A stretch of DNA of 64,000 nt from a virus. Positions within the stretch are counted from its first letter, which is position 1; every line of letters begins with the position of its first letter. This document shows, piece after piece, positions 1-64,000 of the stretch. The stretch lies in IMG/VR virus record IMGVR_UViG_3300023176_007894, positions 32,001-96,000 of that record; one strand, written 5' to 3'. The notes beneath the pieces are model-generated. The model ran no database searches and was not told the origin of the DNA. It saw only the letters and a program-made list of their open reading frames with translations. The position numbers were made by a program, and so were the translations under genes.

Positions 1-29
1 CATAATTTTTAAGAGTTTGAGGTTAAAGG

Positions 30-161
30 TTAGGAAGCCAACTTGGCTTCGAGTTGGGAAATTTCTTCCCGAAGAGCTACACGCTCTGCGATGGTGAGGA
101 CGCAGTCCTCAAGGGTTTCCCGAAGGATTGAGATTTCGATTTCGATTTGTTCTTTGTTCAT
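30..161 (-). CDS. Small hypothetical early protein (43 aa, MNKEQIEIEISILRETLEDCVLTIAERVALREEISQLEAKLAS)
   Basis: Translated by hand (below ORF-track cutoff): ATG at 161 to TAA at 30, downstream of a sigma70-type promoter. Another minus-strand ATG at 1-3 runs off the window. Confidence 0.65.
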   Translation of the reverse strand: MNKEQIEIEISILRETLEDCVLTIAERVALREEISQLEAKLAS

Positions 162-207
162 AATTTTTAGCAATTTGAGATTAAAACTTTCTTAACTTTA
201 TATATAC

Positions 208-236
208 AAGATAGCACAGGTTTGGTCAAAAGTCAA
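208..236 (-). promoter_or_regulatory. Sigma70-type early promoter TTGACT-N17-TATCTT (extended TG)
   Basis: Minus strand reads TTGACT tttgaccaaacctgtgc TATCTT. Shares 19 bp (200-218) with the copy at 351-369. Confidence 0.75.
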
Positions 237-352
237 ATTTTTTTTTTCACTTTTTTTTCGATTATTTTAGTGAGAGTAGAAAGAACATTCTTCTTGCCTT
301 TGGCTTTCATTCGACGGGCGAGCTTTTGGAGTTCATTCTTTCTCTTAATCAT
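233..352 (-). CDS. Small basic hypothetical protein (39 aa, MIKRKNELQKLARRMKAKGKKNVLSTLTKIIEKKVKKKI), probably leaderless
   Basis: Translated by hand. ATG lies 6 nt after the -10 box at 359-364. Confidence 0.55.
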   Translation of the reverse strand: MIKRKNELQKLARRMKAKGKKNVLSTLTKIIEKKVKKKI

Positions 353-358
353 ATATAC

Positions 359-387
359 AAGATAGCACAAGAACCTCGAAAAGTCAA
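359..387 (-). promoter_or_regulatory. Sigma70-type early promoter TTGACT-N17-TATCTT
   Basis: Minus strand reads TTGACT tttcgaggttcttgtgc TATCTT; same architecture as 208-236. Confidence 0.75.
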
Positions 388-597
388 GAAAAACTTTCAA
401 CTATTTTCTTGCACGATCCTACCGGAGGGGGTGGGTTGACCTATCCCATTAAATGAATTCATTTTTCTTTTACAGCTTTTCTAGATCGCGGGGGGTCCCT
501 TTTTTCAATATCAAAACACTTTTACATTATATAATATATTTGTTCGACTCAAAAAAAATCGGCACATATTTGTGTATATATACAAATATATCAAATT

Positions 598-1332
598 ATG
601 CCTCGACGCAAGAAAAAAACCGAGATCGTGAATGAAGAAGAAATTGAAAAAATTCGAACTTCATTAACCAAAACTAACATAAAGTTAAAAAAAGTTTCAT
701 TAACTGACAAACAGCTTGAATTATTGCGCATAATATTTGAGAACGACAGCAAGATCATATTCATAAGTGGTCCAGCAGGAACGAGCAAGACATTTGTCGC
801 AATATACGGCGCTTTACAGCTTTACAACATGAACAATGAACGCGGCATTACTTATGTTCGCACAATTGCAGAGAGTGGCGAAAAGAGCTTGGGTGCATTA
901 CCGGGCGAAATGGCGGAAAAGATCAATCCATACATGATGCCGATGAACGAAAAGCTTGACGAATTACTGATACCTGGCCAATCAAGCATAATCAAAGAAA
1001 AAGAAATAATAAAAGGCATGCCGATTAACTATCTTCGTGGTGCCAGTTGGCGTGACGAAATTGTCATCGCGGACGAAAGTCAAAATTTCACATTCAAAGA
1101 ATTAACCACCTTGATGACCCGCCTTGGCGAGGGCAGCAAATTACTTATTTGCGGCGATCCGATGCAAAGCGACATCAATGGAAAGAGCGGATTTTCAGAC
1201 ATGTACTCATTATTCGACGACGATCAAAGTAAAGAACAAGGAATACATACATTTTACTTTGGACCAGAAGACATCAAACGAAGTGAAATACTAAAATATA
1301 TAATTGAAAAACTAAAAAACCACAAAAAATGA
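598..1332 (+). CDS. phoH: PhoH-family ATPase
   Basis: GPAGTSKT Walker A, LGALPG, YLRGAS, IADESQN and GDPMQSD motifs. Confidence 0.92.
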   Translation: MPRRKKKTEIVNEEEIEKIRTSLTKTNIKLKKVSLTDKQLELLRIIFENDSKIIFISGPAGTSKTFVAIYGALQLYNMNNERGITYVRTIAESGEKSLGALPGEMAEKINPYMMPMNEKLDELLIPGQSSIIKEKEIIKGMPINYLRGASWRDEIVIADESQNFTFKELTTLMTRLGEGSKLLICGDPMQSDINGKSGFSDMYSLFDDDQSKEQGIHTFYFGPEDIKRSEILKYIIEKLKNHKK

Positions 1333-2516
1333 ACGACGAAACATATTTACCAAAAATAGAAATTCACGAAGAACTAAATTCTCTTAGTCAAGTAATCGAC
1401 TGGGGCTTGAGACAATCCAACATTCCAGAAACCTGGAAAATCACCCAAGGTGAAGGCATTACTGTTCTTGTTATTGACACGGGCATGGTTGAACACCCCG
1501 ACGTAGGAGATAATGCAATTCCTGGAGAAAACTTTATACCGAACGAACCATTAGAGGACGAAAATGGTCACCAAACTCACTGTGTTGGCATAATTTGCGC
1601 GAAAAACAACGAAGTTGGCATGGTTGGTGTGGCACCCAAAGCAAAAGCGATTTGTGTCAAGGCCTTGGGCAAAAGTGGCGGAGGAAATTATATTGGTCTC
1701 GCGGCTGCTCTTGATTATGCTATAAAAATCAAGCCTGATCTTGTTTCAATGAGCCTTGGAGGCTCTACTCCATCCCCCATTTTGCATGAAAAAATAAAAA
1801 AATTATATGAAATGAACATTCCTGTTATATGTGCCGCAGGAAATACTGGACAGGGCGGAGTTAATTGGCCCGCAGCCTTTGACGAGACTATAGCTGTTGC
1901 CGCGCACGACAAATATGGAAACATCGCATATTTTTCATCTCGCGGAGAAAAAGTTGAATGGGCTGCTCCAGGAGTGGGAATATATAGTACATATATAAAC
2001 AACATGTATAGAAAATTAAGCGGAACATCCATGGCGTGTCCATTTATCGCAGGTGTTGTTGCACTCATGTTATCCAAGCACAAAAAACAAGAACAAGAAG
2101 AAAATAAAAATGACTGCAAAACTGTAGAACAAATCAGAGAACACTTGCTAAAATATACTCTTGATCGCGGAACACTTGGAAAAGATAACGACTGGGGTTA
2201 TGGAATAATTGACGTTGAAAAATTGATCAAGGGCGAAAAACCCGAACCGAAACCCGAACCGAAACCTGAGCCAGAACCAGAACCGAAACCTGAACCGAAA
2301 CCTGAGCCAGAACCAGAACCGAAACCTGAACCGAAACCTGAGCCAGAACCAGAACCGAAGCCCAAGAAAAGCAAAATTCACTATATTCCATGGATTGTTG
2401 TGGGCGTGGTAGCTATTATTGCAATCGCCATGATATTTTCTTCATCAAATGATGATCAAGAAGGTTTAGATATTGACTTTGACGAAAAATACCAGCAAGA
2501 AATCAATCGAAACTAA
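1329..2516 (+). CDS. Subtilisin-like S8 serine protease with Pro/Glu/Lys linker and C-terminal TM helix
   Basis: Catalytic motifs VIDTG, NGHQTHCVG and SGTSMACP; oxyanion AAGN; PEPK repeat; hydrophobic IPWIVVGVVAIIAIAMIF. Confidence 0.92.
   Translation: MNDETYLPKIEIHEELNSLSQVIDWGLRQSNIPETWKITQGEGITVLVIDTGMVEHPDVGDNAIPGENFIPNEPLEDENGHQTHCVGIICAKNNEVGMVGVAPKAKAICVKALGKSGGGNYIGLAAALDYAIKIKPDLVSMSLGGSTPSPILHEKIKKLYEMNIPVICAAGNTGQGGVNWPAAFDETIAVAAHDKYGNIAYFSSRGEKVEWAAPGVGIYSTYINNMYRKLSGTSMACPFIAGVVALMLSKHKKQEQEENKNDCKTVEQIREHLLKYTLDRGTLGKDNDWGYGIIDVEKLIKGEKPEPKPEPKPEPEPEPKPEPKPEPEPEPKPEPKPEPEPEPKPKKSKIHYIPWIVVGVVAIIAIAMIFSSSNDDQEGLDIDFDEKYQQEINRN
2238..2364 (+). repeat. Coding tandem repeat, about 3 x 36 nt (PKPEPKPEPEPE)
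   Basis: Units of ccgaaacctgaaccgaaacctgagccagaaccagaa are visible. Confidence 0.9.
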
Positions 2517-2535
2517 TCTCATACAAAAAATTAAA

Positions 2536-2552
2536 GTGTATTAAAAAACATG
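2536..2552 (+). promoter_or_regulatory. Representative GTGTA-N9-ATG putative phage late promoter (motif recurs at least 15 times)
   Basis: GTGTA at 2536, 5430, 6389, 7090, 12630, 17118, 48010, 50633 (+) and 6361, 20121, 29771, 38312, 43672, 47927, 57279, 63526 (-), each 9-11 nt before an ATG. Confidence 0.75.
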
Positions 2553-4226
2553 TCGAATTATAGTCTTAAAGGTATCGCGGAGTCAATTGATAACCTAACA
2601 ATTAACCCTCAAAGTTCTTCATCAACAAGTGTCACGACACTTGTTGCAATGAATGATGCCCAAGGAAACTCGCAAAGTCTATATGACCTCTATGTAGGAA
2701 TTTGCTTTGTACGATTTGGTGACGAAGGAATAGATAGTGATGATGGACCAAATGATCGCGCCGTAATTGCTAACTCAACTAACGTCCTTACTGCCGACAA
2801 CAGCATTCAGGTCACCAATCATGGATTTGACATTGGTGATGTAGTTCGATTTACCACATCTAGCGGAAGTAATTCGACAGGTACTTTACCAAGCGGATTA
2901 TCTACAGATACTGACTACTATGTAGTATATAATGCCCATCCAAATTTTATTAGAGTATCAACTACTTCTGGTGGCTCCGCTGTCAACATTACAGATGTAG
3001 GTAGTGGAACTTTTTATGTTACTCGAAATGCATTTATCGCACTTGATGCACAAGATTGGCTAAGCACGGGTAGTAGCGCTATAAATGTATTGGCTGTTAA
3101 TTTTAAATTTAGATATGGCGTTCAAGCTTACAAATGGCTTTCCAGATATACCACTGTTCGCAAAATGGCATTTTTAGTCGGATTGCCTGAAGATCGAGCT
3201 GGGTCGACTGCTAATGGCGCGCGTTACGCCGAATGGAATTCGCTCAGCAGTTCAAGCACAAGTTATGATCCAAGACCATCTATAATGGGAGGACGTGAGT
3301 GGGAAAATTTTGACGATGTATATTTTTATGGCCTGCTGCTTCCACAAGAAGATGCGCTAACCAACTATCTTGGCAAAAGGACAGGAGCAATTAGTTTTTC
3401 TTTTGGCGGAAATAGTTATCCTGCGGAAGGAACTGGTTTTTCTTCAGATACATCTAGTTATGGTTTGGGAACAACTGGAACTGTTAATGGACATTCCCGT
3501 GACGCAAACTTGTGGAGAAATGCCGCTTATGCAGCTTTTGAACGATGTCGTATAGTCGCGTATGTTACAACAAATGTTGGTCATCTTTTTTGGTTTCGAT
3601 ATACCAATAAATTATATATGCAGAATATCCACTGGGTTATACAAACCTATTCGGGAGGCGAGCTCTCTACTGCATTCATGATAGGTGCAAAAGTAACAAC
3701 TTTCGTCAACCTTAGACTCGCAGTCTGGACTGCAGCAACGACGGGAAGTAGTTGGCGTGGCTTTATGCATGGTAATTCTGCGCCGATTGAAATAGGCGAA
3801 GGAGCCGGAACAGTTTACATAATGGGTAGCGTTTTTCAGATTTCGACAGGATCCGACCTGACCGATCCGGACATGTTAAAATGCGGCGGCAAAGGGACAC
3901 TAACTATAGATCCGAACAATCAGTTTATGTACGTGAATTATTATTCTGGTATTGGCTATCCATACAAGGAACGTGCAAAAATAGTTCAAGGAATGTACTG
4001 TACCAACGCCAGTCACATAGCCAGAGGTTTTAGGCTATCACAGGAAAACTGGACACTAGCGAACGGGACAGCTTTGGACGTAGGTCTGCAGGCCGGAACT
4101 GTGACCTGGTTCTATAAAGATATGAATGGAAACAGTCGGGTGTACGGTTCCCAACCTGGAACTTATTATTATTGGAATGGGTCGGCATGGGTCGGCATGA
4201 GTTCTCATAGATTCTATATATCATAA
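2550..4226 (+). CDS. Putative virion or tail-associated protein (558 aa)
   Basis: S/T/G-rich; segment VTNHGFDIGDVVRF...LPSGL...YYV resembles phage fibre/baseplate modules; GTGTA motif upstream. Confidence 0.55.
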   Translation: MSNYSLKGIAESIDNLTINPQSSSSTSVTTLVAMNDAQGNSQSLYDLYVGICFVRFGDEGIDSDDGPNDRAVIANSTNVLTADNSIQVTNHGFDIGDVVRFTTSSGSNSTGTLPSGLSTDTDYYVVYNAHPNFIRVSTTSGGSAVNITDVGSGTFYVTRNAFIALDAQDWLSTGSSAINVLAVNFKFRYGVQAYKWLSRYTTVRKMAFLVGLPEDRAGSTANGARYAEWNSLSSSSTSYDPRPSIMGGREWENFDDVYFYGLLLPQEDALTNYLGKRTGAISFSFGGNSYPAEGTGFSSDTSSYGLGTTGTVNGHSRDANLWRNAAYAAFERCRIVAYVTTNVGHLFWFRYTNKLYMQNIHWVIQTYSGGELSTAFMIGAKVTTFVNLRLAVWTAATTGSSWRGFMHGNSAPIEIGEGAGTVYIMGSVFQISTGSDLTDPDMLKCGGKGTLTIDPNNQFMYVNYYSGIGYPYKERAKIVQGMYCTNASHIARGFRLSQENWTLANGTALDVGLQAGTVTWFYKDMNGNSRVYGSQPGTYYYWNGSAWVGMSSHRFYIS

Positions 4227-4265
4227 TCAAAATGGAATACTCGATACCTCGAAAGGACAAATAGA

Positions 4266-4556
4266 ATGAATGTAATATATAAAATATATAACTCTCATGG
4301 TGAATTTGATCATTATTGGCACCCAGCGAAATCTGGAACATTACTTCCGGATCAATATTGCGAATGCGAACATGATTCCATCATAGAACTTCATCAAGAT
4401 CCTAATTTCATTACGGCTTGTAATTGCGATAATAACCAAGGCACACCTGTAGAAACTGGGCAACTTTTAGCCGAAGATTTAATTTTACAAAGTGGTTTGA
4501 TAGTTGAGGGAGGTCCTCCACCTTGCGACCTTCCTCGTCCAGAGCCAGAGGAATAA
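4266..4556 (+). CDS. Hypothetical acidic Cys/His-containing protein
   Basis: ORF directly after the putative fibre gene. Confidence 0.6.
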   Translation: MNVIYKIYNSHGEFDHYWHPAKSGTLLPDQYCECEHDSIIELHQDPNFITACNCDNNQGTPVETGQLLAEDLILQSGLIVEGGPPPCDLPRPEPEE

Positions 4557-4578
4557 AAGACTTCTTGACAAAAGATTT

Positions 4579-4890
4579 GTGAAGTTAATTATCGAATCTT
4601 GCTTGACTGAACCTCCGAGTGAAATTTCTTGCTTTCGTGATTTAACATTATTTGCAAAGACTTTTGTCTTTGAGGATGTTATACTTGAATGTGTTCCTGG
4701 CACACGAACACTTTATTGGAATTGGTTAAAGAGTCATGGTGCGCATGATTTCGTATCCGACTTGATACGAATAGGCGAGCGAGAAGAGGGGTATACAATA
4801 AAAACCAATCCGCCAGCCAATCTTGTGGTTGATCGAATTGGTTGTTATAATTTAAACTATATTATTTCTCAGTTAAACTTGTTGAGATAA
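4579..4890 (+). CDS. Hypothetical protein (probable GTG start at 4579)
   Basis: ORF 4504-4890; a start at 4579 avoids overlap with the upstream gene. Confidence 0.55.
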   Translation: MKLIIESCLTEPPSEISCFRDLTLFAKTFVFEDVILECVPGTRTLYWNWLKSHGAHDFVSDLIRIGEREEGYTIKTNPPANLVVDRIGCYNLNYIISQLNLLR

Positions 4891-5166
4891 GTTTTTTTCA
4901 AACTCTTGAGCTTCTTCCAAAAGCTTTTCGAGCTGTTCTTCTTGCATAGTTTGTACATCTCTAGTTGCCTGTTTAATAACTTGTTGTTGAACGAGCTGTA
5001 GCAATTGATTAAGAGAAATTACTGATAATGCCTCTGATAATTGTACATTGTTTAAAAATTTATTTGCCAAGTAATTGACTACTCTTGATTGTTCGGCTGA
5101 TAATTCAACTGGTTGATCAGTCGCGGCGTTTTCTGTTGTTTCTTGTTCTTGTGTTGCTGTTGTCAT
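4873..5166 (-). CDS. Hypothetical Q/E-rich helical protein
   Basis: 97 aa ORF, second gene of a short minus-strand unit. Confidence 0.65.
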   Translation of the reverse strand: MTTATQEQETTENAATDQPVELSAEQSRVVNYLANKFLNNVQLSEALSVISLNQLLQLVQQQVIKQATRDVQTMQEEQLEKLLEEAQEFEKNLSQQV

Positions 5167-5172
5167 GTTCTA

Positions 5173-5379
5173 TTATAATATGATTTTTTGATTTTTAAAG
5201 TTGTATAATGGATAATTGTTTTCTTGTGATTGATCAATAAATTCGCGTATTAATTTTTCTCTTTCTAGTTGTAGAATTTTTTCTTTTTGCCATTCAATTA
5301 GTTGATGTTGTTCCCATACTATCCACATTAGATATACGATCAACAGGATTCCGCTGATGATTGATAGGGACTTGTTCAT
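5173..5379 (-). CDS. Small membrane-anchored coiled-coil protein
   Basis: N-terminal hydrophobic helix followed by a charged helix. Confidence 0.6.
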   Translation of the reverse strand: MNKSLSIISGILLIVYLMWIVWEQHQLIEWQKEKILQLEREKLIREFIDQSQENNYPLYNFKNQKIIL

Positions 5380-5444
5380 TACATATTGTATATAATATGC
5401 TATTGGTTTCTAGTATTATTTTGTTTTTTGTGTAATATAAAAGT

Positions 5445-5978
5445 ATGGCTCAAATTACGATTAATAATTTAACAACTCAATCTTCTGGGTTTTCTGATTT
5501 TTGGATTCCAGTTTGTGATAACAATGGAAATACTTACAAAGTTAAAGTAAAAGATTTAATTGCCGGATCTGGCGCAAGTTCTGCATCTGTTGCTCCTATT
5601 GTAAAAACTACAACAGTTGTACCTAAGTTTAAAGGATGGGGATTTCCCGCTTATAGGGTCTTCGATGAGGCAGCTATTAACGAAACCAATATGTTTGCTT
5701 CTAGCACTGTTGTTTCTGGAATGATCGGAGGTGTCTCAATAAGCAAGGCGGCTGGGAGTAGTACGGTTGTTTTCGGAAATGCAAACGCTACAGTAAATGG
5801 GGCAAGGGTCTCTCTACAAAGTAGTTCATTCGGAACAGTAAGTGTTCCTAACCGTTTTGGCAAGGGCGGCGGTACAACTACTAGTGCAACCGTACATATT
5901 ACTTGCACAACAAATTCTTTAAAAGTCGAATCGAATGCTCCAGTAAATGTCGTGCTAAATATATACAAAGCAGGCTAA
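5445..5978 (+). CDS. Putative virion structural protein (177 aa)
   Basis: N-terminus MAQITINNL...TYKVKVKDL resembles fibre attachment modules; S/T/G/V-rich; GTGTA motif upstream. Confidence 0.55.
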   Translation: MAQITINNLTTQSSGFSDFWIPVCDNNGNTYKVKVKDLIAGSGASSASVAPIVKTTTVVPKFKGWGFPAYRVFDEAAINETNMFASSTVVSGMIGGVSISKAAGSSTVVFGNANATVNGARVSLQSSSFGTVSVPNRFGKGGGTTTSATVHITCTTNSLKVESNAPVNVVLNIYKAG

Positions 5979-6133
5979 TGCCATTACCTAAACCAAATAA
6001 AGACGAAAAAAACAGCGATTTCATGAATCGCTGTATGAGCGATCTCTCGACCAAAAAAGAATTCAAAAATGTCAAGCAGCGTGCAGCTGTATGCTATACT
6101 CAATTAACTCGCAAGAATAAAAAGAAATCGTAA
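5978..6133 (+). CDS. Small phage protein (51 aa, MPLPKPNKDE...FMNRCM...QRAAVC)
   Basis: ATG overlaps the upstream stop (TAATG); the same module recurs inside ORF 17133-17648. Confidence 0.7.
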   Translation: MPLPKPNKDEKNSDFMNRCMSDLSTKKEFKNVKQRAAVCYTQLTRKNKKKS

Positions 6134-6153
6134 AGTGTTTCGCGGCACTATAA

Positions 6154-6351
6154 TTAATCTTTTCTTTTTTTGCTTTTAATTCTTTGTATTTCTTCAGGCA
6201 GAATTTTAATTACTTTTTCTACCTTATTTTCCATCATCATTTCTGCGGGAGTAGATCCATTCAATCTTGCGTTCTCTGTTTTTAACCAGCTTGTGGATTG
6301 ATATGAATTTAAATTTTTGCTTAAAAGCTCAAGTATAGACCTGTGTGACAT
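6154..6351 (-). CDS. Orphan Xre/MbcA/ParS-type antitoxin C-terminal (DUF2384-like) domain protein
   Basis: WLKTENARLNGSTPAEMM resembles the WLxxpNxxLgGxtP motif; GTGTA motif 9 nt upstream. Confidence 0.65.
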   Translation of the reverse strand: MSHRSILELLSKNLNSYQSTSWLKTENARLNGSTPAEMMMENKVEKVIKILPEEIQRIKSKKRKD

Positions 6352-6402
6352 ATATTATAATACACTTAATCTACAAAATTTACAATTAGTGTATATATTA
6401 AC

Positions 6403-6837
6403 ATGGGTCCTATATTAAATACGATACTCGGAGCAGGCATAAAATTAGTCTGTAATTTAATCAACAGTTGGCTCGAACAAAAAAGACAAGATCAATTAGC
6501 TTTAGCCGCAAGAGACGAAAAAATGCTTGAGGCGTTAATAGCAAATCAATCGTCCACTTCTCGAGATCCTTTTGTGAAGATTACTCGCAGAATATTGTTT
6601 ATGAGTATAACATTTACAATGTGTTTTTTAATGATTTATTATGCAATGAATCCTGATATAAAATATAATCTTATTGTGCCAAAAGGTGATAGCGCAAAGC
6701 TTGGTTTTGGTTCGTGGTTTTTTGGAGGTAATAGTTGGGAAATGGTTGAAATGACAGGTGGTTTAATGCTCGCTTCTTTCATGGATCTTTGTTTTATGGT
6801 GGTTGGATTTTACGCTATACCAAGTAAAAGAAGATGA
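6403..6837 (+). CDS. Membrane protein, holin-like
   Basis: Amphipathic N-terminus, two TM segments, basic C-terminus SKRR. Confidence 0.5.
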   Translation: MGPILNTILGAGIKLVCNLINSWLEQKRQDQLALAARDEKMLEALIANQSSTSRDPFVKITRRILFMSITFTMCFLMIYYAMNPDIKYNLIVPKGDSAKLGFGSWFFGGNSWEMVEMTGGLMLASFMDLCFMVVGFYAIPSKRR

Positions 6838-7112
6838 AGTTATTGAATTTGTTTTTTATTGTTTTTGTTTTGTGTTCGTGTTCTGTTGTTACCCGCACAA
6901 CATCCATCGAGAATCCAAAGCCTGTAGATTTTTCCGAATCAGGTTTTTCTAAATTAGATTTAAATAAAGATGGTCAAATATCCAAGAGTGAATATATAGC
7001 CCCCGAAGAAACAACAAATTTATGGGGCCCAATCATTTCATTTTCTTGCATAGCTGCTGGAATATTATGTTCTTGTATTTTTTTGAATCGTGTATTAAAT
7101 AATAATGAATGA
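6834..7112 (+). CDS. Lipoprotein with EF-hand-like loop and C-terminal TM (possible unimolecular spanin)
   Basis: Lipobox VLCSC; DLNKDGQISKSE loop; C-terminal hydrophobic helix. Confidence 0.5.
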   Translation: MKLLNLFFIVFVLCSCSVVTRTTSIENPKPVDFSESGFSKLDLNKDGQISKSEYIAPEETTNLWGPIISFSCIAAGILCSCIFLNRVLNNNE

Positions 7113-7698
7113 TTTTGCATTAGTTCTTGCGTCAATAATATCTGCCGTAGGCGGAATTATTGGAATGTGGGTAAAAAATAGATTAGACTACAAGAAAAGT
7201 AATAGCGTCGAAAAGGTTGCTGCATCTGGGGTTAATATTTATGAGGCACTCGATTATGTACTCTCCGAAACAAAATGCTCGAGGGCGTATGTTTTTGAGT
7301 TCCATAATGGTGAACATTTCTTCTCTGGTAGGGGTCAGCAAAAGTTCAGTTGCACCTATGAATTTGTGAAGCCTGGCGTTAGCGCGGAAGCGCTAAATTC
7401 ACAAAATCATAGAATATCCAACTATAATCATTATATACATGAATTAATTTCCGAAGAAAAATTCGAATATATAAATATCAATAAAATTCCTGATGAAGCA
7501 TTTAAAATGTTATTAGAGTCAAGGGGAGTATGTGCAATTTATAATGTACCTATAAAGACATTAAATGGTAAAATTATAGGAATACTAGGAATAGATTATA
7601 CATTCGATATCGAAGAGTTTGATTTTGGGCAAGAACATCCTGATGTAGCGAAATTTATGCGTAGACAAGCAAGAATTATAAGTGGTTATTTGATATAA
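7105..7698 (+). CDS. N-terminal TM plus GAF-like domain protein (T4 holin T-like architecture)
   Basis: TM at about aa 4-23; RAYVFEFHNG and VPIKTLNGKIIGILGIDY look like GAF strands. Confidence 0.6.
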   Translation: MNDFALVLASIISAVGGIIGMWVKNRLDYKKSNSVEKVAASGVNIYEALDYVLSETKCSRAYVFEFHNGEHFFSGRGQQKFSCTYEFVKPGVSAEALNSQNHRISNYNHYIHELISEEKFEYININKIPDEAFKMLLESRGVCAIYNVPIKTLNGKIIGILGIDYTFDIEEFDFGQEHPDVAKFMRRQARIISGYLI

Positions 7699-7725
7699 TC
7701 TTTTATACGATTATAATAAAGTACT

Positions 7726-8067
7726 ATGGCATTTTCCTATTGTCCGCACTGCGGCTTTAAAAATTTATATTCTATACGCGCACCAAAATTTTGCGGTGGA
7801 TGCGGCGAGTCCATCCAAGGCTCTCGCGCATCAGCAATTAAAAAATTAAATCCATCAATCAAAAAAACCAAAACAGAATTTGAGGATGATCCCGATGGAT
7901 CTGATATTTTTCATGTTCCAGAACTAACTTCTTTAGCTTATTCAATTGAGCATGACCAAAACAAGTTTGCCCTAAAAGATATGGTGCCCCTTCCAGAGCC
8001 TAAAGATTCTGTAGATAAACCAAAAGTCAAAAAAGCAAGGCGACGTGGAAGACCAAAAAAAGCATAA
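7726..8067 (+). CDS. Zinc-ribbon protein
   Basis: CPHCG...FCGGCG; basic C-terminus RRRGRPKK (AT-hook-like). Confidence 0.7.
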   Translation: MAFSYCPHCGFKNLYSIRAPKFCGGCGESIQGSRASAIKKLNPSIKKTKTEFEDDPDGSDIFHVPELTSLAYSIEHDQNKFALKDMVPLPEPKDSVDKPKVKKARRRGRPKKA

Positions 8068-8788
8068 TTTTCAATACGAAGATAAAGCGCAGGAAATTGA
8101 TCAAGAAATAAAAAAGCGAAGGGGCAAATGGTTCTTGGACTCTCTGGCGTGGTTTGATTTTGAGGACGTAGAGCAGATAATAAAAGCACATATACATAAG
8201 AAATGGCATCAGTGGGATCAAAGCCGCTCCCTGAAGCCATGGATAAATAAGATCATTACTAATCAAATGAAAAATATATTGCGAAATAATTATAGCAACT
8301 TTGTGAGGCCTTGCTTGAATTGCCCATTCAATCAATCTTGTTCAGCTAAAGATGGATCTTCAGGGTCTTTATGCGGATTTACGAAATCAGGACTTCAAGA
8401 CTCTTCTTGTCCGCTGTATGCAAAATGGGAAAAAACAAAAAAGTCTGCATACGATATTAAAATGGCTCTAGCATTAGAAAATCATTCTCACGAAGTTGGG
8501 GGAATGGAAGATCATGGCTTTGACATAATGCAAGCGCAAGAAAAGCTAAATGAATTTATGAAAAAAGAATTGTCTCAAAAGCAATATATGGTATATGAAT
8601 TACTTTATGTCAAGCACGAAGAAGAGGAGAAGGTTGCAAAGATAATGGGCTATAAAACTTCTGAAAAAGGAAGAAAGGCAGGTTACAAGCAAATAAAAAA
8701 CCTAAAGAAAGTATTTAAGCAGAAAGCTCAATCTATACTTGAAAAAGAAGATATAATATCTGTTAAAGGAGGTCTTTCATGGAGCTAA
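8045..8788 (+). CDS. Phage sigma70-family sigma factor with Cys-rich insert
   Basis: Region 2-like DFEDVEQ...WDQSRSLKPWINKIITNQMKNILR; insert CLNC..C..C..C; region 4-like ELSQKQYMVYELLY...VAKIMG. Confidence 0.7.
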   Translation: MEDQKKHNFQYEDKAQEIDQEIKKRRGKWFLDSLAWFDFEDVEQIIKAHIHKKWHQWDQSRSLKPWINKIITNQMKNILRNNYSNFVRPCLNCPFNQSCSAKDGSSGSLCGFTKSGLQDSSCPLYAKWEKTKKSAYDIKMALALENHSHEVGGMEDHGFDIMQAQEKLNEFMKKELSQKQYMVYELLYVKHEEEEKVAKIMGYKTSEKGRKAGYKQIKNLKKVFKQKAQSILEKEDIISVKGGLSWS

Positions 8789-9831
8789 CAGAAGAACAAA
8801 AACAAATTTTAATTGATAATTCCTCCAAGATATCTGATCTTGCAGCGCTGACAGAGCTTGTTTTTCCTGATAAAAAAGGTTTGGACGGAAGAACAAAGGA
8901 GGGTAGAGCTGTTAGGTCTTTTTTGCTGAGTTCGAAAATATCTTACGATACAAAACATTGTCACCCCAAAGAAGATATTATTCTTGACAAAGATCAAGAG
9001 GTTTTTGTAGAGCAATATTCCAAAGAGGGAATGAACGCTTTTCAAATAGCATCTTTATTGTTTCCTGATTCAACGATAACAGGCACGAGCAAGCAATATG
9101 TTGCCGTTTTAAACTTCATTGAAAGTAATGCTGGATTAACAGTTCATCCATCAGAGGATGCTGTTAATAAAAAATATATTCCTCCAAAAACAGAGGCTAG
9201 AATACTCAAGAAGATAAATGATTGCTGTATCAAGGGTATTGATGAAAAAAAATTGAGCATATCCGATAGAAAAAGCATCGAGTCGCTTGGTTATTTTTTG
9301 GCATCTCCAAGATTTATACAAGTCATCAATAATTATGATTCCCAAGCAGATCGAGATCTTTTTGAAGCCGAGTTTGTTCGGGCAACTTGGGACAAGCCGG
9401 ATTTAACTAGTGACGAAATTAATCTTTATATCAATGTCTGCATGGATTACATTCATTTGAAAAACATTCAAGGGGCAATCAATAAGTTGAATCGAATGTT
9501 TGATGATACTGAAGACCAGCAAGATTTGACCGTAAGGCTCGCAGAGCTGCTAAAGACAAAGAGCGAAGAATACAATCAATGTGAAAAAAGAATGGAGTCA
9601 CTTATTCAAAAGCTTCAAGGCGATCGCTCCAAAAGGATCTCAAACCAGCAAAGACAAAATTCTAGCATACTTGCACTGGTCCAACTTTTCCAAGAAGAGG
9701 AGGAAAGAAAAGTGATGGTCAAAATTGCAGAATTGCAAAAAAAGGCTGCCAAAAAAGAAGCAGACAACCTAGAGTCCATGCCAGACTGGAAGGCTCGAGT
9801 GCTAGGCATATCCAAAGAGGATATAATTTAA
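8779..9831 (+). CDS. Hypothetical protein with C-terminal coiled coil (terminase small subunit candidate)
   Basis: 350 aa ORF upstream of terL; function inferred from position only. Confidence 0.45.
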   Translation: MELTEEQKQILIDNSSKISDLAALTELVFPDKKGLDGRTKEGRAVRSFLLSSKISYDTKHCHPKEDIILDKDQEVFVEQYSKEGMNAFQIASLLFPDSTITGTSKQYVAVLNFIESNAGLTVHPSEDAVNKKYIPPKTEARILKKINDCCIKGIDEKKLSISDRKSIESLGYFLASPRFIQVINNYDSQADRDLFEAEFVRATWDKPDLTSDEINLYINVCMDYIHLKNIQGAINKLNRMFDDTEDQQDLTVRLAELLKTKSEEYNQCEKRMESLIQKLQGDRSKRISNQQRQNSSILALVQLFQEEEERKVMVKIAELQKKAAKKEADNLESMPDWKARVLGISKEDII

Positions 9832-9841
9832 TGCTGCGAAA

Positions 9842-10759
9842 ATGAACTCCTGCAAAATATGTGACAAGAATTTTGATTCCGACAGAAGCTTGCATGGCCA
9901 TCTCAAGAGTCATGGTTTAACTATGGCAGAATATTATACTCAATATTTTCCAAGAAAAAATTTACTTACTGGAGAACCTCTTCCATTTAAAAATAAAGAT
10001 GATTATTTCTCGAGAGACTTTTCCAATAGAACTCAACTCATAAAATGGTGCAATACAGAAAAAGAAGATAAGGTTAAAGATTACATCTTAAAATTATTAT
10101 CAAACAGAATAAAACTAAAAGGCCTTTCGGTTGGCCCGTGTTACTTAGAACTAAAAATTAACAGCTTACCCACTGTAGAAATTTATCAAAAGTTTTTCGG
10201 ATCATATACCGCAGCTTGTAGGGAGTTAAATGTTGAGCCAATGTTTGGAAGTCGCCTGCCTGAAGATTTTAAAACATGTGATGCAAGTGAGCTTGAAATA
10301 TTTATTGATACAAGAGAGCAGCAGCCGTTGAATTTTGCAAAGTCGGAATCTTTAAAGCTAGACTTCGGAGATTATGCAATTGGTGGAGATAATTACAACT
10401 ATACATATATTGACAGAAAAAGCGAGCAAGATTTTAAGTCAACTCTGAGCAAAAACAGTCTCGAGAGGTTTCGCAATGAGTTGCAAAGGGCCAAAGATTT
10501 TGATAGCTATTTATTTATTGTCACCGAAAGTAGTCTTGATAAAATAGCAAAAAACAATCGATGGGGAGCGCATAAATCAAATTTAAAATACATTTATCAT
10601 AATATGAGAGTGCTTAGTCACGAGTTTAATAAGAATTGTCAATTTATTTTTACAGGAAGCAGGGAAAGGTCAGAAGAGCTAATACCTAAAATTTTATTGA
10701 TGGGCAAAAAATTATGGAATGTAGATCTACAACATTATATAGATAGGGAAATAATTTAA
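9842..10759 (+). CDS. C2H2 zinc finger plus ERCC4/XPF-family nuclease
   Basis: CKIC...HLKSH; IDTREQQP, LDFGDY and IDRKSEQD ERCC4 motifs. Confidence 0.8.
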   Translation: MNSCKICDKNFDSDRSLHGHLKSHGLTMAEYYTQYFPRKNLLTGEPLPFKNKDDYFSRDFSNRTQLIKWCNTEKEDKVKDYILKLLSNRIKLKGLSVGPCYLELKINSLPTVEIYQKFFGSYTAACRELNVEPMFGSRLPEDFKTCDASELEIFIDTREQQPLNFAKSESLKLDFGDYAIGGDNYNYTYIDRKSEQDFKSTLSKNSLERFRNELQRAKDFDSYLFIVTESSLDKIAKNNRWGAHKSNLKYIYHNMRVLSHEFNKNCQFIFTGSRERSEELIPKILLMGKKLWNVDLQHYIDREII

Positions 10760-10760
10760 T

Positions 10761-12629
10761 ATGGCATGGGAACAAGGTAATCAATTGTCGCGAAAAGAAT
10801 CGGAGGATTTAAACTCAAAAATTTTATCCATCGAGGGATACATTGAGGAAAGAGAAGCAAAGGTTTTGCTTTATCAGTTTCTGAGGGAGAATATTACTTT
10901 TACTGCAGATTTAATTTCTGGTGTTAAGCTTTTTCCATTTCAACATATGGCAATTAAGGCGATGTTTGAAACAGATTATTTTATGGGCGTATGGAGTCGA
11001 GGAATGAGTAAATCATTCACAACTGCAATATACGCATACCTTGATGCGATACTTAATCAAGGAGTGGAAATTGGCATCTTATCTAAATCCTTTCGTCAAG
11101 CGAAAATGATTTTTAAAAAAATAGAGGATATTGCATCAAAGCCCCAGGCTCATTATTTAAGCCAATGCATTTCTCATAAATCAAAAAGCAATGACGAGTG
11201 GCTACTGGAAATTGGTAGCTCAAAAATTAGAGCATTGCCTTTAGGTGATGGTGAAAAGCTGCGTGGATTTAGGTTTCATAGAATCATTATTGACGAGTTT
11301 GCGCTTATGCCAGAAAGAATATATAATGAGGTTATTATACCGTTCTTGAGTGTGGTAGAAAACCCAACACAAAGAGAAGAGCTTTATAATGTAGAAACAG
11401 ATCTAATTAAGCAAGGAAAGATGAAAGAATCTGAGCGTCATATTTGGCCAAACAATAAATTGATAGCCCTATCATCTGCAAGTTATAAGTTTGAATATAT
11501 GTACAAGGCTTATGAGCAATTTGAAGATTTGATTATGACAGGAGGAACAAAGAAGTCTGATGCCCACAGGGTAATTATGCAATTTAGTTATGACTGCGCC
11601 CCAAAACAGCTATACGACCAAAATTTGATCAATCAAGCTAAATCGACTATGAGTCAAAGTCAGTTCGATAGGGAATTTGGTGCAGTATTTACTGATGATA
11701 GCTCAGGCTATTTTAAGACATCCAAGATGGCAGCATGCACATTAAAAGATGGTGAAATGCCATGCGTTCAGGTAAAAGGAGAAATCAAAGAAAAATACAT
11801 TCTTGCATTTGACCCAAGTTGGGCCGAGAGTGAAAGTAGTGATGACTTCGCGATGCTACTAATACAATTGAATGATGCAAAGAAAATTGGCACCGTAGTG
11901 CATAGCTATGCTTTGTCTGGAGCAAACCTAAAGCAACATATTTTTTACTTTGATTATTTATTAAGTAATTTTAATATTGTAGCTATCATTGGAGACTACA
12001 ATGGTGGTGTGCAATTTATTAATGCTGTAAATGAAAGTAGTTTATTCAAAAAGAAAAACAAAGAAATAAAATGTTTAAATACAAACTTTGATGATATTGA
12101 GCATTACCAAGAAAGATTATCAGAGGGTAAAAGAGAATACAATATTGATAATCATACTATTTGCTATTTAAGAAAACCTACTAGCCAATGGATTCGAAGG
12201 GCAAACGAATTATTGCAATCAAACTTTGATCACAAAAGAATCTTATTTGCTTCAAGAGCTATAGATGATAACTATAACGAGCAAAGAAAAAAGAAGATCC
12301 CAATAAATGAACTTCAGTTTCTGAGAACCTCTCAAAGCATGAGTCAAACAGATCAAGCAAAAATGATTGACTTCGTAGAACATCAATTTGATATGTTAAA
12401 CTTAGTAAAAAGTCAATGTTCATTAATACAGATAACTTCTTCTGCCGCAGGAACTCAAAGTTTTGATCTGCCATCAAATCTCAGAAGGCAAACCGGCCCA
12501 GATAAAGCAAGAAAAGACTCTTATTCAGCTTTGGTGCTGGGCAATTGGATGGTTAAGCTCTACTATGATATGCTTGACGCGAAGGATCAGTCAACATTTC
12601 AAACTTTTACTCCCATGTTTATAAACTGA
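10761..12629 (+). CDS. terL: Terminase large subunit
   Basis: LFPFQ, SRGMSKS Walker A, LRGFR, IIIDE Walker B; nuclease motifs AFDPS and RKDSYSA. Confidence 0.9.
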   Translation: MAWEQGNQLSRKESEDLNSKILSIEGYIEEREAKVLLYQFLRENITFTADLISGVKLFPFQHMAIKAMFETDYFMGVWSRGMSKSFTTAIYAYLDAILNQGVEIGILSKSFRQAKMIFKKIEDIASKPQAHYLSQCISHKSKSNDEWLLEIGSSKIRALPLGDGEKLRGFRFHRIIIDEFALMPERIYNEVIIPFLSVVENPTQREELYNVETDLIKQGKMKESERHIWPNNKLIALSSASYKFEYMYKAYEQFEDLIMTGGTKKSDAHRVIMQFSYDCAPKQLYDQNLINQAKSTMSQSQFDREFGAVFTDDSSGYFKTSKMAACTLKDGEMPCVQVKGEIKEKYILAFDPSWAESESSDDFAMLLIQLNDAKKIGTVVHSYALSGANLKQHIFYFDYLLSNFNIVAIIGDYNGGVQFINAVNESSLFKKKNKEIKCLNTNFDDIEHYQERLSEGKREYNIDNHTICYLRKPTSQWIRRANELLQSNFDHKRILFASRAIDDNYNEQRKKKIPINELQFLRTSQSMSQTDQAKMIDFVEHQFDMLNLVKSQCSLIQITSSAAGTQSFDLPSNLRRQTGPDKARKDSYSALVLGNWMVKLYYDMLDAKDQSTFQTFTPMFIN

Positions 12630-12644
12630 GTGTATTTAAATCAA

Positions 12645-14261
12645 ATGCCACACAAATACAAATATACTACAACGTTTGATAATGTTGTTTATGCTTCAAA
12701 CAATATAGATGATTCGAATGTTAGTCTTGCCTCGATTGAAGCTCTCAGGCCTCTTATTCCAAAAGGAGTTAATCTAGAAAGAAACATAGATTTAATTGGT
12801 GTTGCATTCAACGCCGCAGTGGTCAATAAATTTAATAAAAACGGAGATGGTATTGATAGCGAGGCCGCAGTAAAAATAAAAGACTATTTCATTCATAAGC
12901 CAACAAACATAGAACATAACCGAGAGCAAATTGTAGGTCATATTGTTTCTGCAGGATTTTCAAAATACGACAACTACTCTGAGCTAATGAGCGACGAAGA
13001 AGCATTGGTTTCTGATGGAGCTTATAACATTGCATTGGGTGCAGTAATTTATAAAACAGCTAGTAAAGAATTTGCAGATTTAGTTGTTAATTCAACCAGT
13101 AAAGATAGTGATTTTTATCATACTGTATCTGCAAGCTGGGAAGTCGGTTTTAATGATTATGTAATCGCTGTTGGCAGTAACGACCTTTATGATTCTATTA
13201 TAGTTTCTTCTCCAGAAGAAATCGAACAGTACAATCCGTATTTAAAATCTTTCGGGGGAAGAGGGGTTCTATCCGATGGAAGAACCGTTAATCGACTTAT
13301 CGTGGGCGACATATTCCCACTTGGAATTGGCTTTACGTCAAATCCTGCAGCAGATGTAAAAGGCTTAGTAGTTGAACACAGAGAAGCTCCTGAACGTAAA
13401 GAAGGGCCCAAGGAAAAAATACAGCCTATTGATAAAATCATTACAGAACATGAAAAAATTTCCCAATCTGTTGAAGAAAATGTACTAAACAAAGAAACTG
13501 AAACAAACTTTATTATGGATAAGAACACAATTATTAATGAATTCCGAGCAGCTTTAGATGAAAAGCTTGGCAAGCAAGACTTCTCTGAAGAAGCAGTTGC
13601 TAGCATTTCTAAGGTTTTTAGCGAGGCGATAAAAGAAAAAAGTGACAAGTATATCGCTGACCTTGAAAAAGCCAAAGCTGAAAAAGAAGAAGCTGCAAAA
13701 GCTCAAGCAGCTATTCAAGAAAAAATGGCCGAAGTGGAAGAGCAACTTAAAGCCACTGAAGAAAAGCTTTCCAACCTTGAAGAAGAAAATGCTGCAAGAG
13801 AAGCGGAAGTTCTTTTTAATAATCGCATGGAAGCTTTGGACGAAATCTATGATTTAGACGATGAAGATCGTCAAATCTTAGCATCTGAACTTTCTGAACT
13901 TGATACTTCGGACGATTCTTTCGCAAGCTATCAAGAAAAATTAGCGAAAGTTTGGAAACACAAAAATAAAGAATTCATCTCTGAGCAGGCTCAGGCTTTG
14001 GAAGCAAAAATAGCCGAAGAAGTTGAAAAGCGACTTGCTCAAGTTGAAGAAAAAGTATCTGAAACTTCAGAAGAGGTTGTTGCAGAAGTCTCGCAGGCTT
14101 CCGATCAATCCGAAGAGTCTGATGAGTCTGACGATATCTTAGAGAATATTGAAGTTGAGCAAGCATCTGTTGTGAACAACAACGAATCGTCTTCCGAATC
14201 TGAGTCCCTGAGGGATAGATTCGCAAAAACTTTTAAAGATTCTGTAAACATTTCATTCTAA
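12645..14261 (+). CDS. Prohead protease-scaffold fusion
   Basis: NKNGDG, HKPTNIEH, ASWEV and NPAA protease-like motifs; acidic coiled-coil C-terminal half; lies between terL and capsid genes; start set at ATG 12645 by the GTGTA motif. Confidence 0.75.
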   Translation: MPHKYKYTTTFDNVVYASNNIDDSNVSLASIEALRPLIPKGVNLERNIDLIGVAFNAAVVNKFNKNGDGIDSEAAVKIKDYFIHKPTNIEHNREQIVGHIVSAGFSKYDNYSELMSDEEALVSDGAYNIALGAVIYKTASKEFADLVVNSTSKDSDFYHTVSASWEVGFNDYVIAVGSNDLYDSIIVSSPEEIEQYNPYLKSFGGRGVLSDGRTVNRLIVGDIFPLGIGFTSNPAADVKGLVVEHREAPERKEGPKEKIQPIDKIITEHEKISQSVEENVLNKETETNFIMDKNTIINEFRAALDEKLGKQDFSEEAVASISKVFSEAIKEKSDKYIADLEKAKAEKEEAAKAQAAIQEKMAEVEEQLKATEEKLSNLEEENAAREAEVLFNNRMEALDEIYDLDDEDRQILASELSELDTSDDSFASYQEKLAKVWKHKNKEFISEQAQALEAKIAEEVEKRLAQVEEKVSETSEEVVAEVSQASDQSEESDESDDILENIEVEQASVVNNNESSSESESLRDRFAKTFKDSVNISF

Positions 14262-14280
14262 AAAAAAGAAAGATCTTATT

Positions 14281-14904
14281 ATGGCAAAAAGAATACTACC
14301 ATACCGAGACTACAGCGAACACGACGTTGTTAACTTGTTCTCATTGGAAATTGGAGGCTCGGACACGCTGTCGAGTTTCGTTACAACATCCAGTGGCAAG
14401 TGGGACTCAGGCGTTGTCGTTTCTGTGAGTGCGGGAGCTCTACCAGGTGATATCCCCCAACTTCGCGCATCGGCAGGAAATAATCTCAGAGATTATATGG
14501 GAGCTGATCAATCATCTGCGCATGTTGGATACAACGCATACCCGTACAACGGTATGACAGTAGCCCCTGCTGACGGATCCGGTCGTGCATTAGGAATCAC
14601 ACTTCGTGAAACCTTGGCATTCGACGAAAACGGAGAAAAAATGTTATATTATCCTCAAAAACTTGATGAATCTCAAGGAGTTCTTCCAGGTCAAACAGTT
14701 CCTGTTTTGACAAGGGGACTTGTCCTTTTGGGCGGAGATGCATTTAGTTCTGCTCCTGCTTTAGGTGCCGAGCTTGAAGTTTCTTCTACAGCTGGAAAGC
14801 TTGTTACTGCATCAACTGGAACAGTTGTTGGACATGTTGTGGCTATCGGAGAAGAGAGTGATAATTCTTCTAACAAAAAATATTTGTGCAAACTTAGCTT
14901 CTAA
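14281..14904 (+). CDS. Capsid decoration/cement protein (putative)
   Basis: Directly upstream of the major capsid gene; beta-rich (LGITL...VPVLTRG). Confidence 0.6.
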   Translation: MAKRILPYRDYSEHDVVNLFSLEIGGSDTLSSFVTTSSGKWDSGVVVSVSAGALPGDIPQLRASAGNNLRDYMGADQSSAHVGYNAYPYNGMTVAPADGSGRALGITLRETLAFDENGEKMLYYPQKLDESQGVLPGQTVPVLTRGLVLLGGDAFSSAPALGAELEVSSTAGKLVTASTGTVVGHVVAIGEESDNSSNKKYLCKLSF

Positions 14905-14921
14905 GAAAGGACAATAAAGAA

Positions 14922-16070
14922 ATGAAAATTACTCTTAAACCTACATCCGAGCAAGTCGAGCTTGTTAAAGCTATGGCTTCGAAAAATAGAGAAGTTGCAT
15001 ATGAAGCTCAAACAGCACTGGCTGAATTTATTGGTCCAGTATTGGCCGAAGTTGTAAACACAGCTCCTACGGTTAGCAATATGTTTACTTCTCTTCAGTT
15101 CAATGCAGACGAAAGTCCAAGCATTCCTTTGGATCTTTATCACGATATTACTGATGAAGACTACATCCAAGTATGGAGTCAATCTGTACCAGGAGGACTT
15201 CCTACCAACCAAGTTGCTCCATCGCAAAGCGAGCTTAAGTTCACAACTTATACTCTTGACAGCGCATTGAGCTTTGATAAGCGTTACGCTTCTCGTTCGA
15301 GACTTGATGTTGTTAGTAAAACATTTACCCGTATGGCTCAAGAAATTCTTCTCAAGCAAGAAAAAACTTCGGCCACTATGGTAATGACTGCTTTGGCTAA
15401 CGCTTCCACAAACAGCGAGCAACATGTTATCCGTTCTGCTCAAGCAGGAAGGTTCTTGCTTTCCGACCTCAACAAGCTGTTCACTAAATCCAAAAGGATT
15501 AATTCCGCTTGGAATGGTGGAACTCCAGCTGAAAGACGCGGTCGTGGAATCACAGATCTGCTTGTTTCGCCAGAGATTGTTGAAGAAATCAGAGGATTGG
15601 CTTACAACCCAATCAACACCAAAGGTGCTGATGGAAGTGCTCCATCTGGCAATACTAATGGTTTGGCTGCATCCGACAGCGTTCGTGACGCAGTTTTCAA
15701 TAGCGCAGGAATCCCAGAATTCTATGGAGTATCAATCCAAGAGTACAATGAAATGGGAGATGGCCAAGCATGGAATACTGTATTCTCTGCAGCCGCAGGC
15801 TCAACAACATATGCAGATAATTACTCTGTCGCCCAAAACGGTGGTGCAGCACAGGCAATTCAAGCCGGAGAAGAAATTCTTGTCGGTGTTGACTTGTCTC
15901 GCGAGTCGATGATTCGTGCAGTTGCTACAGACTCCGAAAATGGAGCAGAGTTTAATCTCGTCGCGGATGACCAGTTTGCAACTCGTCAGTCGAAAATCGG
16001 TTATTACGGATCCCTTGAAGAAGGCCGTATGATTATCGACGACAGGGTTCTTCTTGGACTTCTTGTTTAA
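14922..16070 (+). CDS. Major capsid protein (HK97 fold, putative)
   Basis: 382 aa; position after protease and decoration genes; AAAGGA RBS; strong terminator follows. Confidence 0.8.
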   Translation: MKITLKPTSEQVELVKAMASKNREVAYEAQTALAEFIGPVLAEVVNTAPTVSNMFTSLQFNADESPSIPLDLYHDITDEDYIQVWSQSVPGGLPTNQVAPSQSELKFTTYTLDSALSFDKRYASRSRLDVVSKTFTRMAQEILLKQEKTSATMVMTALANASTNSEQHVIRSAQAGRFLLSDLNKLFTKSKRINSAWNGGTPAERRGRGITDLLVSPEIVEEIRGLAYNPINTKGADGSAPSGNTNGLAASDSVRDAVFNSAGIPEFYGVSIQEYNEMGDGQAWNTVFSAAAGSTTYADNYSVAQNGGAAQAIQAGEEILVGVDLSRESMIRAVATDSENGAEFNLVADDQFATRQSKIGYYGSLEEGRMIIDDRVLLGLLV

Positions 16071-16094
16071 TTTTTAATTAAACCAAATCCCCTT

Positions 16095-16131
16095 AAATCC
16101 ACCCTGGGCAACTGGGGTGGATTTTTTATTT
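16095..16131 (+). terminator. Rho-independent terminator after the capsid operon
   Basis: aaatccaccctgg-gcaa-ctggggtggattt hairpin followed by a T-tract. Confidence 0.85.
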
Positions 16132-16177
16132 ACAAATGTTATTATAATGTGTACTAAAATAAAAGGAATAAGGTATT

Positions 16178-16594
16178 ATGGCAAATCAAAAAAAATCGCG
16201 CAAGACTTTGGCTTCGAAGGGCTCGGAAAAAGCTAGCACTCCAAAGCTTGAAGATCTTCAGCAAACTACAGGCAAAAGCTACGAGGATAAAGTAGCTAGA
16301 GCAAAAGAACTGGAAGAAATTCTAGGGATTCCTAAAATAAGCCCATTTAAAACTCATGATCGAGAAGTTTTTGCAAGCATGATCAAAGATATGAATTTAA
16401 CAGATTTACAGGCTTTCGCTGTAAAGGTGGGGATTTTTCCTTCTGGTAATAAAACAATTTTAAGAAATAAAATCAAAAGGGCTTTTGAGTCTAGTTTGGT
16501 TGGACAGGGAAGTGTCCAAGTGATGGGTGATCCAATTAAGTTGGACCCGTCCAATCCAGAACACAAGAAAGTTATTGACTATCTAGGAGGATAA
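16178..16594 (+). CDS. Hypothetical protein (head-associated?)
   Basis: 138 aa; GTGTA motif and SD-like sequence upstream. Confidence 0.65.
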   Translation: MANQKKSRKTLASKGSEKASTPKLEDLQQTTGKSYEDKVARAKELEEILGIPKISPFKTHDREVFASMIKDMNLTDLQAFAVKVGIFPSGNKTILRNKIKRAFESSLVGQGSVQVMGDPIKLDPSNPEHKKVIDYLGG

Positions 16595-16598
16595 AGTT

Positions 16599-17123
16599 AT
16601 GGCTCATGATCCTCATCCAGAAACAATTTTAGGTCAATTGGCATTAAAGATTTACGATGAAGAAATTGGCCAGTATACCCAAGGAACGGAAAGAACAACT
16701 GAAATTGTATTAATTTCTGGATGGCTAGAGGGTCATTTGGGCGAGCTTAATAATTTGATTTATACTTCTTTTAGTGGAGACAACCCGCAAGGCTTTTTAT
16801 TGGAAGAGCAAGCTATTATAAGGGAAATGTATGTTTCCGAATATAATCGAAAGAAAGAGAGGGCTGCCCTTCGAAGAATGGACGGCGAAGGAGATACCAT
16901 CAATTGGCAAACTATACAAGAAGGAGATTCTGTTATTAAAAGGCAAATTGATACATCAAATCCAACCCCAAAGCTCTACCATCAGGCATATCTTGCGTCA
17001 CAAGAAAGAATGAAAGAGCTAATATATGCTTATAACATGTATAAAGCAAGTCCAAGACAAATTGTTGGAAAAGATTCTGATGAAGCCCCAAGCATGACGG
17101 GCATTTATCAAAAAACTGTGTAA
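16599..17123 (+). CDS. Putative head-tail adaptor/completion protein
   Basis: Helical 174 aa protein with IQEGDSVIK motif; position after the capsid gene. Confidence 0.45.
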   Translation: MAHDPHPETILGQLALKIYDEEIGQYTQGTERTTEIVLISGWLEGHLGELNNLIYTSFSGDNPQGFLLEEQAIIREMYVSEYNRKKERAALRRMDGEGDTINWQTIQEGDSVIKRQIDTSNPTPKLYHQAYLASQERMKELIYAYNMYKASPRQIVGKDSDEAPSMTGIYQKTV

Positions 17124-17132
17124 ATATATTGT

Positions 17133-17648
17133 ATGGAAGAAAATGCTAACAATCAAGAATTAGAAAATACATCTAAAAGAATAAAATCCGAGCTATACCA
17201 TATTTGGAAAAAAGCAAAGAGACTGTTTGAACTAATCGGGCAAGACAGAATGCTTGAAGATTGGGTTCAAAAAAATATAAATTCTGCGCACAATAATTTA
17301 GATGAAGCTTTAAGGTTTGTTGAGTATGAAGAAATTTTTCCTCAGAAAAAAAATGAAGACGTTGATCCAGATGAAGGAAAAAATAATTTTCTTTCAAATC
17401 AAGACAAAAGGTATCCAGTTCCTGCCGAATCAGAAAACGGAGATCAATTTATCACTCGTTGCATATTAGATGCAAATATGAAAAAACGATACCCTGTCCA
17501 GTCTGATAGGTTCAACGCTTGTATGGTAATTTATACAGAAAATAAAAATAAACCTTCAGATACCGGAAATCCTGGAGAAAAATTCGAAGACCCTATGTCT
17601 TCAAAAGAGCCCGAAATTAAAGATCCGATTAAGCCAATTCTTCCTTAA
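17133..17648 (+). CDS. Modular hypothetical protein (LEDWVQ module plus P-P-E-F-RC module)
   Basis: Shares modules with ORFs 5978-6133 and 36874-38301. Confidence 0.65.
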   Translation: MEENANNQELENTSKRIKSELYHIWKKAKRLFELIGQDRMLEDWVQKNINSAHNNLDEALRFVEYEEIFPQKKNEDVDPDEGKNNFLSNQDKRYPVPAESENGDQFITRCILDANMKKRYPVQSDRFNACMVIYTENKNKPSDTGNPGEKFEDPMSSKEPEIKDPIKPILP

Positions 17649-20109
17649 TTGAATATTTTACCGAGCCCCCGCTAAAACCAAATGAAATAGTTTGATCGTG
17701 GGTTAATTTTTTCCCCAAAATTAGCTCCGCCAATTTATTTTCGATATGGGTCTCTATTAGCCTTTTCAGTGGTCTGGCGCCCATTTTTTCTTCAGAAGAA
17801 AGATCTATAATCATTTGCACAAAAGATGCAGTCATTTTTATGGATATATTCTTGTTGGATAATTTATCCTCAATTTTACTGATCTCTAATTTTACTATTT
17901 TTTTCAGGTCTTCTTTTTTGAATTCTTCGAATACAACAATATCTGTTAGTCTGTTTATGAATTCTGGCCTAAAGAAACTTTTTAATTCGTCTTTGATTAT
18001 ATTCTGAGGGCGATTTTCTTCTTGTTGCGAAAAACCTATGGCTTGTTTTGAAAGCTTTTCTCCTCCGACATTGCCTGTTAGTATAATTATACAATTATTA
18101 AAATAAACTTTTCGACCAGAGTTATCTGTCACAAAGCCTTCTTCTAAAATTTGTAATAATATGTTTATTACGTCTGGATGGGCTTTTTCTATTTCATCGA
18201 AGAGTACGACACTGTAGGGATTTTTTCTTACTCTTTCTGTTAATATACCCCCTTCTTCGTAACCTACATATCCTGGAGAGGCTCCTGTTAGCCTGCTTGC
18301 CGTAATTTTTTCAGAATATTCGCTCATATCTAATTGAATAAGATTTGAGGAGCTGCCATATATAAATTCAGATATGCATTTTGCGGTATATGTTTTTCCT
18401 GTTCCTGTTTTTCCAACAAGAAGGAAGCTTCCTACGGGCTTGTTTTTGTCTTTTAATCCTGACTTTGATCGAAGTATAGCTTGACTCATTTGTTCAAGTG
18501 CTTCTGATTGTCCAATAATCCTTGATTTAAGATTTTTGAATAACCCTAAAATCTTTTTAGAGTCTTTTGCGGACATTTCTGAAGCGGGAACTCCGGTTCT
18601 AGAGGATACAACTGCATAAATATCTTCCTTTGATACCTTGAATTTATTTTTGATTGTTTCATTGGCCCATTTTGTAATGACCTGATCGTATCTTTCTAAT
18701 AAAATAATTTGAGTATCTTCAATAATGCTGTAATCTTCATTTGTAGATTGCATAGTGGATTCTTTCATGGCTAACTTTTCAAGTTCTTTTTCTATGTTAA
18801 CAGCTTCTTGGGGTCTCTGTATATTTTTAATTTTAACTTTTGACCCAGCTTGGTCCATGATATCAATTGCTTTATCTGGAAATTGTTTATCTAATATATA
18901 TTTTTCAGATAGATCGATAATCAAATCTATGATTTCTTTAGAGTAAGATATGCTGTGGAAGCTTTCGTATTTTTTCTTTACTCCATTTAGTATTTTTCTT
19001 GTTTCTTCTTTAGTTGGCTCTTTTACTTTGATGGGTTGAAATCTTCTGTCCAGCGCTCCGTCTTTCATGATGCTTTTCTTGTACTCTTCTTGAGTGGTCG
19101 CTCCAATGCATTTAATTTCTCCTCTTGCAAGCAATGGCTTGAGTAGATTTGCTGCATCCATGCTACCCTCTGCGCTACCTGCGCCAACTAATGTATGTAT
19201 TTCATCTATAAATAAAATTATACTCTGGTTCTTTTTTACTTCCTCTATGATATTTTTAAGCCTCTCTTCGAATTGACCTCTATATTTTGTACCAGCTATT
19301 AGTGAGCCTAAATCCAATGAGAATATAATTTTCCCTAAAAGAAAGTCTGGGCACTCGTTATGTACTATTTTTTGAGCGAGACCTTCTACGATAGCTGTTT
19401 TTCCTACCCCTGGATCCCCAAGTAGAATTGGATTATTTTTGGTTCTTCTGCATAAAATTTCGCAGACGTCACTTATTTCTTGCGTTTTGCCAACTATGTT
19501 ATCGAATTTTCCCTGAGCTGCCTTTTCGCAGAAGTTGACTCCAAATTTGTCGAGTGTGGGCGTATTTGTAGATATTGAGCTAACTTTAATTGATTTTTTA
19601 GGGCTAGGCTTTTCTTGTACATTTCTTTCGTTAGAAATATGTAAATACTCTCTTACTTCTGCAATGACGTCGTCTTCCGAAGAGTTAAAAAGCCTAAAGT
19701 AAAATGGAACAGGAGAGTCTTCATATTTCAAGAGAGCCAATAGCATATGTTCTAGACCAACATATTCATGTCCAAGCTTATAGCTTATTGATGCGGCAAC
19801 TTTCAAAACCAAATGAAAGTGCTCGTCGTAAACGGGCTCATATGATTCATCAAATTTGTCAGAATTTTTCTCATCTAAGAATTGCTCTTTGTTTTGGCGC
19901 TCGAGGGATTCTATAATTTCTTCCTTTAATGATTTCTGGTCTATATTTAATAAATATAAAATCTCACTAAGTATTCCCGCGCTAAGTTTAACCATGCCGT
20001 AGAATAAATGTTCTAAGTTTACATAGTCGCTATAATACTCTCTTGCTATTTTTTTTGCTTCGTTGATTGCCTGTTGCGCTCTTGGCGTAAAGTTTGGCTT
20101 AGGTTTCAT
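17629..20109 (-). CDS. clpC: ClpC-type Hsp100 AAA+ ATPase
   Basis: Clp N domain; GDPGVGKT, FIDEIH, GKTGTGKT, LFDEIEKAHP, GARPL; IGF ClpP-docking loop; start at 20109 or 20115. Confidence 0.9.
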   Translation of the reverse strand: MKPKPNFTPRAQQAINEAKKIAREYYSDYVNLEHLFYGMVKLSAGILSEILYLLNIDQKSLKEEIIESLERQNKEQFLDEKNSDKFDESYEPVYDEHFHLVLKVAASISYKLGHEYVGLEHMLLALLKYEDSPVPFYFRLFNSSEDDVIAEVREYLHISNERNVQEKPSPKKSIKVSSISTNTPTLDKFGVNFCEKAAQGKFDNIVGKTQEISDVCEILCRRTKNNPILLGDPGVGKTAIVEGLAQKIVHNECPDFLLGKIIFSLDLGSLIAGTKYRGQFEERLKNIIEEVKKNQSIILFIDEIHTLVGAGSAEGSMDAANLLKPLLARGEIKCIGATTQEEYKKSIMKDGALDRRFQPIKVKEPTKEETRKILNGVKKKYESFHSISYSKEIIDLIIDLSEKYILDKQFPDKAIDIMDQAGSKVKIKNIQRPQEAVNIEKELEKLAMKESTMQSTNEDYSIIEDTQIILLERYDQVITKWANETIKNKFKVSKEDIYAVVSSRTGVPASEMSAKDSKKILGLFKNLKSRIIGQSEALEQMSQAILRSKSGLKDKNKPVGSFLLVGKTGTGKTYTAKCISEFIYGSSSNLIQLDMSEYSEKITASRLTGASPGYVGYEEGGILTERVRKNPYSVVLFDEIEKAHPDVINILLQILEEGFVTDNSGRKVYFNNCIIILTGNVGGEKLSKQAIGFSQQEENRPQNIIKDELKSFFRPEFINRLTDIVVFEEFKKEDLKKIVKLEISKIEDKLSNKNISIKMTASFVQMIIDLSSEEKMGARPLKRLIETHIENKLAELILGKKLTHDQTISFGFSGGSVKYSIKEELA

Positions 20110-20125
20110 TGTCATAATTTTACAC

Positions 20126-22687
20126 TTATTTCACCTCGGACATCTTCATATAAATTTTTTCGTCCAAAATTTTTATAGAATCAATAAATAATATATCTTC
20201 ACTTTTTCGTCCATATGTGACTACAATATTCTTTTTTGATGGGGTTTTGTTTGTCTGTTTTTCAAAATATCTATCATAGAAATTACCTCTTCTTGAGTTT
20301 AGGAGCATGGCATCATATCTTCCGCTTTCATCAGATATAGAAAGCTTCATGTATTTATTACCATTTCGGGAAGTTCGCTTTATGCAGTCTTCAACAACTC
20401 CGATAAATCTGCCTTTTTCATCAAGATCCATGATCTTTAGATCTGACGAGTCTTTTAGTGAGGAGCTCCCGTCAGAAAAGCAGGTTTTCAATTTCGAACT
20501 ATGACTGTAGCCTAAAAGCTGAGTTTCAAAATACCAATTTGCGAAATGCTCATATTGTCTATTTTTGTCATAAATGCTTTTGTAGACATCGTACTTTTTC
20601 TTAAATGTTTTAAATCTAGATTCCTTCATTACTGGCTTGCCGTCATCAGCAATTAGATTTTCATTTTTTGCATCGACTATACAGTTGAGGAGCTTATACT
20701 CATATTTTTCTCCCAATTGAACAAAATTTCTTTTTTCTCTTTCTGTAAGTAGATTAAAAGACTGCGCCTCTAGTACCATCAGTGACCTGTTTTTCCCTTT
20801 ACTGCCTAATGCTCCGGCTTGAATTAATGCAGAAAGAACTCCTATATTGAGCCCTGCCTGTTTCGCGGAGAGAAATATATCATATTTGGTTGGGGTTTCA
20901 GAAGACCTAAAGTCTCTAAGTGCTTGCAGGGATTTTTCGCTAACTCCTTTGATGCTGTTTAGTCCAAACCTAATGTCTTTTCCTTCTATGGAGAAATCCA
21001 TTTTAGAATTTGCGAGGTCTGGAGATAATAATTTAATATTAAAGGAGTCTAATTCTTTTGAAATTTTACTTATTTCTTCTTGTGGGGATGGCTCATATTT
21101 GGTCATCTTCAATAAAGATAGAAAAAATTGTTGTGGATGATTAAATTTAAGGTATGCTGTCCATGCAGCAAGAACAGAATAACTAAGGGAGTGTGATTTA
21201 TTGAAAGAATAGTTTGCGCTATCCTCTGCGACGCTCCATAATATTGTTCCAATGTCTGGACTCAGTCCTCGCTCACTTACTTTTTGTTCAATCTTGGCTT
21301 TCCAGGCAGGCATTTGATCCACCTTTTTCTTTCCAACAATGCGCCGAAGCTGCTCTGCTTCATCAAGCGTGAATCCAACCTTCACCGCCATTTGCATAAG
21401 CTGCTCTTGATAGAGTGGAATTCCACCTGTATAATCTAATACATCCGAGAAAAACTCATGAATAACTTGGGCTTCTTCGGTTTCCACATAGGTTGCATAA
21501 TTGTCTAAAAATTCGAGAGCTCCTGGGCGACCAATCGCTACAACCGCACTAAGCTGCTCGAGGTTTTGTGGCTTGATTTTCTTGCAAACCCTGTAGTTGG
21601 TATCAGATTCTAATTGAAACAATCCGTGAGGTGCTCTTAGGGCCTGTAATGGCTTGAATACATCTGCGTTATGAAGATCAATGTCATTGCAATCAATTCC
21701 AAGGCTTTTGCATACATCATAAATCACACTCAAAGTGCGCAATCCTAGAATATCAAATTTTACCATCAGCTCCGATACCCAATTCATGTCGTATCCTGTC
21801 ACCAATGTTCCATCATTTGATGTTTGAATAGGGCAAATGTCCGTCATTGTATCAAACGAAATCGCGATTCCGCTTGGGTGAACACCTGTGTTTTTATTTA
21901 GCCCTTCAAGTTTCAATGCAATATTAAATACTTCTGGGTTTTGCGCGGCCCAATCTGTAAACTTTTCGCTTTCTTCAATAGCGTTGCGCAAAGGCACTAC
22001 CACTCCAAAACGTTTTGGGATTGTGTCACTAACTTCGTTTACTTGCTGCTCTGTAAATTCCCCAACAATCTTGCCGCATTCCTTCACGCAAAGCTTTCCG
22101 CTGAGAGTGTTTAGCGTTAGTATCTTTGCGGTTCTGGCGGGATGCTTGCGTTCGATATAATCAATAACTTCTGCGCGGCGTTCGTAAGCGATATCGTTAT
22201 CCACGTCTGCAAGTAAACTGCCATCAAGATATGTGATTCCATCTTGTTCGATCTTGCGAGCCCTGCTTTTAGAAACGAATCGTTCAAAGAATAGATTATA
22301 TTCCACAGGATCAACATTTGTTACTCCGATTAAATAGAGTACAAGAGATCCTGCGGCACTACCACGACCCGGCCCAGTGGGAATATCGTTTTCATGACAA
22401 AAATTAAGAATATCCCAGTTTAAAAGAATATAATCAATAAAACCAAGTTCTTCCAGAATGGCGAGCTCTGATTTTGCGCGATCAAAGTATTCTTTCTTGT
22501 TATCAAACTTATCGATTCCGCGATCATAGACGCCCTTGTGGCAGAGTTTGCGAAGAAACTCGTAGTTGCTCACATCTGGAGAGCACTTAAGCATTTTATA
22601 ATACTTTTCTTCGATTTTAATGTTAGGCAATCGAACGCCTGGGGGAACACATCCCTCGTAACTTTTAAATTCTTCGATAAAACTCAT
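20126..22687 (-). CDS. dnaE: DNA polymerase III alpha catalytic subunit lacking the PHP domain
   Basis: GPGRGSAAGSL, FERF, DVDND, HPSG, KFDILGL, YQEQLM, YSFNKSH; C-terminal OB fold; ATG 22687 overlaps the upstream stop. Confidence 0.92.
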   Translation of the reverse strand: MSFIEEFKSYEGCVPPGVRLPNIKIEEKYYKMLKCSPDVSNYEFLRKLCHKGVYDRGIDKFDNKKEYFDRAKSELAILEELGFIDYILLNWDILNFCHENDIPTGPGRGSAAGSLVLYLIGVTNVDPVEYNLFFERFVSKSRARKIEQDGITYLDGSLLADVDNDIAYERRAEVIDYIERKHPARTAKILTLNTLSGKLCVKECGKIVGEFTEQQVNEVSDTIPKRFGVVVPLRNAIEESEKFTDWAAQNPEVFNIALKLEGLNKNTGVHPSGIAISFDTMTDICPIQTSNDGTLVTGYDMNWVSELMVKFDILGLRTLSVIYDVCKSLGIDCNDIDLHNADVFKPLQALRAPHGLFQLESDTNYRVCKKIKPQNLEQLSAVVAIGRPGALEFLDNYATYVETEEAQVIHEFFSDVLDYTGGIPLYQEQLMQMAVKVGFTLDEAEQLRRIVGKKKVDQMPAWKAKIEQKVSERGLSPDIGTILWSVAEDSANYSFNKSHSLSYSVLAAWTAYLKFNHPQQFFLSLLKMTKYEPSPQEEISKISKELDSFNIKLLSPDLANSKMDFSIEGKDIRFGLNSIKGVSEKSLQALRDFRSSETPTKYDIFLSAKQAGLNIGVLSALIQAGALGSKGKNRSLMVLEAQSFNLLTEREKRNFVQLGEKYEYKLLNCIVDAKNENLIADDGKPVMKESRFKTFKKKYDVYKSIYDKNRQYEHFANWYFETQLLGYSHSSKLKTCFSDGSSSLKDSSDLKIMDLDEKGRFIGVVEDCIKRTSRNGNKYMKLSISDESGRYDAMLLNSRRGNFYDRYFEKQTNKTPSKKNIVVTYGRKSEDILFIDSIKILDEKIYMKMSEVK

Positions 22688-23328
22688 ACTTCTACTTCCC
22701 ATATCATTTTCTTAAATACTTCATAATTGACTCGAATATCATACAGTGCATCGTGTAATTTTTTCTCATCAAAGTCAACATCAAAATCTTTACAGCACTG
22801 TTTTAGATTGCAGCTTAATCCTCTTTCGATGAGATGATTGAGTCGATATTGCCATGCCAAAAAGTTGTCATCTTTGTCTAAGCGAATACGTTTCTTGAGG
22901 GCTTTTGCAAGACAGAGTGTGTCTACAAGATGTTCAGTATAACTAAAATCTGTTTTTGCTTTTGGGTTAACGAGCTTACGATGAATGTTATGCATATAAA
23001 CATCAAAGCCTAGAAGATTGTGTCCAACCTTTAGGTAGCTGTCGTCGTACAGATATTTCTCGAAGTGATCAAGCGCTGCTTTTGGGCAAGTTGCGCGCTT
23101 TTTGTATTTTGCTTCAGTAAAGCCTGTGATTTTCGCAGCATCAGGAGACACATTGAGCTCATCCCATTTGAGCCAATAATCTTTTTGCTCAACAATCTTG
23201 TTGTTTTCGATAACAAGGAATGCGAGTTGCCATGGCTTGTTGTGTGTAATTAGATTAAGGTTGCAAGTTTCGTAATCAAACAACAGATACTTTTTATTTT
23301 TTTGAAATCTAAGCAGTGATTCTTTCAT
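22684..23328 (-). CDS. DEDDh 3'-5' exonuclease (DnaQ/epsilon-like)
   Basis: FDYET, GHNLLGFD, DTL and HDALYD motifs. Confidence 0.88.
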   Translation of the reverse strand: MKESLLRFQKNKKYLLFDYETCNLNLITHNKPWQLAFLVIENNKIVEQKDYWLKWDELNVSPDAAKITGFTEAKYKKRATCPKAALDHFEKYLYDDSYLKVGHNLLGFDVYMHNIHRKLVNPKAKTDFSYTEHLVDTLCLAKALKKRIRLDKDDNFLAWQYRLNHLIERGLSCNLKQCCKDFDVDFDEKKLHDALYDIRVNYEVFKKMIWEVEV

Positions 23329-23831
23329 TTTAAGTCTGGTCTTTCTTCGTTGCCATAGTTTATTAATAACTCTTGGCCTTTTTTAATTTTTTGGTTTGTT
23401 TTATATCTGAATAAAAAATCTTTGTAGTCTATTGAACAGTCTACGTTGTTGCGTTCAGAGTGATTATATATCATTCCAAATCCTAAAACAGTTGCGGTAG
23501 AAAAAATTTCAGAAATATCTTCGTAACCTAGTTCTTTAATCTCTTCGAAAAAAGAATTTCGAACTTCTTCATCGTCAATCATCAATTTGAAAAAGCTCTG
23601 AAAGTTAAGGCGTTCGTTTTCTTCGTGTGATAGTTTATCATTGTAGAATAAAGTGAAGACATATCTTGCTAATTCTTTGTCTTGCATGTCTTTCGCGCAT
23701 CCAGATATTATAAAATGACATTCTTCTATAATCTCTCCCGCGTCTAAGTCTTGGGCTGCAAAAACGCCCCTTCCTTTTAGGTTTGATTTCTTAACAACAA
23801 TTTTTGTTGGAGCGATAAGTTCGTCTTTCAT
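23325..23831 (-). CDS. SET-domain protein (lysine methyltransferase-like)
   Basis: KGRGVFA, GEIIE, YNHS and IKKGQELLINYG motifs; ATG 23831 overlaps the upstream stop. Confidence 0.88.
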   Translation of the reverse strand: MKDELIAPTKIVVKKSNLKGRGVFAAQDLDAGEIIEECHFIISGCAKDMQDKELARYVFTLFYNDKLSHEENERLNFQSFFKLMIDDEEVRNSFFEEIKELGYEDISEIFSTATVLGFGMIYNHSERNNVDCSIDYKDFLFRYKTNQKIKKGQELLINYGNEERPDLK

Positions 23832-24583
23832 ACTTTCTCCTTCCAGCTTTCGAAGCAAAATTCATTGCTGCCAAAGTGGTCTAAGTTTGGTTTTGATAGT
23901 GTTTTGTTTCCAAAGCTCCTTCCAGTTATACATTTATAGGTCTGCAAGGCGCTGACGTCTTTTTTGTTTTTATAATATATGCTTTTCGTTAGTTCTATTT
24001 TAAATTTTTCTCCAGCAAAAGCTCGGACCCTTTCACTTAACATACGGTCAAACGGAAGAGAATTATCTTCAATGAAAAATACGGGGTCAAAGTGCGCAAA
24101 ATTGGGTGTGCAGTTTGCGAATTTCATGGTATTGTTATAAATAAACGAATCATAAAATGGTACTGCAAGCATAAGGTCTTTTTTGTTCCAGTGTTTTTTG
24201 AGTATTTTCGCATCTACCGAATTAAAATTATCTGTAAAAGCTTCGCTGAAAATAGAATTTAATCTTTTGCATCCGCTTGAGTTTTTTGCAAAAATAATAA
24301 TTTTGTGGGCAGATTGATGCGATTCCTCTTTCGGGTTGACAGAAGCATTTTCTCTCATGTCTATGCGCAGCCCAAATATCAATTTAATATCCATTGATGA
24401 CGCTATCTTGTTTGCTTGCAAGAATCCAGTAAGAGAATCTTCTACTAAAATAACCTCTTTTAATCCGTTTTCTTTGGCGATTGAAAAAATACTATCTGCA
24501 CCGCCTTCTTTCTGTGTAATTGGATTATCCAGAGTTAATATGCTTTTGCCGATAGAGAAGTGACTTTTAAATAACGCTAACAT
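23828..24583 (-). CDS. Stand-alone PHP domain of DNA polymerase III alpha
   Basis: KSHFSIGKS, LVEDSLTGF, LIFGLRI and IIIFAKNSSG match the DnaE N-terminus; start at 24583 set from the promoter. Confidence 0.8.
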   Translation of the reverse strand: MLALFKSHFSIGKSILTLDNPITQKEGGADSIFSIAKENGLKEVILVEDSLTGFLQANKIASSMDIKLIFGLRIDMRENASVNPKEESHQSAHKIIIFAKNSSGCKRLNSIFSEAFTDNFNSVDAKILKKHWNKKDLMLAVPFYDSFIYNNTMKFANCTPNFAHFDPVFFIEDNSLPFDRMLSERVRAFAGEKFKIELTKSIYYKNKKDVSALQTYKCITGRSFGNKTLSKPNLDHFGSNEFCFESWKEKV

Positions 24584-24590
24584 GGCATAT

Positions 24591-24619
24591 ATACTAACAG
24601 AAAAACAATTTCCTGTCAA
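24591..24619 (-). promoter_or_regulatory. Sigma70-type promoter for the polymerase operon (TTGACA-N17-TAGTAT), leaderless
   Basis: Read directly; ATG follows the -10 box by 7 nt. Confidence 0.75.
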
Positions 24620-24652
24620 GGAATAAAAGTTATTCACGAGGTGCGATAAATG

Positions 24653-24681
24653 TTGACAGTATCGCTGTGGGATGTTATTAT
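24653..24681 (+). promoter_or_regulatory. Sigma70-type promoter for nrdA (TTGACA-N17-TATTAT)
   Basis: Read directly; divergent from 24591-24619. Confidence 0.75.
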
Positions 24682-24692
24682 TTTAGAGTTAT

Positions 24693-27152
24693 ATGAATAT
24701 CAAAGTAAAAAAAAGAAACGGTAGACTTCAGGAGTTTAATGTAGAAAAAATTAATGCAAATGTTGAGCGTGCATGCGACTCAATTGATGACGTGTCTGTT
24801 AGCGAAATAGTGCTTGATGCTCAGCTTCAATTGTATGATAAAATTACTACTAGCGAAATTGACAAGGCCTTAATCTTAAGTGCGCGCGAAAAAATTGAAA
24901 AGGAGCCGAATTATAGCTATGCAGCAGGCAGGTTGCTGCTGAATACGGTATACAAGGAGGTTTTTAAAGAGGGTGTTGATTCTGACATCTTCAGGCTTCA
25001 ATATAGGAAGAGCTTCATTCAGGGTATTAAAAAATTAGTGGATTGCAATAGGCTTAGCCCTAGAATGCTCGAGTTTGATTTGCAAAAGTTATCTGAAGCA
25101 ATAAAAATTAGAAGGGATCTCAGGTTTAAATATCTTGGAATACAAATTTTGACAGATAGATATTTTATAAGAGAAGATGGTAAAATTATGGAGGCGCCGC
25201 AGTCTTTTTGGATGAGGGTTGCCATGGGGCTAGCCCTAGACGAAGAAGACAAAGATCAAAAGGCTATTGAGTTTTATGATTTATTTAGCAAGTTTTTGTA
25301 TACTTCTTCAACTCCAACTCTTTTTAACAGCGGAACAATTAGGTCTCAGCTGAGCTCTTGCTATCTTAATACTTTTGATGACAGTATTGACGGCATCTTT
25401 GACGGTGCTTGGCAAGAAGCTAGAAAATCTAAATATGCAGGGGGTTTGGGTCTAGACGTTACTCCGTTTAGATCTACAGGGTCTCATATTCAAGGGACTA
25501 ATGGAATATCAAGTGGATTGGTTCCTTGGTTAAAGATATTTAATGACCTATTGGTCGCAGTTAATCAGGGCGGAAAAAGACCTGGTGCGGGCTGTGCGTA
25601 TCTTGAGCCTTGGCATTTAGATTTTGAAGACTTTCTAAACTTAAGAAGGAATACCGGAGACGATAGATTAAGGTGTCATGATATGAACACTGCATCTTGG
25701 ATTCCCGACGAATTTATGCGAAGAGTTCAAAATGAAGGTGATTGGTATTTTTTCGACCCCAGAGAGGCAGATTTACATGATTGTTTTGGAGAGGAATTCG
25801 ATAAAAGATACAATGAATTAATTGATCTTGCCGAAAATGGTCATATCGATAATTGGAGGAAGATGCCCGCAAAAGAACTTTGGAAAAAAATGCTTAAGGT
25901 ATTATTTGAGACCTCTCATCCGTGGAACACTTTCAAGGATCCGTGCAATATTAGATATACAAATCAGCACGAGGGTATTGTGCATAGTAGTAACTTATGC
26001 ACTGAAATTACGCTTCACACAAAGTCCTCAAAGTACGATAAGGGAGAAAAAACCGAGATTGGAGAAACCGCAGTCTGTAATCTCGGGTCAATTAATTTAT
26101 TAAACCATCTGAATGAAGATGGTAATGATATTGATTACATTAAGCTCGAAAAAACAATTCACACTGCAATTAGAATGCTTGACAATGTGATTGACTTAAA
26201 TTTTTATCCAACAGCAGAAGCTTCTAAATCAAATTTAAGAAACAGACCTATAGGGTTGGGACTTATGGGTCTACACGATGTATTGCATGTTAAAAATATT
26301 CAAATTGACAGTGATGAAGCTGTAGAATTTAGCGATAAACTATTTGAGTTCTATTCAATGCATGCTATATATGCAAGCTCTATTTTGGCTAAAGAGCGTG
26401 GCTCATATCAAACCTACGAAGGATCTCTTTGGCATGGCGGAGTTTTCCCAATAGATTCTTACAATAATCTCATGGTTTACAGAGGTAAGCAAGAGGTGCC
26501 CGAAGAGTCAGTTACGGGTAAACCCTTAACCGGAAAAGGGCAGACTCTTAAAGAATGGCAAAAAGTAAGGGTTCATGTAAATAAGCACGGTATGAGAAAC
26601 TCAAATGTTATGGCTATTGCCCCAACAGCCACTATTGGATATATCAATGGCATTGAGCAAAGCATAGAGCCAAATTTTTCTGTATTATTTGTATATGAAA
26701 ATAAAAGCGGCAATTTCTTTATAACGAATGAGCATTTTATTAATGATATGAAGAATGCAGGTTTGTGGAATAGTGAGGTTGCAAAGCTAGTTAAAAATGT
26801 TGATGGAGATCTTTCATTATTGAATGGCGATATCCCATCAGAATTAAAAGAAAAATATAAAACGGCTTTTGACAGAGATATGTTCAAATTGATTGAAGCT
26901 AATGCGGCAAGACAAAAATGGATGGATCAATCTATAAGTTTTAATTTATACAACAAGTCTACTTCATTAAAATATTTAAATGACATTTATATGGCTTGCT
27001 GGGAAGCTGGGCTAAAAACTACATATTATTTAAGAAACCGTGCGGCATCTAAGGTAGAAAAATCTCACGAAGATAAACCTAAGAGCGAAGAAGCAACCGC
27101 ATGCAGTATTGAGGCAATGAAGAATGGTGGTATTTGCGAAAGCTGTCAGTGA
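24693..27152 (+). CDS. nrdA: Class I ribonucleotide reductase alpha subunit
   Basis: ATP cone (VKKRNG), TPTLFN, SSCYL, SNLCTEI, APTAT, KTTYYLR, C-terminal CESCQ. Confidence 0.95.
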   Translation: MNIKVKKRNGRLQEFNVEKINANVERACDSIDDVSVSEIVLDAQLQLYDKITTSEIDKALILSAREKIEKEPNYSYAAGRLLLNTVYKEVFKEGVDSDIFRLQYRKSFIQGIKKLVDCNRLSPRMLEFDLQKLSEAIKIRRDLRFKYLGIQILTDRYFIREDGKIMEAPQSFWMRVAMGLALDEEDKDQKAIEFYDLFSKFLYTSSTPTLFNSGTIRSQLSSCYLNTFDDSIDGIFDGAWQEARKSKYAGGLGLDVTPFRSTGSHIQGTNGISSGLVPWLKIFNDLLVAVNQGGKRPGAGCAYLEPWHLDFEDFLNLRRNTGDDRLRCHDMNTASWIPDEFMRRVQNEGDWYFFDPREADLHDCFGEEFDKRYNELIDLAENGHIDNWRKMPAKELWKKMLKVLFETSHPWNTFKDPCNIRYTNQHEGIVHSSNLCTEITLHTKSSKYDKGEKTEIGETAVCNLGSINLLNHLNEDGNDIDYIKLEKTIHTAIRMLDNVIDLNFYPTAEASKSNLRNRPIGLGLMGLHDVLHVKNIQIDSDEAVEFSDKLFEFYSMHAIYASSILAKERGSYQTYEGSLWHGGVFPIDSYNNLMVYRGKQEVPEESVTGKPLTGKGQTLKEWQKVRVHVNKHGMRNSNVMAIAPTATIGYINGIEQSIEPNFSVLFVYENKSGNFFITNEHFINDMKNAGLWNSEVAKLVKNVDGDLSLLNGDIPSELKEKYKTAFDRDMFKLIEANAARQKWMDQSISFNLYNKSTSLKYLNDIYMACWEAGLKTTYYLRNRAASKVEKSHEDKPKSEEATACSIEAMKNGGICESCQ

Positions 27153-27427
27153 TGGCAACCAAGGAAAAATATTTTAAATCATATCAGGAAAGTTTGCTTC
27201 GCGCAAACTTGATTAGAAAAGAGCTAATGTTCTTATATTCAGATATAGAGTCAAGGAATTATTTTAAGAATAGAAAAAATGCCGAAACTGCATATATAGC
27301 AACTATAGAACAGTTGATTAACAAGGGATACGCATATCTCAGCCTTAATCCTGAGTCAAAAACTACAATACAGGTATCATTAGATATCGAAAAATACTCA
27401 AACATATTAAAAAACTTAAAGTCATGA
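27152..27427 (+). CDS. Hypothetical protein (start MATKEKY)
   Basis: TGATG overlap with the nrdA stop. Confidence 0.6.
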   Translation: MATKEKYFKSYQESLLRANLIRKELMFLYSDIESRNYFKNRKNAETAYIATIEQLINKGYAYLSLNPESKTTIQVSLDIEKYSNILKNLKS

Positions 27428-27435
27428 ACTAAATC

Positions 27436-27464
27436 TTGACTTTTGTCGTTATATATGTTATAAA
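27436..27464 (+). promoter_or_regulatory. Sigma70-type promoter for nrdB (TTGACT-N17-TATAAA), leaderless
   Basis: ATG 27472 follows the -10 box by 7 nt. Confidence 0.7.
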
Positions 27465-27471
27465 TATATCT

Positions 27472-28485
27472 ATGAATGATAAAACAGGAGAACTTCTCAC
27501 AAACAATATCGCTGGTGTAAATAGGATCTTACCTCATAAACACAAATTTGCATGGGATTTATTTTTAAAAAGTTGCGCAAACAATTGGATGCCTACTGAG
27601 ATCAGTATGCAAAATGATATTAAACAATGGAAAAATGATGAAATTTCAGAGGATGAAAAATTACTTGTTAAACGTTGTCTTGGATTTTTTGCTGGAAGTG
27701 AGTCTTTGGTTGGTAATAATCTTTTGCTTTCTGCCTTTAAATATGTCACGGACGCTGAGTGCCGCCAGTACATCTTGCGTCAAGCTTTTGAAGAGAGTCT
27801 TCACAACCTTACGGTAGTATATGTTTGCGACAGTTTAGACTTAGATATCGAAGAGGTTTTTGCTGCTTACGAAACCATACCGAGCATCAAAGCAAAGGAT
27901 GATTTCTTGATGAGTATAACCAATGATATTAGCAGGCAGGATTTTAATCCCCATACAAAAACAGGAAAACAAGAAATCTTAAGAAACTTTTTAACATATT
28001 GGATTGTCTGCGAAGGAACATTTTTCTTTAGCGGGTTTGCAATGCTCTTGGCTCTCGGAAGACAAAACAAACTTCAGGGAATTTCTGATCAGATTAAATA
28101 TACCTTGAGAGACGAAAGTTCTCATATCGCATTTGGAACATATTTAATTAATACATTAATCGAGCAAAATCCATCTATATGGACAAAAGCAATTCAGGAA
28201 GAATTTGTAGAGCACATGAAAAAAGCCGTAGAGCTCGAAATAGAATATGCTCATGATGTGCTGCCCACAGGTATTCTTGGTCTAAACGCCGATATGTTTG
28301 TTGATTATATGCATTATATTGGTAATCGCAGGCTCGAAGCAATTGGATTGGATTACAGATTTCCAAGCGACAAAAATCCGTTTCCTTGGCTAAGTGAAGT
28401 TGTAGATGTTCAGGCTATGGGTAACTTTTTTGAACGCAGGGTTCGAGAATACCAGCAAAGTGGCGCTTTAGAAGACGATTTTTAA
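27472..28485 (+). CDS. nrdB: Ribonucleotide reductase beta subunit with class Ic-like (R2c) signatures
   Basis: W-PTEI, FFAGSESLVGNN, EESLHNLTV, EGTFFFSGF, RDESSH, NFFERRVREY. Confidence 0.92.
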   Translation: MNDKTGELLTNNIAGVNRILPHKHKFAWDLFLKSCANNWMPTEISMQNDIKQWKNDEISEDEKLLVKRCLGFFAGSESLVGNNLLLSAFKYVTDAECRQYILRQAFEESLHNLTVVYVCDSLDLDIEEVFAAYETIPSIKAKDDFLMSITNDISRQDFNPHTKTGKQEILRNFLTYWIVCEGTFFFSGFAMLLALGRQNKLQGISDQIKYTLRDESSHIAFGTYLINTLIEQNPSIWTKAIQEEFVEHMKKAVELEIEYAHDVLPTGILGLNADMFVDYMHYIGNRRLEAIGLDYRFPSDKNPFPWLSEVVDVQAMGNFFERRVREYQQSGALEDDF

Positions 28486-28489
28486 ATTA

Positions 28490-29761
28490 TTAAAGCAAGC
28501 TATACAATGGAGGCTCTCCATTGGAAATTTTAAAAGGTCTGCCGCTAGGAGAAAATAAAGTTTTAGATAAGCTTAATCCCATAGCATAAGCAATAGTTGC
28601 ATTAATAGATTCTATGCCAACTCCATTTTCCTCAACATAATGTCCACGCTTATCGGATTGCCCATATACTTGTCCGCCTTTAATTCCTCCTCCTGCAAAG
28701 AGCGCACTAAAAGAAGATGGATGATGATCTCTACCGTTTCTTCCCGATTTAATCTCTGGAGTTCTTCCAAATTCGCTAGCTACAACAACCATTGTGTCAT
28801 TAAGTAGCCCTCTTGTATTTAAATCTTCGAGGAGCGCACTTAACCCTGAATCTAAGGTTGTAGCTTTGTCTTCTAGTGATCCAAAAACATCATTATGCAT
28901 GTCCCATCCTCCATAAACAACCTCGACAAATCTCACTTTACTCTCTACTAATCTGCGAGCGAGCAAACAGCCTTGTCCGAAATTATTTTGTCCATATTTT
29001 TCTCTAATGGATTCTGGTTCTTTAGTTAAATCAAATGCATCAAGATCTTTGCTCTTCATCAGTTTGATTGCATTATCGTAAAGATCGGAGTATGCTCGAA
29101 TTTGTTTTTGAGGAAAAGATTTTCCGAAAGATTGATTAAATGATTTTGCAATATCAGTTCTTTGTTTATATGTTTCTTCGTCAAGATATGAGCTTTTTTT
29201 AATATTTTGAATACCTGCATTAGGGTTGCCTAATGGAAGTGGTCCATATTTGCTCTCTAAAAATCCTGCCCCTAAAATTCCGCTTCCACCATTAATTTTA
29301 ACATTATCTGGAAGAGTAAGGTTCAGTTTTTGAGACATTCTGCTAACCCAGCTGCCCATGCTAGGATGAATAATTGTTCCTCGTTTTTGGTAAGAGGTGT
29401 GAAGTAAATAATTAGCTTGCTCGTGCGCACCTTGGTTTGTGTTTATTGATCTAACTAGTGAAGCTAAATGCATTTGCTTAGATGTTTTAGGTAACCAGTG
29501 ACCAAGCTGAATTCCGTCTGCAGAGGTATTAATAGCATTAGTTTCTCCCATAACGTCTTTGTTTTCGGGTTTTGGGTCAAATGTATCTATGTGGGTCATA
29601 CCTCCAGCCATGTATAAAAATATAATATGCCTTGCCGTTGGTGTCCTTTTGGGTTGCTCTGATACTCCAAGCAGTTCTGAAGCGCTAAAAATTGCATTAA
29701 CTCCGAGTAGAGATCCAGCTAGTTGCTTTGCAAAAATTCTTCGTGAAGATTGATTATTCAT
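28490..29761 (-). CDS. DUF1501-family protein with Tat signal
   Basis: SRRIF signal; IFLYMAGGMTHIDTFDPKP, GCLLARRLVE, GGWDMH, SEFGRTP, GRDHHP, GGGIKGG. Confidence 0.9.
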   Translation of the reverse strand: MNNQSSRRIFAKQLAGSLLGVNAIFSASELLGVSEQPKRTPTARHIIFLYMAGGMTHIDTFDPKPENKDVMGETNAINTSADGIQLGHWLPKTSKQMHLASLVRSINTNQGAHEQANYLLHTSYQKRGTIIHPSMGSWVSRMSQKLNLTLPDNVKINGGSGILGAGFLESKYGPLPLGNPNAGIQNIKKSSYLDEETYKQRTDIAKSFNQSFGKSFPQKQIRAYSDLYDNAIKLMKSKDLDAFDLTKEPESIREKYGQNNFGQGCLLARRLVESKVRFVEVVYGGWDMHNDVFGSLEDKATTLDSGLSALLEDLNTRGLLNDTMVVVASEFGRTPEIKSGRNGRDHHPSSFSALFAGGGIKGGQVYGQSDKRGHYVEENGVGIESINATIAYAMGLSLSKTLFSPSGRPFKISNGEPPLYSLL

Positions 29762-29775
29762 ATAAAGGTATACAC

Positions 29776-31053
29776 TTATTTGATTAATTCTTCAATGACT
29801 CTGCCTCCGTCAACAATTTCCATAGGTCTATCACCAGGAGCCATCAACTCTTTATCTGCATTTATTCCAATTTGATTGTAAACTGTTTTTGCATAATCCA
29901 TTGGTGAAACGGGATTATCTTCTACGGTGGTTGCAAAAGCATCACTAGATCCATAAACAAAGCCTTGTTTGATTCCTCCTCCGGCAAGAACGCTACTGAA
30001 AACTCTGGGCCAATGGTCTCGGCCAGCATCTTTATTAATTTTAGGAGTTCTTCCAAATTCACTATTCACCATCACTAGGGTGCTCTCGAGAAGACCTCGA
30101 TCATCTAAATCAGAAATAAGAGATGCTAGCGCTTGGTCGAGAATTGAACCCTGCGTGCTGAATGCGTTTTCTATATTTTGATGATGATCCCAGCCTCCAT
30201 AGGTTAATGTTACCAATCTGACTCCTGCCTCAACAAGCCTTCTTGCCAAAAGCATTCTCATGCCAGCTTGATTTTTGCCATATTTTTCTTTAATTGACTC
30301 GCTTTCTTTTGATATATCAAAGGCTTCTCTAGCTTTAGGGCTGCTTATCATTTGGTATGCATTTTGATAAAATGTATCCATTGAAGATAATGCATCACTT
30401 TTTTCGAAAGAATTAAAATCTGATTCTATCATCTGTAAAAGACTTCTTCTTGAAGAAAATCTATTAAAGTCAATTCCTCCTGGAAGCTCTAGGTCTCTGA
30501 CTTTAAAGTTAGAGTTGGCGGGGTCGCTTCCAAGGCTAAAGGGAGAATATCTAGAGCTTAGATAACCAGAGCCTGCATACTGATTGGGCTGATTAGGAAT
30601 GCAAACGTAAGGTGGTAAATTTTCTCTGCCTCCTAATTCGTGAGATATAACAGAACCATAACTTGGATACTGTATCGCTGGGCTAGGCTTGTGGCCATTG
30701 AACATATTATGCGTGCCTCTTTCATGCGCTGCTTCTCCATGGGTTAGGCTTCTTACTACAGATATTTTATCTGCAATGTTGGCCATGTTTTTCATATTTT
30801 CGCTAAATTGAATACCTGGAATTTTTGTATCAATTGCCGAGAATGGTCCTCTGTATTCAAGCGGAGCATATGGTTTAGGATCCCAAGATTCTTGATGCGC
30901 CATTCCTCCTGGTAGATATATATGTATAATTGATTTTGCAGGCCCATCTATTGTTGGGTAATATTTTGCTTTTGCAATAGATTCTTGTTCAAGTAAATAT
31001 GGAAGTGAAAGAATGCCTGCGCTTCCTATTTTAATAAAGTTTTTTCTATTCAT
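29776..31053 (-). CDS. DUF1501-family protein with Tat-like signal (NRKNFIK)
   Basis: IHIYLPGGMAHQESWDPKP, LLARRLVEAGV, GGWDHH, SEFGRTP, GRDHWP. Confidence 0.9.
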   Translation of the reverse strand: MNRKNFIKIGSAGILSLPYLLEQESIAKAKYYPTIDGPAKSIIHIYLPGGMAHQESWDPKPYAPLEYRGPFSAIDTKIPGIQFSENMKNMANIADKISVVRSLTHGEAAHERGTHNMFNGHKPSPAIQYPSYGSVISHELGGRENLPPYVCIPNQPNQYAGSGYLSSRYSPFSLGSDPANSNFKVRDLELPGGIDFNRFSSRRSLLQMIESDFNSFEKSDALSSMDTFYQNAYQMISSPKAREAFDISKESESIKEKYGKNQAGMRMLLARRLVEAGVRLVTLTYGGWDHHQNIENAFSTQGSILDQALASLISDLDDRGLLESTLVMVNSEFGRTPKINKDAGRDHWPRVFSSVLAGGGIKQGFVYGSSDAFATTVEDNPVSPMDYAKTVYNQIGINADKELMAPGDRPMEIVDGGRVIEELIK

Positions 31054-33086
31054 TGTATAAATATAAATTCATGAGTGTTTAATAATATCCAAGATACATG
31101 TTTAAATCCATTTTTTTTATCTATAATGGGCTTTAACTCTTTTAGCTCTTTTGGGTTTGGTTGACGACCTAATATTGATAAGAATGCACTAACAATCTGA
31201 TCGTTGATTGTTTTTTCTCCTTCAATAAATTTCATAAAATCTGCATTTTTATTGTTTAGTATATTTTTTTCAACAAAACCGTTTAATAAATTTAAGACTT
31301 GAGTTGTGTTTGGCTCAAAGTTGCTGTTTTCGATTTGCTCTTTATCGCTTCCCCCAAATTGTCTTATCAGGTGTCCTCCTGGGGCTGGATATGGTAAGTA
31401 GCTACTTCGTATTAAGGATTTGTCTTTAAATTTTTTATTATCATTTTTTTCTTCTGATAATATCTGTAATAAATTTCGATTTTCTGGATGCATTTCGACA
31501 AGTCTTTTGAAGTCGTTATATATTGCTGTAGAGTTTAAGTCTTTGTATCTATTGTAAATGATTGAGTAGTCTTGATTATTTTGAATATAGAGTCTTTCTT
31601 TGGAGTCGATATTATTATATACTAGCGTAACTAAAGAGTCCCAGATTTGTTCGCCAGTCATTCTGCGCAATGGGGGTCCGGCGAAATGAAAATTTTCAAT
31701 ACTGGCGAAGTCTTCCTTGAAGCTTTTGCGCGAAAAAAGATCTGTGCTTAAAAGTATCCTTTTGAATTCTTTGGTGTCAAAGTCTAGGCTTATTATCAAT
31801 TTTTCAATGAACTTTAATAACTCTGGGTTGCTTGCAATTGTTTCATCGGTCATGGTGTCGATTGGTTCAATTAATCCAATTCCGAAAATTCTTTTCCATA
31901 ATCTGTTGCTAATAACTGTTGCAAATCTTGGATTGTCTTCGCTTGTGATCCAATTCGCAAAAATAATTCTGCTATTATCATTATCTTTTGGTAATGAAAT
32001 ATTTGGAGTAAATATTGATTTAGCGTAAACCAAATCTCCTGGATCGCCATCGCTCTCTGCAAAATCTTTAGGAAGTTTGATTTTCCCTGTGCCGTTGTTC
32101 TCTATTCCAAATTGCAGGGAATCTCTAACTTGGTTTCTCCAGTTATTAAAAAGTCCTGATTTGGGATCTCCATCTGTTTGTATTGCCCTGCTTAATTTAC
32201 CGATTTTTTTACTTTGTTCGTTAATTCTTACTGCCCCAATGCCTGATGTAAAAGCCGTCATTTCATAAAATTGTTTTTGAGTCCATTTATCAAACGGGTG
32301 ATTGTGGCACATTGCGCACTGAAGTCTTGTTCCTAGGAATATTCTAATTGTATGCGATAAATGATCTGGCTGCATGCCTCTGTCTCTGAGGTAAAAACTG
32401 ATTGCGGCACTATCATTTCCGCCGTACAGTTCACCGTTACTAGCTATCAAATCTCTGACCATTTCGTCATATGGCTGATTTGATTCTAGACTCCTGCGAA
32501 TCCATTGTCTGTATGCAACCCCGAGATTAATGTTGGTTCCGTCTAGTCTGTCTTTTATTCTTAGCAGGTCGCTTAACCAGTTTAATTCATTATTTATGTA
32601 TCCAGGGTGATCTAATAATTCTTTTATTAATTTTTGTTTTTTCTTCGGGTCTCTACTCTCGGTATACTTAGTGAGTTCGTTTTGAGTTGGAATGCGCCCT
32701 AATATGGTTAAATATATTCTTCTTGTAAATTCATAATCATCTGTTTTTTGCGTTTTAGAAACTTTGAGCGTTTTGAGTTTTGCATTTACTAAGGAATCAA
32801 TGTGGCTTGCAAAAATTGCTATAGATTTTTCATTAACAGGGGTTGGTAATTTTTTTAGGCCGCCATGTCTATTTGTGGCATGGTAAAGCTCAACTAAATT
32901 TTGAGTTTCAAGCGTAAAAAAACTAATCGGTACTCGAAAAAGCTGTAGGTCGCTTTCTTTCTTTAATAATACATGTGTCGCGTTCGCTTCGATAATTTGT
33001 GCCTTTATTACGCGTCCGTCTTTGTATACTATATCTCCGCCGAAACAAAGCAGGGAAGAGGTTAAAAATAATAATAAATGTTTCAT
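31050..33086 (-). CDS. DUF1549 (PSCyt2)/DUF1553 (PSD1) protein with signal peptide
   Basis: Signal MKHLLLFLTSSLLCFG; RRIYLTILGRIPT, FLGTRLQCAMCHNHPFDKWTQKQFY, NRLWKRIFGIGLIEP, RRMTGEQIWDSL, WILLNTHEF. Confidence 0.9.
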   Translation of the reverse strand: MKHLLLFLTSSLLCFGGDIVYKDGRVIKAQIIEANATHVLLKKESDLQLFRVPISFFTLETQNLVELYHATNRHGGLKKLPTPVNEKSIAIFASHIDSLVNAKLKTLKVSKTQKTDDYEFTRRIYLTILGRIPTQNELTKYTESRDPKKKQKLIKELLDHPGYINNELNWLSDLLRIKDRLDGTNINLGVAYRQWIRRSLESNQPYDEMVRDLIASNGELYGGNDSAAISFYLRDRGMQPDHLSHTIRIFLGTRLQCAMCHNHPFDKWTQKQFYEMTAFTSGIGAVRINEQSKKIGKLSRAIQTDGDPKSGLFNNWRNQVRDSLQFGIENNGTGKIKLPKDFAESDGDPGDLVYAKSIFTPNISLPKDNDNSRIIFANWITSEDNPRFATVISNRLWKRIFGIGLIEPIDTMTDETIASNPELLKFIEKLIISLDFDTKEFKRILLSTDLFSRKSFKEDFASIENFHFAGPPLRRMTGEQIWDSLVTLVYNNIDSKERLYIQNNQDYSIIYNRYKDLNSTAIYNDFKRLVEMHPENRNLLQILSEEKNDNKKFKDKSLIRSSYLPYPAPGGHLIRQFGGSDKEQIENSNFEPNTTQVLNLLNGFVEKNILNNKNADFMKFIEGEKTINDQIVSAFLSILGRQPNPKELKELKPIIDKKNGFKHVSWILLNTHEFIFIQ

Positions 33087-33087
33087 G

Positions 33088-34752
33088 TTATTGTTTGATA
33101 TGTTTTCCGTCTGTAAGTCCTGCGCTGTATGCATTTAAATCTATGCCAACTTTTTTACTTGCATCGAAAATTAATTTTAAATAATACTCTGGCGATCCAT
33201 TGTCTTGCGCATGATATTCATCGCTAAAAACAATTCCGCTTTTGTTTTTTATTTCTGATCTATTTTCCAAGAAATGGTATTTTTTGAGATTATCGTCTTT
33301 GAGGTAACCTTGTCCTTGCCAAGCGTTTTCGACAAATTCTTTAAAAGATCTTGAAAATACTTTGTCTCCAACTTGAAACATAATTCCTCTATATAAGCCT
33401 TTATGTGAATCCAGTTTTGATTTAAGTTGGTTAAGATCTTTTGTATAATTTTCTTCGGGGTTCTTGTTGAAATTTGGCAAATGGTAGGAAGGTTGAGCTT
33501 CATCTTGAAAAACAAAAGCCAAAACATTGTCTTTGTCTGCAGCTTGCGAAAAAAATCGAAGCGTTCTTTCTCCTGAGCTATCTATTATGCTGACTCTTTT
33601 AGAATAAAGAGATTCGTCATTGTTATAATATGGAAGAAGCGCATCTTTAAGTATTGTGTTTTTCATAATCTCGAGCTGCTTTCTTGTTTTTAATATACTT
33701 CCACTACCATCGACATGCATCATGATGTGAAGCTGGCCATTCTTTGGCAGGTCTTTGTAGTAGACTCCACCATTGCCCCCACCTAATCCGTAGCCATTTT
33801 TTTTCCCAATTCCTAATTTTTCAATGATATATCCTTGTGTTAGTCCAGCTGCACCTCCTGCACCAGCTCCTCCTATTAATCCTCCGACTCCACTTGATTC
33901 ATATAGCTCCGAAGTTTGATCATTGTATCCAGAACCAATGCCTCCTAGTGCAGGAACAGCTTTGCCGTTTGACATGGCTTCACCTATTCCTGCGCTTAAC
34001 CCAGCTCCTGATCCTGCGCCTGCGCCTATTGCAGAAGAGCCGATTCCTGCCCCTACTCCCTGACTTGGGTAATTATATGCATAAAGTTCTCCAGCCTTTG
34101 ACGATTTAGAATTTTTTATTTCTCCACTATTTAATTTAAAATCTCCGAGCTCTGAATTATCTTGGTCGGGAACTAAATTCATTTGTGAAAAATCAACACC
34201 CGCACTATCTTCGTTATTTCTTTTTTTATTTAAATTGTTTTGGGCTATGTTTTTATCTTCAAGGCCAATATCTTTGAGCCTCCTATTTAGTAGTCCAGGA
34301 TCGGCTTCGATTGACTCTATAGAATTGCCAACCACATCATGACGACGATGGCCAAAATTAACATTATCTCTAGTATGAATTGAATTTTCATTTAAAATTG
34401 TATTGTTGGTTCTTAAATTTATATCATCAGTATATACAGTGCCACTATAATCTTTTGTGTTTATTGTTGATATTGCTCTGCTGTTATATACATGTTCTTC
34501 ATTTGCCTGTTTTTCTCGTATGGATCCATGTAAATAATCTTTATATATAATATCTTTATTTTCATGAATTATTCTATCAACATATACTATTTCTTTGGAA
34601 AAATTTGATTCGTGCTTTGATTGATCTCTCTCGACAAAATCAATTGATTCGTTAGGGGATTTTGTAATTAATGAAATTATCAGTATAAGAAATAAGATAA
34701 AAATAATGTATGCAGAAATAAGATTTGAGAGCGCGACGTTTTTGTTTTTCAT
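33088..34752 (-). CDS. Membrane-anchored protein with Gly-rich linker and C-terminal vWA-like domain
   Basis: N-terminal TM; GAGAG-rich region; HVDGSGS (MIDAS DxSxS) and FVFQDE. Confidence 0.65.
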   Translation of the reverse strand: MKNKNVALSNLISAYIIFILFLILIISLITKSPNESIDFVERDQSKHESNFSKEIVYVDRIIHENKDIIYKDYLHGSIREKQANEEHVYNSRAISTINTKDYSGTVYTDDINLRTNNTILNENSIHTRDNVNFGHRRHDVVGNSIESIEADPGLLNRRLKDIGLEDKNIAQNNLNKKRNNEDSAGVDFSQMNLVPDQDNSELGDFKLNSGEIKNSKSSKAGELYAYNYPSQGVGAGIGSSAIGAGAGSGAGLSAGIGEAMSNGKAVPALGGIGSGYNDQTSELYESSGVGGLIGGAGAGGAAGLTQGYIIEKLGIGKKNGYGLGGGNGGVYYKDLPKNGQLHIMMHVDGSGSILKTRKQLEIMKNTILKDALLPYYNNDESLYSKRVSIIDSSGERTLRFFSQAADKDNVLAFVFQDEAQPSYHLPNFNKNPEENYTKDLNQLKSKLDSHKGLYRGIMFQVGDKVFSRSFKEFVENAWQGQGYLKDDNLKKYHFLENRSEIKNKSGIVFSDEYHAQDNGSPEYYLKLIFDASKKVGIDLNAYSAGLTDGKHIKQ

Positions 34753-34788
34753 GATTTAAATGGTAGCTTTCGGAACAATTATTTACAC

Positions 34789-34814
34789 AAAAAAGCCGCC
34801 CGAAGGCGGCTTTT
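34789..34814 (-). terminator. Rho-independent terminator (cUUCGg loop), possibly bidirectional
   Basis: Minus strand aaaagccgcc-ttcg-ggcggctttttt, directly followed by GTGTA. Confidence 0.85.
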
Positions 34815-34836
34815 GTGTTTGGGGTTAGGCTTAAAT

Positions 34837-35076
34837 CTATCCCTTATCAGAGCTAGGCTTTAAGAGCGCTACAAGCAGAAGGAGCGTAATGACCCCTGCA
34901 AGTGAAGCGCCTTCTCCAACGAACCCTAGTACGACATCCTGAAGGTTGCCGATGACGTTAATAGGAGCTCCTTCGCCAAAGACGACTTGAGCTACGACCA
35001 ATAGGCCGATAATCGACAGGAGAACACTTGTGACTCCTCCTGCGTACGTTTTAATCGTATCGATTGTATTTTTCAT
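34837..35076 (-). CDS. Small two-TM membrane protein
   Basis: 79 aa with two hydrophobic helices. Confidence 0.75.
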   Translation of the reverse strand: MKNTIDTIKTYAGGVTSVLLSIIGLLVVAQVVFGEGAPINVIGNLQDVVLGFVGEGASLAGVITLLLLVALLKPSSDKG

Positions 35077-35080
35077 AAAT

Positions 35081-35737
35081 TTAGAAGTTTACAGAGATTC
35101 CAAGACCAATAACGTATTCTTCAGAAATGAGATCTGAGTCAACTCTTGTAAGGTCAAAAGAAGCTACTGCATTTTCAGAAATTTTTCTGGAAACACCAAG
35201 TCCTGTAGAATAGTATGTTTCGTTTTGAGAATTAGAGAGATCTGTATTTCCTACAGAGCCTCCGATTGCCAAATCTCCAACACCTACATCAATAGAGTGG
35301 GATAGACCAAGCTCATAGGTATACAACGAATCTTCTAGATTGCGGAAGACGGATAATTTTGGCGATAGAAATGTGTTAATTTCAAAACTGATCTCTGCCT
35401 CCAATAAAGTATTACCCGGAACATCTTCCACGTGATTTAATCCAAGATAAGCTTTAAAAAGTTCATTAGCAAAGCTTTTAGAGGCTCCTCCTGCGATAAT
35501 ATACGAGTCAGATCCGCTGCTGGATACTGATTGATTTGTAAATGCTCCAACAGAATAGTTTAGACCCAGCACTTCTCCATTTACTCCAACCGAAGCCTGA
35601 ATTGCTTCTTCTGAATTTAGGGCTCCTCGAAAAAAGTAGTCTGAGGCGTACCGAGTGCTTAGCGAATAATTTTCTGCCGAAGCGACGTTAATAAAAACTC
35701 CCAAAAGGGTAGTAAGGATTAGTTTTGTTGTCTTCAT
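35081..35737 (-). CDS. Outer-membrane beta-barrel protein (TIGR02001/TorF-like putative porin)
   Basis: Signal peptide ending ASA; YASDYFFRG motif; alternating beta strands; C-terminal Phe (GLGISVNF). Confidence 0.75.
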   Translation of the reverse strand: MKTTKLILTTLLGVFINVASAENYSLSTRYASDYFFRGALNSEEAIQASVGVNGEVLGLNYSVGAFTNQSVSSSGSDSYIIAGGASKSFANELFKAYLGLNHVEDVPGNTLLEAEISFEINTFLSPKLSVFRNLEDSLYTYELGLSHSIDVGVGDLAIGGSVGNTDLSNSQNETYYSTGLGVSRKISENAVASFDLTRVDSDLISEEYVIGLGISVNF

Positions 35738-35753
35738 AAGATTTAAAAGTTAT

Positions 35754-35782
35754 ATTATACTAATTTGATAAGCAAATGTCAA
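35754..35782 (-). promoter_or_regulatory. Perfect-consensus sigma70 promoter TTGACA-N17-TATAAT
   Basis: Minus strand TTGACA tttgcttatcaaattag TATAAT, 16 nt before the porin ATG. Confidence 0.85.
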
Positions 35783-36165
35783 GAGATTTTTATTCTTGAG
35801 CTTGTTTTATCTTTAAGCTTTGGTATATTAATGGTCAATATACCGTCTTGCATTTTGGCGGAAATATTCTTTGCATCCATATTGCTTTCGAGCTTATACT
35901 TGTTTTTGAAGGGGTCGTCAAATATTTCTTGCTTGATATATTTTTTGCACTTTTTATTTTCAGGCTCATGGCAAATATGTAATACATTTTCTATTACATC
36001 TATCGTAATATCTTTCTTTGATAGACCGGGCGCTTCTATTTCAATAGTGGTTGAGTTTTCGTCTTGAAAGATGTTGCAATTTTTTCGTGAGGTTTCAGGT
36101 TGATAATAAAAATTATCGAATATTGAATCGAATATTGAGTTATTGTTTTTAATGTAATATGACAT
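35779..36165 (-). CDS. Small heat-shock protein (Hsp20/alpha-crystallin)
   Basis: EIEAPGLSKKDITI...ISAKMQDGILTINIPK; AAGGAG SD at 36171-36176. Confidence 0.9.
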   Translation of the reverse strand: MSYYIKNNNSIFDSIFDNFYYQPETSRKNCNIFQDENSTTIEIEAPGLSKKDITIDVIENVLHICHEPENKKCKKYIKQEIFDDPFKNKYKLESNMDAKNISAKMQDGILTINIPKLKDKTSSRIKIS

Positions 36166-36252
36166 TTTGTCTCCTTGTGTTTTAGTTGTTTTAAAGTATT
36201 GTGTAAATATGTCTCAAAAATCACTTGATCTTTGAGCTTTCAATACTATAGT

Positions 36253-36269
36253 TGCTATAACTGTGCCAA
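36253..36269 (-). promoter_or_regulatory. Putative sigma54 (-24/-12) promoter upstream of hsp20
   Basis: TTGGCAC-agtta-TAGCA with exact GG-N10-GC spacing. Confidence 0.6.
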
Positions 36270-36929
36270 TTAATTTTTAAATAAAAACGGTCTCCACTCT
36301 TCTCGTTCCTTTTGAAAGGCGTGAAAAAAATGCCAAGGAGTGCAGGGTTTTAATTCTTCACCTTTGTAGTTTTTATATGGATATAATGCCGCTTTTTTTG
36401 AATTGCAGCTATGGCATGTTATTGTTACATTGAAACTATCTTTTGTTCCGCCCATGCTTTTGGGGTATATGTGTTCTATACTCATATCTTTTATCGTTTT
36501 CTTTTCTCCGCAAATCTGGCAGCGACCTTTATATCTATCATAAAGATACCTTAGGTTCGGTTTTTCTTTTGTTTGGTAAACCCATTTTGCTGTAGTCAAT
36601 AAAATTGTTGGTACTGGATATAGCCTGTTGCATGCATTTAGGAATGGTTGAGACTCGTAATATGTTGAGCGATTTGGGTTTATCCATTCTTCCCATGTTA
36701 GAGGTTCACCACTTGCGCATAATACTTTCACTGTGTTAAGTTTATCTTGGTTTGATCCACAGGATATTAATTTCCTTACTCCTTCTTTGGCCGTTGTTAT
36801 ATTTATGGGCGTCCAGAAGTGAGATAAAATTAAAACAATTCTATCCTTGCTACTGCAACAATATGAAGAAGAATTAATTATTTTTCTTTTTGTCGTGATG
36901 ACCGCCTTTTGAGGAATTAGGCTTTTCAT
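36270..36929 (-). CDS. HNH endonuclease (start uncertain)
   Basis: RCQICG...SIEHIYPKSMGG...NVTITCHSCNSKK. Confidence 0.85.
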   Translation of the reverse strand: MKSLIPQKAVITTKRKIINSSSYCCSSKDRIVLILSHFWTPINITTAKEGVRKLISCGSNQDKLNTVKVLCASGEPLTWEEWINPNRSTYYESQPFLNACNRLYPVPTILLTTAKWVYQTKEKPNLRYLYDRYKGRCQICGEKKTIKDMSIEHIYPKSMGGTKDSFNVTITCHSCNSKKAALYPYKNYKGEELKPCTPWHFFHAFQKEREEWRPFLFKN

Positions 36930-38301
36930 GGGTATAGCCCATTTTCTTCATTGCAAGGTGATCTTCGTAGGTTTTGGCCATATAGGATTTTCCTGTCTTT
37001 GGATCATACATAGCATGGGGTTTGAATTTTTCATGCTCTGCAGATTGAGCTTTTTTGATTGCGTCTTTTGATGGATAATCTTTATCTCCAGGCTTTGCTG
37101 GCTTATAATTTTTGCCCATGCGTTTCTTTTTGTCTTGAATGTTTTTCCAGAGACTAGAATAATTCTTTTTTTCTTTTGTTTCGGAGGCTAAGCTACCATA
37201 CATAAGGTAATCGTATACAGCCTCAATAAAGTGTTCGGCTTTAGATATTTTATCTTGCGCCCAGGCCATCAGGTTATAGTCTTCAGGCATTTCTGAAATT
37301 TTATTTCTTATAGCTTCTGATTGCATAGATATCTTTGCGAGTTGACCTTCCGCCATACTTTTCTCGTGGTCTTCCTCTTGGGAGTTTTGTTCTGGCATAT
37401 CATTTTCCATGTCGGAGTAGTCTTCGTCCATGTACGATCCTTTCGTATAGTCTGTAACTGATTTTTTGGACTCCCACATTTTGCAAGACCAATATCTCGC
37501 TTTCGTTTTTGGTCCGGGATTCGCGCAATTATGACGAGCCCTGAAGTTTTTTCGTCTATTTGGGTCATCCCTTTTGATCTCCATATTGGGATCTCCAAAA
37601 TTTACTTTCACGACATTACCTTTTTCGTTTTTTACATAAACAGAAAATTTCTTCGGTCCTTTTGGGGTTCTAAAAGGCTTGTTTAGTTTTTTGCCTTTGT
37701 TCGATTCTGCCGCCCAAATTTCTTCGTCAATGATTTCCTCGAATCCTAGTTGGTCAACTTCGATAAAAATCGTACTCCACATTTCTTCGGTAAATTCAGG
37801 ATCTTCTTCAAGCTTGTAATTATAGATATCTAATTTCGCTTCAATCAAGTCCTCTTCCGTGAAGATATTTTCTTCGTCCCTCACTCCGTCATCTATTAAT
37901 ACGGCTGCAGACGCTTTAGCTACATCTTGATCTGCTTTTCGATAGCTGTCTTTCACTTTTCCTCCTCTAACCATTTTTAAAAACATGTTAACTCTCGCCA
38001 TTGCCCATTGACCTCTAGTTTTTCCTGGGCGATGACTGGAAGAAAATGCGCCTGCCCCCCTGCGATATACTTTCTTAAGCTGAGAAAGGGTGACTTTTTT
38101 GCTATATTTTTTGTTGTGCTCAGAAACCTTTGATTTTAAGGATTCTAAAACTTTATCTGAAAAAGTTATTTTGCTTCCCTTTTCTCCTGCGCTTCCAGGT
38201 TTGTTTTTGTCTGAACCTTTTTTTTGTTCGGATTTTTTTGCGGGTGTTTGCGCTGAACTTTTTGGCCCAGGACGTTTAGCTGAGTGAGATTCGTTTTCCA
38301 T
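36874..38301 (-). CDS. Mosaic basic protein built from several small phage modules (includes a DUF5824-like domain)
   Basis: KVYRRGAGAFSSSHRPG...WAMARVN; KPFRTP...FGDPNM...FRARHNC...YWSCKMW; MAEGQL...WAQDKI; LWKNI...DYP; FKPHAMYDPKTG. Confidence 0.65.
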   Translation of the reverse strand: MENESHSAKRPGPKSSAQTPAKKSEQKKGSDKNKPGSAGEKGSKITFSDKVLESLKSKVSEHNKKYSKKVTLSQLKKVYRRGAGAFSSSHRPGKTRGQWAMARVNMFLKMVRGGKVKDSYRKADQDVAKASAAVLIDDGVRDEENIFTEEDLIEAKLDIYNYKLEEDPEFTEEMWSTIFIEVDQLGFEEIIDEEIWAAESNKGKKLNKPFRTPKGPKKFSVYVKNEKGNVVKVNFGDPNMEIKRDDPNRRKNFRARHNCANPGPKTKARYWSCKMWESKKSVTDYTKGSYMDEDYSDMENDMPEQNSQEEDHEKSMAEGQLAKISMQSEAIRNKISEMPEDYNLMAWAQDKISKAEHFIEAVYDYLMYGSLASETKEKKNYSSLWKNIQDKKKRMGKNYKPAKPGDKDYPSKDAIKKAQSAEHEKFKPHAMYDPKTGKSYMAKTYEDHLAMKKMGYTHEKPNSSKGGHHDKKKNN

Positions 38302-38303
38302 GG

Positions 38304-39338
38304 TTATTTATTACACAATAAATTGTAATCATTTTCGTACATTTTTTTAACAAGACCCTTGAAGTCTGTTTTTCTCTTCCAGCCTAATTCTGATTCCGCC
38401 AAAGAGGGGTCTCCGCATAGTTTGTGAACTTCTGCAGGTCTGAAAAACTTGGGATCTACTTCAAAAATTAATTGGCCATCTTCAGTATAATATTTTTCAT
38501 TTTCACATTCTCCGGATTTTTTATATTTGATTCCTGCAAAGAAAAGCGTTTGATCTAGGAATTCTCTAACTGTGTGCATTTCGCCGCTAGCAAGTACGTA
38601 GTTTTTTGGGGATGATTGATTAAGCATAAGCCAAACCCCTTCCATGAAATCTTCTGCATCGCTCCAGTCTCTTTTCGCCTCTATGTTTCCCATTCTCAGG
38701 GGCTCAAATTCTTTATTTGATTCTAGGGAAATTTTTATTTTTGCAATTGTGTGACTAATTTTTCTCGTAACAAAATCCAAACCTCTTCTGGTTCCTTCGT
38801 GGTTAAACAACCATCCTTGTACTGAGTAAAGGCCGTAAGACTCTCTGTAAACCCTTACTATGTGTCTTGCAGCACACTTTGCTGCTCCATAAGGGCTTTG
38901 AGGTCTTAACGGATGCTCTTCATTTTGAGGTGTGCAGATCACATCTCCAAATTCCTCACTACTTCCTGCATTGTAGAATCTACAATGAGGAGAAAATCTT
39001 CTAATTGATTCTAGGATATGTAATACCGAATTAGAGTCTGTTTCCCAAGTTTGTATGGGGTAGTTCCAGCTGCCAGCGACAAAAGATTGGGCAGCAAAGT
39101 TAATAAAATAATCAGGTTGTATATCTATTACTACATCACGCATACTGTGAGCGTCATTTAAGTCCATGTCTATTAATTTAAATCTACTCTCATTTTCAAG
39201 ATGCAAGATGTTTTCGTGGTTTTTCACGCTTAGTCTTCTTGCGGTTCCGTAGATTTTGTGTTCGGTATTTTTTAAGAGATAGTCTACCATGTGGCTACCG
39301 TCTTGTCCTGTTATTCCAGTTACTATAATTTTTTTCAT
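38304..39338 (-). CDS. gmd: GDP-mannose 4,6-dehydratase
   Basis: TGITGQDGS, AAQSFV, SSEEFG, SPYGAAK, LFNHE, FVTRKI, RDW, FRPAEV. Confidence 0.93.
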   Translation of the reverse strand: MKKIIVTGITGQDGSHMVDYLLKNTEHKIYGTARRLSVKNHENILHLENESRFKLIDMDLNDAHSMRDVVIDIQPDYFINFAAQSFVAGSWNYPIQTWETDSNSVLHILESIRRFSPHCRFYNAGSSEEFGDVICTPQNEEHPLRPQSPYGAAKCAARHIVRVYRESYGLYSVQGWLFNHEGTRRGLDFVTRKISHTIAKIKISLESNKEFEPLRMGNIEAKRDWSDAEDFMEGVWLMLNQSSPKNYVLASGEMHTVREFLDQTLFFAGIKYKKSGECENEKYYTEDGQLIFEVDPKFFRPAEVHKLCGDPSLAESELGWKRKTDFKGLVKKMYENDYNLLCNK

Positions 39339-39748
39339 TTTAATTTTAAAATACTATTTTCTGTTGCATCGGTCATTGGTTGAGGGAGGGATCCCTCGTT
39401 AATTTTGAAGTACCCCCATTCATCATGCTCTATTGCATCCTTTGCAGATAATGAGGGAAACATAAAGTCGTCGACTTCTGTTTGAAATACGATAAAATAT
39501 TTATCTCCTTCAATTAAATATTCATCCAGAAAAGAAACTTCTCCTGTTATGTCTATAGCTGTTTCTTCTTCAAATTCTCTGATAGATGCAGCCTTCGGGT
39601 CTTCGTTTGGCTCAATCATTCCACAAGGCATAGACCAATACCCCGCTAAATTAGCTGCTACTCTGGATCTGCGGCCAAGAAGAACTAAGCCATTAAAAGT
39701 CATTAATAACCCTGCGGCAAAATAGTTTTTATGATTAAAGGAATTCAT
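39335..39748 (-). CDS. NUDIX hydrolase
   Basis: GMIEPNEDPKAASIREFEEET Nudix box. Confidence 0.85.
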   Translation of the reverse strand: MNSFNHKNYFAAGLLMTFNGLVLLGRRSRVAANLAGYWSMPCGMIEPNEDPKAASIREFEEETAIDITGEVSFLDEYLIEGDKYFIVFQTEVDDFMFPSLSAKDAIEHDEWGYFKINEGSLPQPMTDATENSILKLK

Positions 39749-40802
39749 TTATTTTGCTTTTATTTTCCCAGTGCGGGCATCCTTTATATTCCATTTTTAC
39801 AATTTCTTCATTATCTTCTGCGCTTAATAAATGCTTCTCTTCAATGAATGCTGTTTTTTTAATATTTTTTTCTTTATCTATTACGGCATAATATTCCATG
39901 GGTTTCCTGAATGGACATATAAATGCTTTTATTGGCTGGCCATTTTTATCTAGGACAGGTTCTCCTTTGGACATTTTAAATCCGTCTTTACCGCATGCAA
40001 GCGGACCGCCGAATGTGCCATCTTTTGGGAAATCTTGGTTTGCTGCAAAGTTTGATCTAGCACAATTGTCGTCGAATCCATCGATATATTTTTGAAATTC
40101 TGTCAATTGATACTCAAAACCTTCTAGTTCATCGTCTGAAATTTTGTCCATTTTTAAATACCCTTTTCCGGGATCTCCAAAAATATCTTTTTCCAGATCA
40201 AAGCGCAAGAATATAAATTCACTCTGAGGCTTACTTTCTGGCATTATGTGCTTGGTTGCAAGGCAGTATATGAGGTTCTGTAAATTATCCGAAATCTCTT
40301 TTCCCTTGAAAACTGATTTACTGCTTTTGAAGTCTCTAATAATAACGGAATTATCTTTGTATACGAACATTTTATCTATATAGCCCCTGATCGCATACCT
40401 CTTCTCGCCATCGTTAATTTCTAGGTCAAAAAACTTTTCAGATTCTGCTTCTACGGGGGCATCTTCAGAGTCTCCAAAAAAATCGTATCTCAATCCGTTG
40501 ACAATCATTTCATCGATAAGCTCAAGATTTTCTTGATCGTTGACATTTAGCTCTTCAGCTTCTTTTCTTACTTGTTCAGAAACAATTTTGGTATTCCAGA
40601 TTGTTCCGTCTTTAACGATTTTGTTAAACTCCCTCTTGTGTTTATCTCCAAGTAGCTCGAAAACATTGTGACATATAGTTCCCCTGCTAGCTCCATCATT
40701 TCGCGCTTCTGGAAGTTTTAGTTTATACTTGCACCAATAGGTCCACGAGCATTGCTGTGCGGTTTTAATTCTGCTTGCGGAGAGCCTTGTGAGTTCAGTC
40801 AT
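39735..40802 (-). CDS. PD-(D/E)XK exonuclease (RecB/Cas4-like)
   Basis: LSASRI...C, GTICH, RGYID, DFKSSK, Q-IY; C-terminal Cys residues. Confidence 0.8.
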   Translation of the reverse strand: MTELTRLSASRIKTAQQCSWTYWCKYKLKLPEARNDGASRGTICHNVFELLGDKHKREFNKIVKDGTIWNTKIVSEQVRKEAEELNVNDQENLELIDEMIVNGLRYDFFGDSEDAPVEAESEKFFDLEINDGEKRYAIRGYIDKMFVYKDNSVIIRDFKSSKSVFKGKEISDNLQNLIYCLATKHIMPESKPQSEFIFLRFDLEKDIFGDPGKGYLKMDKISDDELEGFEYQLTEFQKYIDGFDDNCARSNFAANQDFPKDGTFGGPLACGKDGFKMSKGEPVLDKNGQPIKAFICPFRKPMEYYAVIDKEKNIKKTAFIEEKHLLSAEDNEEIVKMEYKGCPHWENKSKINEFL

Positions 40803-41829
40803 CGATTATAATTGATTTATTTTTTAATAAAGATTTTGGAATAGACTTGATTGAGTCAAGAGTTGACAATATCCGAGACCTTTGGGCTTGTTGGTCGATA
40901 GATAGTAGTTTTTCATTCCATTTTTTAAAGTCGTTTTCATTCATATCACCAAAATCATTTTTAATTGGAAGGCAGATATTAATTTTTTCTTTATCAAAGA
41001 AATTTAATAATTTTAAATAATTTTTTACGCTAGCCTCGAGGCCTTTATTTCTCGATGATTGGCTATCATTGTTTAATGATATTACTATATTACTTGGGTT
41101 GAAAGAAAGTGTTGAACATATTAATTTTGTACTTATTTCAAGACCAAAGGTAACTAAAACATTGAAATATCCAAATTGGTTTAACATCAATAAATCTCCT
41201 ATACTTTCAACAAATATAACTTGGTCTTTTTCTTGAATTGCATTAGATGTCAAATCATTTACGTATAGTGGGTATATCCATGATTTCTTTCTTCCTATAT
41301 GTTTCCATTTTGGCCTGCCTTCATAGCGAGACATATCCCTGCCGGAAAAGCCATAGATTTGTTTGTGTTCATTATAGACAGGAAATACAAATCGTTTGTT
41401 TAGTTTTCCATTTGTTGCGAATCCTCCTTTAAGGTTTTTAAGCACTTCGTCAGAAATGCCCTTATCATTATAGAATTTATAATGAGGAAGCAATTTTTTA
41501 AGACAGTCCTCTGGGTATATTTCGTCCATTTCTAATTTTTGTTGAGATGTAATTTTTTGATACATTGAGCCCAAACTTTCTTCTTCGTCAATGTATTTTT
41601 TGATTTCATTTTTATCGTTTGTTCCGAGGGTAATTTCGACCAATCTTTTGAATGGTGAAAATTGACTATTCTCTACATGATCTTTCCATACTCCTGTATT
41701 TTTATATATTTGTATTGCTGTTTTGTTGTCGCCATTTCTAAAAACAGCATTAGTCTGCCAATACTGGCCCCTGTCGAATAATTTATATCCGAGTCTGTCG
41801 AGACAGTCTTTTATTTTTTCTGGTGACAT
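40795..41829 (-). CDS. dnaG: DNA primase (DnaG/TOPRIM)
   Basis: RFVFPV, GFSGR, PKWKH, FVESIGD, LNND, NDFGDM. Confidence 0.82.
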   Translation of the reverse strand: MSPEKIKDCLDRLGYKLFDRGQYWQTNAVFRNGDNKTAIQIYKNTGVWKDHVENSQFSPFKRLVEITLGTNDKNEIKKYIDEEESLGSMYQKITSQQKLEMDEIYPEDCLKKLLPHYKFYNDKGISDEVLKNLKGGFATNGKLNKRFVFPVYNEHKQIYGFSGRDMSRYEGRPKWKHIGRKKSWIYPLYVNDLTSNAIQEKDQVIFVESIGDLLMLNQFGYFNVLVTFGLEISTKLICSTLSFNPSNIVISLNNDSQSSRNKGLEASVKNYLKLLNFFDKEKINICLPIKNDFGDMNENDFKKWNEKLLSIDQQAQRSRILSTLDSIKSIPKSLLKNKSIIIDD

Positions 41830-43343
41830 TATAAAGTAGGGGCTTCGTCTAGGAAGTCTGTGATTGCTTCGACTCCTTCCGAGTTAAGATGTTCGACCAG
41901 ATCATTTAGGTCACCTTTTTCGTCGATGTTAAAATTTTCCATATGCAGGTTAATGTAATTTTTCCTTTTGCTTCCATCGGGCATTTCTACTGGTTGAATC
42001 GCTCTGTGAACATTTTCGCCCAGCCACCTGTATTTTAGGCATATCAGTTTATGCGTTCCAAAGCCTTCGGGCTCTGCCTGAATTTCATCCATGGTCTTTT
42101 GCCTTAGTAGGAAAAGGTGTGAACAAAATTGGGTTATTTGGTCTGATAGCGATACGATACTTTCATCGTCAACTATGTTTTCAGATCTTCTGTTGTTTGT
42201 AATTCCTAATCGGTTACTCTGTACACTTGTAAGCATTGAGACGCATGGGCCATCATTAAAGGAAAGTTCTTTCTGAATCAATTGTTTGAACCTATCTACC
42301 ATTCGTCCCACAGCCTCCCACGAGCTTACTCCGTTTTGTTTTTCGTATGTCGTTTTAATATAATCGAAGCTAAAGATCATTTGGTTTCCTCGGCCCACTT
42401 CGGAGAAGTAGAACCTTCGGATAGTATTAACTAGATTTTCTACTGATTGACCTGCGACGTTATAGTAATAAAATTTTAAGTTTTTAATTTTTAGCCAAGT
42501 GTCTCTTACTTTTTTTACCACCTCATCACCTGCTTGTCGCCACCTGCCTGTTTCCAAGAGATTCATGGGTACTCCTGAGAGTGCAGAGCACTGCCTGATT
42601 ATCAATTCTTCTTTGCTCATTTCCCCATTATCAAAATGCAGTACGGGTACATTATTATTCATTGAGGATACTTTTGTGCAAAAATCCATGCAAAATTGCG
42701 TTTTACCAACTCCTGCTCTTGCTACAACAACGGTAATGTTTCCTGGCCTGAGGAGCGAGCCATACAATTCATTAACTCTTTGATGCGGCCCCATGAGCCC
42801 AAATTGAGAAATGGGATTATTTCCCCTCTCCTCGATAAATTCTTCCATTTGTTCGAAAAGGTTCTCCGGTTTTTCTGCTCCGCACTCATAGAAATTTATT
42901 TTATCATTGTAAATTTTATCGGCGGTAGATATAATTTCAGAAAACGATTGAGTGTTGTTCGCTGACTGCATTGCTTTCGCTACCTCAAGGGATGCCTCAT
43001 ATATGTCTCTTCGGGCGGTAATTTTCTTTAGCTCTTTAGCTGCCTTAATAACCCCTTCTTGGGATATTTGTCTCATCGATAGTCCTTTAATGTAATCTGC
43101 GATGTTTATGTTGTCTTCAAAAGACATTCCTAAGGAATCAACCCTTTGACTAAGAATTATTTCATCTACAGATTCTCCATTTTCTAGAGACTGCCTTAAA
43201 ACGCAATATATGGTTTTGTTGACTATAGAATTTTTCTCAAAAAAATCTTTTTCCGAAACAAATGCAGCGATAAGAGGATAAGATTCTGGATACTTTATTA
43301 ATCCCGCGAGGAGATGTTGCTCTAGTTCATATGAATATACCAT
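41829..43343 (-). CDS. dnaB: Replicative helicase
   Basis: ARAGVGKT, DNGEM, FDYIK, VQSNR, LKYR; DnaB N-terminal domain. Confidence 0.9.
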   Translation of the reverse strand: MVYSYELEQHLLAGLIKYPESYPLIAAFVSEKDFFEKNSIVNKTIYCVLRQSLENGESVDEIILSQRVDSLGMSFEDNINIADYIKGLSMRQISQEGVIKAAKELKKITARRDIYEASLEVAKAMQSANNTQSFSEIISTADKIYNDKINFYECGAEKPENLFEQMEEFIEERGNNPISQFGLMGPHQRVNELYGSLLRPGNITVVVARAGVGKTQFCMDFCTKVSSMNNNVPVLHFDNGEMSKEELIIRQCSALSGVPMNLLETGRWRQAGDEVVKKVRDTWLKIKNLKFYYYNVAGQSVENLVNTIRRFYFSEVGRGNQMIFSFDYIKTTYEKQNGVSSWEAVGRMVDRFKQLIQKELSFNDGPCVSMLTSVQSNRLGITNNRRSENIVDDESIVSLSDQITQFCSHLFLLRQKTMDEIQAEPEGFGTHKLICLKYRWLGENVHRAIQPVEMPDGSKRKNYINLHMENFNIDEKGDLNDLVEHLNSEGVEAITDFLDEAPTL

Positions 43344-43349
43344 GATTGC

Positions 43350-43378
43350 ATGGTATCATATATACCTTAATAAGTCAA
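43350..43378 (-). promoter_or_regulatory. Sigma70-type promoter for dnaB (TTGACT-N17-TACCAT), leaderless
   Basis: ATG 43343 follows the -10 box by 6 nt. Confidence 0.65.
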
Positions 43379-43383
43379 GAAGT

Positions 43384-43662
43384 TTATTCGTCTTCTTCTC
43401 CTAAATCCGATGGAAAGTCGAGTTTTAAATCGTGAGAGTCGGCTTGATCAAGATATTGCTCAAGAGCTTTACGCAAGCCCATTTCGATTATGCCGGAATT
43501 AGCTTTTGTAACAATCGAGGGGATACCTTCTTGATTAACGTATGCCAGTATAAACCCACTATCCCCGTCTGTTTTCCCAGTGCATTCAAAAATTTGAGTT
43601 AGTAGGTTTTCTGGCAAATTAAATTTTTCTAAATTTTCTGGGTCAATTTCGTCGTCGTTCAT
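43384..43662 (-). CDS. Hypothetical acidic protein
   Basis: 92 aa; GTGTA motif upstream. Confidence 0.65.
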   Translation of the reverse strand: MNDDEIDPENLEKFNLPENLLTQIFECTGKTDGDSGFILAYVNQEGIPSIVTKANSGIIEMGLRKALEQYLDQADSHDLKLDFPSDLGEEDE

Positions 43663-43679
43663 AATTTATATTACACAAA

Positions 43680-44090
43680 TTAAATATTCGATGCAAGATT
43701 ATCAAAAAATGATTCTGAAGTCATGTCTTTTTGATAGATCTCGATTAAGTTGATTTCGTTGATTTCACAGAATTTTAATTTCTCTTGATCTCTTCTTAAC
43801 TGATTGATATAATTTATTTTGTTGGATCCGTGAAAATGAGGGACATATCTATTATGCTGTTCTCCTTGAACTTCTATTGCTATTTTTTTATTTGCATTAT
43901 AAAAATCTAGAGATAGTTTTGTTCCTGCAACAGGAAATTCTTCAAAGACAATTTGGTTTTTCCAGTATTGTTCTAGGAAAGTTTTAACTCTTCTTTGAAG
44001 CTTGCTGCGGCTTGGCCCAGACCAATTAATTAAATATTTTTTTGGCTTTACTATTCTGCGTATTCGACCTGTAAGGGTTTTAAATTGCAT
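43680..44090 (-). CDS. Vsr/DUF559-like endonuclease
   Basis: EEFPV...LDFY...AIEVQGEQH...RDQEK. Confidence 0.75.
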   Translation of the reverse strand: MQFKTLTGRIRRIVKPKKYLINWSGPSRSKLQRRVKTFLEQYWKNQIVFEEFPVAGTKLSLDFYNANKKIAIEVQGEQHNRYVPHFHGSNKINYINQLRRDQEKLKFCEINEINLIEIYQKDMTSESFFDNLASNI

Positions 44091-45186
44091 TAGATAGATT
44101 TTTAAAATCTTCGTAAAGAAACTGTACGAGTTTTTCGTTTTCTTCCAGAAAGTCTATAATTTTTTGTTCGCCTTGAAATTTTTCTGGTATCTCAAGGTCG
44201 TTCGTTGAGAGCTCTTTGATTAAATCATCTGAAACGGAAATCCAGGCGCCCTTCTTGTCAATTAGTTTGAATAAATAGAGCATGTCTAATACTTCCCTTG
44301 CAAGCCAAACAGAAGAGCCATTTGTTTGCCCATATTTTACAGGATATCTAACTTGAGATCCGGTCTTTTCGTTGGCGCTTTTTCTAAATCTTATTTTACA
44401 ATAATGGCCTATTGGGTCTCCTTTGTCTTCTAGCTTAGATGCGCTTGGGTTTTTAAACAAAATATCAGAGGTATATCTCTCTTCGAATTCTAGTATGTAA
44501 TTTGCGTAGTGTTTAATTGCATTTCCACCAGCCTGTTTTGTTTTTGGGCCACCTCTAGAGGCATAGGGGTTTGTGGCAACTTCTACCCGAACTTGGCTAG
44601 TCAAGATCATTGTGTGTCCCATCTTGCTAATTGGTAGTACCATTTTTTTTAAGAACACAGATGTTATTAATGCGCCTCCGGCGACCTGCTCAGATTCTGA
44701 GAATGGCTTGTCTATATCGCCAATTCTGCATAGAGCATCCACGCTATCAATGATGAACATATATTTTTTTCCAGATTCATTATTGAATACTAGCTCTCTA
44801 ATTAGCTCGAAGACTTTTTCGAATATATTACAGTCAAAGCAAAAGAATTTTTCTGGCTCCAAACTAATTCCAGATCTCTTAAGCATTTCAGGGCTAAGCC
44901 TGCCCTCGCTTTTAATGTAAATTATCATTCCGTCTTTTTCGAAATGCTTTTGAAAGTTTCTTGCGAAAGATAATGCGCAACTAGTTTTACCTCCTTCATT
45001 TATGCCTGTAAATCTGTGTGCGCCCGATGGAAGTCCTCCGCCTAGTGCCATGTCTAAGTTTAGGCTACCGCTAGAAATTTTATAATCTTCACAGTCAAAA
45101 AAATTGTAATGATATTTTTGATTATCTTTGTCAGACAAGAAATTTGATATTTGATCCGTAGTGTTAACTGTTTTTGTTTTAGCCAT
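44080..45186 (-). CDS. recA: RecA/UvsX-like recombinase
   Basis: SGSLNLDMALGGGLPSG, GINEGGKT, IIDSV, SQVR, GGNAIKHYA. Confidence 0.88.
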   Translation of the reverse strand: MAKTKTVNTTDQISNFLSDKDNQKYHYNFFDCEDYKISSGSLNLDMALGGGLPSGAHRFTGINEGGKTSCALSFARNFQKHFEKDGMIIYIKSEGRLSPEMLKRSGISLEPEKFFCFDCNIFEKVFELIRELVFNNESGKKYMFIIDSVDALCRIGDIDKPFSESEQVAGGALITSVFLKKMVLPISKMGHTMILTSQVRVEVATNPYASRGGPKTKQAGGNAIKHYANYILEFEERYTSDILFKNPSASKLEDKGDPIGHYCKIRFRKSANEKTGSQVRYPVKYGQTNGSSVWLAREVLDMLYLFKLIDKKGAWISVSDDLIKELSTNDLEIPEKFQGEQKIIDFLEENEKLVQFLYEDFKNLSNAI

Positions 45187-45511
45187 CTATAAAGTCTTTA
45201 ATTGTTTTTGTCTTCTTCTTGTATATTTTATCCTCTCCAGCTTTTTCTCCAAGTTGAATCGTGTTTTTTTCTGGAATTTTGTATTTAAATTCTCTGTATT
45301 TTTTTCGTAACATTTTTAATCCAGCTTCTGTTTTTATCACCGCAAGGGAGGGGTATTTTTGCGGGCGCATCTTTGCCCAGAAGTCTTGGTCTGGAAAAAT
45401 GGACATCAAGTCATTTAGTAGCTTCATTTCTTTTGCCCAGAAAATCCTTTTTTGATTCTTGGGCTCTACTACCAATTTCTTAATAAGGTCTCTTTTGTTT
45501 ATTTTTTTCAA
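45179..45511 (-). CDS. Hypothetical basic protein (TTG start)
   Basis: 110 aa; sigma70-type TTGACT-N17-TAAAAT at 45520-45548. Confidence 0.65.
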   Translation of the reverse strand: MKKINKRDLIKKLVVEPKNQKRIFWAKEMKLLNDLMSIFPDQDFWAKMRPQKYPSLAVIKTEAGLKMLRKKYREFKYKIPEKNTIQLGEKAGEDKIYKKKTKTIKDFIDG

Positions 45512-45544
45512 TAAACATTATTTTATCACGAGATTGCCTAAAAG

Positions 45545-47518
45545 TCAAGATATAAAATTATATTCTGGTCGACTTTTCTTATAAGCTCTATTGTCTAGTC
45601 GCTCGTTCAGGTATTTTTTGATATTTGTATTAAAAACTTTTTGTAATAGCGGGCCTTGTCTTTGGGGGCATATTTCATCTATTTCGCAAGATATTGCTTG
45701 ACAGTTTAAGATTTCTGATTCACTAAAATCGTTTTCTTTTATGAACTGATGAGTTCCCCCAAGGTTGGATTTCACTAATACCGCAAATTTTCCGTCGGGC
45801 ATTTGTTTTTTAATAGTATAGCTATTTGTGTTCTTTTCTGCGAGTAGTTTAAGGTTTTCATTTTTTTCCTCAAGCTCTTTAATGTATTCAGAATTCTTTT
45901 CGTTTGAAGATTTTAATTTTTCAAATTCTTCCACAAGAGGCGATCTCGCGCTTAGAAAATCCTTTAAGTCATTAATTTCTTTTAGTTTTGATTGTATTTC
46001 TTCTCTGGTTTTGGATAATTCTAAGATATTATTAGAGCCTTCGTTTTTAATTGCTTTATATTCTTTGAAGATTTTTTTCATTTCTTCAAGATGTTGATTG
46101 GATTCAGACTCTTTTCTTTCTATTTCAGAGTGGCAATGCTGAAGGTCTGAGATTTCTTTTGATAATTGTTCTTTTTGGGAGTTTAGCATTTCAATTTCCA
46201 GGTCCAAATCTGAGTGGTCTTCTTTTTCAAGTTTTGACTTCTCGGCTTCTATTTTTAGTTTTCGCGCGGCTTCTTTGCTTTCTGAGATTTGTTGGTTATA
46301 TTTCTTGATCTGATTTTCGCGGATCTCAATAAGCTCGAGTTCTTGATCTAGGTCTTTTTTTCTTTCTTCGAGTTGAAGTTCCTGCTCTTCGATTATTTTT
46401 GTCTCTATAGCAATTGATGATTGTTTTTGAATAATATCAGACTCTTCTATTTTCATAGATGGAAAATATTTTACAAGGCTGATATGTGCAGCAAGAACAA
46501 GGAGAATAGCAAGAGGGTCAAACACAAAAATTAATATAATTATTACAATTCTTACCGCTTGACCAAGATCAAATGCGACCCCGAAAATATCCGAGATTAA
46601 TTCTGCGACATATTTAACTGGTCCTATTTCCGCCTCAAGCTGCATTGAGCCATCGTTATAGTCGAATTTTTCAACTTCAAACTGCTCTATTCGGTTTAAT
46701 GCGTCGGTAATGTTTTTATTTAGGCCTTCTATGCGTTCCACAGATGAAGATGATTTATAAGAGTCTTCTTGGTAGCTTTCGATTTTTTTGCGAATGTCTT
46801 GAATTAATAATTGATTTTGATCCCGAGATTTAGAAATTCTTTCTTCTGCAGAGTTAATTTTTGATTCAAGAGAAGTTCTTTCTTGAACCTGGGATTGCTC
46901 AATTTCTTTTATTTTTTCTTTTTTGCTGGAAAATAATCCTCCTGATTTTGATTTTTCTTCATTTAAAATCGAATCTAATTCAGAGATCCTTAGTCTGGCA
47001 TCAGAGATAATTTTATTGTCGATAGCTAAGTTTTTGTCGAGCTCTGCATTTATTTGTGCAATTTTTTGCTTTTCAATTTCTATATTATCTGAACTTTTAT
47101 CCCCTTGTGATTCCTGTGCTTGCTTTTCTTGTTCGATTAATTCTTTTTGACGAGCAATGTAATCTTGCTCTCTTAGAATTTTAGAGTCAACTTGAGATAT
47201 CATTGCTTGAGATTTTTGTGCCTGCTGCTCATGCTCAATATGGGACTTTGATAAAAATCCAAAAATACCCATGCTGGTTATGCCCATAAGTACGAAAATT
47301 GCAAATAGCAGATACCCTTTGATTGACCTTGGGGCGTTACCCCAGTTTTTATGTAGCCAAAGGGCCGCAATAATTTTTCCTATTTCTAAAGCTACCCCCA
47401 TGCATACAACTGCATATATAGAGCCTGGGAAAATTGTAGCTAGTCCGATAATGCTAAAATACGCAGCAATACAAGAAATACTTAATGCTGAGATTAAGGT
47501 GGTAACCGCAAAGATCAT
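45545..47518 (-). CDS. Membrane protein with long coiled coils
   Basis: Three N-terminal TMs (AYFSIIGLATIF, LEIGK, TSMGIFGFLSK), central TM IFVFDPLAILL, two coiled-coil regions. Confidence 0.75.
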   Translation of the reverse strand: MIFAVTTLISALSISCIAAYFSIIGLATIFPGSIYAVVCMGVALEIGKIIAALWLHKNWGNAPRSIKGYLLFAIFVLMGITSMGIFGFLSKSHIEHEQQAQKSQAMISQVDSKILREQDYIARQKELIEQEKQAQESQGDKSSDNIEIEKQKIAQINAELDKNLAIDNKIISDARLRISELDSILNEEKSKSGGLFSSKKEKIKEIEQSQVQERTSLESKINSAEERISKSRDQNQLLIQDIRKKIESYQEDSYKSSSSVERIEGLNKNITDALNRIEQFEVEKFDYNDGSMQLEAEIGPVKYVAELISDIFGVAFDLGQAVRIVIIILIFVFDPLAILLVLAAHISLVKYFPSMKIEESDIIQKQSSIAIETKIIEEQELQLEERKKDLDQELELIEIRENQIKKYNQQISESKEAARKLKIEAEKSKLEKEDHSDLDLEIEMLNSQKEQLSKEISDLQHCHSEIERKESESNQHLEEMKKIFKEYKAIKNEGSNNILELSKTREEIQSKLKEINDLKDFLSARSPLVEEFEKLKSSNEKNSEYIKELEEKNENLKLLAEKNTNSYTIKKQMPDGKFAVLVKSNLGGTHQFIKENDFSESEILNCQAISCEIDEICPQRQGPLLQKVFNTNIKKYLNERLDNRAYKKSRPEYNFIS

Positions 47519-47522
47519 TTTC

Positions 47523-47756
47523 TTAAGGTATTTGGTAGTTCGAGTTGGGCGGCTGTTTTTTGTTTGAGGGATCTACTATATTAATGTTTACTCTATTCGA
47601 GTTTGCATAGTATCCTCCATTATCATTTGGATAATACATTTTTTCGCCTTTTTGCGTTGCAGGACTTATTTCCTGTTGAGAAGGATAATTATATTGAGAA
47701 ATATTTGTGTCTCTATTATCATTCGGATATCTGAAATTTGGGTCTGAGCTATTCAT
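47523..47756 (-). CDS. Hypothetical N/P/Y-rich protein
   Basis: 77 aa; repeated YPNDN. Confidence 0.55.
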   Translation of the reverse strand: MNSSDPNFRYPNDNRDTNISQYNYPSQQEISPATQKGEKMYYPNDNGGYYANSNRVNINIVDPSNKKQPPNSNYQIP

Positions 47757-47916
47757 TTTCTATTTTGATTGTTATGACTTGTCCGTTGTCTAGTTTTATA
47801 ACTTGGAATTGGGCTCCATCCTCAGGGCCACCAATTTCTTCGTATTTTTTAATGATGGTTCCTGGTATTTCGCCAAAGCTGGTCGTTACTATACATCTTT
47901 CTTCTTCATTTTTCAT
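47749..47916 (-). CDS. Hypothetical protein (55 aa)
   Basis: ATG 47916 lies 10 nt after GTGTA. Confidence 0.6.
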   Translation of the reverse strand: MKNEEERCIVTTSFGEIPGTIIKKYEEIGGPEDGAQFQVIKLDNGQVITIKIENE

Positions 47917-47957
47917 TAATAATATATACACGTATATAAAATATTTATATATTCATT

Positions 47958-48008
47958 AAAAGTCTAAAAGTTAACTTTCGACTTTACTTTAGACTTTGTG
48001 TGGACTTT
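47958..48008. repeat. Cluster of AAAGT/ACTTT direct and inverted repeats in a divergent intergenic region
   Basis: aaaagtctaaaagttaactttcgactttactttagactttgtgtggacttt. Confidence 0.7.
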
Positions 48009-48023
48009 CGTGTATTATACAAG

Positions 48024-50006
48024 ATGAGCAAAAGGAAATATATCAAAAGGTCGGATTATTGGAATAAATTCGATAAGCCTAATCCTGATGTTCTGCAACA
48101 ATCCTTGCACTCAAATGCTTCAGTCCCAATATCTTCTGGGGAGCCTTATTATTTAGAGTCAACTGCTAATTATAATAGGAACGCTCCAGCGGATGGATCA
48201 ACTGGAAGTAGGAGAAATGCGATACATAAAAAAACAAAAGATTTTAGGTTCGCAAACATTGAGTCGGGATTGTTACCATATACTTATGGTTCCGATGGAG
48301 TAGATGTCAGGCAGGCTATTGAATTATGTCAGAAGGCATATGCCAATGTATCTGTTTTTAGAAACGCAATAGACGTAATGTCAGAGTTCGCTAACTCTAA
48401 TTTATATTTAGAGGGAGGAACTAAAAAGTCTCAAGACTTTATATACAAATGGTTCGAGAAGATTAATTTATGGAATTTGAAGGACCAGTATTTTAGAGAG
48501 TATTACCGTAGCGGTAATATATTCCTGTATAGAGTCGACGGAAAATTTTCTAAAAGTGACTTCGAGAAATTGAGTAAAATATACGGTGCAAGCGCAAGTT
48601 TGGCTCCGGGTAAGTTACCTGTTCGCTACATTCTTTTAAATCCTTTTGATATAGTAGCAACAAGATCCAGCTCATTTGAAACAGGAGCTTACGAAAAACT
48701 TTTATCCGAGTATGATTTAGAGAGATTAAGAAATCCCAAGACAGAATACGATAAAGAAATATTTGATTCACTGGATCCCGAAATTAAGGAGAGAATAAAA
48801 TCTGGTCAGTATAACTCAGATGGCTTGAAGGTGAAGTTGGATTCTAATCAACTTTTGTATTCTTTTTATAAAAAGCAAGACTACGAACCTTTTGCTATAC
48901 CTTTTGGGTATCCAGTGTTGGATGATATTAATTTCAAGATCGAGCTTAAGAAAATAGATCAAGCTGTTTGCAGAACTATAGAAAATGTCATACTTCTAAT
49001 AACTATGGGGGCGGAGCCTGAGAAGGGTGGGATTAATCCTCATAATATGCAGGCTATGCAAAATCTTTTCAAAAATGAAAGTGTTGGAAGGGTTCTCGTG
49101 AGCGATTTTACTACAAAAGCTCAATTTGTTATACCTGACATAAGTAAGGTTGTTGGACCGGCAAAATACGAGGTTATTAATAATGACATAAAAGAAGGTT
49201 TGCAAAATATTATCGTTGGAGACGAAAGATATAGTAATACTCAGGTGAAGGCTCAAATATTCTTAGAGAGACTTAAAGAATCTAGGAATGCTTTTATATA
49301 TGACTTTCTTCAGCCGCAGATAAAGATGGTCTGCAAGAACTTAGGGTTTAGGAAATATCCTATTGTTAAGTTCGAAGAAACAGATATAAAGGATGAGGTT
49401 CAATTGCAGAGAGTCGCAACAAGATTAATGGAGCTAGGAATACTTACTCCAGAGCAAGGAGTTAATGTTATAAAGAAAGGGGCATACCCTAATTCCGAAG
49501 AGCTTGTTCCTGCCCAAAAAGAGTTTATAGAAAATAGAAAAGAGGGCATGTTTAATCCTATAGTTGGTGGAGTGCCAATGATTGAGGATGATGCAGGGGG
49601 CGATTCTATTCCTGAGGTTAAAAGCCGCCAGGAAGTTGGTAGACCTGTAGGCACTTCAGAAATACCTCAAGAGAACTCTAGCGCAAAGGAAGAGATGTAT
49701 AGCAGAGAAGATCTTCAGGATGTAATTTATGAGTCGGAGAAGTTAAGAGAGTTCGCTTATGCGGAAATGAAAAAAAGTTCAGGCAAGAAAAGGTTAAGTA
49801 AGGCTCAAAAATCTTTATTGGATGAGCTTTGTAAATCTGTGATTATATCTTCTGAAAATGATGACTGGGAATCTTGTTTGTCTGATTGCATAATTAATCG
49901 AGAAAAAATTGGTTCTTTGGGTCAATTGAGTGGAGTTTCTGATATAGCATCTGAACATAATTTGGATCTATACTCAGCTTCACTTCTTTATCATAGCAAG
50001 AAATAG
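48024..50006 (+). CDS. Portal protein (putative)
   Basis: FRNAIDVMSEF, REYYRSGN, KKQDYEPFAIP, C-terminal GRP motif; size and pattern fit large-phage portals; ATG 48024 follows GTGTA. Confidence 0.75.
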   Translation: MSKRKYIKRSDYWNKFDKPNPDVLQQSLHSNASVPISSGEPYYLESTANYNRNAPADGSTGSRRNAIHKKTKDFRFANIESGLLPYTYGSDGVDVRQAIELCQKAYANVSVFRNAIDVMSEFANSNLYLEGGTKKSQDFIYKWFEKINLWNLKDQYFREYYRSGNIFLYRVDGKFSKSDFEKLSKIYGASASLAPGKLPVRYILLNPFDIVATRSSSFETGAYEKLLSEYDLERLRNPKTEYDKEIFDSLDPEIKERIKSGQYNSDGLKVKLDSNQLLYSFYKKQDYEPFAIPFGYPVLDDINFKIELKKIDQAVCRTIENVILLITMGAEPEKGGINPHNMQAMQNLFKNESVGRVLVSDFTTKAQFVIPDISKVVGPAKYEVINNDIKEGLQNIIVGDERYSNTQVKAQIFLERLKESRNAFIYDFLQPQIKMVCKNLGFRKYPIVKFEETDIKDEVQLQRVATRLMELGILTPEQGVNVIKKGAYPNSEELVPAQKEFIENRKEGMFNPIVGGVPMIEDDAGGDSIPEVKSRQEVGRPVGTSEIPQENSSAKEEMYSREDLQDVIYESEKLREFAYAEMKKSSGKKRLSKAQKSLLDELCKSVIISSENDDWESCLSDCIINREKIGSLGQLSGVSDIASEHNLDLYSASLLYHSKK

Positions 50007-50015
50007 GGTTATAAA

Positions 50016-50624
50016 ATGGGAGCGTTTGAAACCTTTGTAAATGCTAATTTAGGTATCAGGAAGCCTTTGATATCTGACGCTGGACATCCTTCGGGAAGTC
50101 TCCAGGCTGCGGGTATAATAGGTTCGCAATATATAGATTCTTCTACAAATGAATTGTACGAAAAAACTGGCGAGAATAATATTCTAGATTGGAAATTCAT
50201 AAGGGTTTTGGGTTCTGCGCCCACAAGTACCGGAATTGTTACCACTAACGAGCTTCAGGTCGCTTCGGGTGAATTAGATTTAAAAATTCAACAGACGGGA
50301 CTTTCTTTAAATAATCAGATATCTGGTGTTCAGTCTCAAATTTCTAATGCAGAAAATCAAACGCTTTCTTATTCATTCTCTATTCCTAGCGGGGCTTATA
50401 GAGAGGCGATTTCATTTAATTCTCTTGGTAATACAGTAAATTACTCAAGCGCTCCTACGGTTGTAACATCGATGAGATTTAATTCTTTACCTGAATATAT
50501 TTATTCTCATGTAAATTATAATATAACAAATACAGGATTTTATGTAGCCTTTACTGATGAAATTGATAGTAATGATGCATTTTTGGATATTATAATTAAT
50601 TCGGAATCATCCAACATATCTTAA
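50016..50624 (+). CDS. Putative virion protein (short fibre/collar-like)
   Basis: Coiled segment plus C-terminal beta domain (APTVV...ITNTGFYVAF); SG/TG-rich. Confidence 0.55.
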   Translation: MGAFETFVNANLGIRKPLISDAGHPSGSLQAAGIIGSQYIDSSTNELYEKTGENNILDWKFIRVLGSAPTSTGIVTTNELQVASGELDLKIQQTGLSLNNQISGVQSQISNAENQTLSYSFSIPSGAYREAISFNSLGNTVNYSSAPTVVTSMRFNSLPEYIYSHVNYNITNTGFYVAFTDEIDSNDAFLDIIINSESSNIS

Positions 50625-50647
50625 TAAAAATAGTGTAACAAAATAGA

Positions 50648-53600
50648 ATGACTACAAAAAATTTAATTCCAAGAAACAGTGGCGAGGGAGAGATAGGTTT
50701 AGCCTCGAGACCCTGGGGCATTGCTAATTTTAAAACGGGGGAGTTTGATGATTCTCTTAAAGTAAATGGATTAAATGTAGTTAATGAGTACAATTTAAAT
50801 CAAACTGGTGCGTCACTAAAATCAGATATCGATCAAATTAGCGGGGCTTTAGCGGATCTCGAGGAAAGTCCCAGTATTGCGATATTGTCTGGCAACTTAA
50901 ATCAAACTGGTGCGTCACTAAAATCAGATATCGATCAAATTAGCGGGGCTTTAGCGGATCTCGAGGAAAGTCCCAGTATTGCGATATTGTCTGGCAACTT
51001 AAATCAAACTGGCGAATTAATTCAATTACAAATTGATCAGATTGTTAGCGGGGGAGGGTCCGCTAATTATTCCACTCTCCAGGTCACCGGTAGTAGTCAA
51101 ATTGGGCAAAATTTAACTGTTTCTGGAGATACCCTTCTCAATGGATTAAATGTAATAGGAGACCTTCATGTTTCTGGCAGAATTTTCCAAAGCGGCAATA
51201 TATTTGAAGGAGGAGGCGCGGGTGGCTCAAATTATTCTTTCCAGACAAACCTTTCTTCCGGTCAGTCTGTATATAGCATTACTTATCCAACAACTTTTGT
51301 TGCTCCGCCCAAGATATCTACTACCCTCGAAATAGATGGAGACGGACCTATTATACCTTATGCTATATCTGGAATTGGCACAAGCTCGTACAGTGTCATC
51401 TTTTCTAAAGTGATACCGAATAATAACTACACAGTTCAAACTTTATTCGGTGGATCGGGACAATTTACTTCGTTTGCTGGAACCGGTGATGCAAGTTATT
51501 CCACTCTCCAGGTCACTGGTGGCACTCAAGTTGGGGGAAATTTGACTGTTTCTGGGGGCGCTATTATTAAAGGTGATTTGACTGTTGAGGGTAATAATAT
51601 ATTTGCGCAAACCTCAACTGTCTTAGTTGAGGATAAAAATATAGAGTTAGCTGTTCCTGCCAGCGGTCAAGCTCCTTCTGATGTGGCCGCAGATGGAGGA
51701 GGAATAACTTTAAAGGGGTCTACAGATAAAACTATCACATGGACACAGCTAACTAATTCTTGGGATTTTAGTGAAAATATCGGAGTTGGAGACGGTAAAT
51801 ATATTTTTACGGATACTCTTCAAGCTAGAGATTTGGATGGACTTCGGTTGGCTGATGGCTCAGCAAATTTAGGAATATTTATCAAGGATGGAGGTAACGT
51901 AGGTATCGGCACTACAAATCCTGATAGTAAATTACATGTAATAGGAGACCTTCATGTTTCTGGCAGAATTTTCCAAAGCGGCAATATATTTGAAGGAGGA
52001 GGCGCGGGTGGCTCAAATTATTCTTTCCAGACAAACCTTTCTTCCGGTCAGTCTGTATATAGCATTACTTATCCAACAACTTTTGTTGCTCCGCCCAAGA
52101 TATCTACTACCCTCGAAATAGATGGAGACGGACCTATTATACCTTATGCTATATCTGGAATTGGCACAAGCTCGTACAGTGTCATCTTTTCTAAAGTGAT
52201 ACCGAATAATAACTACACAGTTCAAACTTTATTCGGTGGATCGGGACAATTTGTTTCTGCCGGCTCCGCTGGTGGCTCTGGATTATGGAGCTTAGCAAAT
52301 TCTCAGAATATATATTATACAGGTGGAAATGTTGGTATTGGCACTACAGCTCCTGCTGCAACTCTAGATATAGATGGGGGAATTCAGTTTGCTGGACACA
52401 TATTACCCGCAGCCAATTCTCAATATGATTTAGGTTCTGCAGAGAAGAAAATTAGACATTTATTTCTGAGTAGTAATTCTCTGTATATTGGCGGAGAGGG
52501 AGATAATACAGGGGTTAGCATTTCTGCGGATAGTGGGGATAGAATAGTTTTTCCAAGCGGAATTAGTTTTGGTGGACAATCAATCATAAATGACGGCGCA
52601 ACATTTATTGGATCAGAAAATCAAGGATTTACTGTAAGAAATTCATCTAATGATAAGGATAACTTGATTATAAAAAATGATGCGACTGCTTATTTTCGAG
52701 GTTTTGTTGGAATTGGCACCAGTAATCCAGGCGCCCCATTAGACATTGAAAGTACTAGCGATAACATGATTCAACTGAATCAAGGAGCTGGTGCACCGTG
52801 GAATTATCTATCATTTTCCCAAGAAAATATCTTAAAGGGTGTTGTTGGAAGCATAGGTTCTGATAATCAAACCTTAAGTGGAGCTTTGTCTCTTACCGCA
52901 TATAACGGAGAAAACTTAACGTTTCGAACTTCTGCGGGGGTAAGCGCTGAAGCTGCTCGAATGACAATACTAAATTCTAATGGCAATGTTGGTATTGGTA
53001 CTTCGAATCCTAGTTCAAATCTTGAGATCAAAGGGGGTTCGCAACCATTTGCTATTTACGATTCGAATGATGAGCAGAAATTGCGCATATATACTGCTAG
53101 CAATGGAACTGTCGTAGCATTGACTGATGGGGGAAATGATATTATTCGATTGGACGGTAGGATTGGTAGTCCAAACGATTCTTATTTTAACGGTGGCAAT
53201 GTTGGTATTGGAACGACTAATCCTAGTGAAACTCTTGAGGTTCGCACCATAGCTGCTGCAGGTACTGGTCAGGCAGGACGAACCGCAAAATATAATGCAA
53301 TGTCAATCTTCACAGAAACCAATAGCTTTACTCCTTATAACGGTTTTGGTGGAGGAATTGTATTTAATAATCAAACATATTTTAATGGGGATGTTTATAC
53401 GAGCGCTGGAGTTTATGGAGGAATTGGCGATAATTCAGTTCTCAGTGGTGTGGGTGGACACCTCGCTTTTCACACATCAGATACAAAAACTGGTGATCTT
53501 ACTGAAAAAGTGCGAATTGGCCCTGATGGCAATGTTGGTATTGGTACTACGGTTCCTTATTATAAATTAGATTTAGTTGCTAACGATAATCAATATGCCG

Positions 53601-54160
53601 CGCGCCTATCTAGCTTGATCAATCCCAATCCTTTTGGCCTTGTAGTTCAATATAATTCGGGGTTTAGTCCAACCGCTGGTAATTATTTTATAGATTGTGT
53701 GCTGGGTAGCACTAAGAAGTTTAGCGTTGAATCAAATGGAACTGTTAGGGCTAATGGTACTCAATTAACCTCTGATGATCGCGTCAAGCATAACGAAGAG
53801 ATTATTACTGGGGCGATTAATGCTATTCAAAAAATCACTCCTAAAAGGTACATAAAAACAAGTAAAATTTACGATCACGATCACAACTTTGAACTTGATT
53901 TTAATGGTAATCCAATCGATGAAAACGGCGAGCTTGTTCCTCATAAAATTGAAGCGGGTGTGATAGCTCAAGAAGTTTTGGGGGTTGATGAATTAAAATT
54001 TACGGTGGGGCCAGAATTAATTAACGAATCAGGTGATCTTACTTCTTTGTATTCTTTAGATTATAATAGTTTATCCGTTTATGCTATAGCAGCAATCCAA
54101 GAACAGCAAAAAATGATCGAAGACCTAAAACAAGAAATCCAACAACTTAAAAATAATTAA
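50648..54160 (+). CDS. Tail fibre with C-terminal peptidase S74 intramolecular chaperone
   Basis: Repeated GNVGIGT-P modules; TSDDRVKHNE cleavage motif; GVIAQEV; LDYN; coiled C-terminus. Confidence 0.85.
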   Translation: MTTKNLIPRNSGEGEIGLASRPWGIANFKTGEFDDSLKVNGLNVVNEYNLNQTGASLKSDIDQISGALADLEESPSIAILSGNLNQTGASLKSDIDQISGALADLEESPSIAILSGNLNQTGELIQLQIDQIVSGGGSANYSTLQVTGSSQIGQNLTVSGDTLLNGLNVIGDLHVSGRIFQSGNIFEGGGAGGSNYSFQTNLSSGQSVYSITYPTTFVAPPKISTTLEIDGDGPIIPYAISGIGTSSYSVIFSKVIPNNNYTVQTLFGGSGQFTSFAGTGDASYSTLQVTGGTQVGGNLTVSGGAIIKGDLTVEGNNIFAQTSTVLVEDKNIELAVPASGQAPSDVAADGGGITLKGSTDKTITWTQLTNSWDFSENIGVGDGKYIFTDTLQARDLDGLRLADGSANLGIFIKDGGNVGIGTTNPDSKLHVIGDLHVSGRIFQSGNIFEGGGAGGSNYSFQTNLSSGQSVYSITYPTTFVAPPKISTTLEIDGDGPIIPYAISGIGTSSYSVIFSKVIPNNNYTVQTLFGGSGQFVSAGSAGGSGLWSLANSQNIYYTGGNVGIGTTAPAATLDIDGGIQFAGHILPAANSQYDLGSAEKKIRHLFLSSNSLYIGGEGDNTGVSISADSGDRIVFPSGISFGGQSIINDGATFIGSENQGFTVRNSSNDKDNLIIKNDATAYFRGFVGIGTSNPGAPLDIESTSDNMIQLNQGAGAPWNYLSFSQENILKGVVGSIGSDNQTLSGALSLTAYNGENLTFRTSAGVSAEAARMTILNSNGNVGIGTSNPSSNLEIKGGSQPFAIYDSNDEQKLRIYTASNGTVVALTDGGNDIIRLDGRIGSPNDSYFNGGNVGIGTTNPSETLEVRTIAAAGTGQAGRTAKYNAMSIFTETNSFTPYNGFGGGIVFNNQTYFNGDVYTSAGVYGGIGDNSVLSGVGGHLAFHTSDTKTGDLTEKVRIGPDGNVGIGTTVPYYKLDLVANDNQYAARLSSLINPNPFGLVVQYNSGFSPTAGNYFIDCVLGSTKKFSVESNGTVRANGTQLTSDDRVKHNEEIITGAINAIQKITPKRYIKTSKIYDHDHNFELDFNGNPIDENGELVPHKIEAGVIAQEVLGVDELKFTVGPELINESGDLTSLYSLDYNSLSVYAIAAIQEQQKMIEDLKQEIQQLKNN
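50795..51012 (+). repeat. Exact 102-bp tandem duplication (34 aa) plus a partial third copy
   Basis: LNQTGASLKSDIDQISGALADLEESPSIAILSGN starts at 50795 and 50897. Confidence 0.9.
51150..52252 (+). repeat. About 317-bp direct repeat (51150-51466 and 51936-52252)
   Basis: Identical by eye at offset 786; the antisense ORFs at 51227 and 52013 are also identical. Confidence 0.9.
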
Positions 54161-54162
54161 AA

Positions 54163-56589
54163 ATGAAAAACTTATCATCATCAGAGGCTGAATTTTCAGT
54201 AATAAATGCCGATAATTCAGATGGACTACAACTCAAAGCGGGAAGCAATTCAGGAATATTTATTAAACAAGGGGGGATTGGCATCGGCACGCAAAATCCC
54301 GTTTACCCATTGGATCTAGTAGGAATTTTTCGTGTATCGAGCGGCCAATCTTGGTTTAGGCAAGACAGCACCACATCAACTATTTATGCGCAACAATATG
54401 GCTCTGGACCCGTTGGTATATTTCTGGGTGGTGACGTAGGTATTGGAACTGCAAATCCCGATAGTAAATTACATGTAGTTGGCGACCTTCATGTTTCTGG
54501 TAAAATTTTCCAAAGCGGCAATATATTTGAGGGAGGGGGCGGAGCTGGAGCTAGTACGCCAACCTATAACACGCTTAACGTCACGGGCAGCACTCAAATT
54601 GGGCAAAGTTTAACTGTTTCTGGGGATACTTTTATTGATGGAGATCTCACGGTAAAAGGAGATAGTTTTGTTATCGAAACAGAAACTTTAAGAATTGAAG
54701 ACAAAAACATAGAACTTGGAACAACTTCTACGGGTACAGCCACTGATGTAACCGCAGATGGGGGTGGAATTGCTTTGCACGGAGACACTTTAAAAACCAT
54801 TGCTTTCGACAATTCTACAAAATCTTGGATTTCTAGTGAAAATTTTGGCACAGCGAACGGAAAACATCTATTCACAGACAGCCTTTTTGCTAGAGATTCA
54901 GACGGACTTCGATTAACTGATGATGCAGGTAGCTTGGGCATTTTTATTGCAGATGGTGGACATGTTGGTATTGGTAACAGTAATCCAAACGCCCCATTAG
55001 ACATTGAAAGTACTAGCGATAACATGATTCAACTGAATCAAGGAGCTGGTGCACCGTGGAATTATCTATCATTTTCCCAAGAAAATATCTTAAAGGGTAT
55101 TGTTGGAAGCATAGGTTCTGATGATGAAACCCTAAGTGGCGCTTTATCTCTTACTGCATATAACGGAGAAAACTTAACGTTTCGAACTTCTGCAGGGGTA
55201 AGCGCTGAAGCTGCTCGAATGACAATACTAAATTCTAATGGCAACGTAGGTATTGGAACTGCAAATCCCGATAGTAAATTACATGTAGTTGGCGACCTTC
55301 ATGTTTCTGGTAAAATTTTTCAAAGCGGAAATATATTTGAAGGAGGAGGCGCGGGTGGCTCTGGATTATGGAGCTTGGCAAATTCTCAGAATATATATTA
55401 TACAGGTGGAAATGTTGGTATTGGCACAACGGATCCGTATGGTAATCAATGTAAATTGGATGTATATTCTTCATTGGGCGACTCTTGCGTTCACGTACGA
55501 AATGCTGCGCAGGAATTAAGGATAGATCAGAATAGCATAAGGTCTTACACTAATAACGATTTGAGTTTTTTCTCCTCTGGAAATCAGGGACAATTATATT
55601 TAAAGAAAGACGGTAAGGTTGGTGTTGGTACTACGACTCCTAATGCGAACCTTGATGTAGTTGGCAATAATAATGTAGCAGGTTCCGAAGGCTACATTAA
55701 AATCAGTAATAATACACATGGTGACGCTGGTTATATAGGTTACGCCCCTGCGTTAGTAAATGGTTCAAATAGCCAGCAACTTGCAATAAGGTCGGCTGCG
55801 AGCGGAATAGTATTTTCTGTTGGGAGTAACGAAAAAATGCGCGTTGATTCTAATGGCAACGTAGGTATTGGTACTACAAATCCAGATGGCCAGCTACATG
55901 TGCAATTTACTACAGGTGCATATGCTATCTTGGATTATGCTAGCAAAGGGTATGGCGGCACTACCAGTAACGAGGTTGCGTTTACCTATGGTAATAAACT
56001 ACATCTTGGTGCGGTAAATAGCTCAAGCAACCCTCAAGTTACCATGTCACTTTTAAAAGATGGCAAGGTTGGTATTGGTACGGTGAGTCCGGCTCAACAA
56101 CTAGATGTATATGGAAATATTGCGGTTAATGGAAGCACTGTTCATACTTCGGACGATAGAATCAAGCATAACGAACAGTTGATCACCGGAGCGCTATCTG
56201 TACTTGATAAAGTGACTCCGAAAAAATACATTAAAACGCTTGATATGTATGAGGCTGACCACAATTTCGACTTAGATGAAAATGGTTTGCCAATTGATGT
56301 TAGTGGAAACCTGGTGGAACACAATATAGAGGCCGGAGTTTTAGCTCAAGAAATTTTAACAATACCAGAACTCGCATTCGCGGTAACTCCCGAGAGAATC
56401 GGAGAAAGCGGTGTTGTTGCAGGGCCACACGGATTGGATTACAATAGTTTATTTGTGTATTCCATTGCGGCAATCAAGGAGCAGCAAAATTTAATAGATG
56501 AATTAAGGTTAAAAAATAATAATCTTGAATCAATAGTTTCTGGATTAAATAATGATCTTCAATCTATAATTTCTGGATCTTCAAATTAA
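54163..56589 (+). CDS. Second tail fibre with S74 chaperone, paralogous to 50648-54160
   Basis: GNVGIGT modules, TSDDRIKHNE, GVLAQEI; shares near-identical DNA blocks with the first fibre. Confidence 0.85.
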   Translation: MKNLSSSEAEFSVINADNSDGLQLKAGSNSGIFIKQGGIGIGTQNPVYPLDLVGIFRVSSGQSWFRQDSTTSTIYAQQYGSGPVGIFLGGDVGIGTANPDSKLHVVGDLHVSGKIFQSGNIFEGGGGAGASTPTYNTLNVTGSTQIGQSLTVSGDTFIDGDLTVKGDSFVIETETLRIEDKNIELGTTSTGTATDVTADGGGIALHGDTLKTIAFDNSTKSWISSENFGTANGKHLFTDSLFARDSDGLRLTDDAGSLGIFIADGGHVGIGNSNPNAPLDIESTSDNMIQLNQGAGAPWNYLSFSQENILKGIVGSIGSDDETLSGALSLTAYNGENLTFRTSAGVSAEAARMTILNSNGNVGIGTANPDSKLHVVGDLHVSGKIFQSGNIFEGGGAGGSGLWSLANSQNIYYTGGNVGIGTTDPYGNQCKLDVYSSLGDSCVHVRNAAQELRIDQNSIRSYTNNDLSFFSSGNQGQLYLKKDGKVGVGTTTPNANLDVVGNNNVAGSEGYIKISNNTHGDAGYIGYAPALVNGSNSQQLAIRSAASGIVFSVGSNEKMRVDSNGNVGIGTTNPDGQLHVQFTTGAYAILDYASKGYGGTTSNEVAFTYGNKLHLGAVNSSSNPQVTMSLLKDGKVGIGTVSPAQQLDVYGNIAVNGSTVHTSDDRIKHNEQLITGALSVLDKVTPKKYIKTLDMYEADHNFDLDENGLPIDVSGNLVEHNIEAGVLAQEILTIPELAFAVTPERIGESGVVAGPHGLDYNSLFVYSIAAIKEQQNLIDELRLKNNNLESIVSGLNNDLQSIISGSSN

Positions 56590-57269
56590 TCATTAAGTTT
56601 TTTTTGATTTTTTGTTATCAATTCAAATATTTGTGCTCTCATGTTTTTATCTGAGTAATACCATCTGTACATTGCGTCATTTTTGATTTGATTGATTTGA
56701 TTATTCATTTTTGATATTTCTTTTTTTAATTGAGAGATAAATTCTGGGGTAATTGTTTTTATTTTTACATTTAGCTCTAGTGCTACTTGTAATATTTTCC
56801 TGAAGTTTCCATTTTGCTTTCCTTGAACTGCTTCGTTATAGAGGTCAAGCTTTTCCTCGGCGTCGTCTTTGGATAGATTTTTATTTAGATCTGGGTGTGT
56901 TTGACGAACAATTTCTCTGAATAAATTATTCATTTCATCATTTGACAGCTCAGTGGATTTATCTTTTTTATCTGGAACTGACTGAAATGGATGTTCGATA
57001 TTTTTTTCACTACAATAAGCGAGCATCTCTGCGATAAACTGTCTTCTTATGGAATCAAATTCGGTTACTAATTCTTCATGCTCAATATTTAAATAGATTG
57101 CTTGATGTCTAAGCTTTTTGAATTGCTTACTCAATTCTTTTTCTGCAATGGATTTTTGATATTTTACTGGCAAATTTTCTTTTGAAAATTTTTTGTTTTC
57201 TGGACGATGCTTTCCGAGTTCATCCTTTTCTTTGGAAAATAATTTTTTAAACAAATCTTTTGGGTTCAT
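56586..57269 (-). CDS. J-domain-like (HPD) co-chaperone protein
   Basis: LFREIVRQTHPDLN...LYNEA matches helix II-HPD-helix III. Confidence 0.65.
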   Translation of the reverse strand: MNPKDLFKKLFSKEKDELGKHRPENKKFSKENLPVKYQKSIAEKELSKQFKKLRHQAIYLNIEHEELVTEFDSIRRQFIAEMLAYCSEKNIEHPFQSVPDKKDKSTELSNDEMNNLFREIVRQTHPDLNKNLSKDDAEEKLDLYNEAVQGKQNGNFRKILQVALELNVKIKTITPEFISQLKKEISKMNNQINQIKNDAMYRWYYSDKNMRAQIFELITKNQKKLND

Positions 57270-57285
57270 ATTTTATTTTACACGC

Positions 57286-57313
57286 AAAAAAAAGGCGATC
57301 CCGAAGGATCGCC
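57286..57313 (-). terminator. Rho-independent terminator (cUUCGg loop)
   Basis: Minus strand ggcgatcc-ttcg-ggatcgcc-tttttttt, followed after 2 nt by GTGTA. Confidence 0.88.
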
Positions 57314-57343
57314 AGAAGATAAATAATATCTTTCTCGTTAGAA

Positions 57344-58306
57344 TCAGTCTGCAACCGATGCGAAGATTTCAACTGTGTAGTTAGCTGAAGGCAATGCATC
57401 TGCGAATGATACTGTGCATGCGCTTGTCGAAACAGCTGTAACCATGCATGCGATAATTGGGTCGCTTGCACTTGTGCTTTTAAGAACTGCGATGACAGCT
57501 GGTGTACTGTCGAAGGTACGGCCGAATGAAATCGAACCGGAATCTTGTGCGGAGGAGCTTTGAGAGACAGATTTAGCAACAACGTCATTTCCTTGGTCTT
57601 GAGCGTGAAGACTCGAGATGTCTACGCTAAGATCGGATTCGTTTGTTACGTCTTGAGCGTGAAGGCTCGAGATGTCTACGCTAAGATCGGATTCGTTTGT
57701 TACGTCTTGAGCGTGAAGGCTCGAGACATCAACGCTAAGATCAGACTCATTAGCTACGTCAACAGCTTGAAGGCTGGAGATGTCGCTGTCAAGACTTGCG
57801 TCTTTTGTTGAGCGATTGAACTCTTCAGTTGTAAGTCCAGCTTGAAGGCTGGAGATATCGACGCTAAGATCGGATTCGTTAGCTACGTCAACAGCTTGAA
57901 GGCTGGAGATGTCACTGTCAAGACTTGTGTCTTTTGTTGAACGAGCGTTTGCTTCGTCTGTGATTCCAGCTTGAAGACTGGAAACGTCAACGCTAAGATC
58001 AGACTCATTCTTTACATCAACAGCTTGAAGGCTGGAGATGTCTGTATCAAGACTTGTGTCTTTTGTCGAACGAGCGCTCTCTTCAGCTGTGATTCCAGCT
58101 TGAAGGCTGGAAACGTCAACGCTAAGATCAGACTCGTTTTTTACGTCAACAGCTTGAAGGCTGGAGATGTCTGAGTCAATCGAGGCACGAGACATGTGTG
58201 TTGTACTACCATCTGCACTTTTGATTTCAAAAGCACCAGGAGTACTCGATTCAAGGCGGAGATTACCGCCAAGATTTAATGTTTCGGTACGGAAGATTTT
58301 TGCCAT
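57344..58306 (-). CDS. Repeat-rich coiled-coil fibre protein with C-terminal beta domain
   Basis: DISSL/DVSSL repeats; C-terminal ISFGRTFDSTPAV...CTVSF domain; own terminator. Confidence 0.7.
   Translation of the reverse strand: MAKIFRTETLNLGGNLRLESSTPGAFEIKSADGSTTHMSRASIDSDISSLQAVDVKNESDLSVDVSSLQAGITAEESARSTKDTSLDTDISSLQAVDVKNESDLSVDVSSLQAGITDEANARSTKDTSLDSDISSLQAVDVANESDLSVDISSLQAGLTTEEFNRSTKDASLDSDISSLQAVDVANESDLSVDVSSLHAQDVTNESDLSVDISSLHAQDVTNESDLSVDISSLHAQDQGNDVVAKSVSQSSSAQDSGSISFGRTFDSTPAVIAVLKSTSASDPIIACMVTAVSTSACTVSFADALPSANYTVEIFASVAD
57596..58177 (-). repeat. Coding tandem repeats: 3 x 129 nt (43 aa), then about 3.5 x 54 nt (18 aa)
   Basis: cagcttgaaggctggagatgtc recurs at 129-nt spacing; DxSSLHAQDVTNESDLSV units follow. 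Confidence 0.85.
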
Positions 58307-58343
58307 ACAATAATTATATACCGGTCAAAAATAAAAATGGGAA

Positions 58344-61343
58344 CTACGAATTGTTCCAGTAGCTCATGAATATTTTCTTTAATTGATGCGGGTACGCCAT
58401 GAAATGTAATATAAATGTCTCGCTGTTAACTAATCTTGGATCTGTATTGAATTCGTTCATTTCAAAAATTTTTCTATTGAATCCTGCTTCATCTGATTTT
58501 TTTAAAATTCCACAAAGAACTTCTTGATCTCCTCCGCTTGAATAGAGCGAGGATTTGTCTCCATTAAAGTCGCGCCATCTTTTGATTAAGTTTTTTGTAT
58601 AGGTATGAGATTTAAAAAATAACACGCCGCTATTTAACATGGAGTTGCCGCCAATGTCTTTCGTGGCTAAAATAAACTTTTTTGGTGATTTGCTTATTAT
58701 TTCCTCGAGTTTTTTATTTGGGTTAAAGATTAATGTGTCAGAATCCATCCATATTATGTATTCGTGGTCATCAATATGATTTAGTAGCGCTTGAGCCTTG
58801 GACCAGTTTGGGTTAGATTTTTTTTCAAGTTTTTCGCGGTAAATATAAAATGTATAACCTTGTTTTTCGCAATATTCTTTTATGGAGTTTTCTGAGTGCG
58901 TTGCATAATCTGCTATTTCTTTCGTGTACAAACTAACTATTGCAATTTTTTGATTAGCATTATATGTGTCAAATTTATTCTCGGGCGGTTTTAATTCAGG
59001 TATTTCGTGAGCAATATAATTGAAGAAATTATAATCTTTGAAATTTTGCCATTGATTTTTTAAGCTAATAAATTCTTTAGCTTTTTCACTAAGTGAGAAG
59101 TTTGTGTTTTTAGTTTCCAAATTAATTGATTCGTGTTTTTTTCTGGTATCATCATTCCAATGGGTGACGTTGTAGTGGTTATAAAAATCTGCTTTATCTT
59201 TTTCAAATTGTTCCATCGAGAAATCAGAATTTTTGTTTCTGAATAAAATGTGATTACCTGGGCCTGACTCGCGGTATGTTTTCATATGCTGGCAATTGTC
59301 AATCTTACGACGAATGTTTTGAAAATACTCTTCGTTTTTTCCTCGTTCGACAGTTTTACCGCTTAACATTTGACTAACTGAATGCATGTAAGAATATACT
59401 GCTAGGAAGAATAAATTTTTACCTTCTCTACGATATTTTAAGTTATTTGCAATCGCTCGGCCGATTAAAGGGTTTTTTGGGCAAGTTAAAATAAAATCTT
59501 GAGAGAAATCAATATCTTGAAATGTAGGTAAAACTATTTTGCTTTTGGGGTTTATTATTTCAGATAAGGGCGTATCGATATATCTATCAATATCGATGTA
59601 AAGTCCTCCTTCTTGATAGGTTTTTAAAAGCCTCCAGAGGTCTGTTTTTTCGGTAATTTTTTTATTTTTAATTAGATTCCAGTCTTCTAGGCTAATTGAG
59701 TCACGCAACATTTTATCGATATCTTCGTCGTTGTAAATTTCCATCTCCCAGCCTGGATTTAGTTTTAATAAATTAGCGATTCCTTTTTGAATTAATGGTT
59801 GGTTGGAAGTGATTACATTTTCGTCTTTCCACGATATGTGGATTTTGTTTGTAATTTTTTTACTTTTAAGTTCTTGCAAAAACGGGAATTCTATCTCTTC
59901 CTTTACCCACCAATCTAAGCTATAATCATTCCTATTGACGCAGTTCGGGAAATCTAGGCCTTTTATTGGATATGCGCAATCTAGCTCGCTCGAGCAGACG
60001 CCCTTTCTAATGAAAGAAATTTCCATAACGCTTGGGACTTCAAATTTTCTTTCCACCCAATTATTTGCATGCATGTGAAAGATGTCATAATATTCTAAAA
60101 TTAATTCTAATACATGGTTCTTGTTTTCGTAGTTGTAATAATTAGGATTATTTAATCCATGAAACTCAATGCACATCATGGAGAAACAGTCATTTATTAA
60201 TTTTATATTTTTTTCAATTACTGGATATTCGTGGCCCTCGATATCCATTTTTAAAATCATGTTCTTTTTATTGATGTTATTGTTTATCGACAAATGTGAG
60301 CGTAAATTATCTGCAGTCAAGTTTTCTTTTTTGAATACAAGTCTTGGATTTTTTGATTGTTCTCGCTCAATTGTGCCGTCAAACATAAATACTGTCTTGT
60401 TATTATTAGCGCACTCTGCATCAAATGAGTCAGAATTTTCTGAATCATCTATTCCATAAGAATATACTGTATCGCAATCGTTAAATATTTCTTGAAGTAA
60501 TACATAGCCTCCATCTCCCTCTGCGCCAATTCTTTTTTTGATTAGATTAGTTTTTAGAGGTATCAATAATTCGGTGAGACTTTTATTGTTTGATAATTTT
60601 TTATTTTTGTTCAACTCAAACTTTTCTTGTGCATATCTCAAATCTGAATTCTTATCTATTTCCGTATTGTCATTTTCTTCGTGCAGTTGATATGCCATTA
60701 AGGGGTTTAAGTGGTAAATAGAGTCTGGGGAGGAAAATATTTTATTTTTATTAAAAAAGTTTTGCATGAAGTTGTCTAGGGCTTGGTCTATCCCTTGTTG
60801 TTCTGCCCATTGGCATAAGAGGGAGGCGGCTTGTTTACTTAATATATATGAGCTTGCATTCATGTGCCAAAAATGATCGTCCTTAGAGAAGAAGCTGTTT
60901 CTTTTAATATTAAAAAAATAATCGTTATGCTTTTGTAGAACTTTGTGATAGTGAGGCTTATTCCATGGCTGGCAACCACCTAGGTATATTAGGTTGTAAT
61001 CGCTGGGTATGTGCCTGCTGAAAACTTGATTCCAGAAGTTGGTAAATCCATTTTTAAAAACCGCGTCGTCTTCTAGTATTAAGTAATTATCAGCACCTTT
61101 ATCTAATGTCAAGCGTTTCCATAATCTGTAATGGCTAAGGGCGCACGCTATTTCTGCTTTTGTGAATTTTTCTAGATTTTTACCAAATATTTTTTCTATT
61201 TCTTCGTTCAACTCTAGGTTTTTTGCGTCAATAGCAGGAAACCTTTCTGCTGAAAATGGTAGATTTTTGTTTATATGTTCTAATCTATCTTTTCGACGAT
61301 CGAGGTTTATAAAAAAAGCTTTACTTATTTTATTTAATGTCAT
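58344..61343 (-). CDS. Four-domain glycan enzyme: GT25-like, FkbM-like methyltransferase, GT32 (DXD)-like and GT34-like
   Basis: INLDRRKDR/CALSH/ILEDD; RIGAEGDGGY/YSYGI/LKMDIEGHE; KIHISW/DLWRL/GGLYIDID; WSK/WMDSD/LNSGV/DQ. Confidence 0.8.
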   Translation of the reverse strand: MTLNKISKAFFINLDRRKDRLEHINKNLPFSAERFPAIDAKNLELNEEIEKIFGKNLEKFTKAEIACALSHYRLWKRLTLDKGADNYLILEDDAVFKNGFTNFWNQVFSRHIPSDYNLIYLGGCQPWNKPHYHKVLQKHNDYFFNIKRNSFFSKDDHFWHMNASSYILSKQAASLLCQWAEQQGIDQALDNFMQNFFNKNKIFSSPDSIYHLNPLMAYQLHEENDNTEIDKNSDLRYAQEKFELNKNKKLSNNKSLTELLIPLKTNLIKKRIGAEGDGGYVLLQEIFNDCDTVYSYGIDDSENSDSFDAECANNNKTVFMFDGTIEREQSKNPRLVFKKENLTADNLRSHLSINNNINKKNMILKMDIEGHEYPVIEKNIKLINDCFSMMCIEFHGLNNPNYYNYENKNHVLELILEYYDIFHMHANNWVERKFEVPSVMEISFIRKGVCSSELDCAYPIKGLDFPNCVNRNDYSLDWWVKEEIEFPFLQELKSKKITNKIHISWKDENVITSNQPLIQKGIANLLKLNPGWEMEIYNDEDIDKMLRDSISLEDWNLIKNKKITEKTDLWRLLKTYQEGGLYIDIDRYIDTPLSEIINPKSKIVLPTFQDIDFSQDFILTCPKNPLIGRAIANNLKYRREGKNLFFLAVYSYMHSVSQMLSGKTVERGKNEEYFQNIRRKIDNCQHMKTYRESGPGNHILFRNKNSDFSMEQFEKDKADFYNHYNVTHWNDDTRKKHESINLETKNTNFSLSEKAKEFISLKNQWQNFKDYNFFNYIAHEIPELKPPENKFDTYNANQKIAIVSLYTKEIADYATHSENSIKEYCEKQGYTFYIYREKLEKKSNPNWSKAQALLNHIDDHEYIIWMDSDTLIFNPNKKLEEIISKSPKKFILATKDIGGNSMLNSGVLFFKSHTYTKNLIKRWRDFNGDKSSLYSSGGDQEVLCGILKKSDEAGFNRKIFEMNEFNTDPRLVNSETFILHFMAYPHQLKKIFMSYWNNS

Positions 61344-62442
61344 CTATTAACTTGGAATATATGTTTATATTTTTATCCTCGAATGGGCTGAATTGCTTTA
61401 GGCAGGAGCGAGCTTGCTCGGTGTATTCATTTAGGGTTTTTTCGTGATTGAGTATAGCATTATAAAGTTGATTTGCTCCCATTTTAATATCGTGCTGCTT
61501 GTAGTAATAACCTACATCACATAAGCTTGGACAATTGTGAATTAGTGGAAGGCCCATGTAGAGTTGCTCGAAATTAGCGTAATTAAATTCACAATCATTC
61601 TGATGACTAACTATAGTACTACCAAATTTACTTAATGCGTCCAGGGATCCCCATCTGTTATTAAAAAAGCAGAAATCTTTTTTGTTTAAAATGTTTAATC
61701 TTTTTGCAAAATTTTCAAAATACTTTCTAGATCTTATTCTTTCAGCGCAAAAGATGTTGATCGCGCTTAATGTATTTTGCCTTTCTGTTTCTAGTCTCTC
61801 GCAAATCATTAATGGAACAAGGCATGTTTTTACGGGGTTTATGTTTGGTTCAAAAACACAAACTTTATTTGCGTAGTCAGCCTTAAAGAAAGGGTTTAGG
61901 TTTTTTCTCTTCAAATCTTTTATTTTATCCTGAACGAAAGACGGTTCCCAAATCATGGGGGTAATAACGACATTATCTATTCCGTAGTAGGTCTTTATAT
62001 ATTCGATTCCTGAAGCGTGATGAGGTAGAATCCATAATTGGTCAACATATTCGCTAACATTTTTGGGATTTAACTGTATTTCATAATTCTTATATCTTTC
62101 GTCAAATAATAGATTATGTGTGTCTATATATAATTTATGACCAAAATGAGATATGATAATTTTTAGATTTGGGTTTCGTTCTTTAAGTTCTTTATATGTT
62201 TTAAGTGGAATATCATAGCCTGCGATAATTAATATATCAAGATTTTCGCTTTTATCTGAAATGAGATCTTGCAACAACATTCCCTGGTGATTGAAGTGCA
62301 TTCTATTTTTTGGAATGTCTTTAGTAATGTAATAACATTCATGACCTATTCTTTTAAATAAATCATAAAGAAAAACTATATTTTGTTGCATTCCGTTTGC
62401 CCAAAAAGCAATGGACATATCAAGTGTGATTCCTATTTTCAT
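61330..62442 (-). CDS. DUF2827-family protein (putative glycosyltransferase)
   Basis: FWANGMQQN, W-LPH, P-IWEP, VFEPNINPVKT, LYMGLPLIHN, GYYY. Confidence 0.75.
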   Translation of the reverse strand: MKIGITLDMSIAFWANGMQQNIVFLYDLFKRIGHECYYITKDIPKNRMHFNHQGMLLQDLISDKSENLDILIIAGYDIPLKTYKELKERNPNLKIIISHFGHKLYIDTHNLLFDERYKNYEIQLNPKNVSEYVDQLWILPHHASGIEYIKTYYGIDNVVITPMIWEPSFVQDKIKDLKRKNLNPFFKADYANKVCVFEPNINPVKTCLVPLMICERLETERQNTLSAINIFCAERIRSRKYFENFAKRLNILNKKDFCFFNNRWGSLDALSKFGSTIVSHQNDCEFNYANFEQLYMGLPLIHNCPSLCDVGYYYKQHDIKMGANQLYNAILNHEKTLNEYTEQARSCLKQFSPFEDKNINIYSKLIDDIK

Positions 62443-63515
62443 GACAATAATTTTTTATATTTTTCTATAACAAGTGGGTTTTTGGGTGAGTATCGATCTA
62501 AAATGATCTGCGATTGTTTTTTGTATTCTTCTAAATTTTGATCGTGGTAAGTTAGCGCAAGCCTGAGGGCGTCTGCACCTTTTTTGGTGTCATATTCAGG
62601 GTAATAATATCCAGCGCCCTTAATGTACTCAGAGTTATGAACTAGCGGAATATTGAAGTATAGGGCCTCTAAGTATGTATAATTTAATCCGTTAAGCAGT
62701 TGATTTGAGAGAGAGACGCTTACGTCTTCGGAGAATACTTTGCTGATCGTTGTTCGAGATAAGTAGTTAATTAATCCTGCTTTTTGGATTTCTAATTGCC
62801 ACATTAAGGCTTTAAAATAATTCTTATCTCTTAGTTTTTGAGAACAATAAACATTGCATTTATTAAATAAATCTTTACTTTGGGAATATAGCTCCTCAAT
62901 TATCATTATTGATGGCAGGCAGTGTTTAGTTACATTTAAATTTGGTTCAAATATTCCTATGTTTTTTTCTTTATCTTTTGAGTAAAAGCATGTTTTTCCT
63001 TCTTTATTCCAAATTTTTTCATGAATATCCATGTATTTAGGATCCCATATATATGGAATTTCAAAAACTTTTTCCGATTTGTAGTATGTTTTGAAATACG
63101 GTACTGAGAATTCATAATGAGGTGACAACCAGTTTTCGTCAACTCTATAATCAATCAAGGGGCGAGTATGATCCCAGTTAGACTGTTCTATATCTGCCAA
63201 CAATCTATTACCGTAGTGAACATATATATTCTTGCATTTTGGGCAAATGTCTTTGATTGTATCTATACTTTTCTTCGATAAAACCCAACCGGTTTGTAGT
63301 ACTGCGTATAGGTCTTGGCAGTACTCAGGTATTTCGTGTTGTTCGAGTATTAATGTGTCTGTCGGCGGGTCTATGCATTCTTCTACGTTATGGTTAACTA
63401 CAATTAAGGGGGTAAATCCTATATCTTTTAGAAGCTCAGAAAGGAAAACTATATTCTGCTGTAAGCCGTTTGAGAATATACCTTTTTTGAAATTGGCGGT
63501 AAGCAATATATTCAT
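62439..63515 (-). CDS. DUF2827-family protein (putative glycosyltransferase)
   Basis: FSNGLQQN, WLSPH, PYIWDP, IFEPNLNVTKH, NYTYLEALY--IPLVHNS, GYYY. Confidence 0.75.
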   Translation of the reverse strand: MNILLTANFKKGIFSNGLQQNIVFLSELLKDIGFTPLIVVNHNVEECIDPPTDTLILEQHEIPEYCQDLYAVLQTGWVLSKKSIDTIKDICPKCKNIYVHYGNRLLADIEQSNWDHTRPLIDYRVDENWLSPHYEFSVPYFKTYYKSEKVFEIPYIWDPKYMDIHEKIWNKEGKTCFYSKDKEKNIGIFEPNLNVTKHCLPSIMIIEELYSQSKDLFNKCNVYCSQKLRDKNYFKALMWQLEIQKAGLINYLSRTTISKVFSEDVSVSLSNQLLNGLNYTYLEALYFNIPLVHNSEYIKGAGYYYPEYDTKKGADALRLALTYHDQNLEEYKKQSQIILDRYSPKNPLVIEKYKKLLS

Positions 63516-63535
63516 AATTATGATTTACACGATAA

Positions 63536-64000
63536 TTATTCAGAAATTATAAATGTTGCTGGATTTAATACTGAAGTATTTGCAGAGCGATTAAGTTTGT
63601 CTAGATTAAATACAAAACCTCCATCTGTATCGGTTACCCCAAGAGAGTTACAAACTGTAAATTTATTATTTACATCGTAGGTATTATTGAGCTGAATTCC
63701 GTCTGCGTACGACTGGTATGTGTAAATTGTTCCTCCATTCGCAGCCGTACCTCCTTCGGATACATTTTCAAAATTTAAATTACTTACATTAGAAACAGTG
63801 GTTCCTATCGGAGCTAATCCTGCCCCTAAGCTTGTTGGGGAAGCTATGATTGTTCTTTCTTCAAAACCTTCTAATGTATAGGTTGGATTTGTAGAAATTG
63901 AGGTTGTTGATATGTTTGCTAGATTTGTTGCGGACACCTGCCAATTAAATGTACCTTTTGTATCTGAGTCTGTGACCGTGATTGAGTATGAGTTACTATT
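63536..64000 (-). CDS. 5'-truncated S/T/N-rich protein, probably structural
   Basis: Frame stays open from the window end (NSNSYSITVTDSDTKGTFNWQVSATN...). Confidence 0.6.
   Translation of the reverse strand, partial: NSNSYSITVTDSDTKGTFNWQVSATNLANISTTSISTNPTYTLEGFEERTIIASPTSLGAGLAPIGTTVSNVSNLNFENVSEGGTAANGGTIYTYQSYADGIQLNNTYDVNNKFTVCNSLGVTDTDGGFVFNLDKLNRSANTSVLNPATFIISE

Follow-up and report, generated by a model that had tools for sequence, protein, structure and literature searches.

The evidence supports that four genes lying on the minus strand of a 64,000-nucleotide stretch of viral DNA (the window; IMG/VR record IMGVR_UViG_3300023176_007894, positions 32,001 to 96,000) are truly phage-borne and not contamination. 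The account that best explains them as a whole, and that is probably correct, combines three separable units with, more tentatively, the export of their products and a hydrolase activity. The first unit is a host-derived pair: a PSCyt2/PSD1 (DUF1549/DUF1553) protein that bears a CxxCH haem-type motif and is predicted to be exported by Sec, and a DUF1501 protein (DUF1501-B) predicted to be exported by Tat. The phages probably obtained it in a single, ancient transfer from bacteria of the Verrucomicrobiota type, and it now behaves as an accessory cassette. The second is an extra DUF1501 protein (DUF1501-A) from a different, phage-only clade, and the third a membrane-anchored protein with a vWA-like domain (TM-vWA) encoded by a backbone gene of the phage lineage; the three units would be co-transcribed in this window. 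To our knowledge, no function is known for DUF1501 and PSCyt/PSD1, which rank with the largest orphan families in Planctomycetota and Verrucomicrobiota. Genomes of these two phyla contain dozens of paralogues, and this redundancy hampers genetics in these bacteria. In the phage lineage a single minimal pair, under strong selection, is kept alongside a solitary DUF1501, which makes a compact system that could be expressed for biochemical and structural work. The module also points to PVC bacteria as hosts for the large aquatic phages of this widespread lineage, and suggests that the activity of the pair limits phage replication.

Layout and phage residence of the module

The four genes are densely packed and co-oriented, as an earlier sequence-only reading had described; three belong to the families that it assigned to them, and the first encodes a vWA-like protein. 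In the direction of transcription they encode TM-vWA (554 aa; 33088..34752), PSCyt2/PSD1 (31050..33134, with a likely true start at Met17, position 33086), DUF1501-A (425 aa; 29776..31053), with a 4-nt overlap between its start and the stop of the gene before it, and DUF1501-B (423 aa; 28490..29761), which is convergent with nrdB across a gap of 4 nt. The GTGTA motif highlighted in that reading is real, since it is 24-fold enriched upstream of genes in the window with a usual spacing of -14/-15. Its minus-strand copy at 29771..29775 occupies the typical -14 position before DUF1501-B, and the one at 34784..34788, on the same strand, stands 36 nt before the start codon of TM-vWA, an atypical spacing. 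At the head of the module, a GC-rich minus-strand hairpin (GCCGCC-TTCG-GGCGGC; 34795..34810) with a T-run at 34789-34794 was read directly from the sequence and is likely the terminator of an upstream operon encoding an OMP-like and a small TM protein. It was not listed by a consensus scan, probably because flanking A/T bases lengthen its stem.

The phage genes of the window include those for terminase, tail fibres, a protease, a split DnaE, RNR, DnaB/primase and a RecA-like protein; tRNA genes that might serve for host inference were absent from it. The module site is a variable island between replication blocks in a widespread, aquatic phage lineage with contigs of up to about 180-230 kb. 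No published description of a phage-borne PSCyt2/PSD1 and DUF1501 pair was found, and NCBIfam gave no match for the four proteins. Contamination by host DNA, or a chimeric assembly in which a bacterial fragment is falsely joined to phage DNA, would agree with families that are typical of bacteria and with searches of phage collections: the four proteins had no match in PHROGs, and tblastn against 50,697 GenBank phage records gave no real homologue of the module proteins. Such an artefact is nevertheless extremely improbable. The GC content of the module genes (0.35-0.39; phage genes 0.35-0.42) matches that of the phage and lies about 0.2 under that of the cellular homologues (0.57-0.59), and the GTGTA regulatory motif of the phage occurs within the module. 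In more than 25 related, independent IMG/VR contigs from different metagenomes the module genes sit between the same phage genes. The IMG/VR synteny check proposed with the earlier reading found them conserved together with the replication backbone in 15 + 26 loci (45-93% identity), and close homologues are also present on metagenome contigs of 190-232 kb. The phage copies make clades of their own with many phage members, and their identity to the best cellular sequence is only 52%, far from near-identity to a host locus. Values of dN/dS between 0.00 and 0.16 across the module genes (0.09-0.16 for TM-vWA, 0.045-0.09 for PSCyt2/PSD1 and 0.00-0.06 for DUF1501-B) denote purifying selection. Phage-like composition, synteny in many independent viral contigs, monophyly of the phage clade, purifying selection and PVC ancestry therefore establish the genes as phage-borne and bear out the previous view that they are not host contamination. 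Phage neighbours, phage-like composition, purifying selection and cellular ancestry are the attributes of a phage auxiliary (host-derived) gene.

A pair, a solitary paralogue and a backbone gene

PSCyt2/PSD1 and DUF1501-B constitute one co-diverging cassette. Their distances correlate with r 0.76-0.79 (10-11 related genomes, pairs non-independent), and PSCyt2/PSD1 is adjacent to and co-oriented with DUF1501 both in the window and in phage relatives. A search of 185,579 species genomes gave at least 598 cellular matches, the best 80 of which were examined; all 80 belong to Verrucomicrobiota or Planctomycetota (41-52% identity), and in 73 of these 80 loci a PSCyt2/PSD1 partner lies beside DUF1501, in agreement with the earlier statement that the two families are usually neighbours in PVC bacteria. 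When placed in a phylogeny with host paralogues, as that reading had advised, the phage DUF1501 proteins form two clades. The DUF1501-B clade (13 rows, SH-aLRT 99) falls inside a Verrucomicrobiota-dominated group, and the pair makes up one phage clade that is embedded in sequences of Verrucomicrobiota. The DUF1501-A clade (12 phage rows, support 99) is a deep branch; of the named cellular proteins, those closest to it (41-46%) are DUF1501 members from Planctomycetota and Bryobacteraceae. In relatives this clade lacks a partner and is found at other places in the genome, with DUF1501-A located elsewhere in L004, L005 and L030. Pair identities split into 38-40% and 58-60%, corresponding to two old alleles within one phage clade, and unusually fast evolution of the pair was rejected, as its omega within each type is just as low as for RNR. 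Around five cellular loci of the sister group, the flanking genes are heterogeneous (DnaJ, MscS, T2SS ATPase, Mur ligase, histidine kinase, HupE/UreJ) and offer no clue to function.

In Planctomycetota, Verrucomicrobiota and Lentisphaerota, DUF1501 and PSCyt1/PSCyt2/PSD1 make up a conserved module (Kamneva et al. 2012, PMC3542564; He et al. 2017, PMC5615132). The phage pair, whose closest cellular relatives are PVC bacteria, resembles this module in that both Pfam families are represented by neighbouring genes of one orientation, with all near-invariant residues kept, a putative twin-arginine signal on DUF1501 and a predicted signal peptide plus CxxCH on its partner. It differs in being phage-carried, single-copy, AT-rich and at most 52% identical to cellular copies. 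The phage partner is also minimal, as it lacks PSCyt1, CBM, Big_2 and WD40 and bears an N-terminal SH3/Sm-like barrel instead, and the phage version adds the phage-only TM-vWA and a second DUF1501 of another clade.

These observations bear on the previous proposal that the four genes build one complete machine, which they support only in part, for the pair and not for TM-vWA and DUF1501-A. A dedicated four-protein periplasmic machine, in which the MIDAS of TM-vWA anchors the PSCyt2/PSD1-DUF1501 enzyme(s) to the inner membrane, would account for the operon-like packing in the window, the predicted extracytoplasmic location of all four products and the invariance of the full candidate MIDAS residue set. 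It would also fit with the position of PSCyt2/PSD1 directly after TM-vWA, usually with short gaps, in about 10 of 27 phages (among them L017, L019, L020, L022, L024, L026, L028, L029 and L033), an adjacency that may reflect a functional link in those genomes. TM-vWA is, however, a backbone gene of the phage lineage, independent of the pair. None of the 80 cellular loci (the best 80 of at least 598 matches) has a TM-vWA homologue beside DUF1501, and at least five phage relatives (L018, L021, L032, L038 and L039) possess TM-vWA with no DUF1501 or PSCyt2/PSD1 within 10 kb. The complete 211-kb genome G005 contains TM-vWA and one DUF1501 and no PSD1 in searches whose positive controls worked, and in L034, L035, L037 and L014 TM-vWA and the pair are separated by NrdAB or other genes. 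The identity of the vWA domain to that of the window stays at 0.62-0.74 irrespective of the presence or type of pair, and its divergence correlates with that of the pair at only r 0.14-0.30 (10-11 related genomes, pairs non-independent). Together with the separate, solitary clade of DUF1501-A, these data make a single machine quite unlikely. Very unlikely, too, is the recruitment of TM-vWA as a membrane dock for PSCyt2/PSD1-DUF1501 and DUF1501-A, giving a tethered ester-hydrolase complex that reprograms the PVC envelope or nutrient uptake; if true, such a complex would be a minimal system able to reveal the role of the DUF1501/PSCyt family. The arrangement in three units is the one that we favor.

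Features of the encoded proteins

TM-vWA starts with an N-terminal signal-anchor helix (residues 4-29), followed by a long disordered region, within which a Gly/Ala-rich stretch (about 221-307) is highly conserved, and then by a vWA-like domain at the C terminus (330-541) in which D348-x-S350-x-S352, T397 and D417 are invariant, a complete candidate set of MIDAS-type residues. Unlike vWA/MIDAS proteins such as pilus adhesins, integrin beta-I, NorD and those of the BatA/BatB type, it matches no Pfam family at E <= 0.01, vWA models included. Its conserved Gly/Ala-rich region is unique, and no MoxR-type ATPase partner was seen nearby, a difference from vWA membrane proteins. A sequence search of PDB gave no match, and a profile search retrieved only the Gly-rich helices of ATP-synthase c-subunits (E 0.02), which were treated as compositional. 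The family seems confined to this phage lineage.

As the earlier reading had stated, the second protein combines DUF1549/DUF1553 with a signal peptide and a CxxCH motif. Both HMMs score above cut-off, in the order PSCyt2 (PF07583, 138.7 bits) and PSD1 (PF07587, 113.4 bits). After Met17 there is a Sec-type signal peptide (the export signals of all four proteins were assessed by eye only), which precedes a small SH3/Sm-like barrel (30-89); the body that follows is large and mostly helical. The C273-A-x-C276-H277 motif, with which PSCyt2 ends, is kept without exception by the 60 phage and PVC sequences compared; the predicted model shows no cytochrome match over this region, the haem-type assignment being that of the motif. 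Foldseek comparison of two predicted models, one of them PSCyt2/PSD1, with PDB gave no match at E <= 0.001, and the body of the protein, as modelled, is without a solved structural relative. The model is a confident one (pLDDT 89.8), and the lack of a solved relative makes the fold of interest too.

The two DUF1501 proteins match the family HMM (PF07394; cut-off 27 bits) with scores of 366 and 389 bits, over profile positions 1-381 and 1-390 of 390. The signal of DUF1501-B, SRRIFAK, fits the Tat consensus, and DUF1501-A carries the RK variant NRKNFIK, a position at which 13 of the 14 members of its clade have RR. The core residues are intact in both copies, the conserved set being His57, Asp62, Ser105, His113, Asp287-x-His289, Glu330 and Arg344-Asp-His346. 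DUF1501-B, the partner-type paralogue, keeps every position that is at least 93% conserved in 77 cellular sequences, and the core changes of the solitary-type DUF1501-A are only the clade-wide subfamily ones (D59E, T60S, Y118H, H132Y and W138V). Single-protein sequence searches of PDB gave nothing significant. In the profile search, 17 of 19 weak matches, individually non-significant (best E 0.046), were to sulfatases or LtaS at the same structural element, the helix-strand that precedes the metal-binding SDHG motif; Phosphodiest also matched weakly (E 0.0096), under the cut-off of that family. The likeness to sulfatases, previously asserted in general terms for the alkaline-phosphatase/sulfatase fold, is putative and at the superfamily level only, because neither protein has the C/S-x-P-x-R formylglycine motif; judged by its residues, DUF1501 is not a formylglycine sulfatase. 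S1 sulfatases, moreover, have a strand-1 Asp-Asp where DUF1501 has Gly-Gly, and their conserved residue set differs.

Putative function of the exported proteins

No experiment or structure defining the function of DUF1501 or PSCyt2/PSD1 was found. As a possible, tentative mechanism, the module proteins would be exported during infection to the host periplasm, where DUF1501 would use a metal to hydrolyse esters, probably phospho- or sulfo-esters, with the conserved Ser105 as candidate nucleophile and assistance from the haem-motif PSCyt2/PSD1. The phage might thereby gain more P or S for heavy DNA synthesis, or modified envelope glycans. The link of the pair to P or S supply is a guess prompted by the enzyme superfamily, the Tat export and the position beside RNR; PhoD and PhoX are Tat-exported enzymes.

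Alternatively, the exported enzymes could strip or change ester groups on periplasmic or surface glycans, so that their role would be envelope remodelling or superinfection exclusion and not metabolism. Genes for glycan modification abound in the phage lineage, the window itself encoding a GDP-mannose dehydratase, a 999-aa multi-glycosyltransferase and DUF2827, and genes for an OMP-like and a small membrane protein lie just upstream of the module. In L014 the pair is flanked by sulfotransferases, a pyruvyl transferase, UDP-Galp mutase and several GTs. The sulfotransferase association is nevertheless limited to this one relative, no substrate is known, and the five sister-group cellular loci lack a conserved glycan context, which leaves envelope remodelling unlikely. 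For the nutrient-related function, a precedent exists in the cyanophage genes pstS and phoA, which are phage auxiliary metabolic genes for nutrient acquisition. Like them, the pair is host-derived, non-structural, phage-flanked and under purifying selection, and would plausibly raise the nutrient supply of the host; it differs from them in its Tat/Sec-exported products and in that its presumed source and host are PVC bacteria instead of cyanobacteria.

Phage residence and layout of the four genes

The window is phage DNA. It carries virion-type genes (large terminase, prohead-protease-like, baseplate-like and two tail-fibre proteins), replication-type genes (DnaE divided among separate PHP, exonuclease and core genes, class I RNR, DnaB and primase) and genes for a ClpC-like ATPase, a PD-(D/E)XK nuclease, a RecA-like protein and an HNH endonuclease. 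Its terminase shares no more than about 28% identity with that of any GenBank phage, and the lineage is therefore uncultivated. The HNH endonuclease gene (36270-36929) overlaps the end of a DUF5824-type gene; few relatives have it (L017, L035), which gives it the look of a mobile insertion.

Four minus-strand ORFs fill the interval 28490-34752, as expected from the packed, co-oriented genes described in the sequence-only reading, whose quoted motifs (QCAMCHNH, SRRIF, NRKNF and DGSGS) were all recovered. In transcription order they encode a membrane-anchored protein with a vWA-like domain (TM-vWA), a DUF1549/DUF1553 protein (PSCyt2/PSD1), a solitary-type DUF1501 paralogue (DUF1501-A) and DUF1501-B, which forms a pair with PSCyt2/PSD1. 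Pfam places PSCyt2 and PSD1 on the second ORF and DUF1501 on the last two (E 3e-109 and 5e-116). Because PSCyt2/PSD1 homologues align from residue 17, the true start of this protein is probably Met17 at 33086, a codon one base beyond the TM-vWA stop that opens a predicted Sec-type signal peptide. PSCyt2/PSD1 and DUF1501-A overlap by 4 nt, and a gap of 14 nt with a GTGTA inside separates DUF1501-A from DUF1501-B; 5' of TM-vWA lie a GC-rich hairpin and T-run, then GTGTA at -36. DUF1501-B and nrdB are convergent (28485-28490), with 4 nt and no terminator between their stop codons. Upstream of the module, an OMP-like gene and a 79-aa two-TM gene (34837-35737, minus strand) keep their pairing in L017, L019, L028, L034, L035, L014 and L025; the two-TM protein is 91-94% identical among relatives versus 35-60% for its neighbours and is thus unusually constrained. 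At 35782-35754 there is a perfect TTGACA-17-TATAAT.

The four genes are phage-borne and not contamination, as manifested by viral loci with a common backbone, phage-like GC and low dN/dS. Synteny in related phages was found in IMG/VR, where 15 loci carry DUF1501 or PSCyt2/PSD1 homologues and 26 carry TM-vWA homologues, nearly all with a common replication backbone (45-93% protein identity). Hundreds of clusters with 45-61% identity are found in the protein database; they come from Tara, JGI, ENA and Logan assemblies, where their contigs reach 190-232 kb. The related genome G005 (211,117 bp) is 100% complete by CheckV. GC is 0.35-0.42 in phage copies versus 0.57-0.59 in cellular homologues, and comparisons of close phage pairs give dN/dS values of 0.00-0.06 (DUF1501-B), 0.045-0.09 (PSCyt2/PSD1) and 0.09-0.16 (TM-vWA), compared with 0.005-0.03 for RNR genes. 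On L035, NrdA, DnaE and DUF1501-B are each in several frameshifted pieces, which suggests a low-quality assembly and not pseudogenes.

Ancestry and conserved residues

A DUF1501 profile scan of 185,579 species genomes yielded at least 598 cellular relatives, the best 80 of which all belong to Verrucomicrobiota or Planctomycetota (41-52% identity to DUF1501-B). In a quick IQ-TREE phylogeny of 112 sequences, a single clade unites the phage DUF1501-B copies (13 rows, SH-aLRT 99); it is nested within a group made up mostly of Verrucomicrobiota, has an Akkermansiaceae/Haloferula sister with weak support (85) and splits into two old sub-clades, type I and type II (71-76% and 52-54% identical to the window, respectively). 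L012 and L013 have a separately placed copy beside Planctomycetota. DUF1501-A belongs to another clade, made up of phage copies only and placed on a deep branch (12 rows, support 99), its nearest named cellular relatives being DUF1501 proteins of Planctomycetota and Bryobacteraceae (41-46%). Judging from this tree, the window adds a second, solitary phage DUF1501 clade.

Published work on these families calls their function unknown (PMC3542564, PMC5615132), and a literature search found no paper on phage-borne copies. The polar positions that are near-invariant in 77 cellular members (His57, Asp62, Ser105, His113, Asp287-x-His289, Glu330, Arg333 and Arg344-Asp-His346) are all kept in both window DUF1501s. 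Because Ser105 is replaced by Thr only, in the type II sub-clade, a candidate role as hydroxyl nucleophile or metal ligand would suit it. Type II copies (L017, L025, L027, L028, L037) carry D62G, S105T and S352T, at positions 94-100% conserved in the 77 cellular proteins. Matches of the DUF1501 profile to the PDB are weak (best E 0.046); in 17 of the 19, the matched protein is a sulfatase or LtaS and the alignment falls on the helix-strand element that precedes the metal-binding SDHG motif. These weak matches set Glu330 at the sulfatase Asp-ligand position. Identity as S1 sulfatases was rejected since both window proteins lack the formylglycine motif. In PSCyt2/PSD1, which the window adds as a protein without a solved structural relative, C-A-x-C-H is invariant in 60/60 sequences.

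Three units and the TM-vWA protein

The window has a real host-derived cassette in phage DNA, and the evidence says that the four genes make up three units and not the four-part exported machine proposed from sequence. A PSCyt2/PSD1 partner flanks 73/80 cellular DUF1501 loci, a TM-vWA homologue 0/80, and these flanks are otherwise heterogeneous. Among the phages, distances for PSCyt2/PSD1 track those for DUF1501-B (r 0.76-0.79), whereas the vWA domain does not co-diverge with either (r only 0.14-0.30), its identity to the window (0.62-0.74) being the same in relatives with a pair of type I or type II, in those with only a lone DUF1501 and in those that have neither gene close by. TM-vWA, an addition of this window, is a lineage backbone gene outside the module; its position is constant, on the border of a variable island whose genes also include RNR, OMP-like, small-TM and DUF5824-type genes. 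The pair directly follows TM-vWA in about 10/27 phages; NrdAB intervenes in L034, L035 and L037, L014, L025 and L027 have TM-vWA on the downstream side of the pair, and no DUF1501 or PSCyt2/PSD1 gene occurs within 10 kb of it in L018, L021, L032, L038 and L039. In the complete G005, TM-vWA is accompanied by a single solitary DUF1501, and PSD1, which positive controls show the search detects, is absent. DUF1501-A-type genes are flanked by the RecA-like and DnaB genes in L004 and L005; in L025, one follows TM-vWA. In L037 and L035, type II DUF1501-B has no adjoining PSCyt2/PSD1 gene. On L014 (116 kb; 1006-2010 and 11776-20202), the pair is embedded among glycan-modifying-type genes (UDP-galactopyranose mutase, a Branch/sulfotransferase fusion, a second sulfotransferase, pyruvyl transferase and several eukaryote-like glycosyltransferases).

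TM-vWA (554 aa) has no match in Pfam, PHROG or NCBIfam, and Foldseek with its AF2 model gave none at E <= 0.001. This model and an alignment of 31 homologues place an N-terminal TM helix at residues 4-29, a long low-confidence region and a confident alpha/beta domain at 330-541. The vWA identity claimed earlier holds in part: the invariant D348-x-S350-x-S352, T397 and D417 form the pattern expected of a MIDAS site, and ESM features point weakly to VWA clusters, but the protein falls outside the Pfam vWA family; the domain is called vWA-like with moderate confidence. Inside the low-confidence region, a Gly/Ala-rich stretch (residues about 221-307; 33829-34090) that has dozens of invariant Gly/Ala residues is strikingly conserved and ranks among the best-conserved segments of TM-vWA. 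Its resemblance to the GxGxG helices of ATP-synthase c-subunits is weak (E 0.02), and the stretch may be a glycine-zipper membrane hairpin, not a linker.

The GTGTA motif

The proposed phage GTGTA motif is a real signal: its total over the two strands, 39 copies, falls short of the about 137 expected, yet it stands within 40 nt upstream of 14/54 window genes (0.59 expected; sites include 2536, 5430, 6389, 7090, 29771 and 50633), mostly at -14/-15. Since the genes behind it include baseplate-like and tail-fibre genes and no replication gene of the window, it would fit a putative non-early promoter class. Many genes with GTGTA 14-15 nt before the start codon have no Shine-Dalgarno sequence; were GTGTA a -10-like element, near-leaderless transcripts would be implied. 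Among relatives, GTGTA precedes PSCyt2/PSD1 in 6/18 loci (about 0.4 expected).
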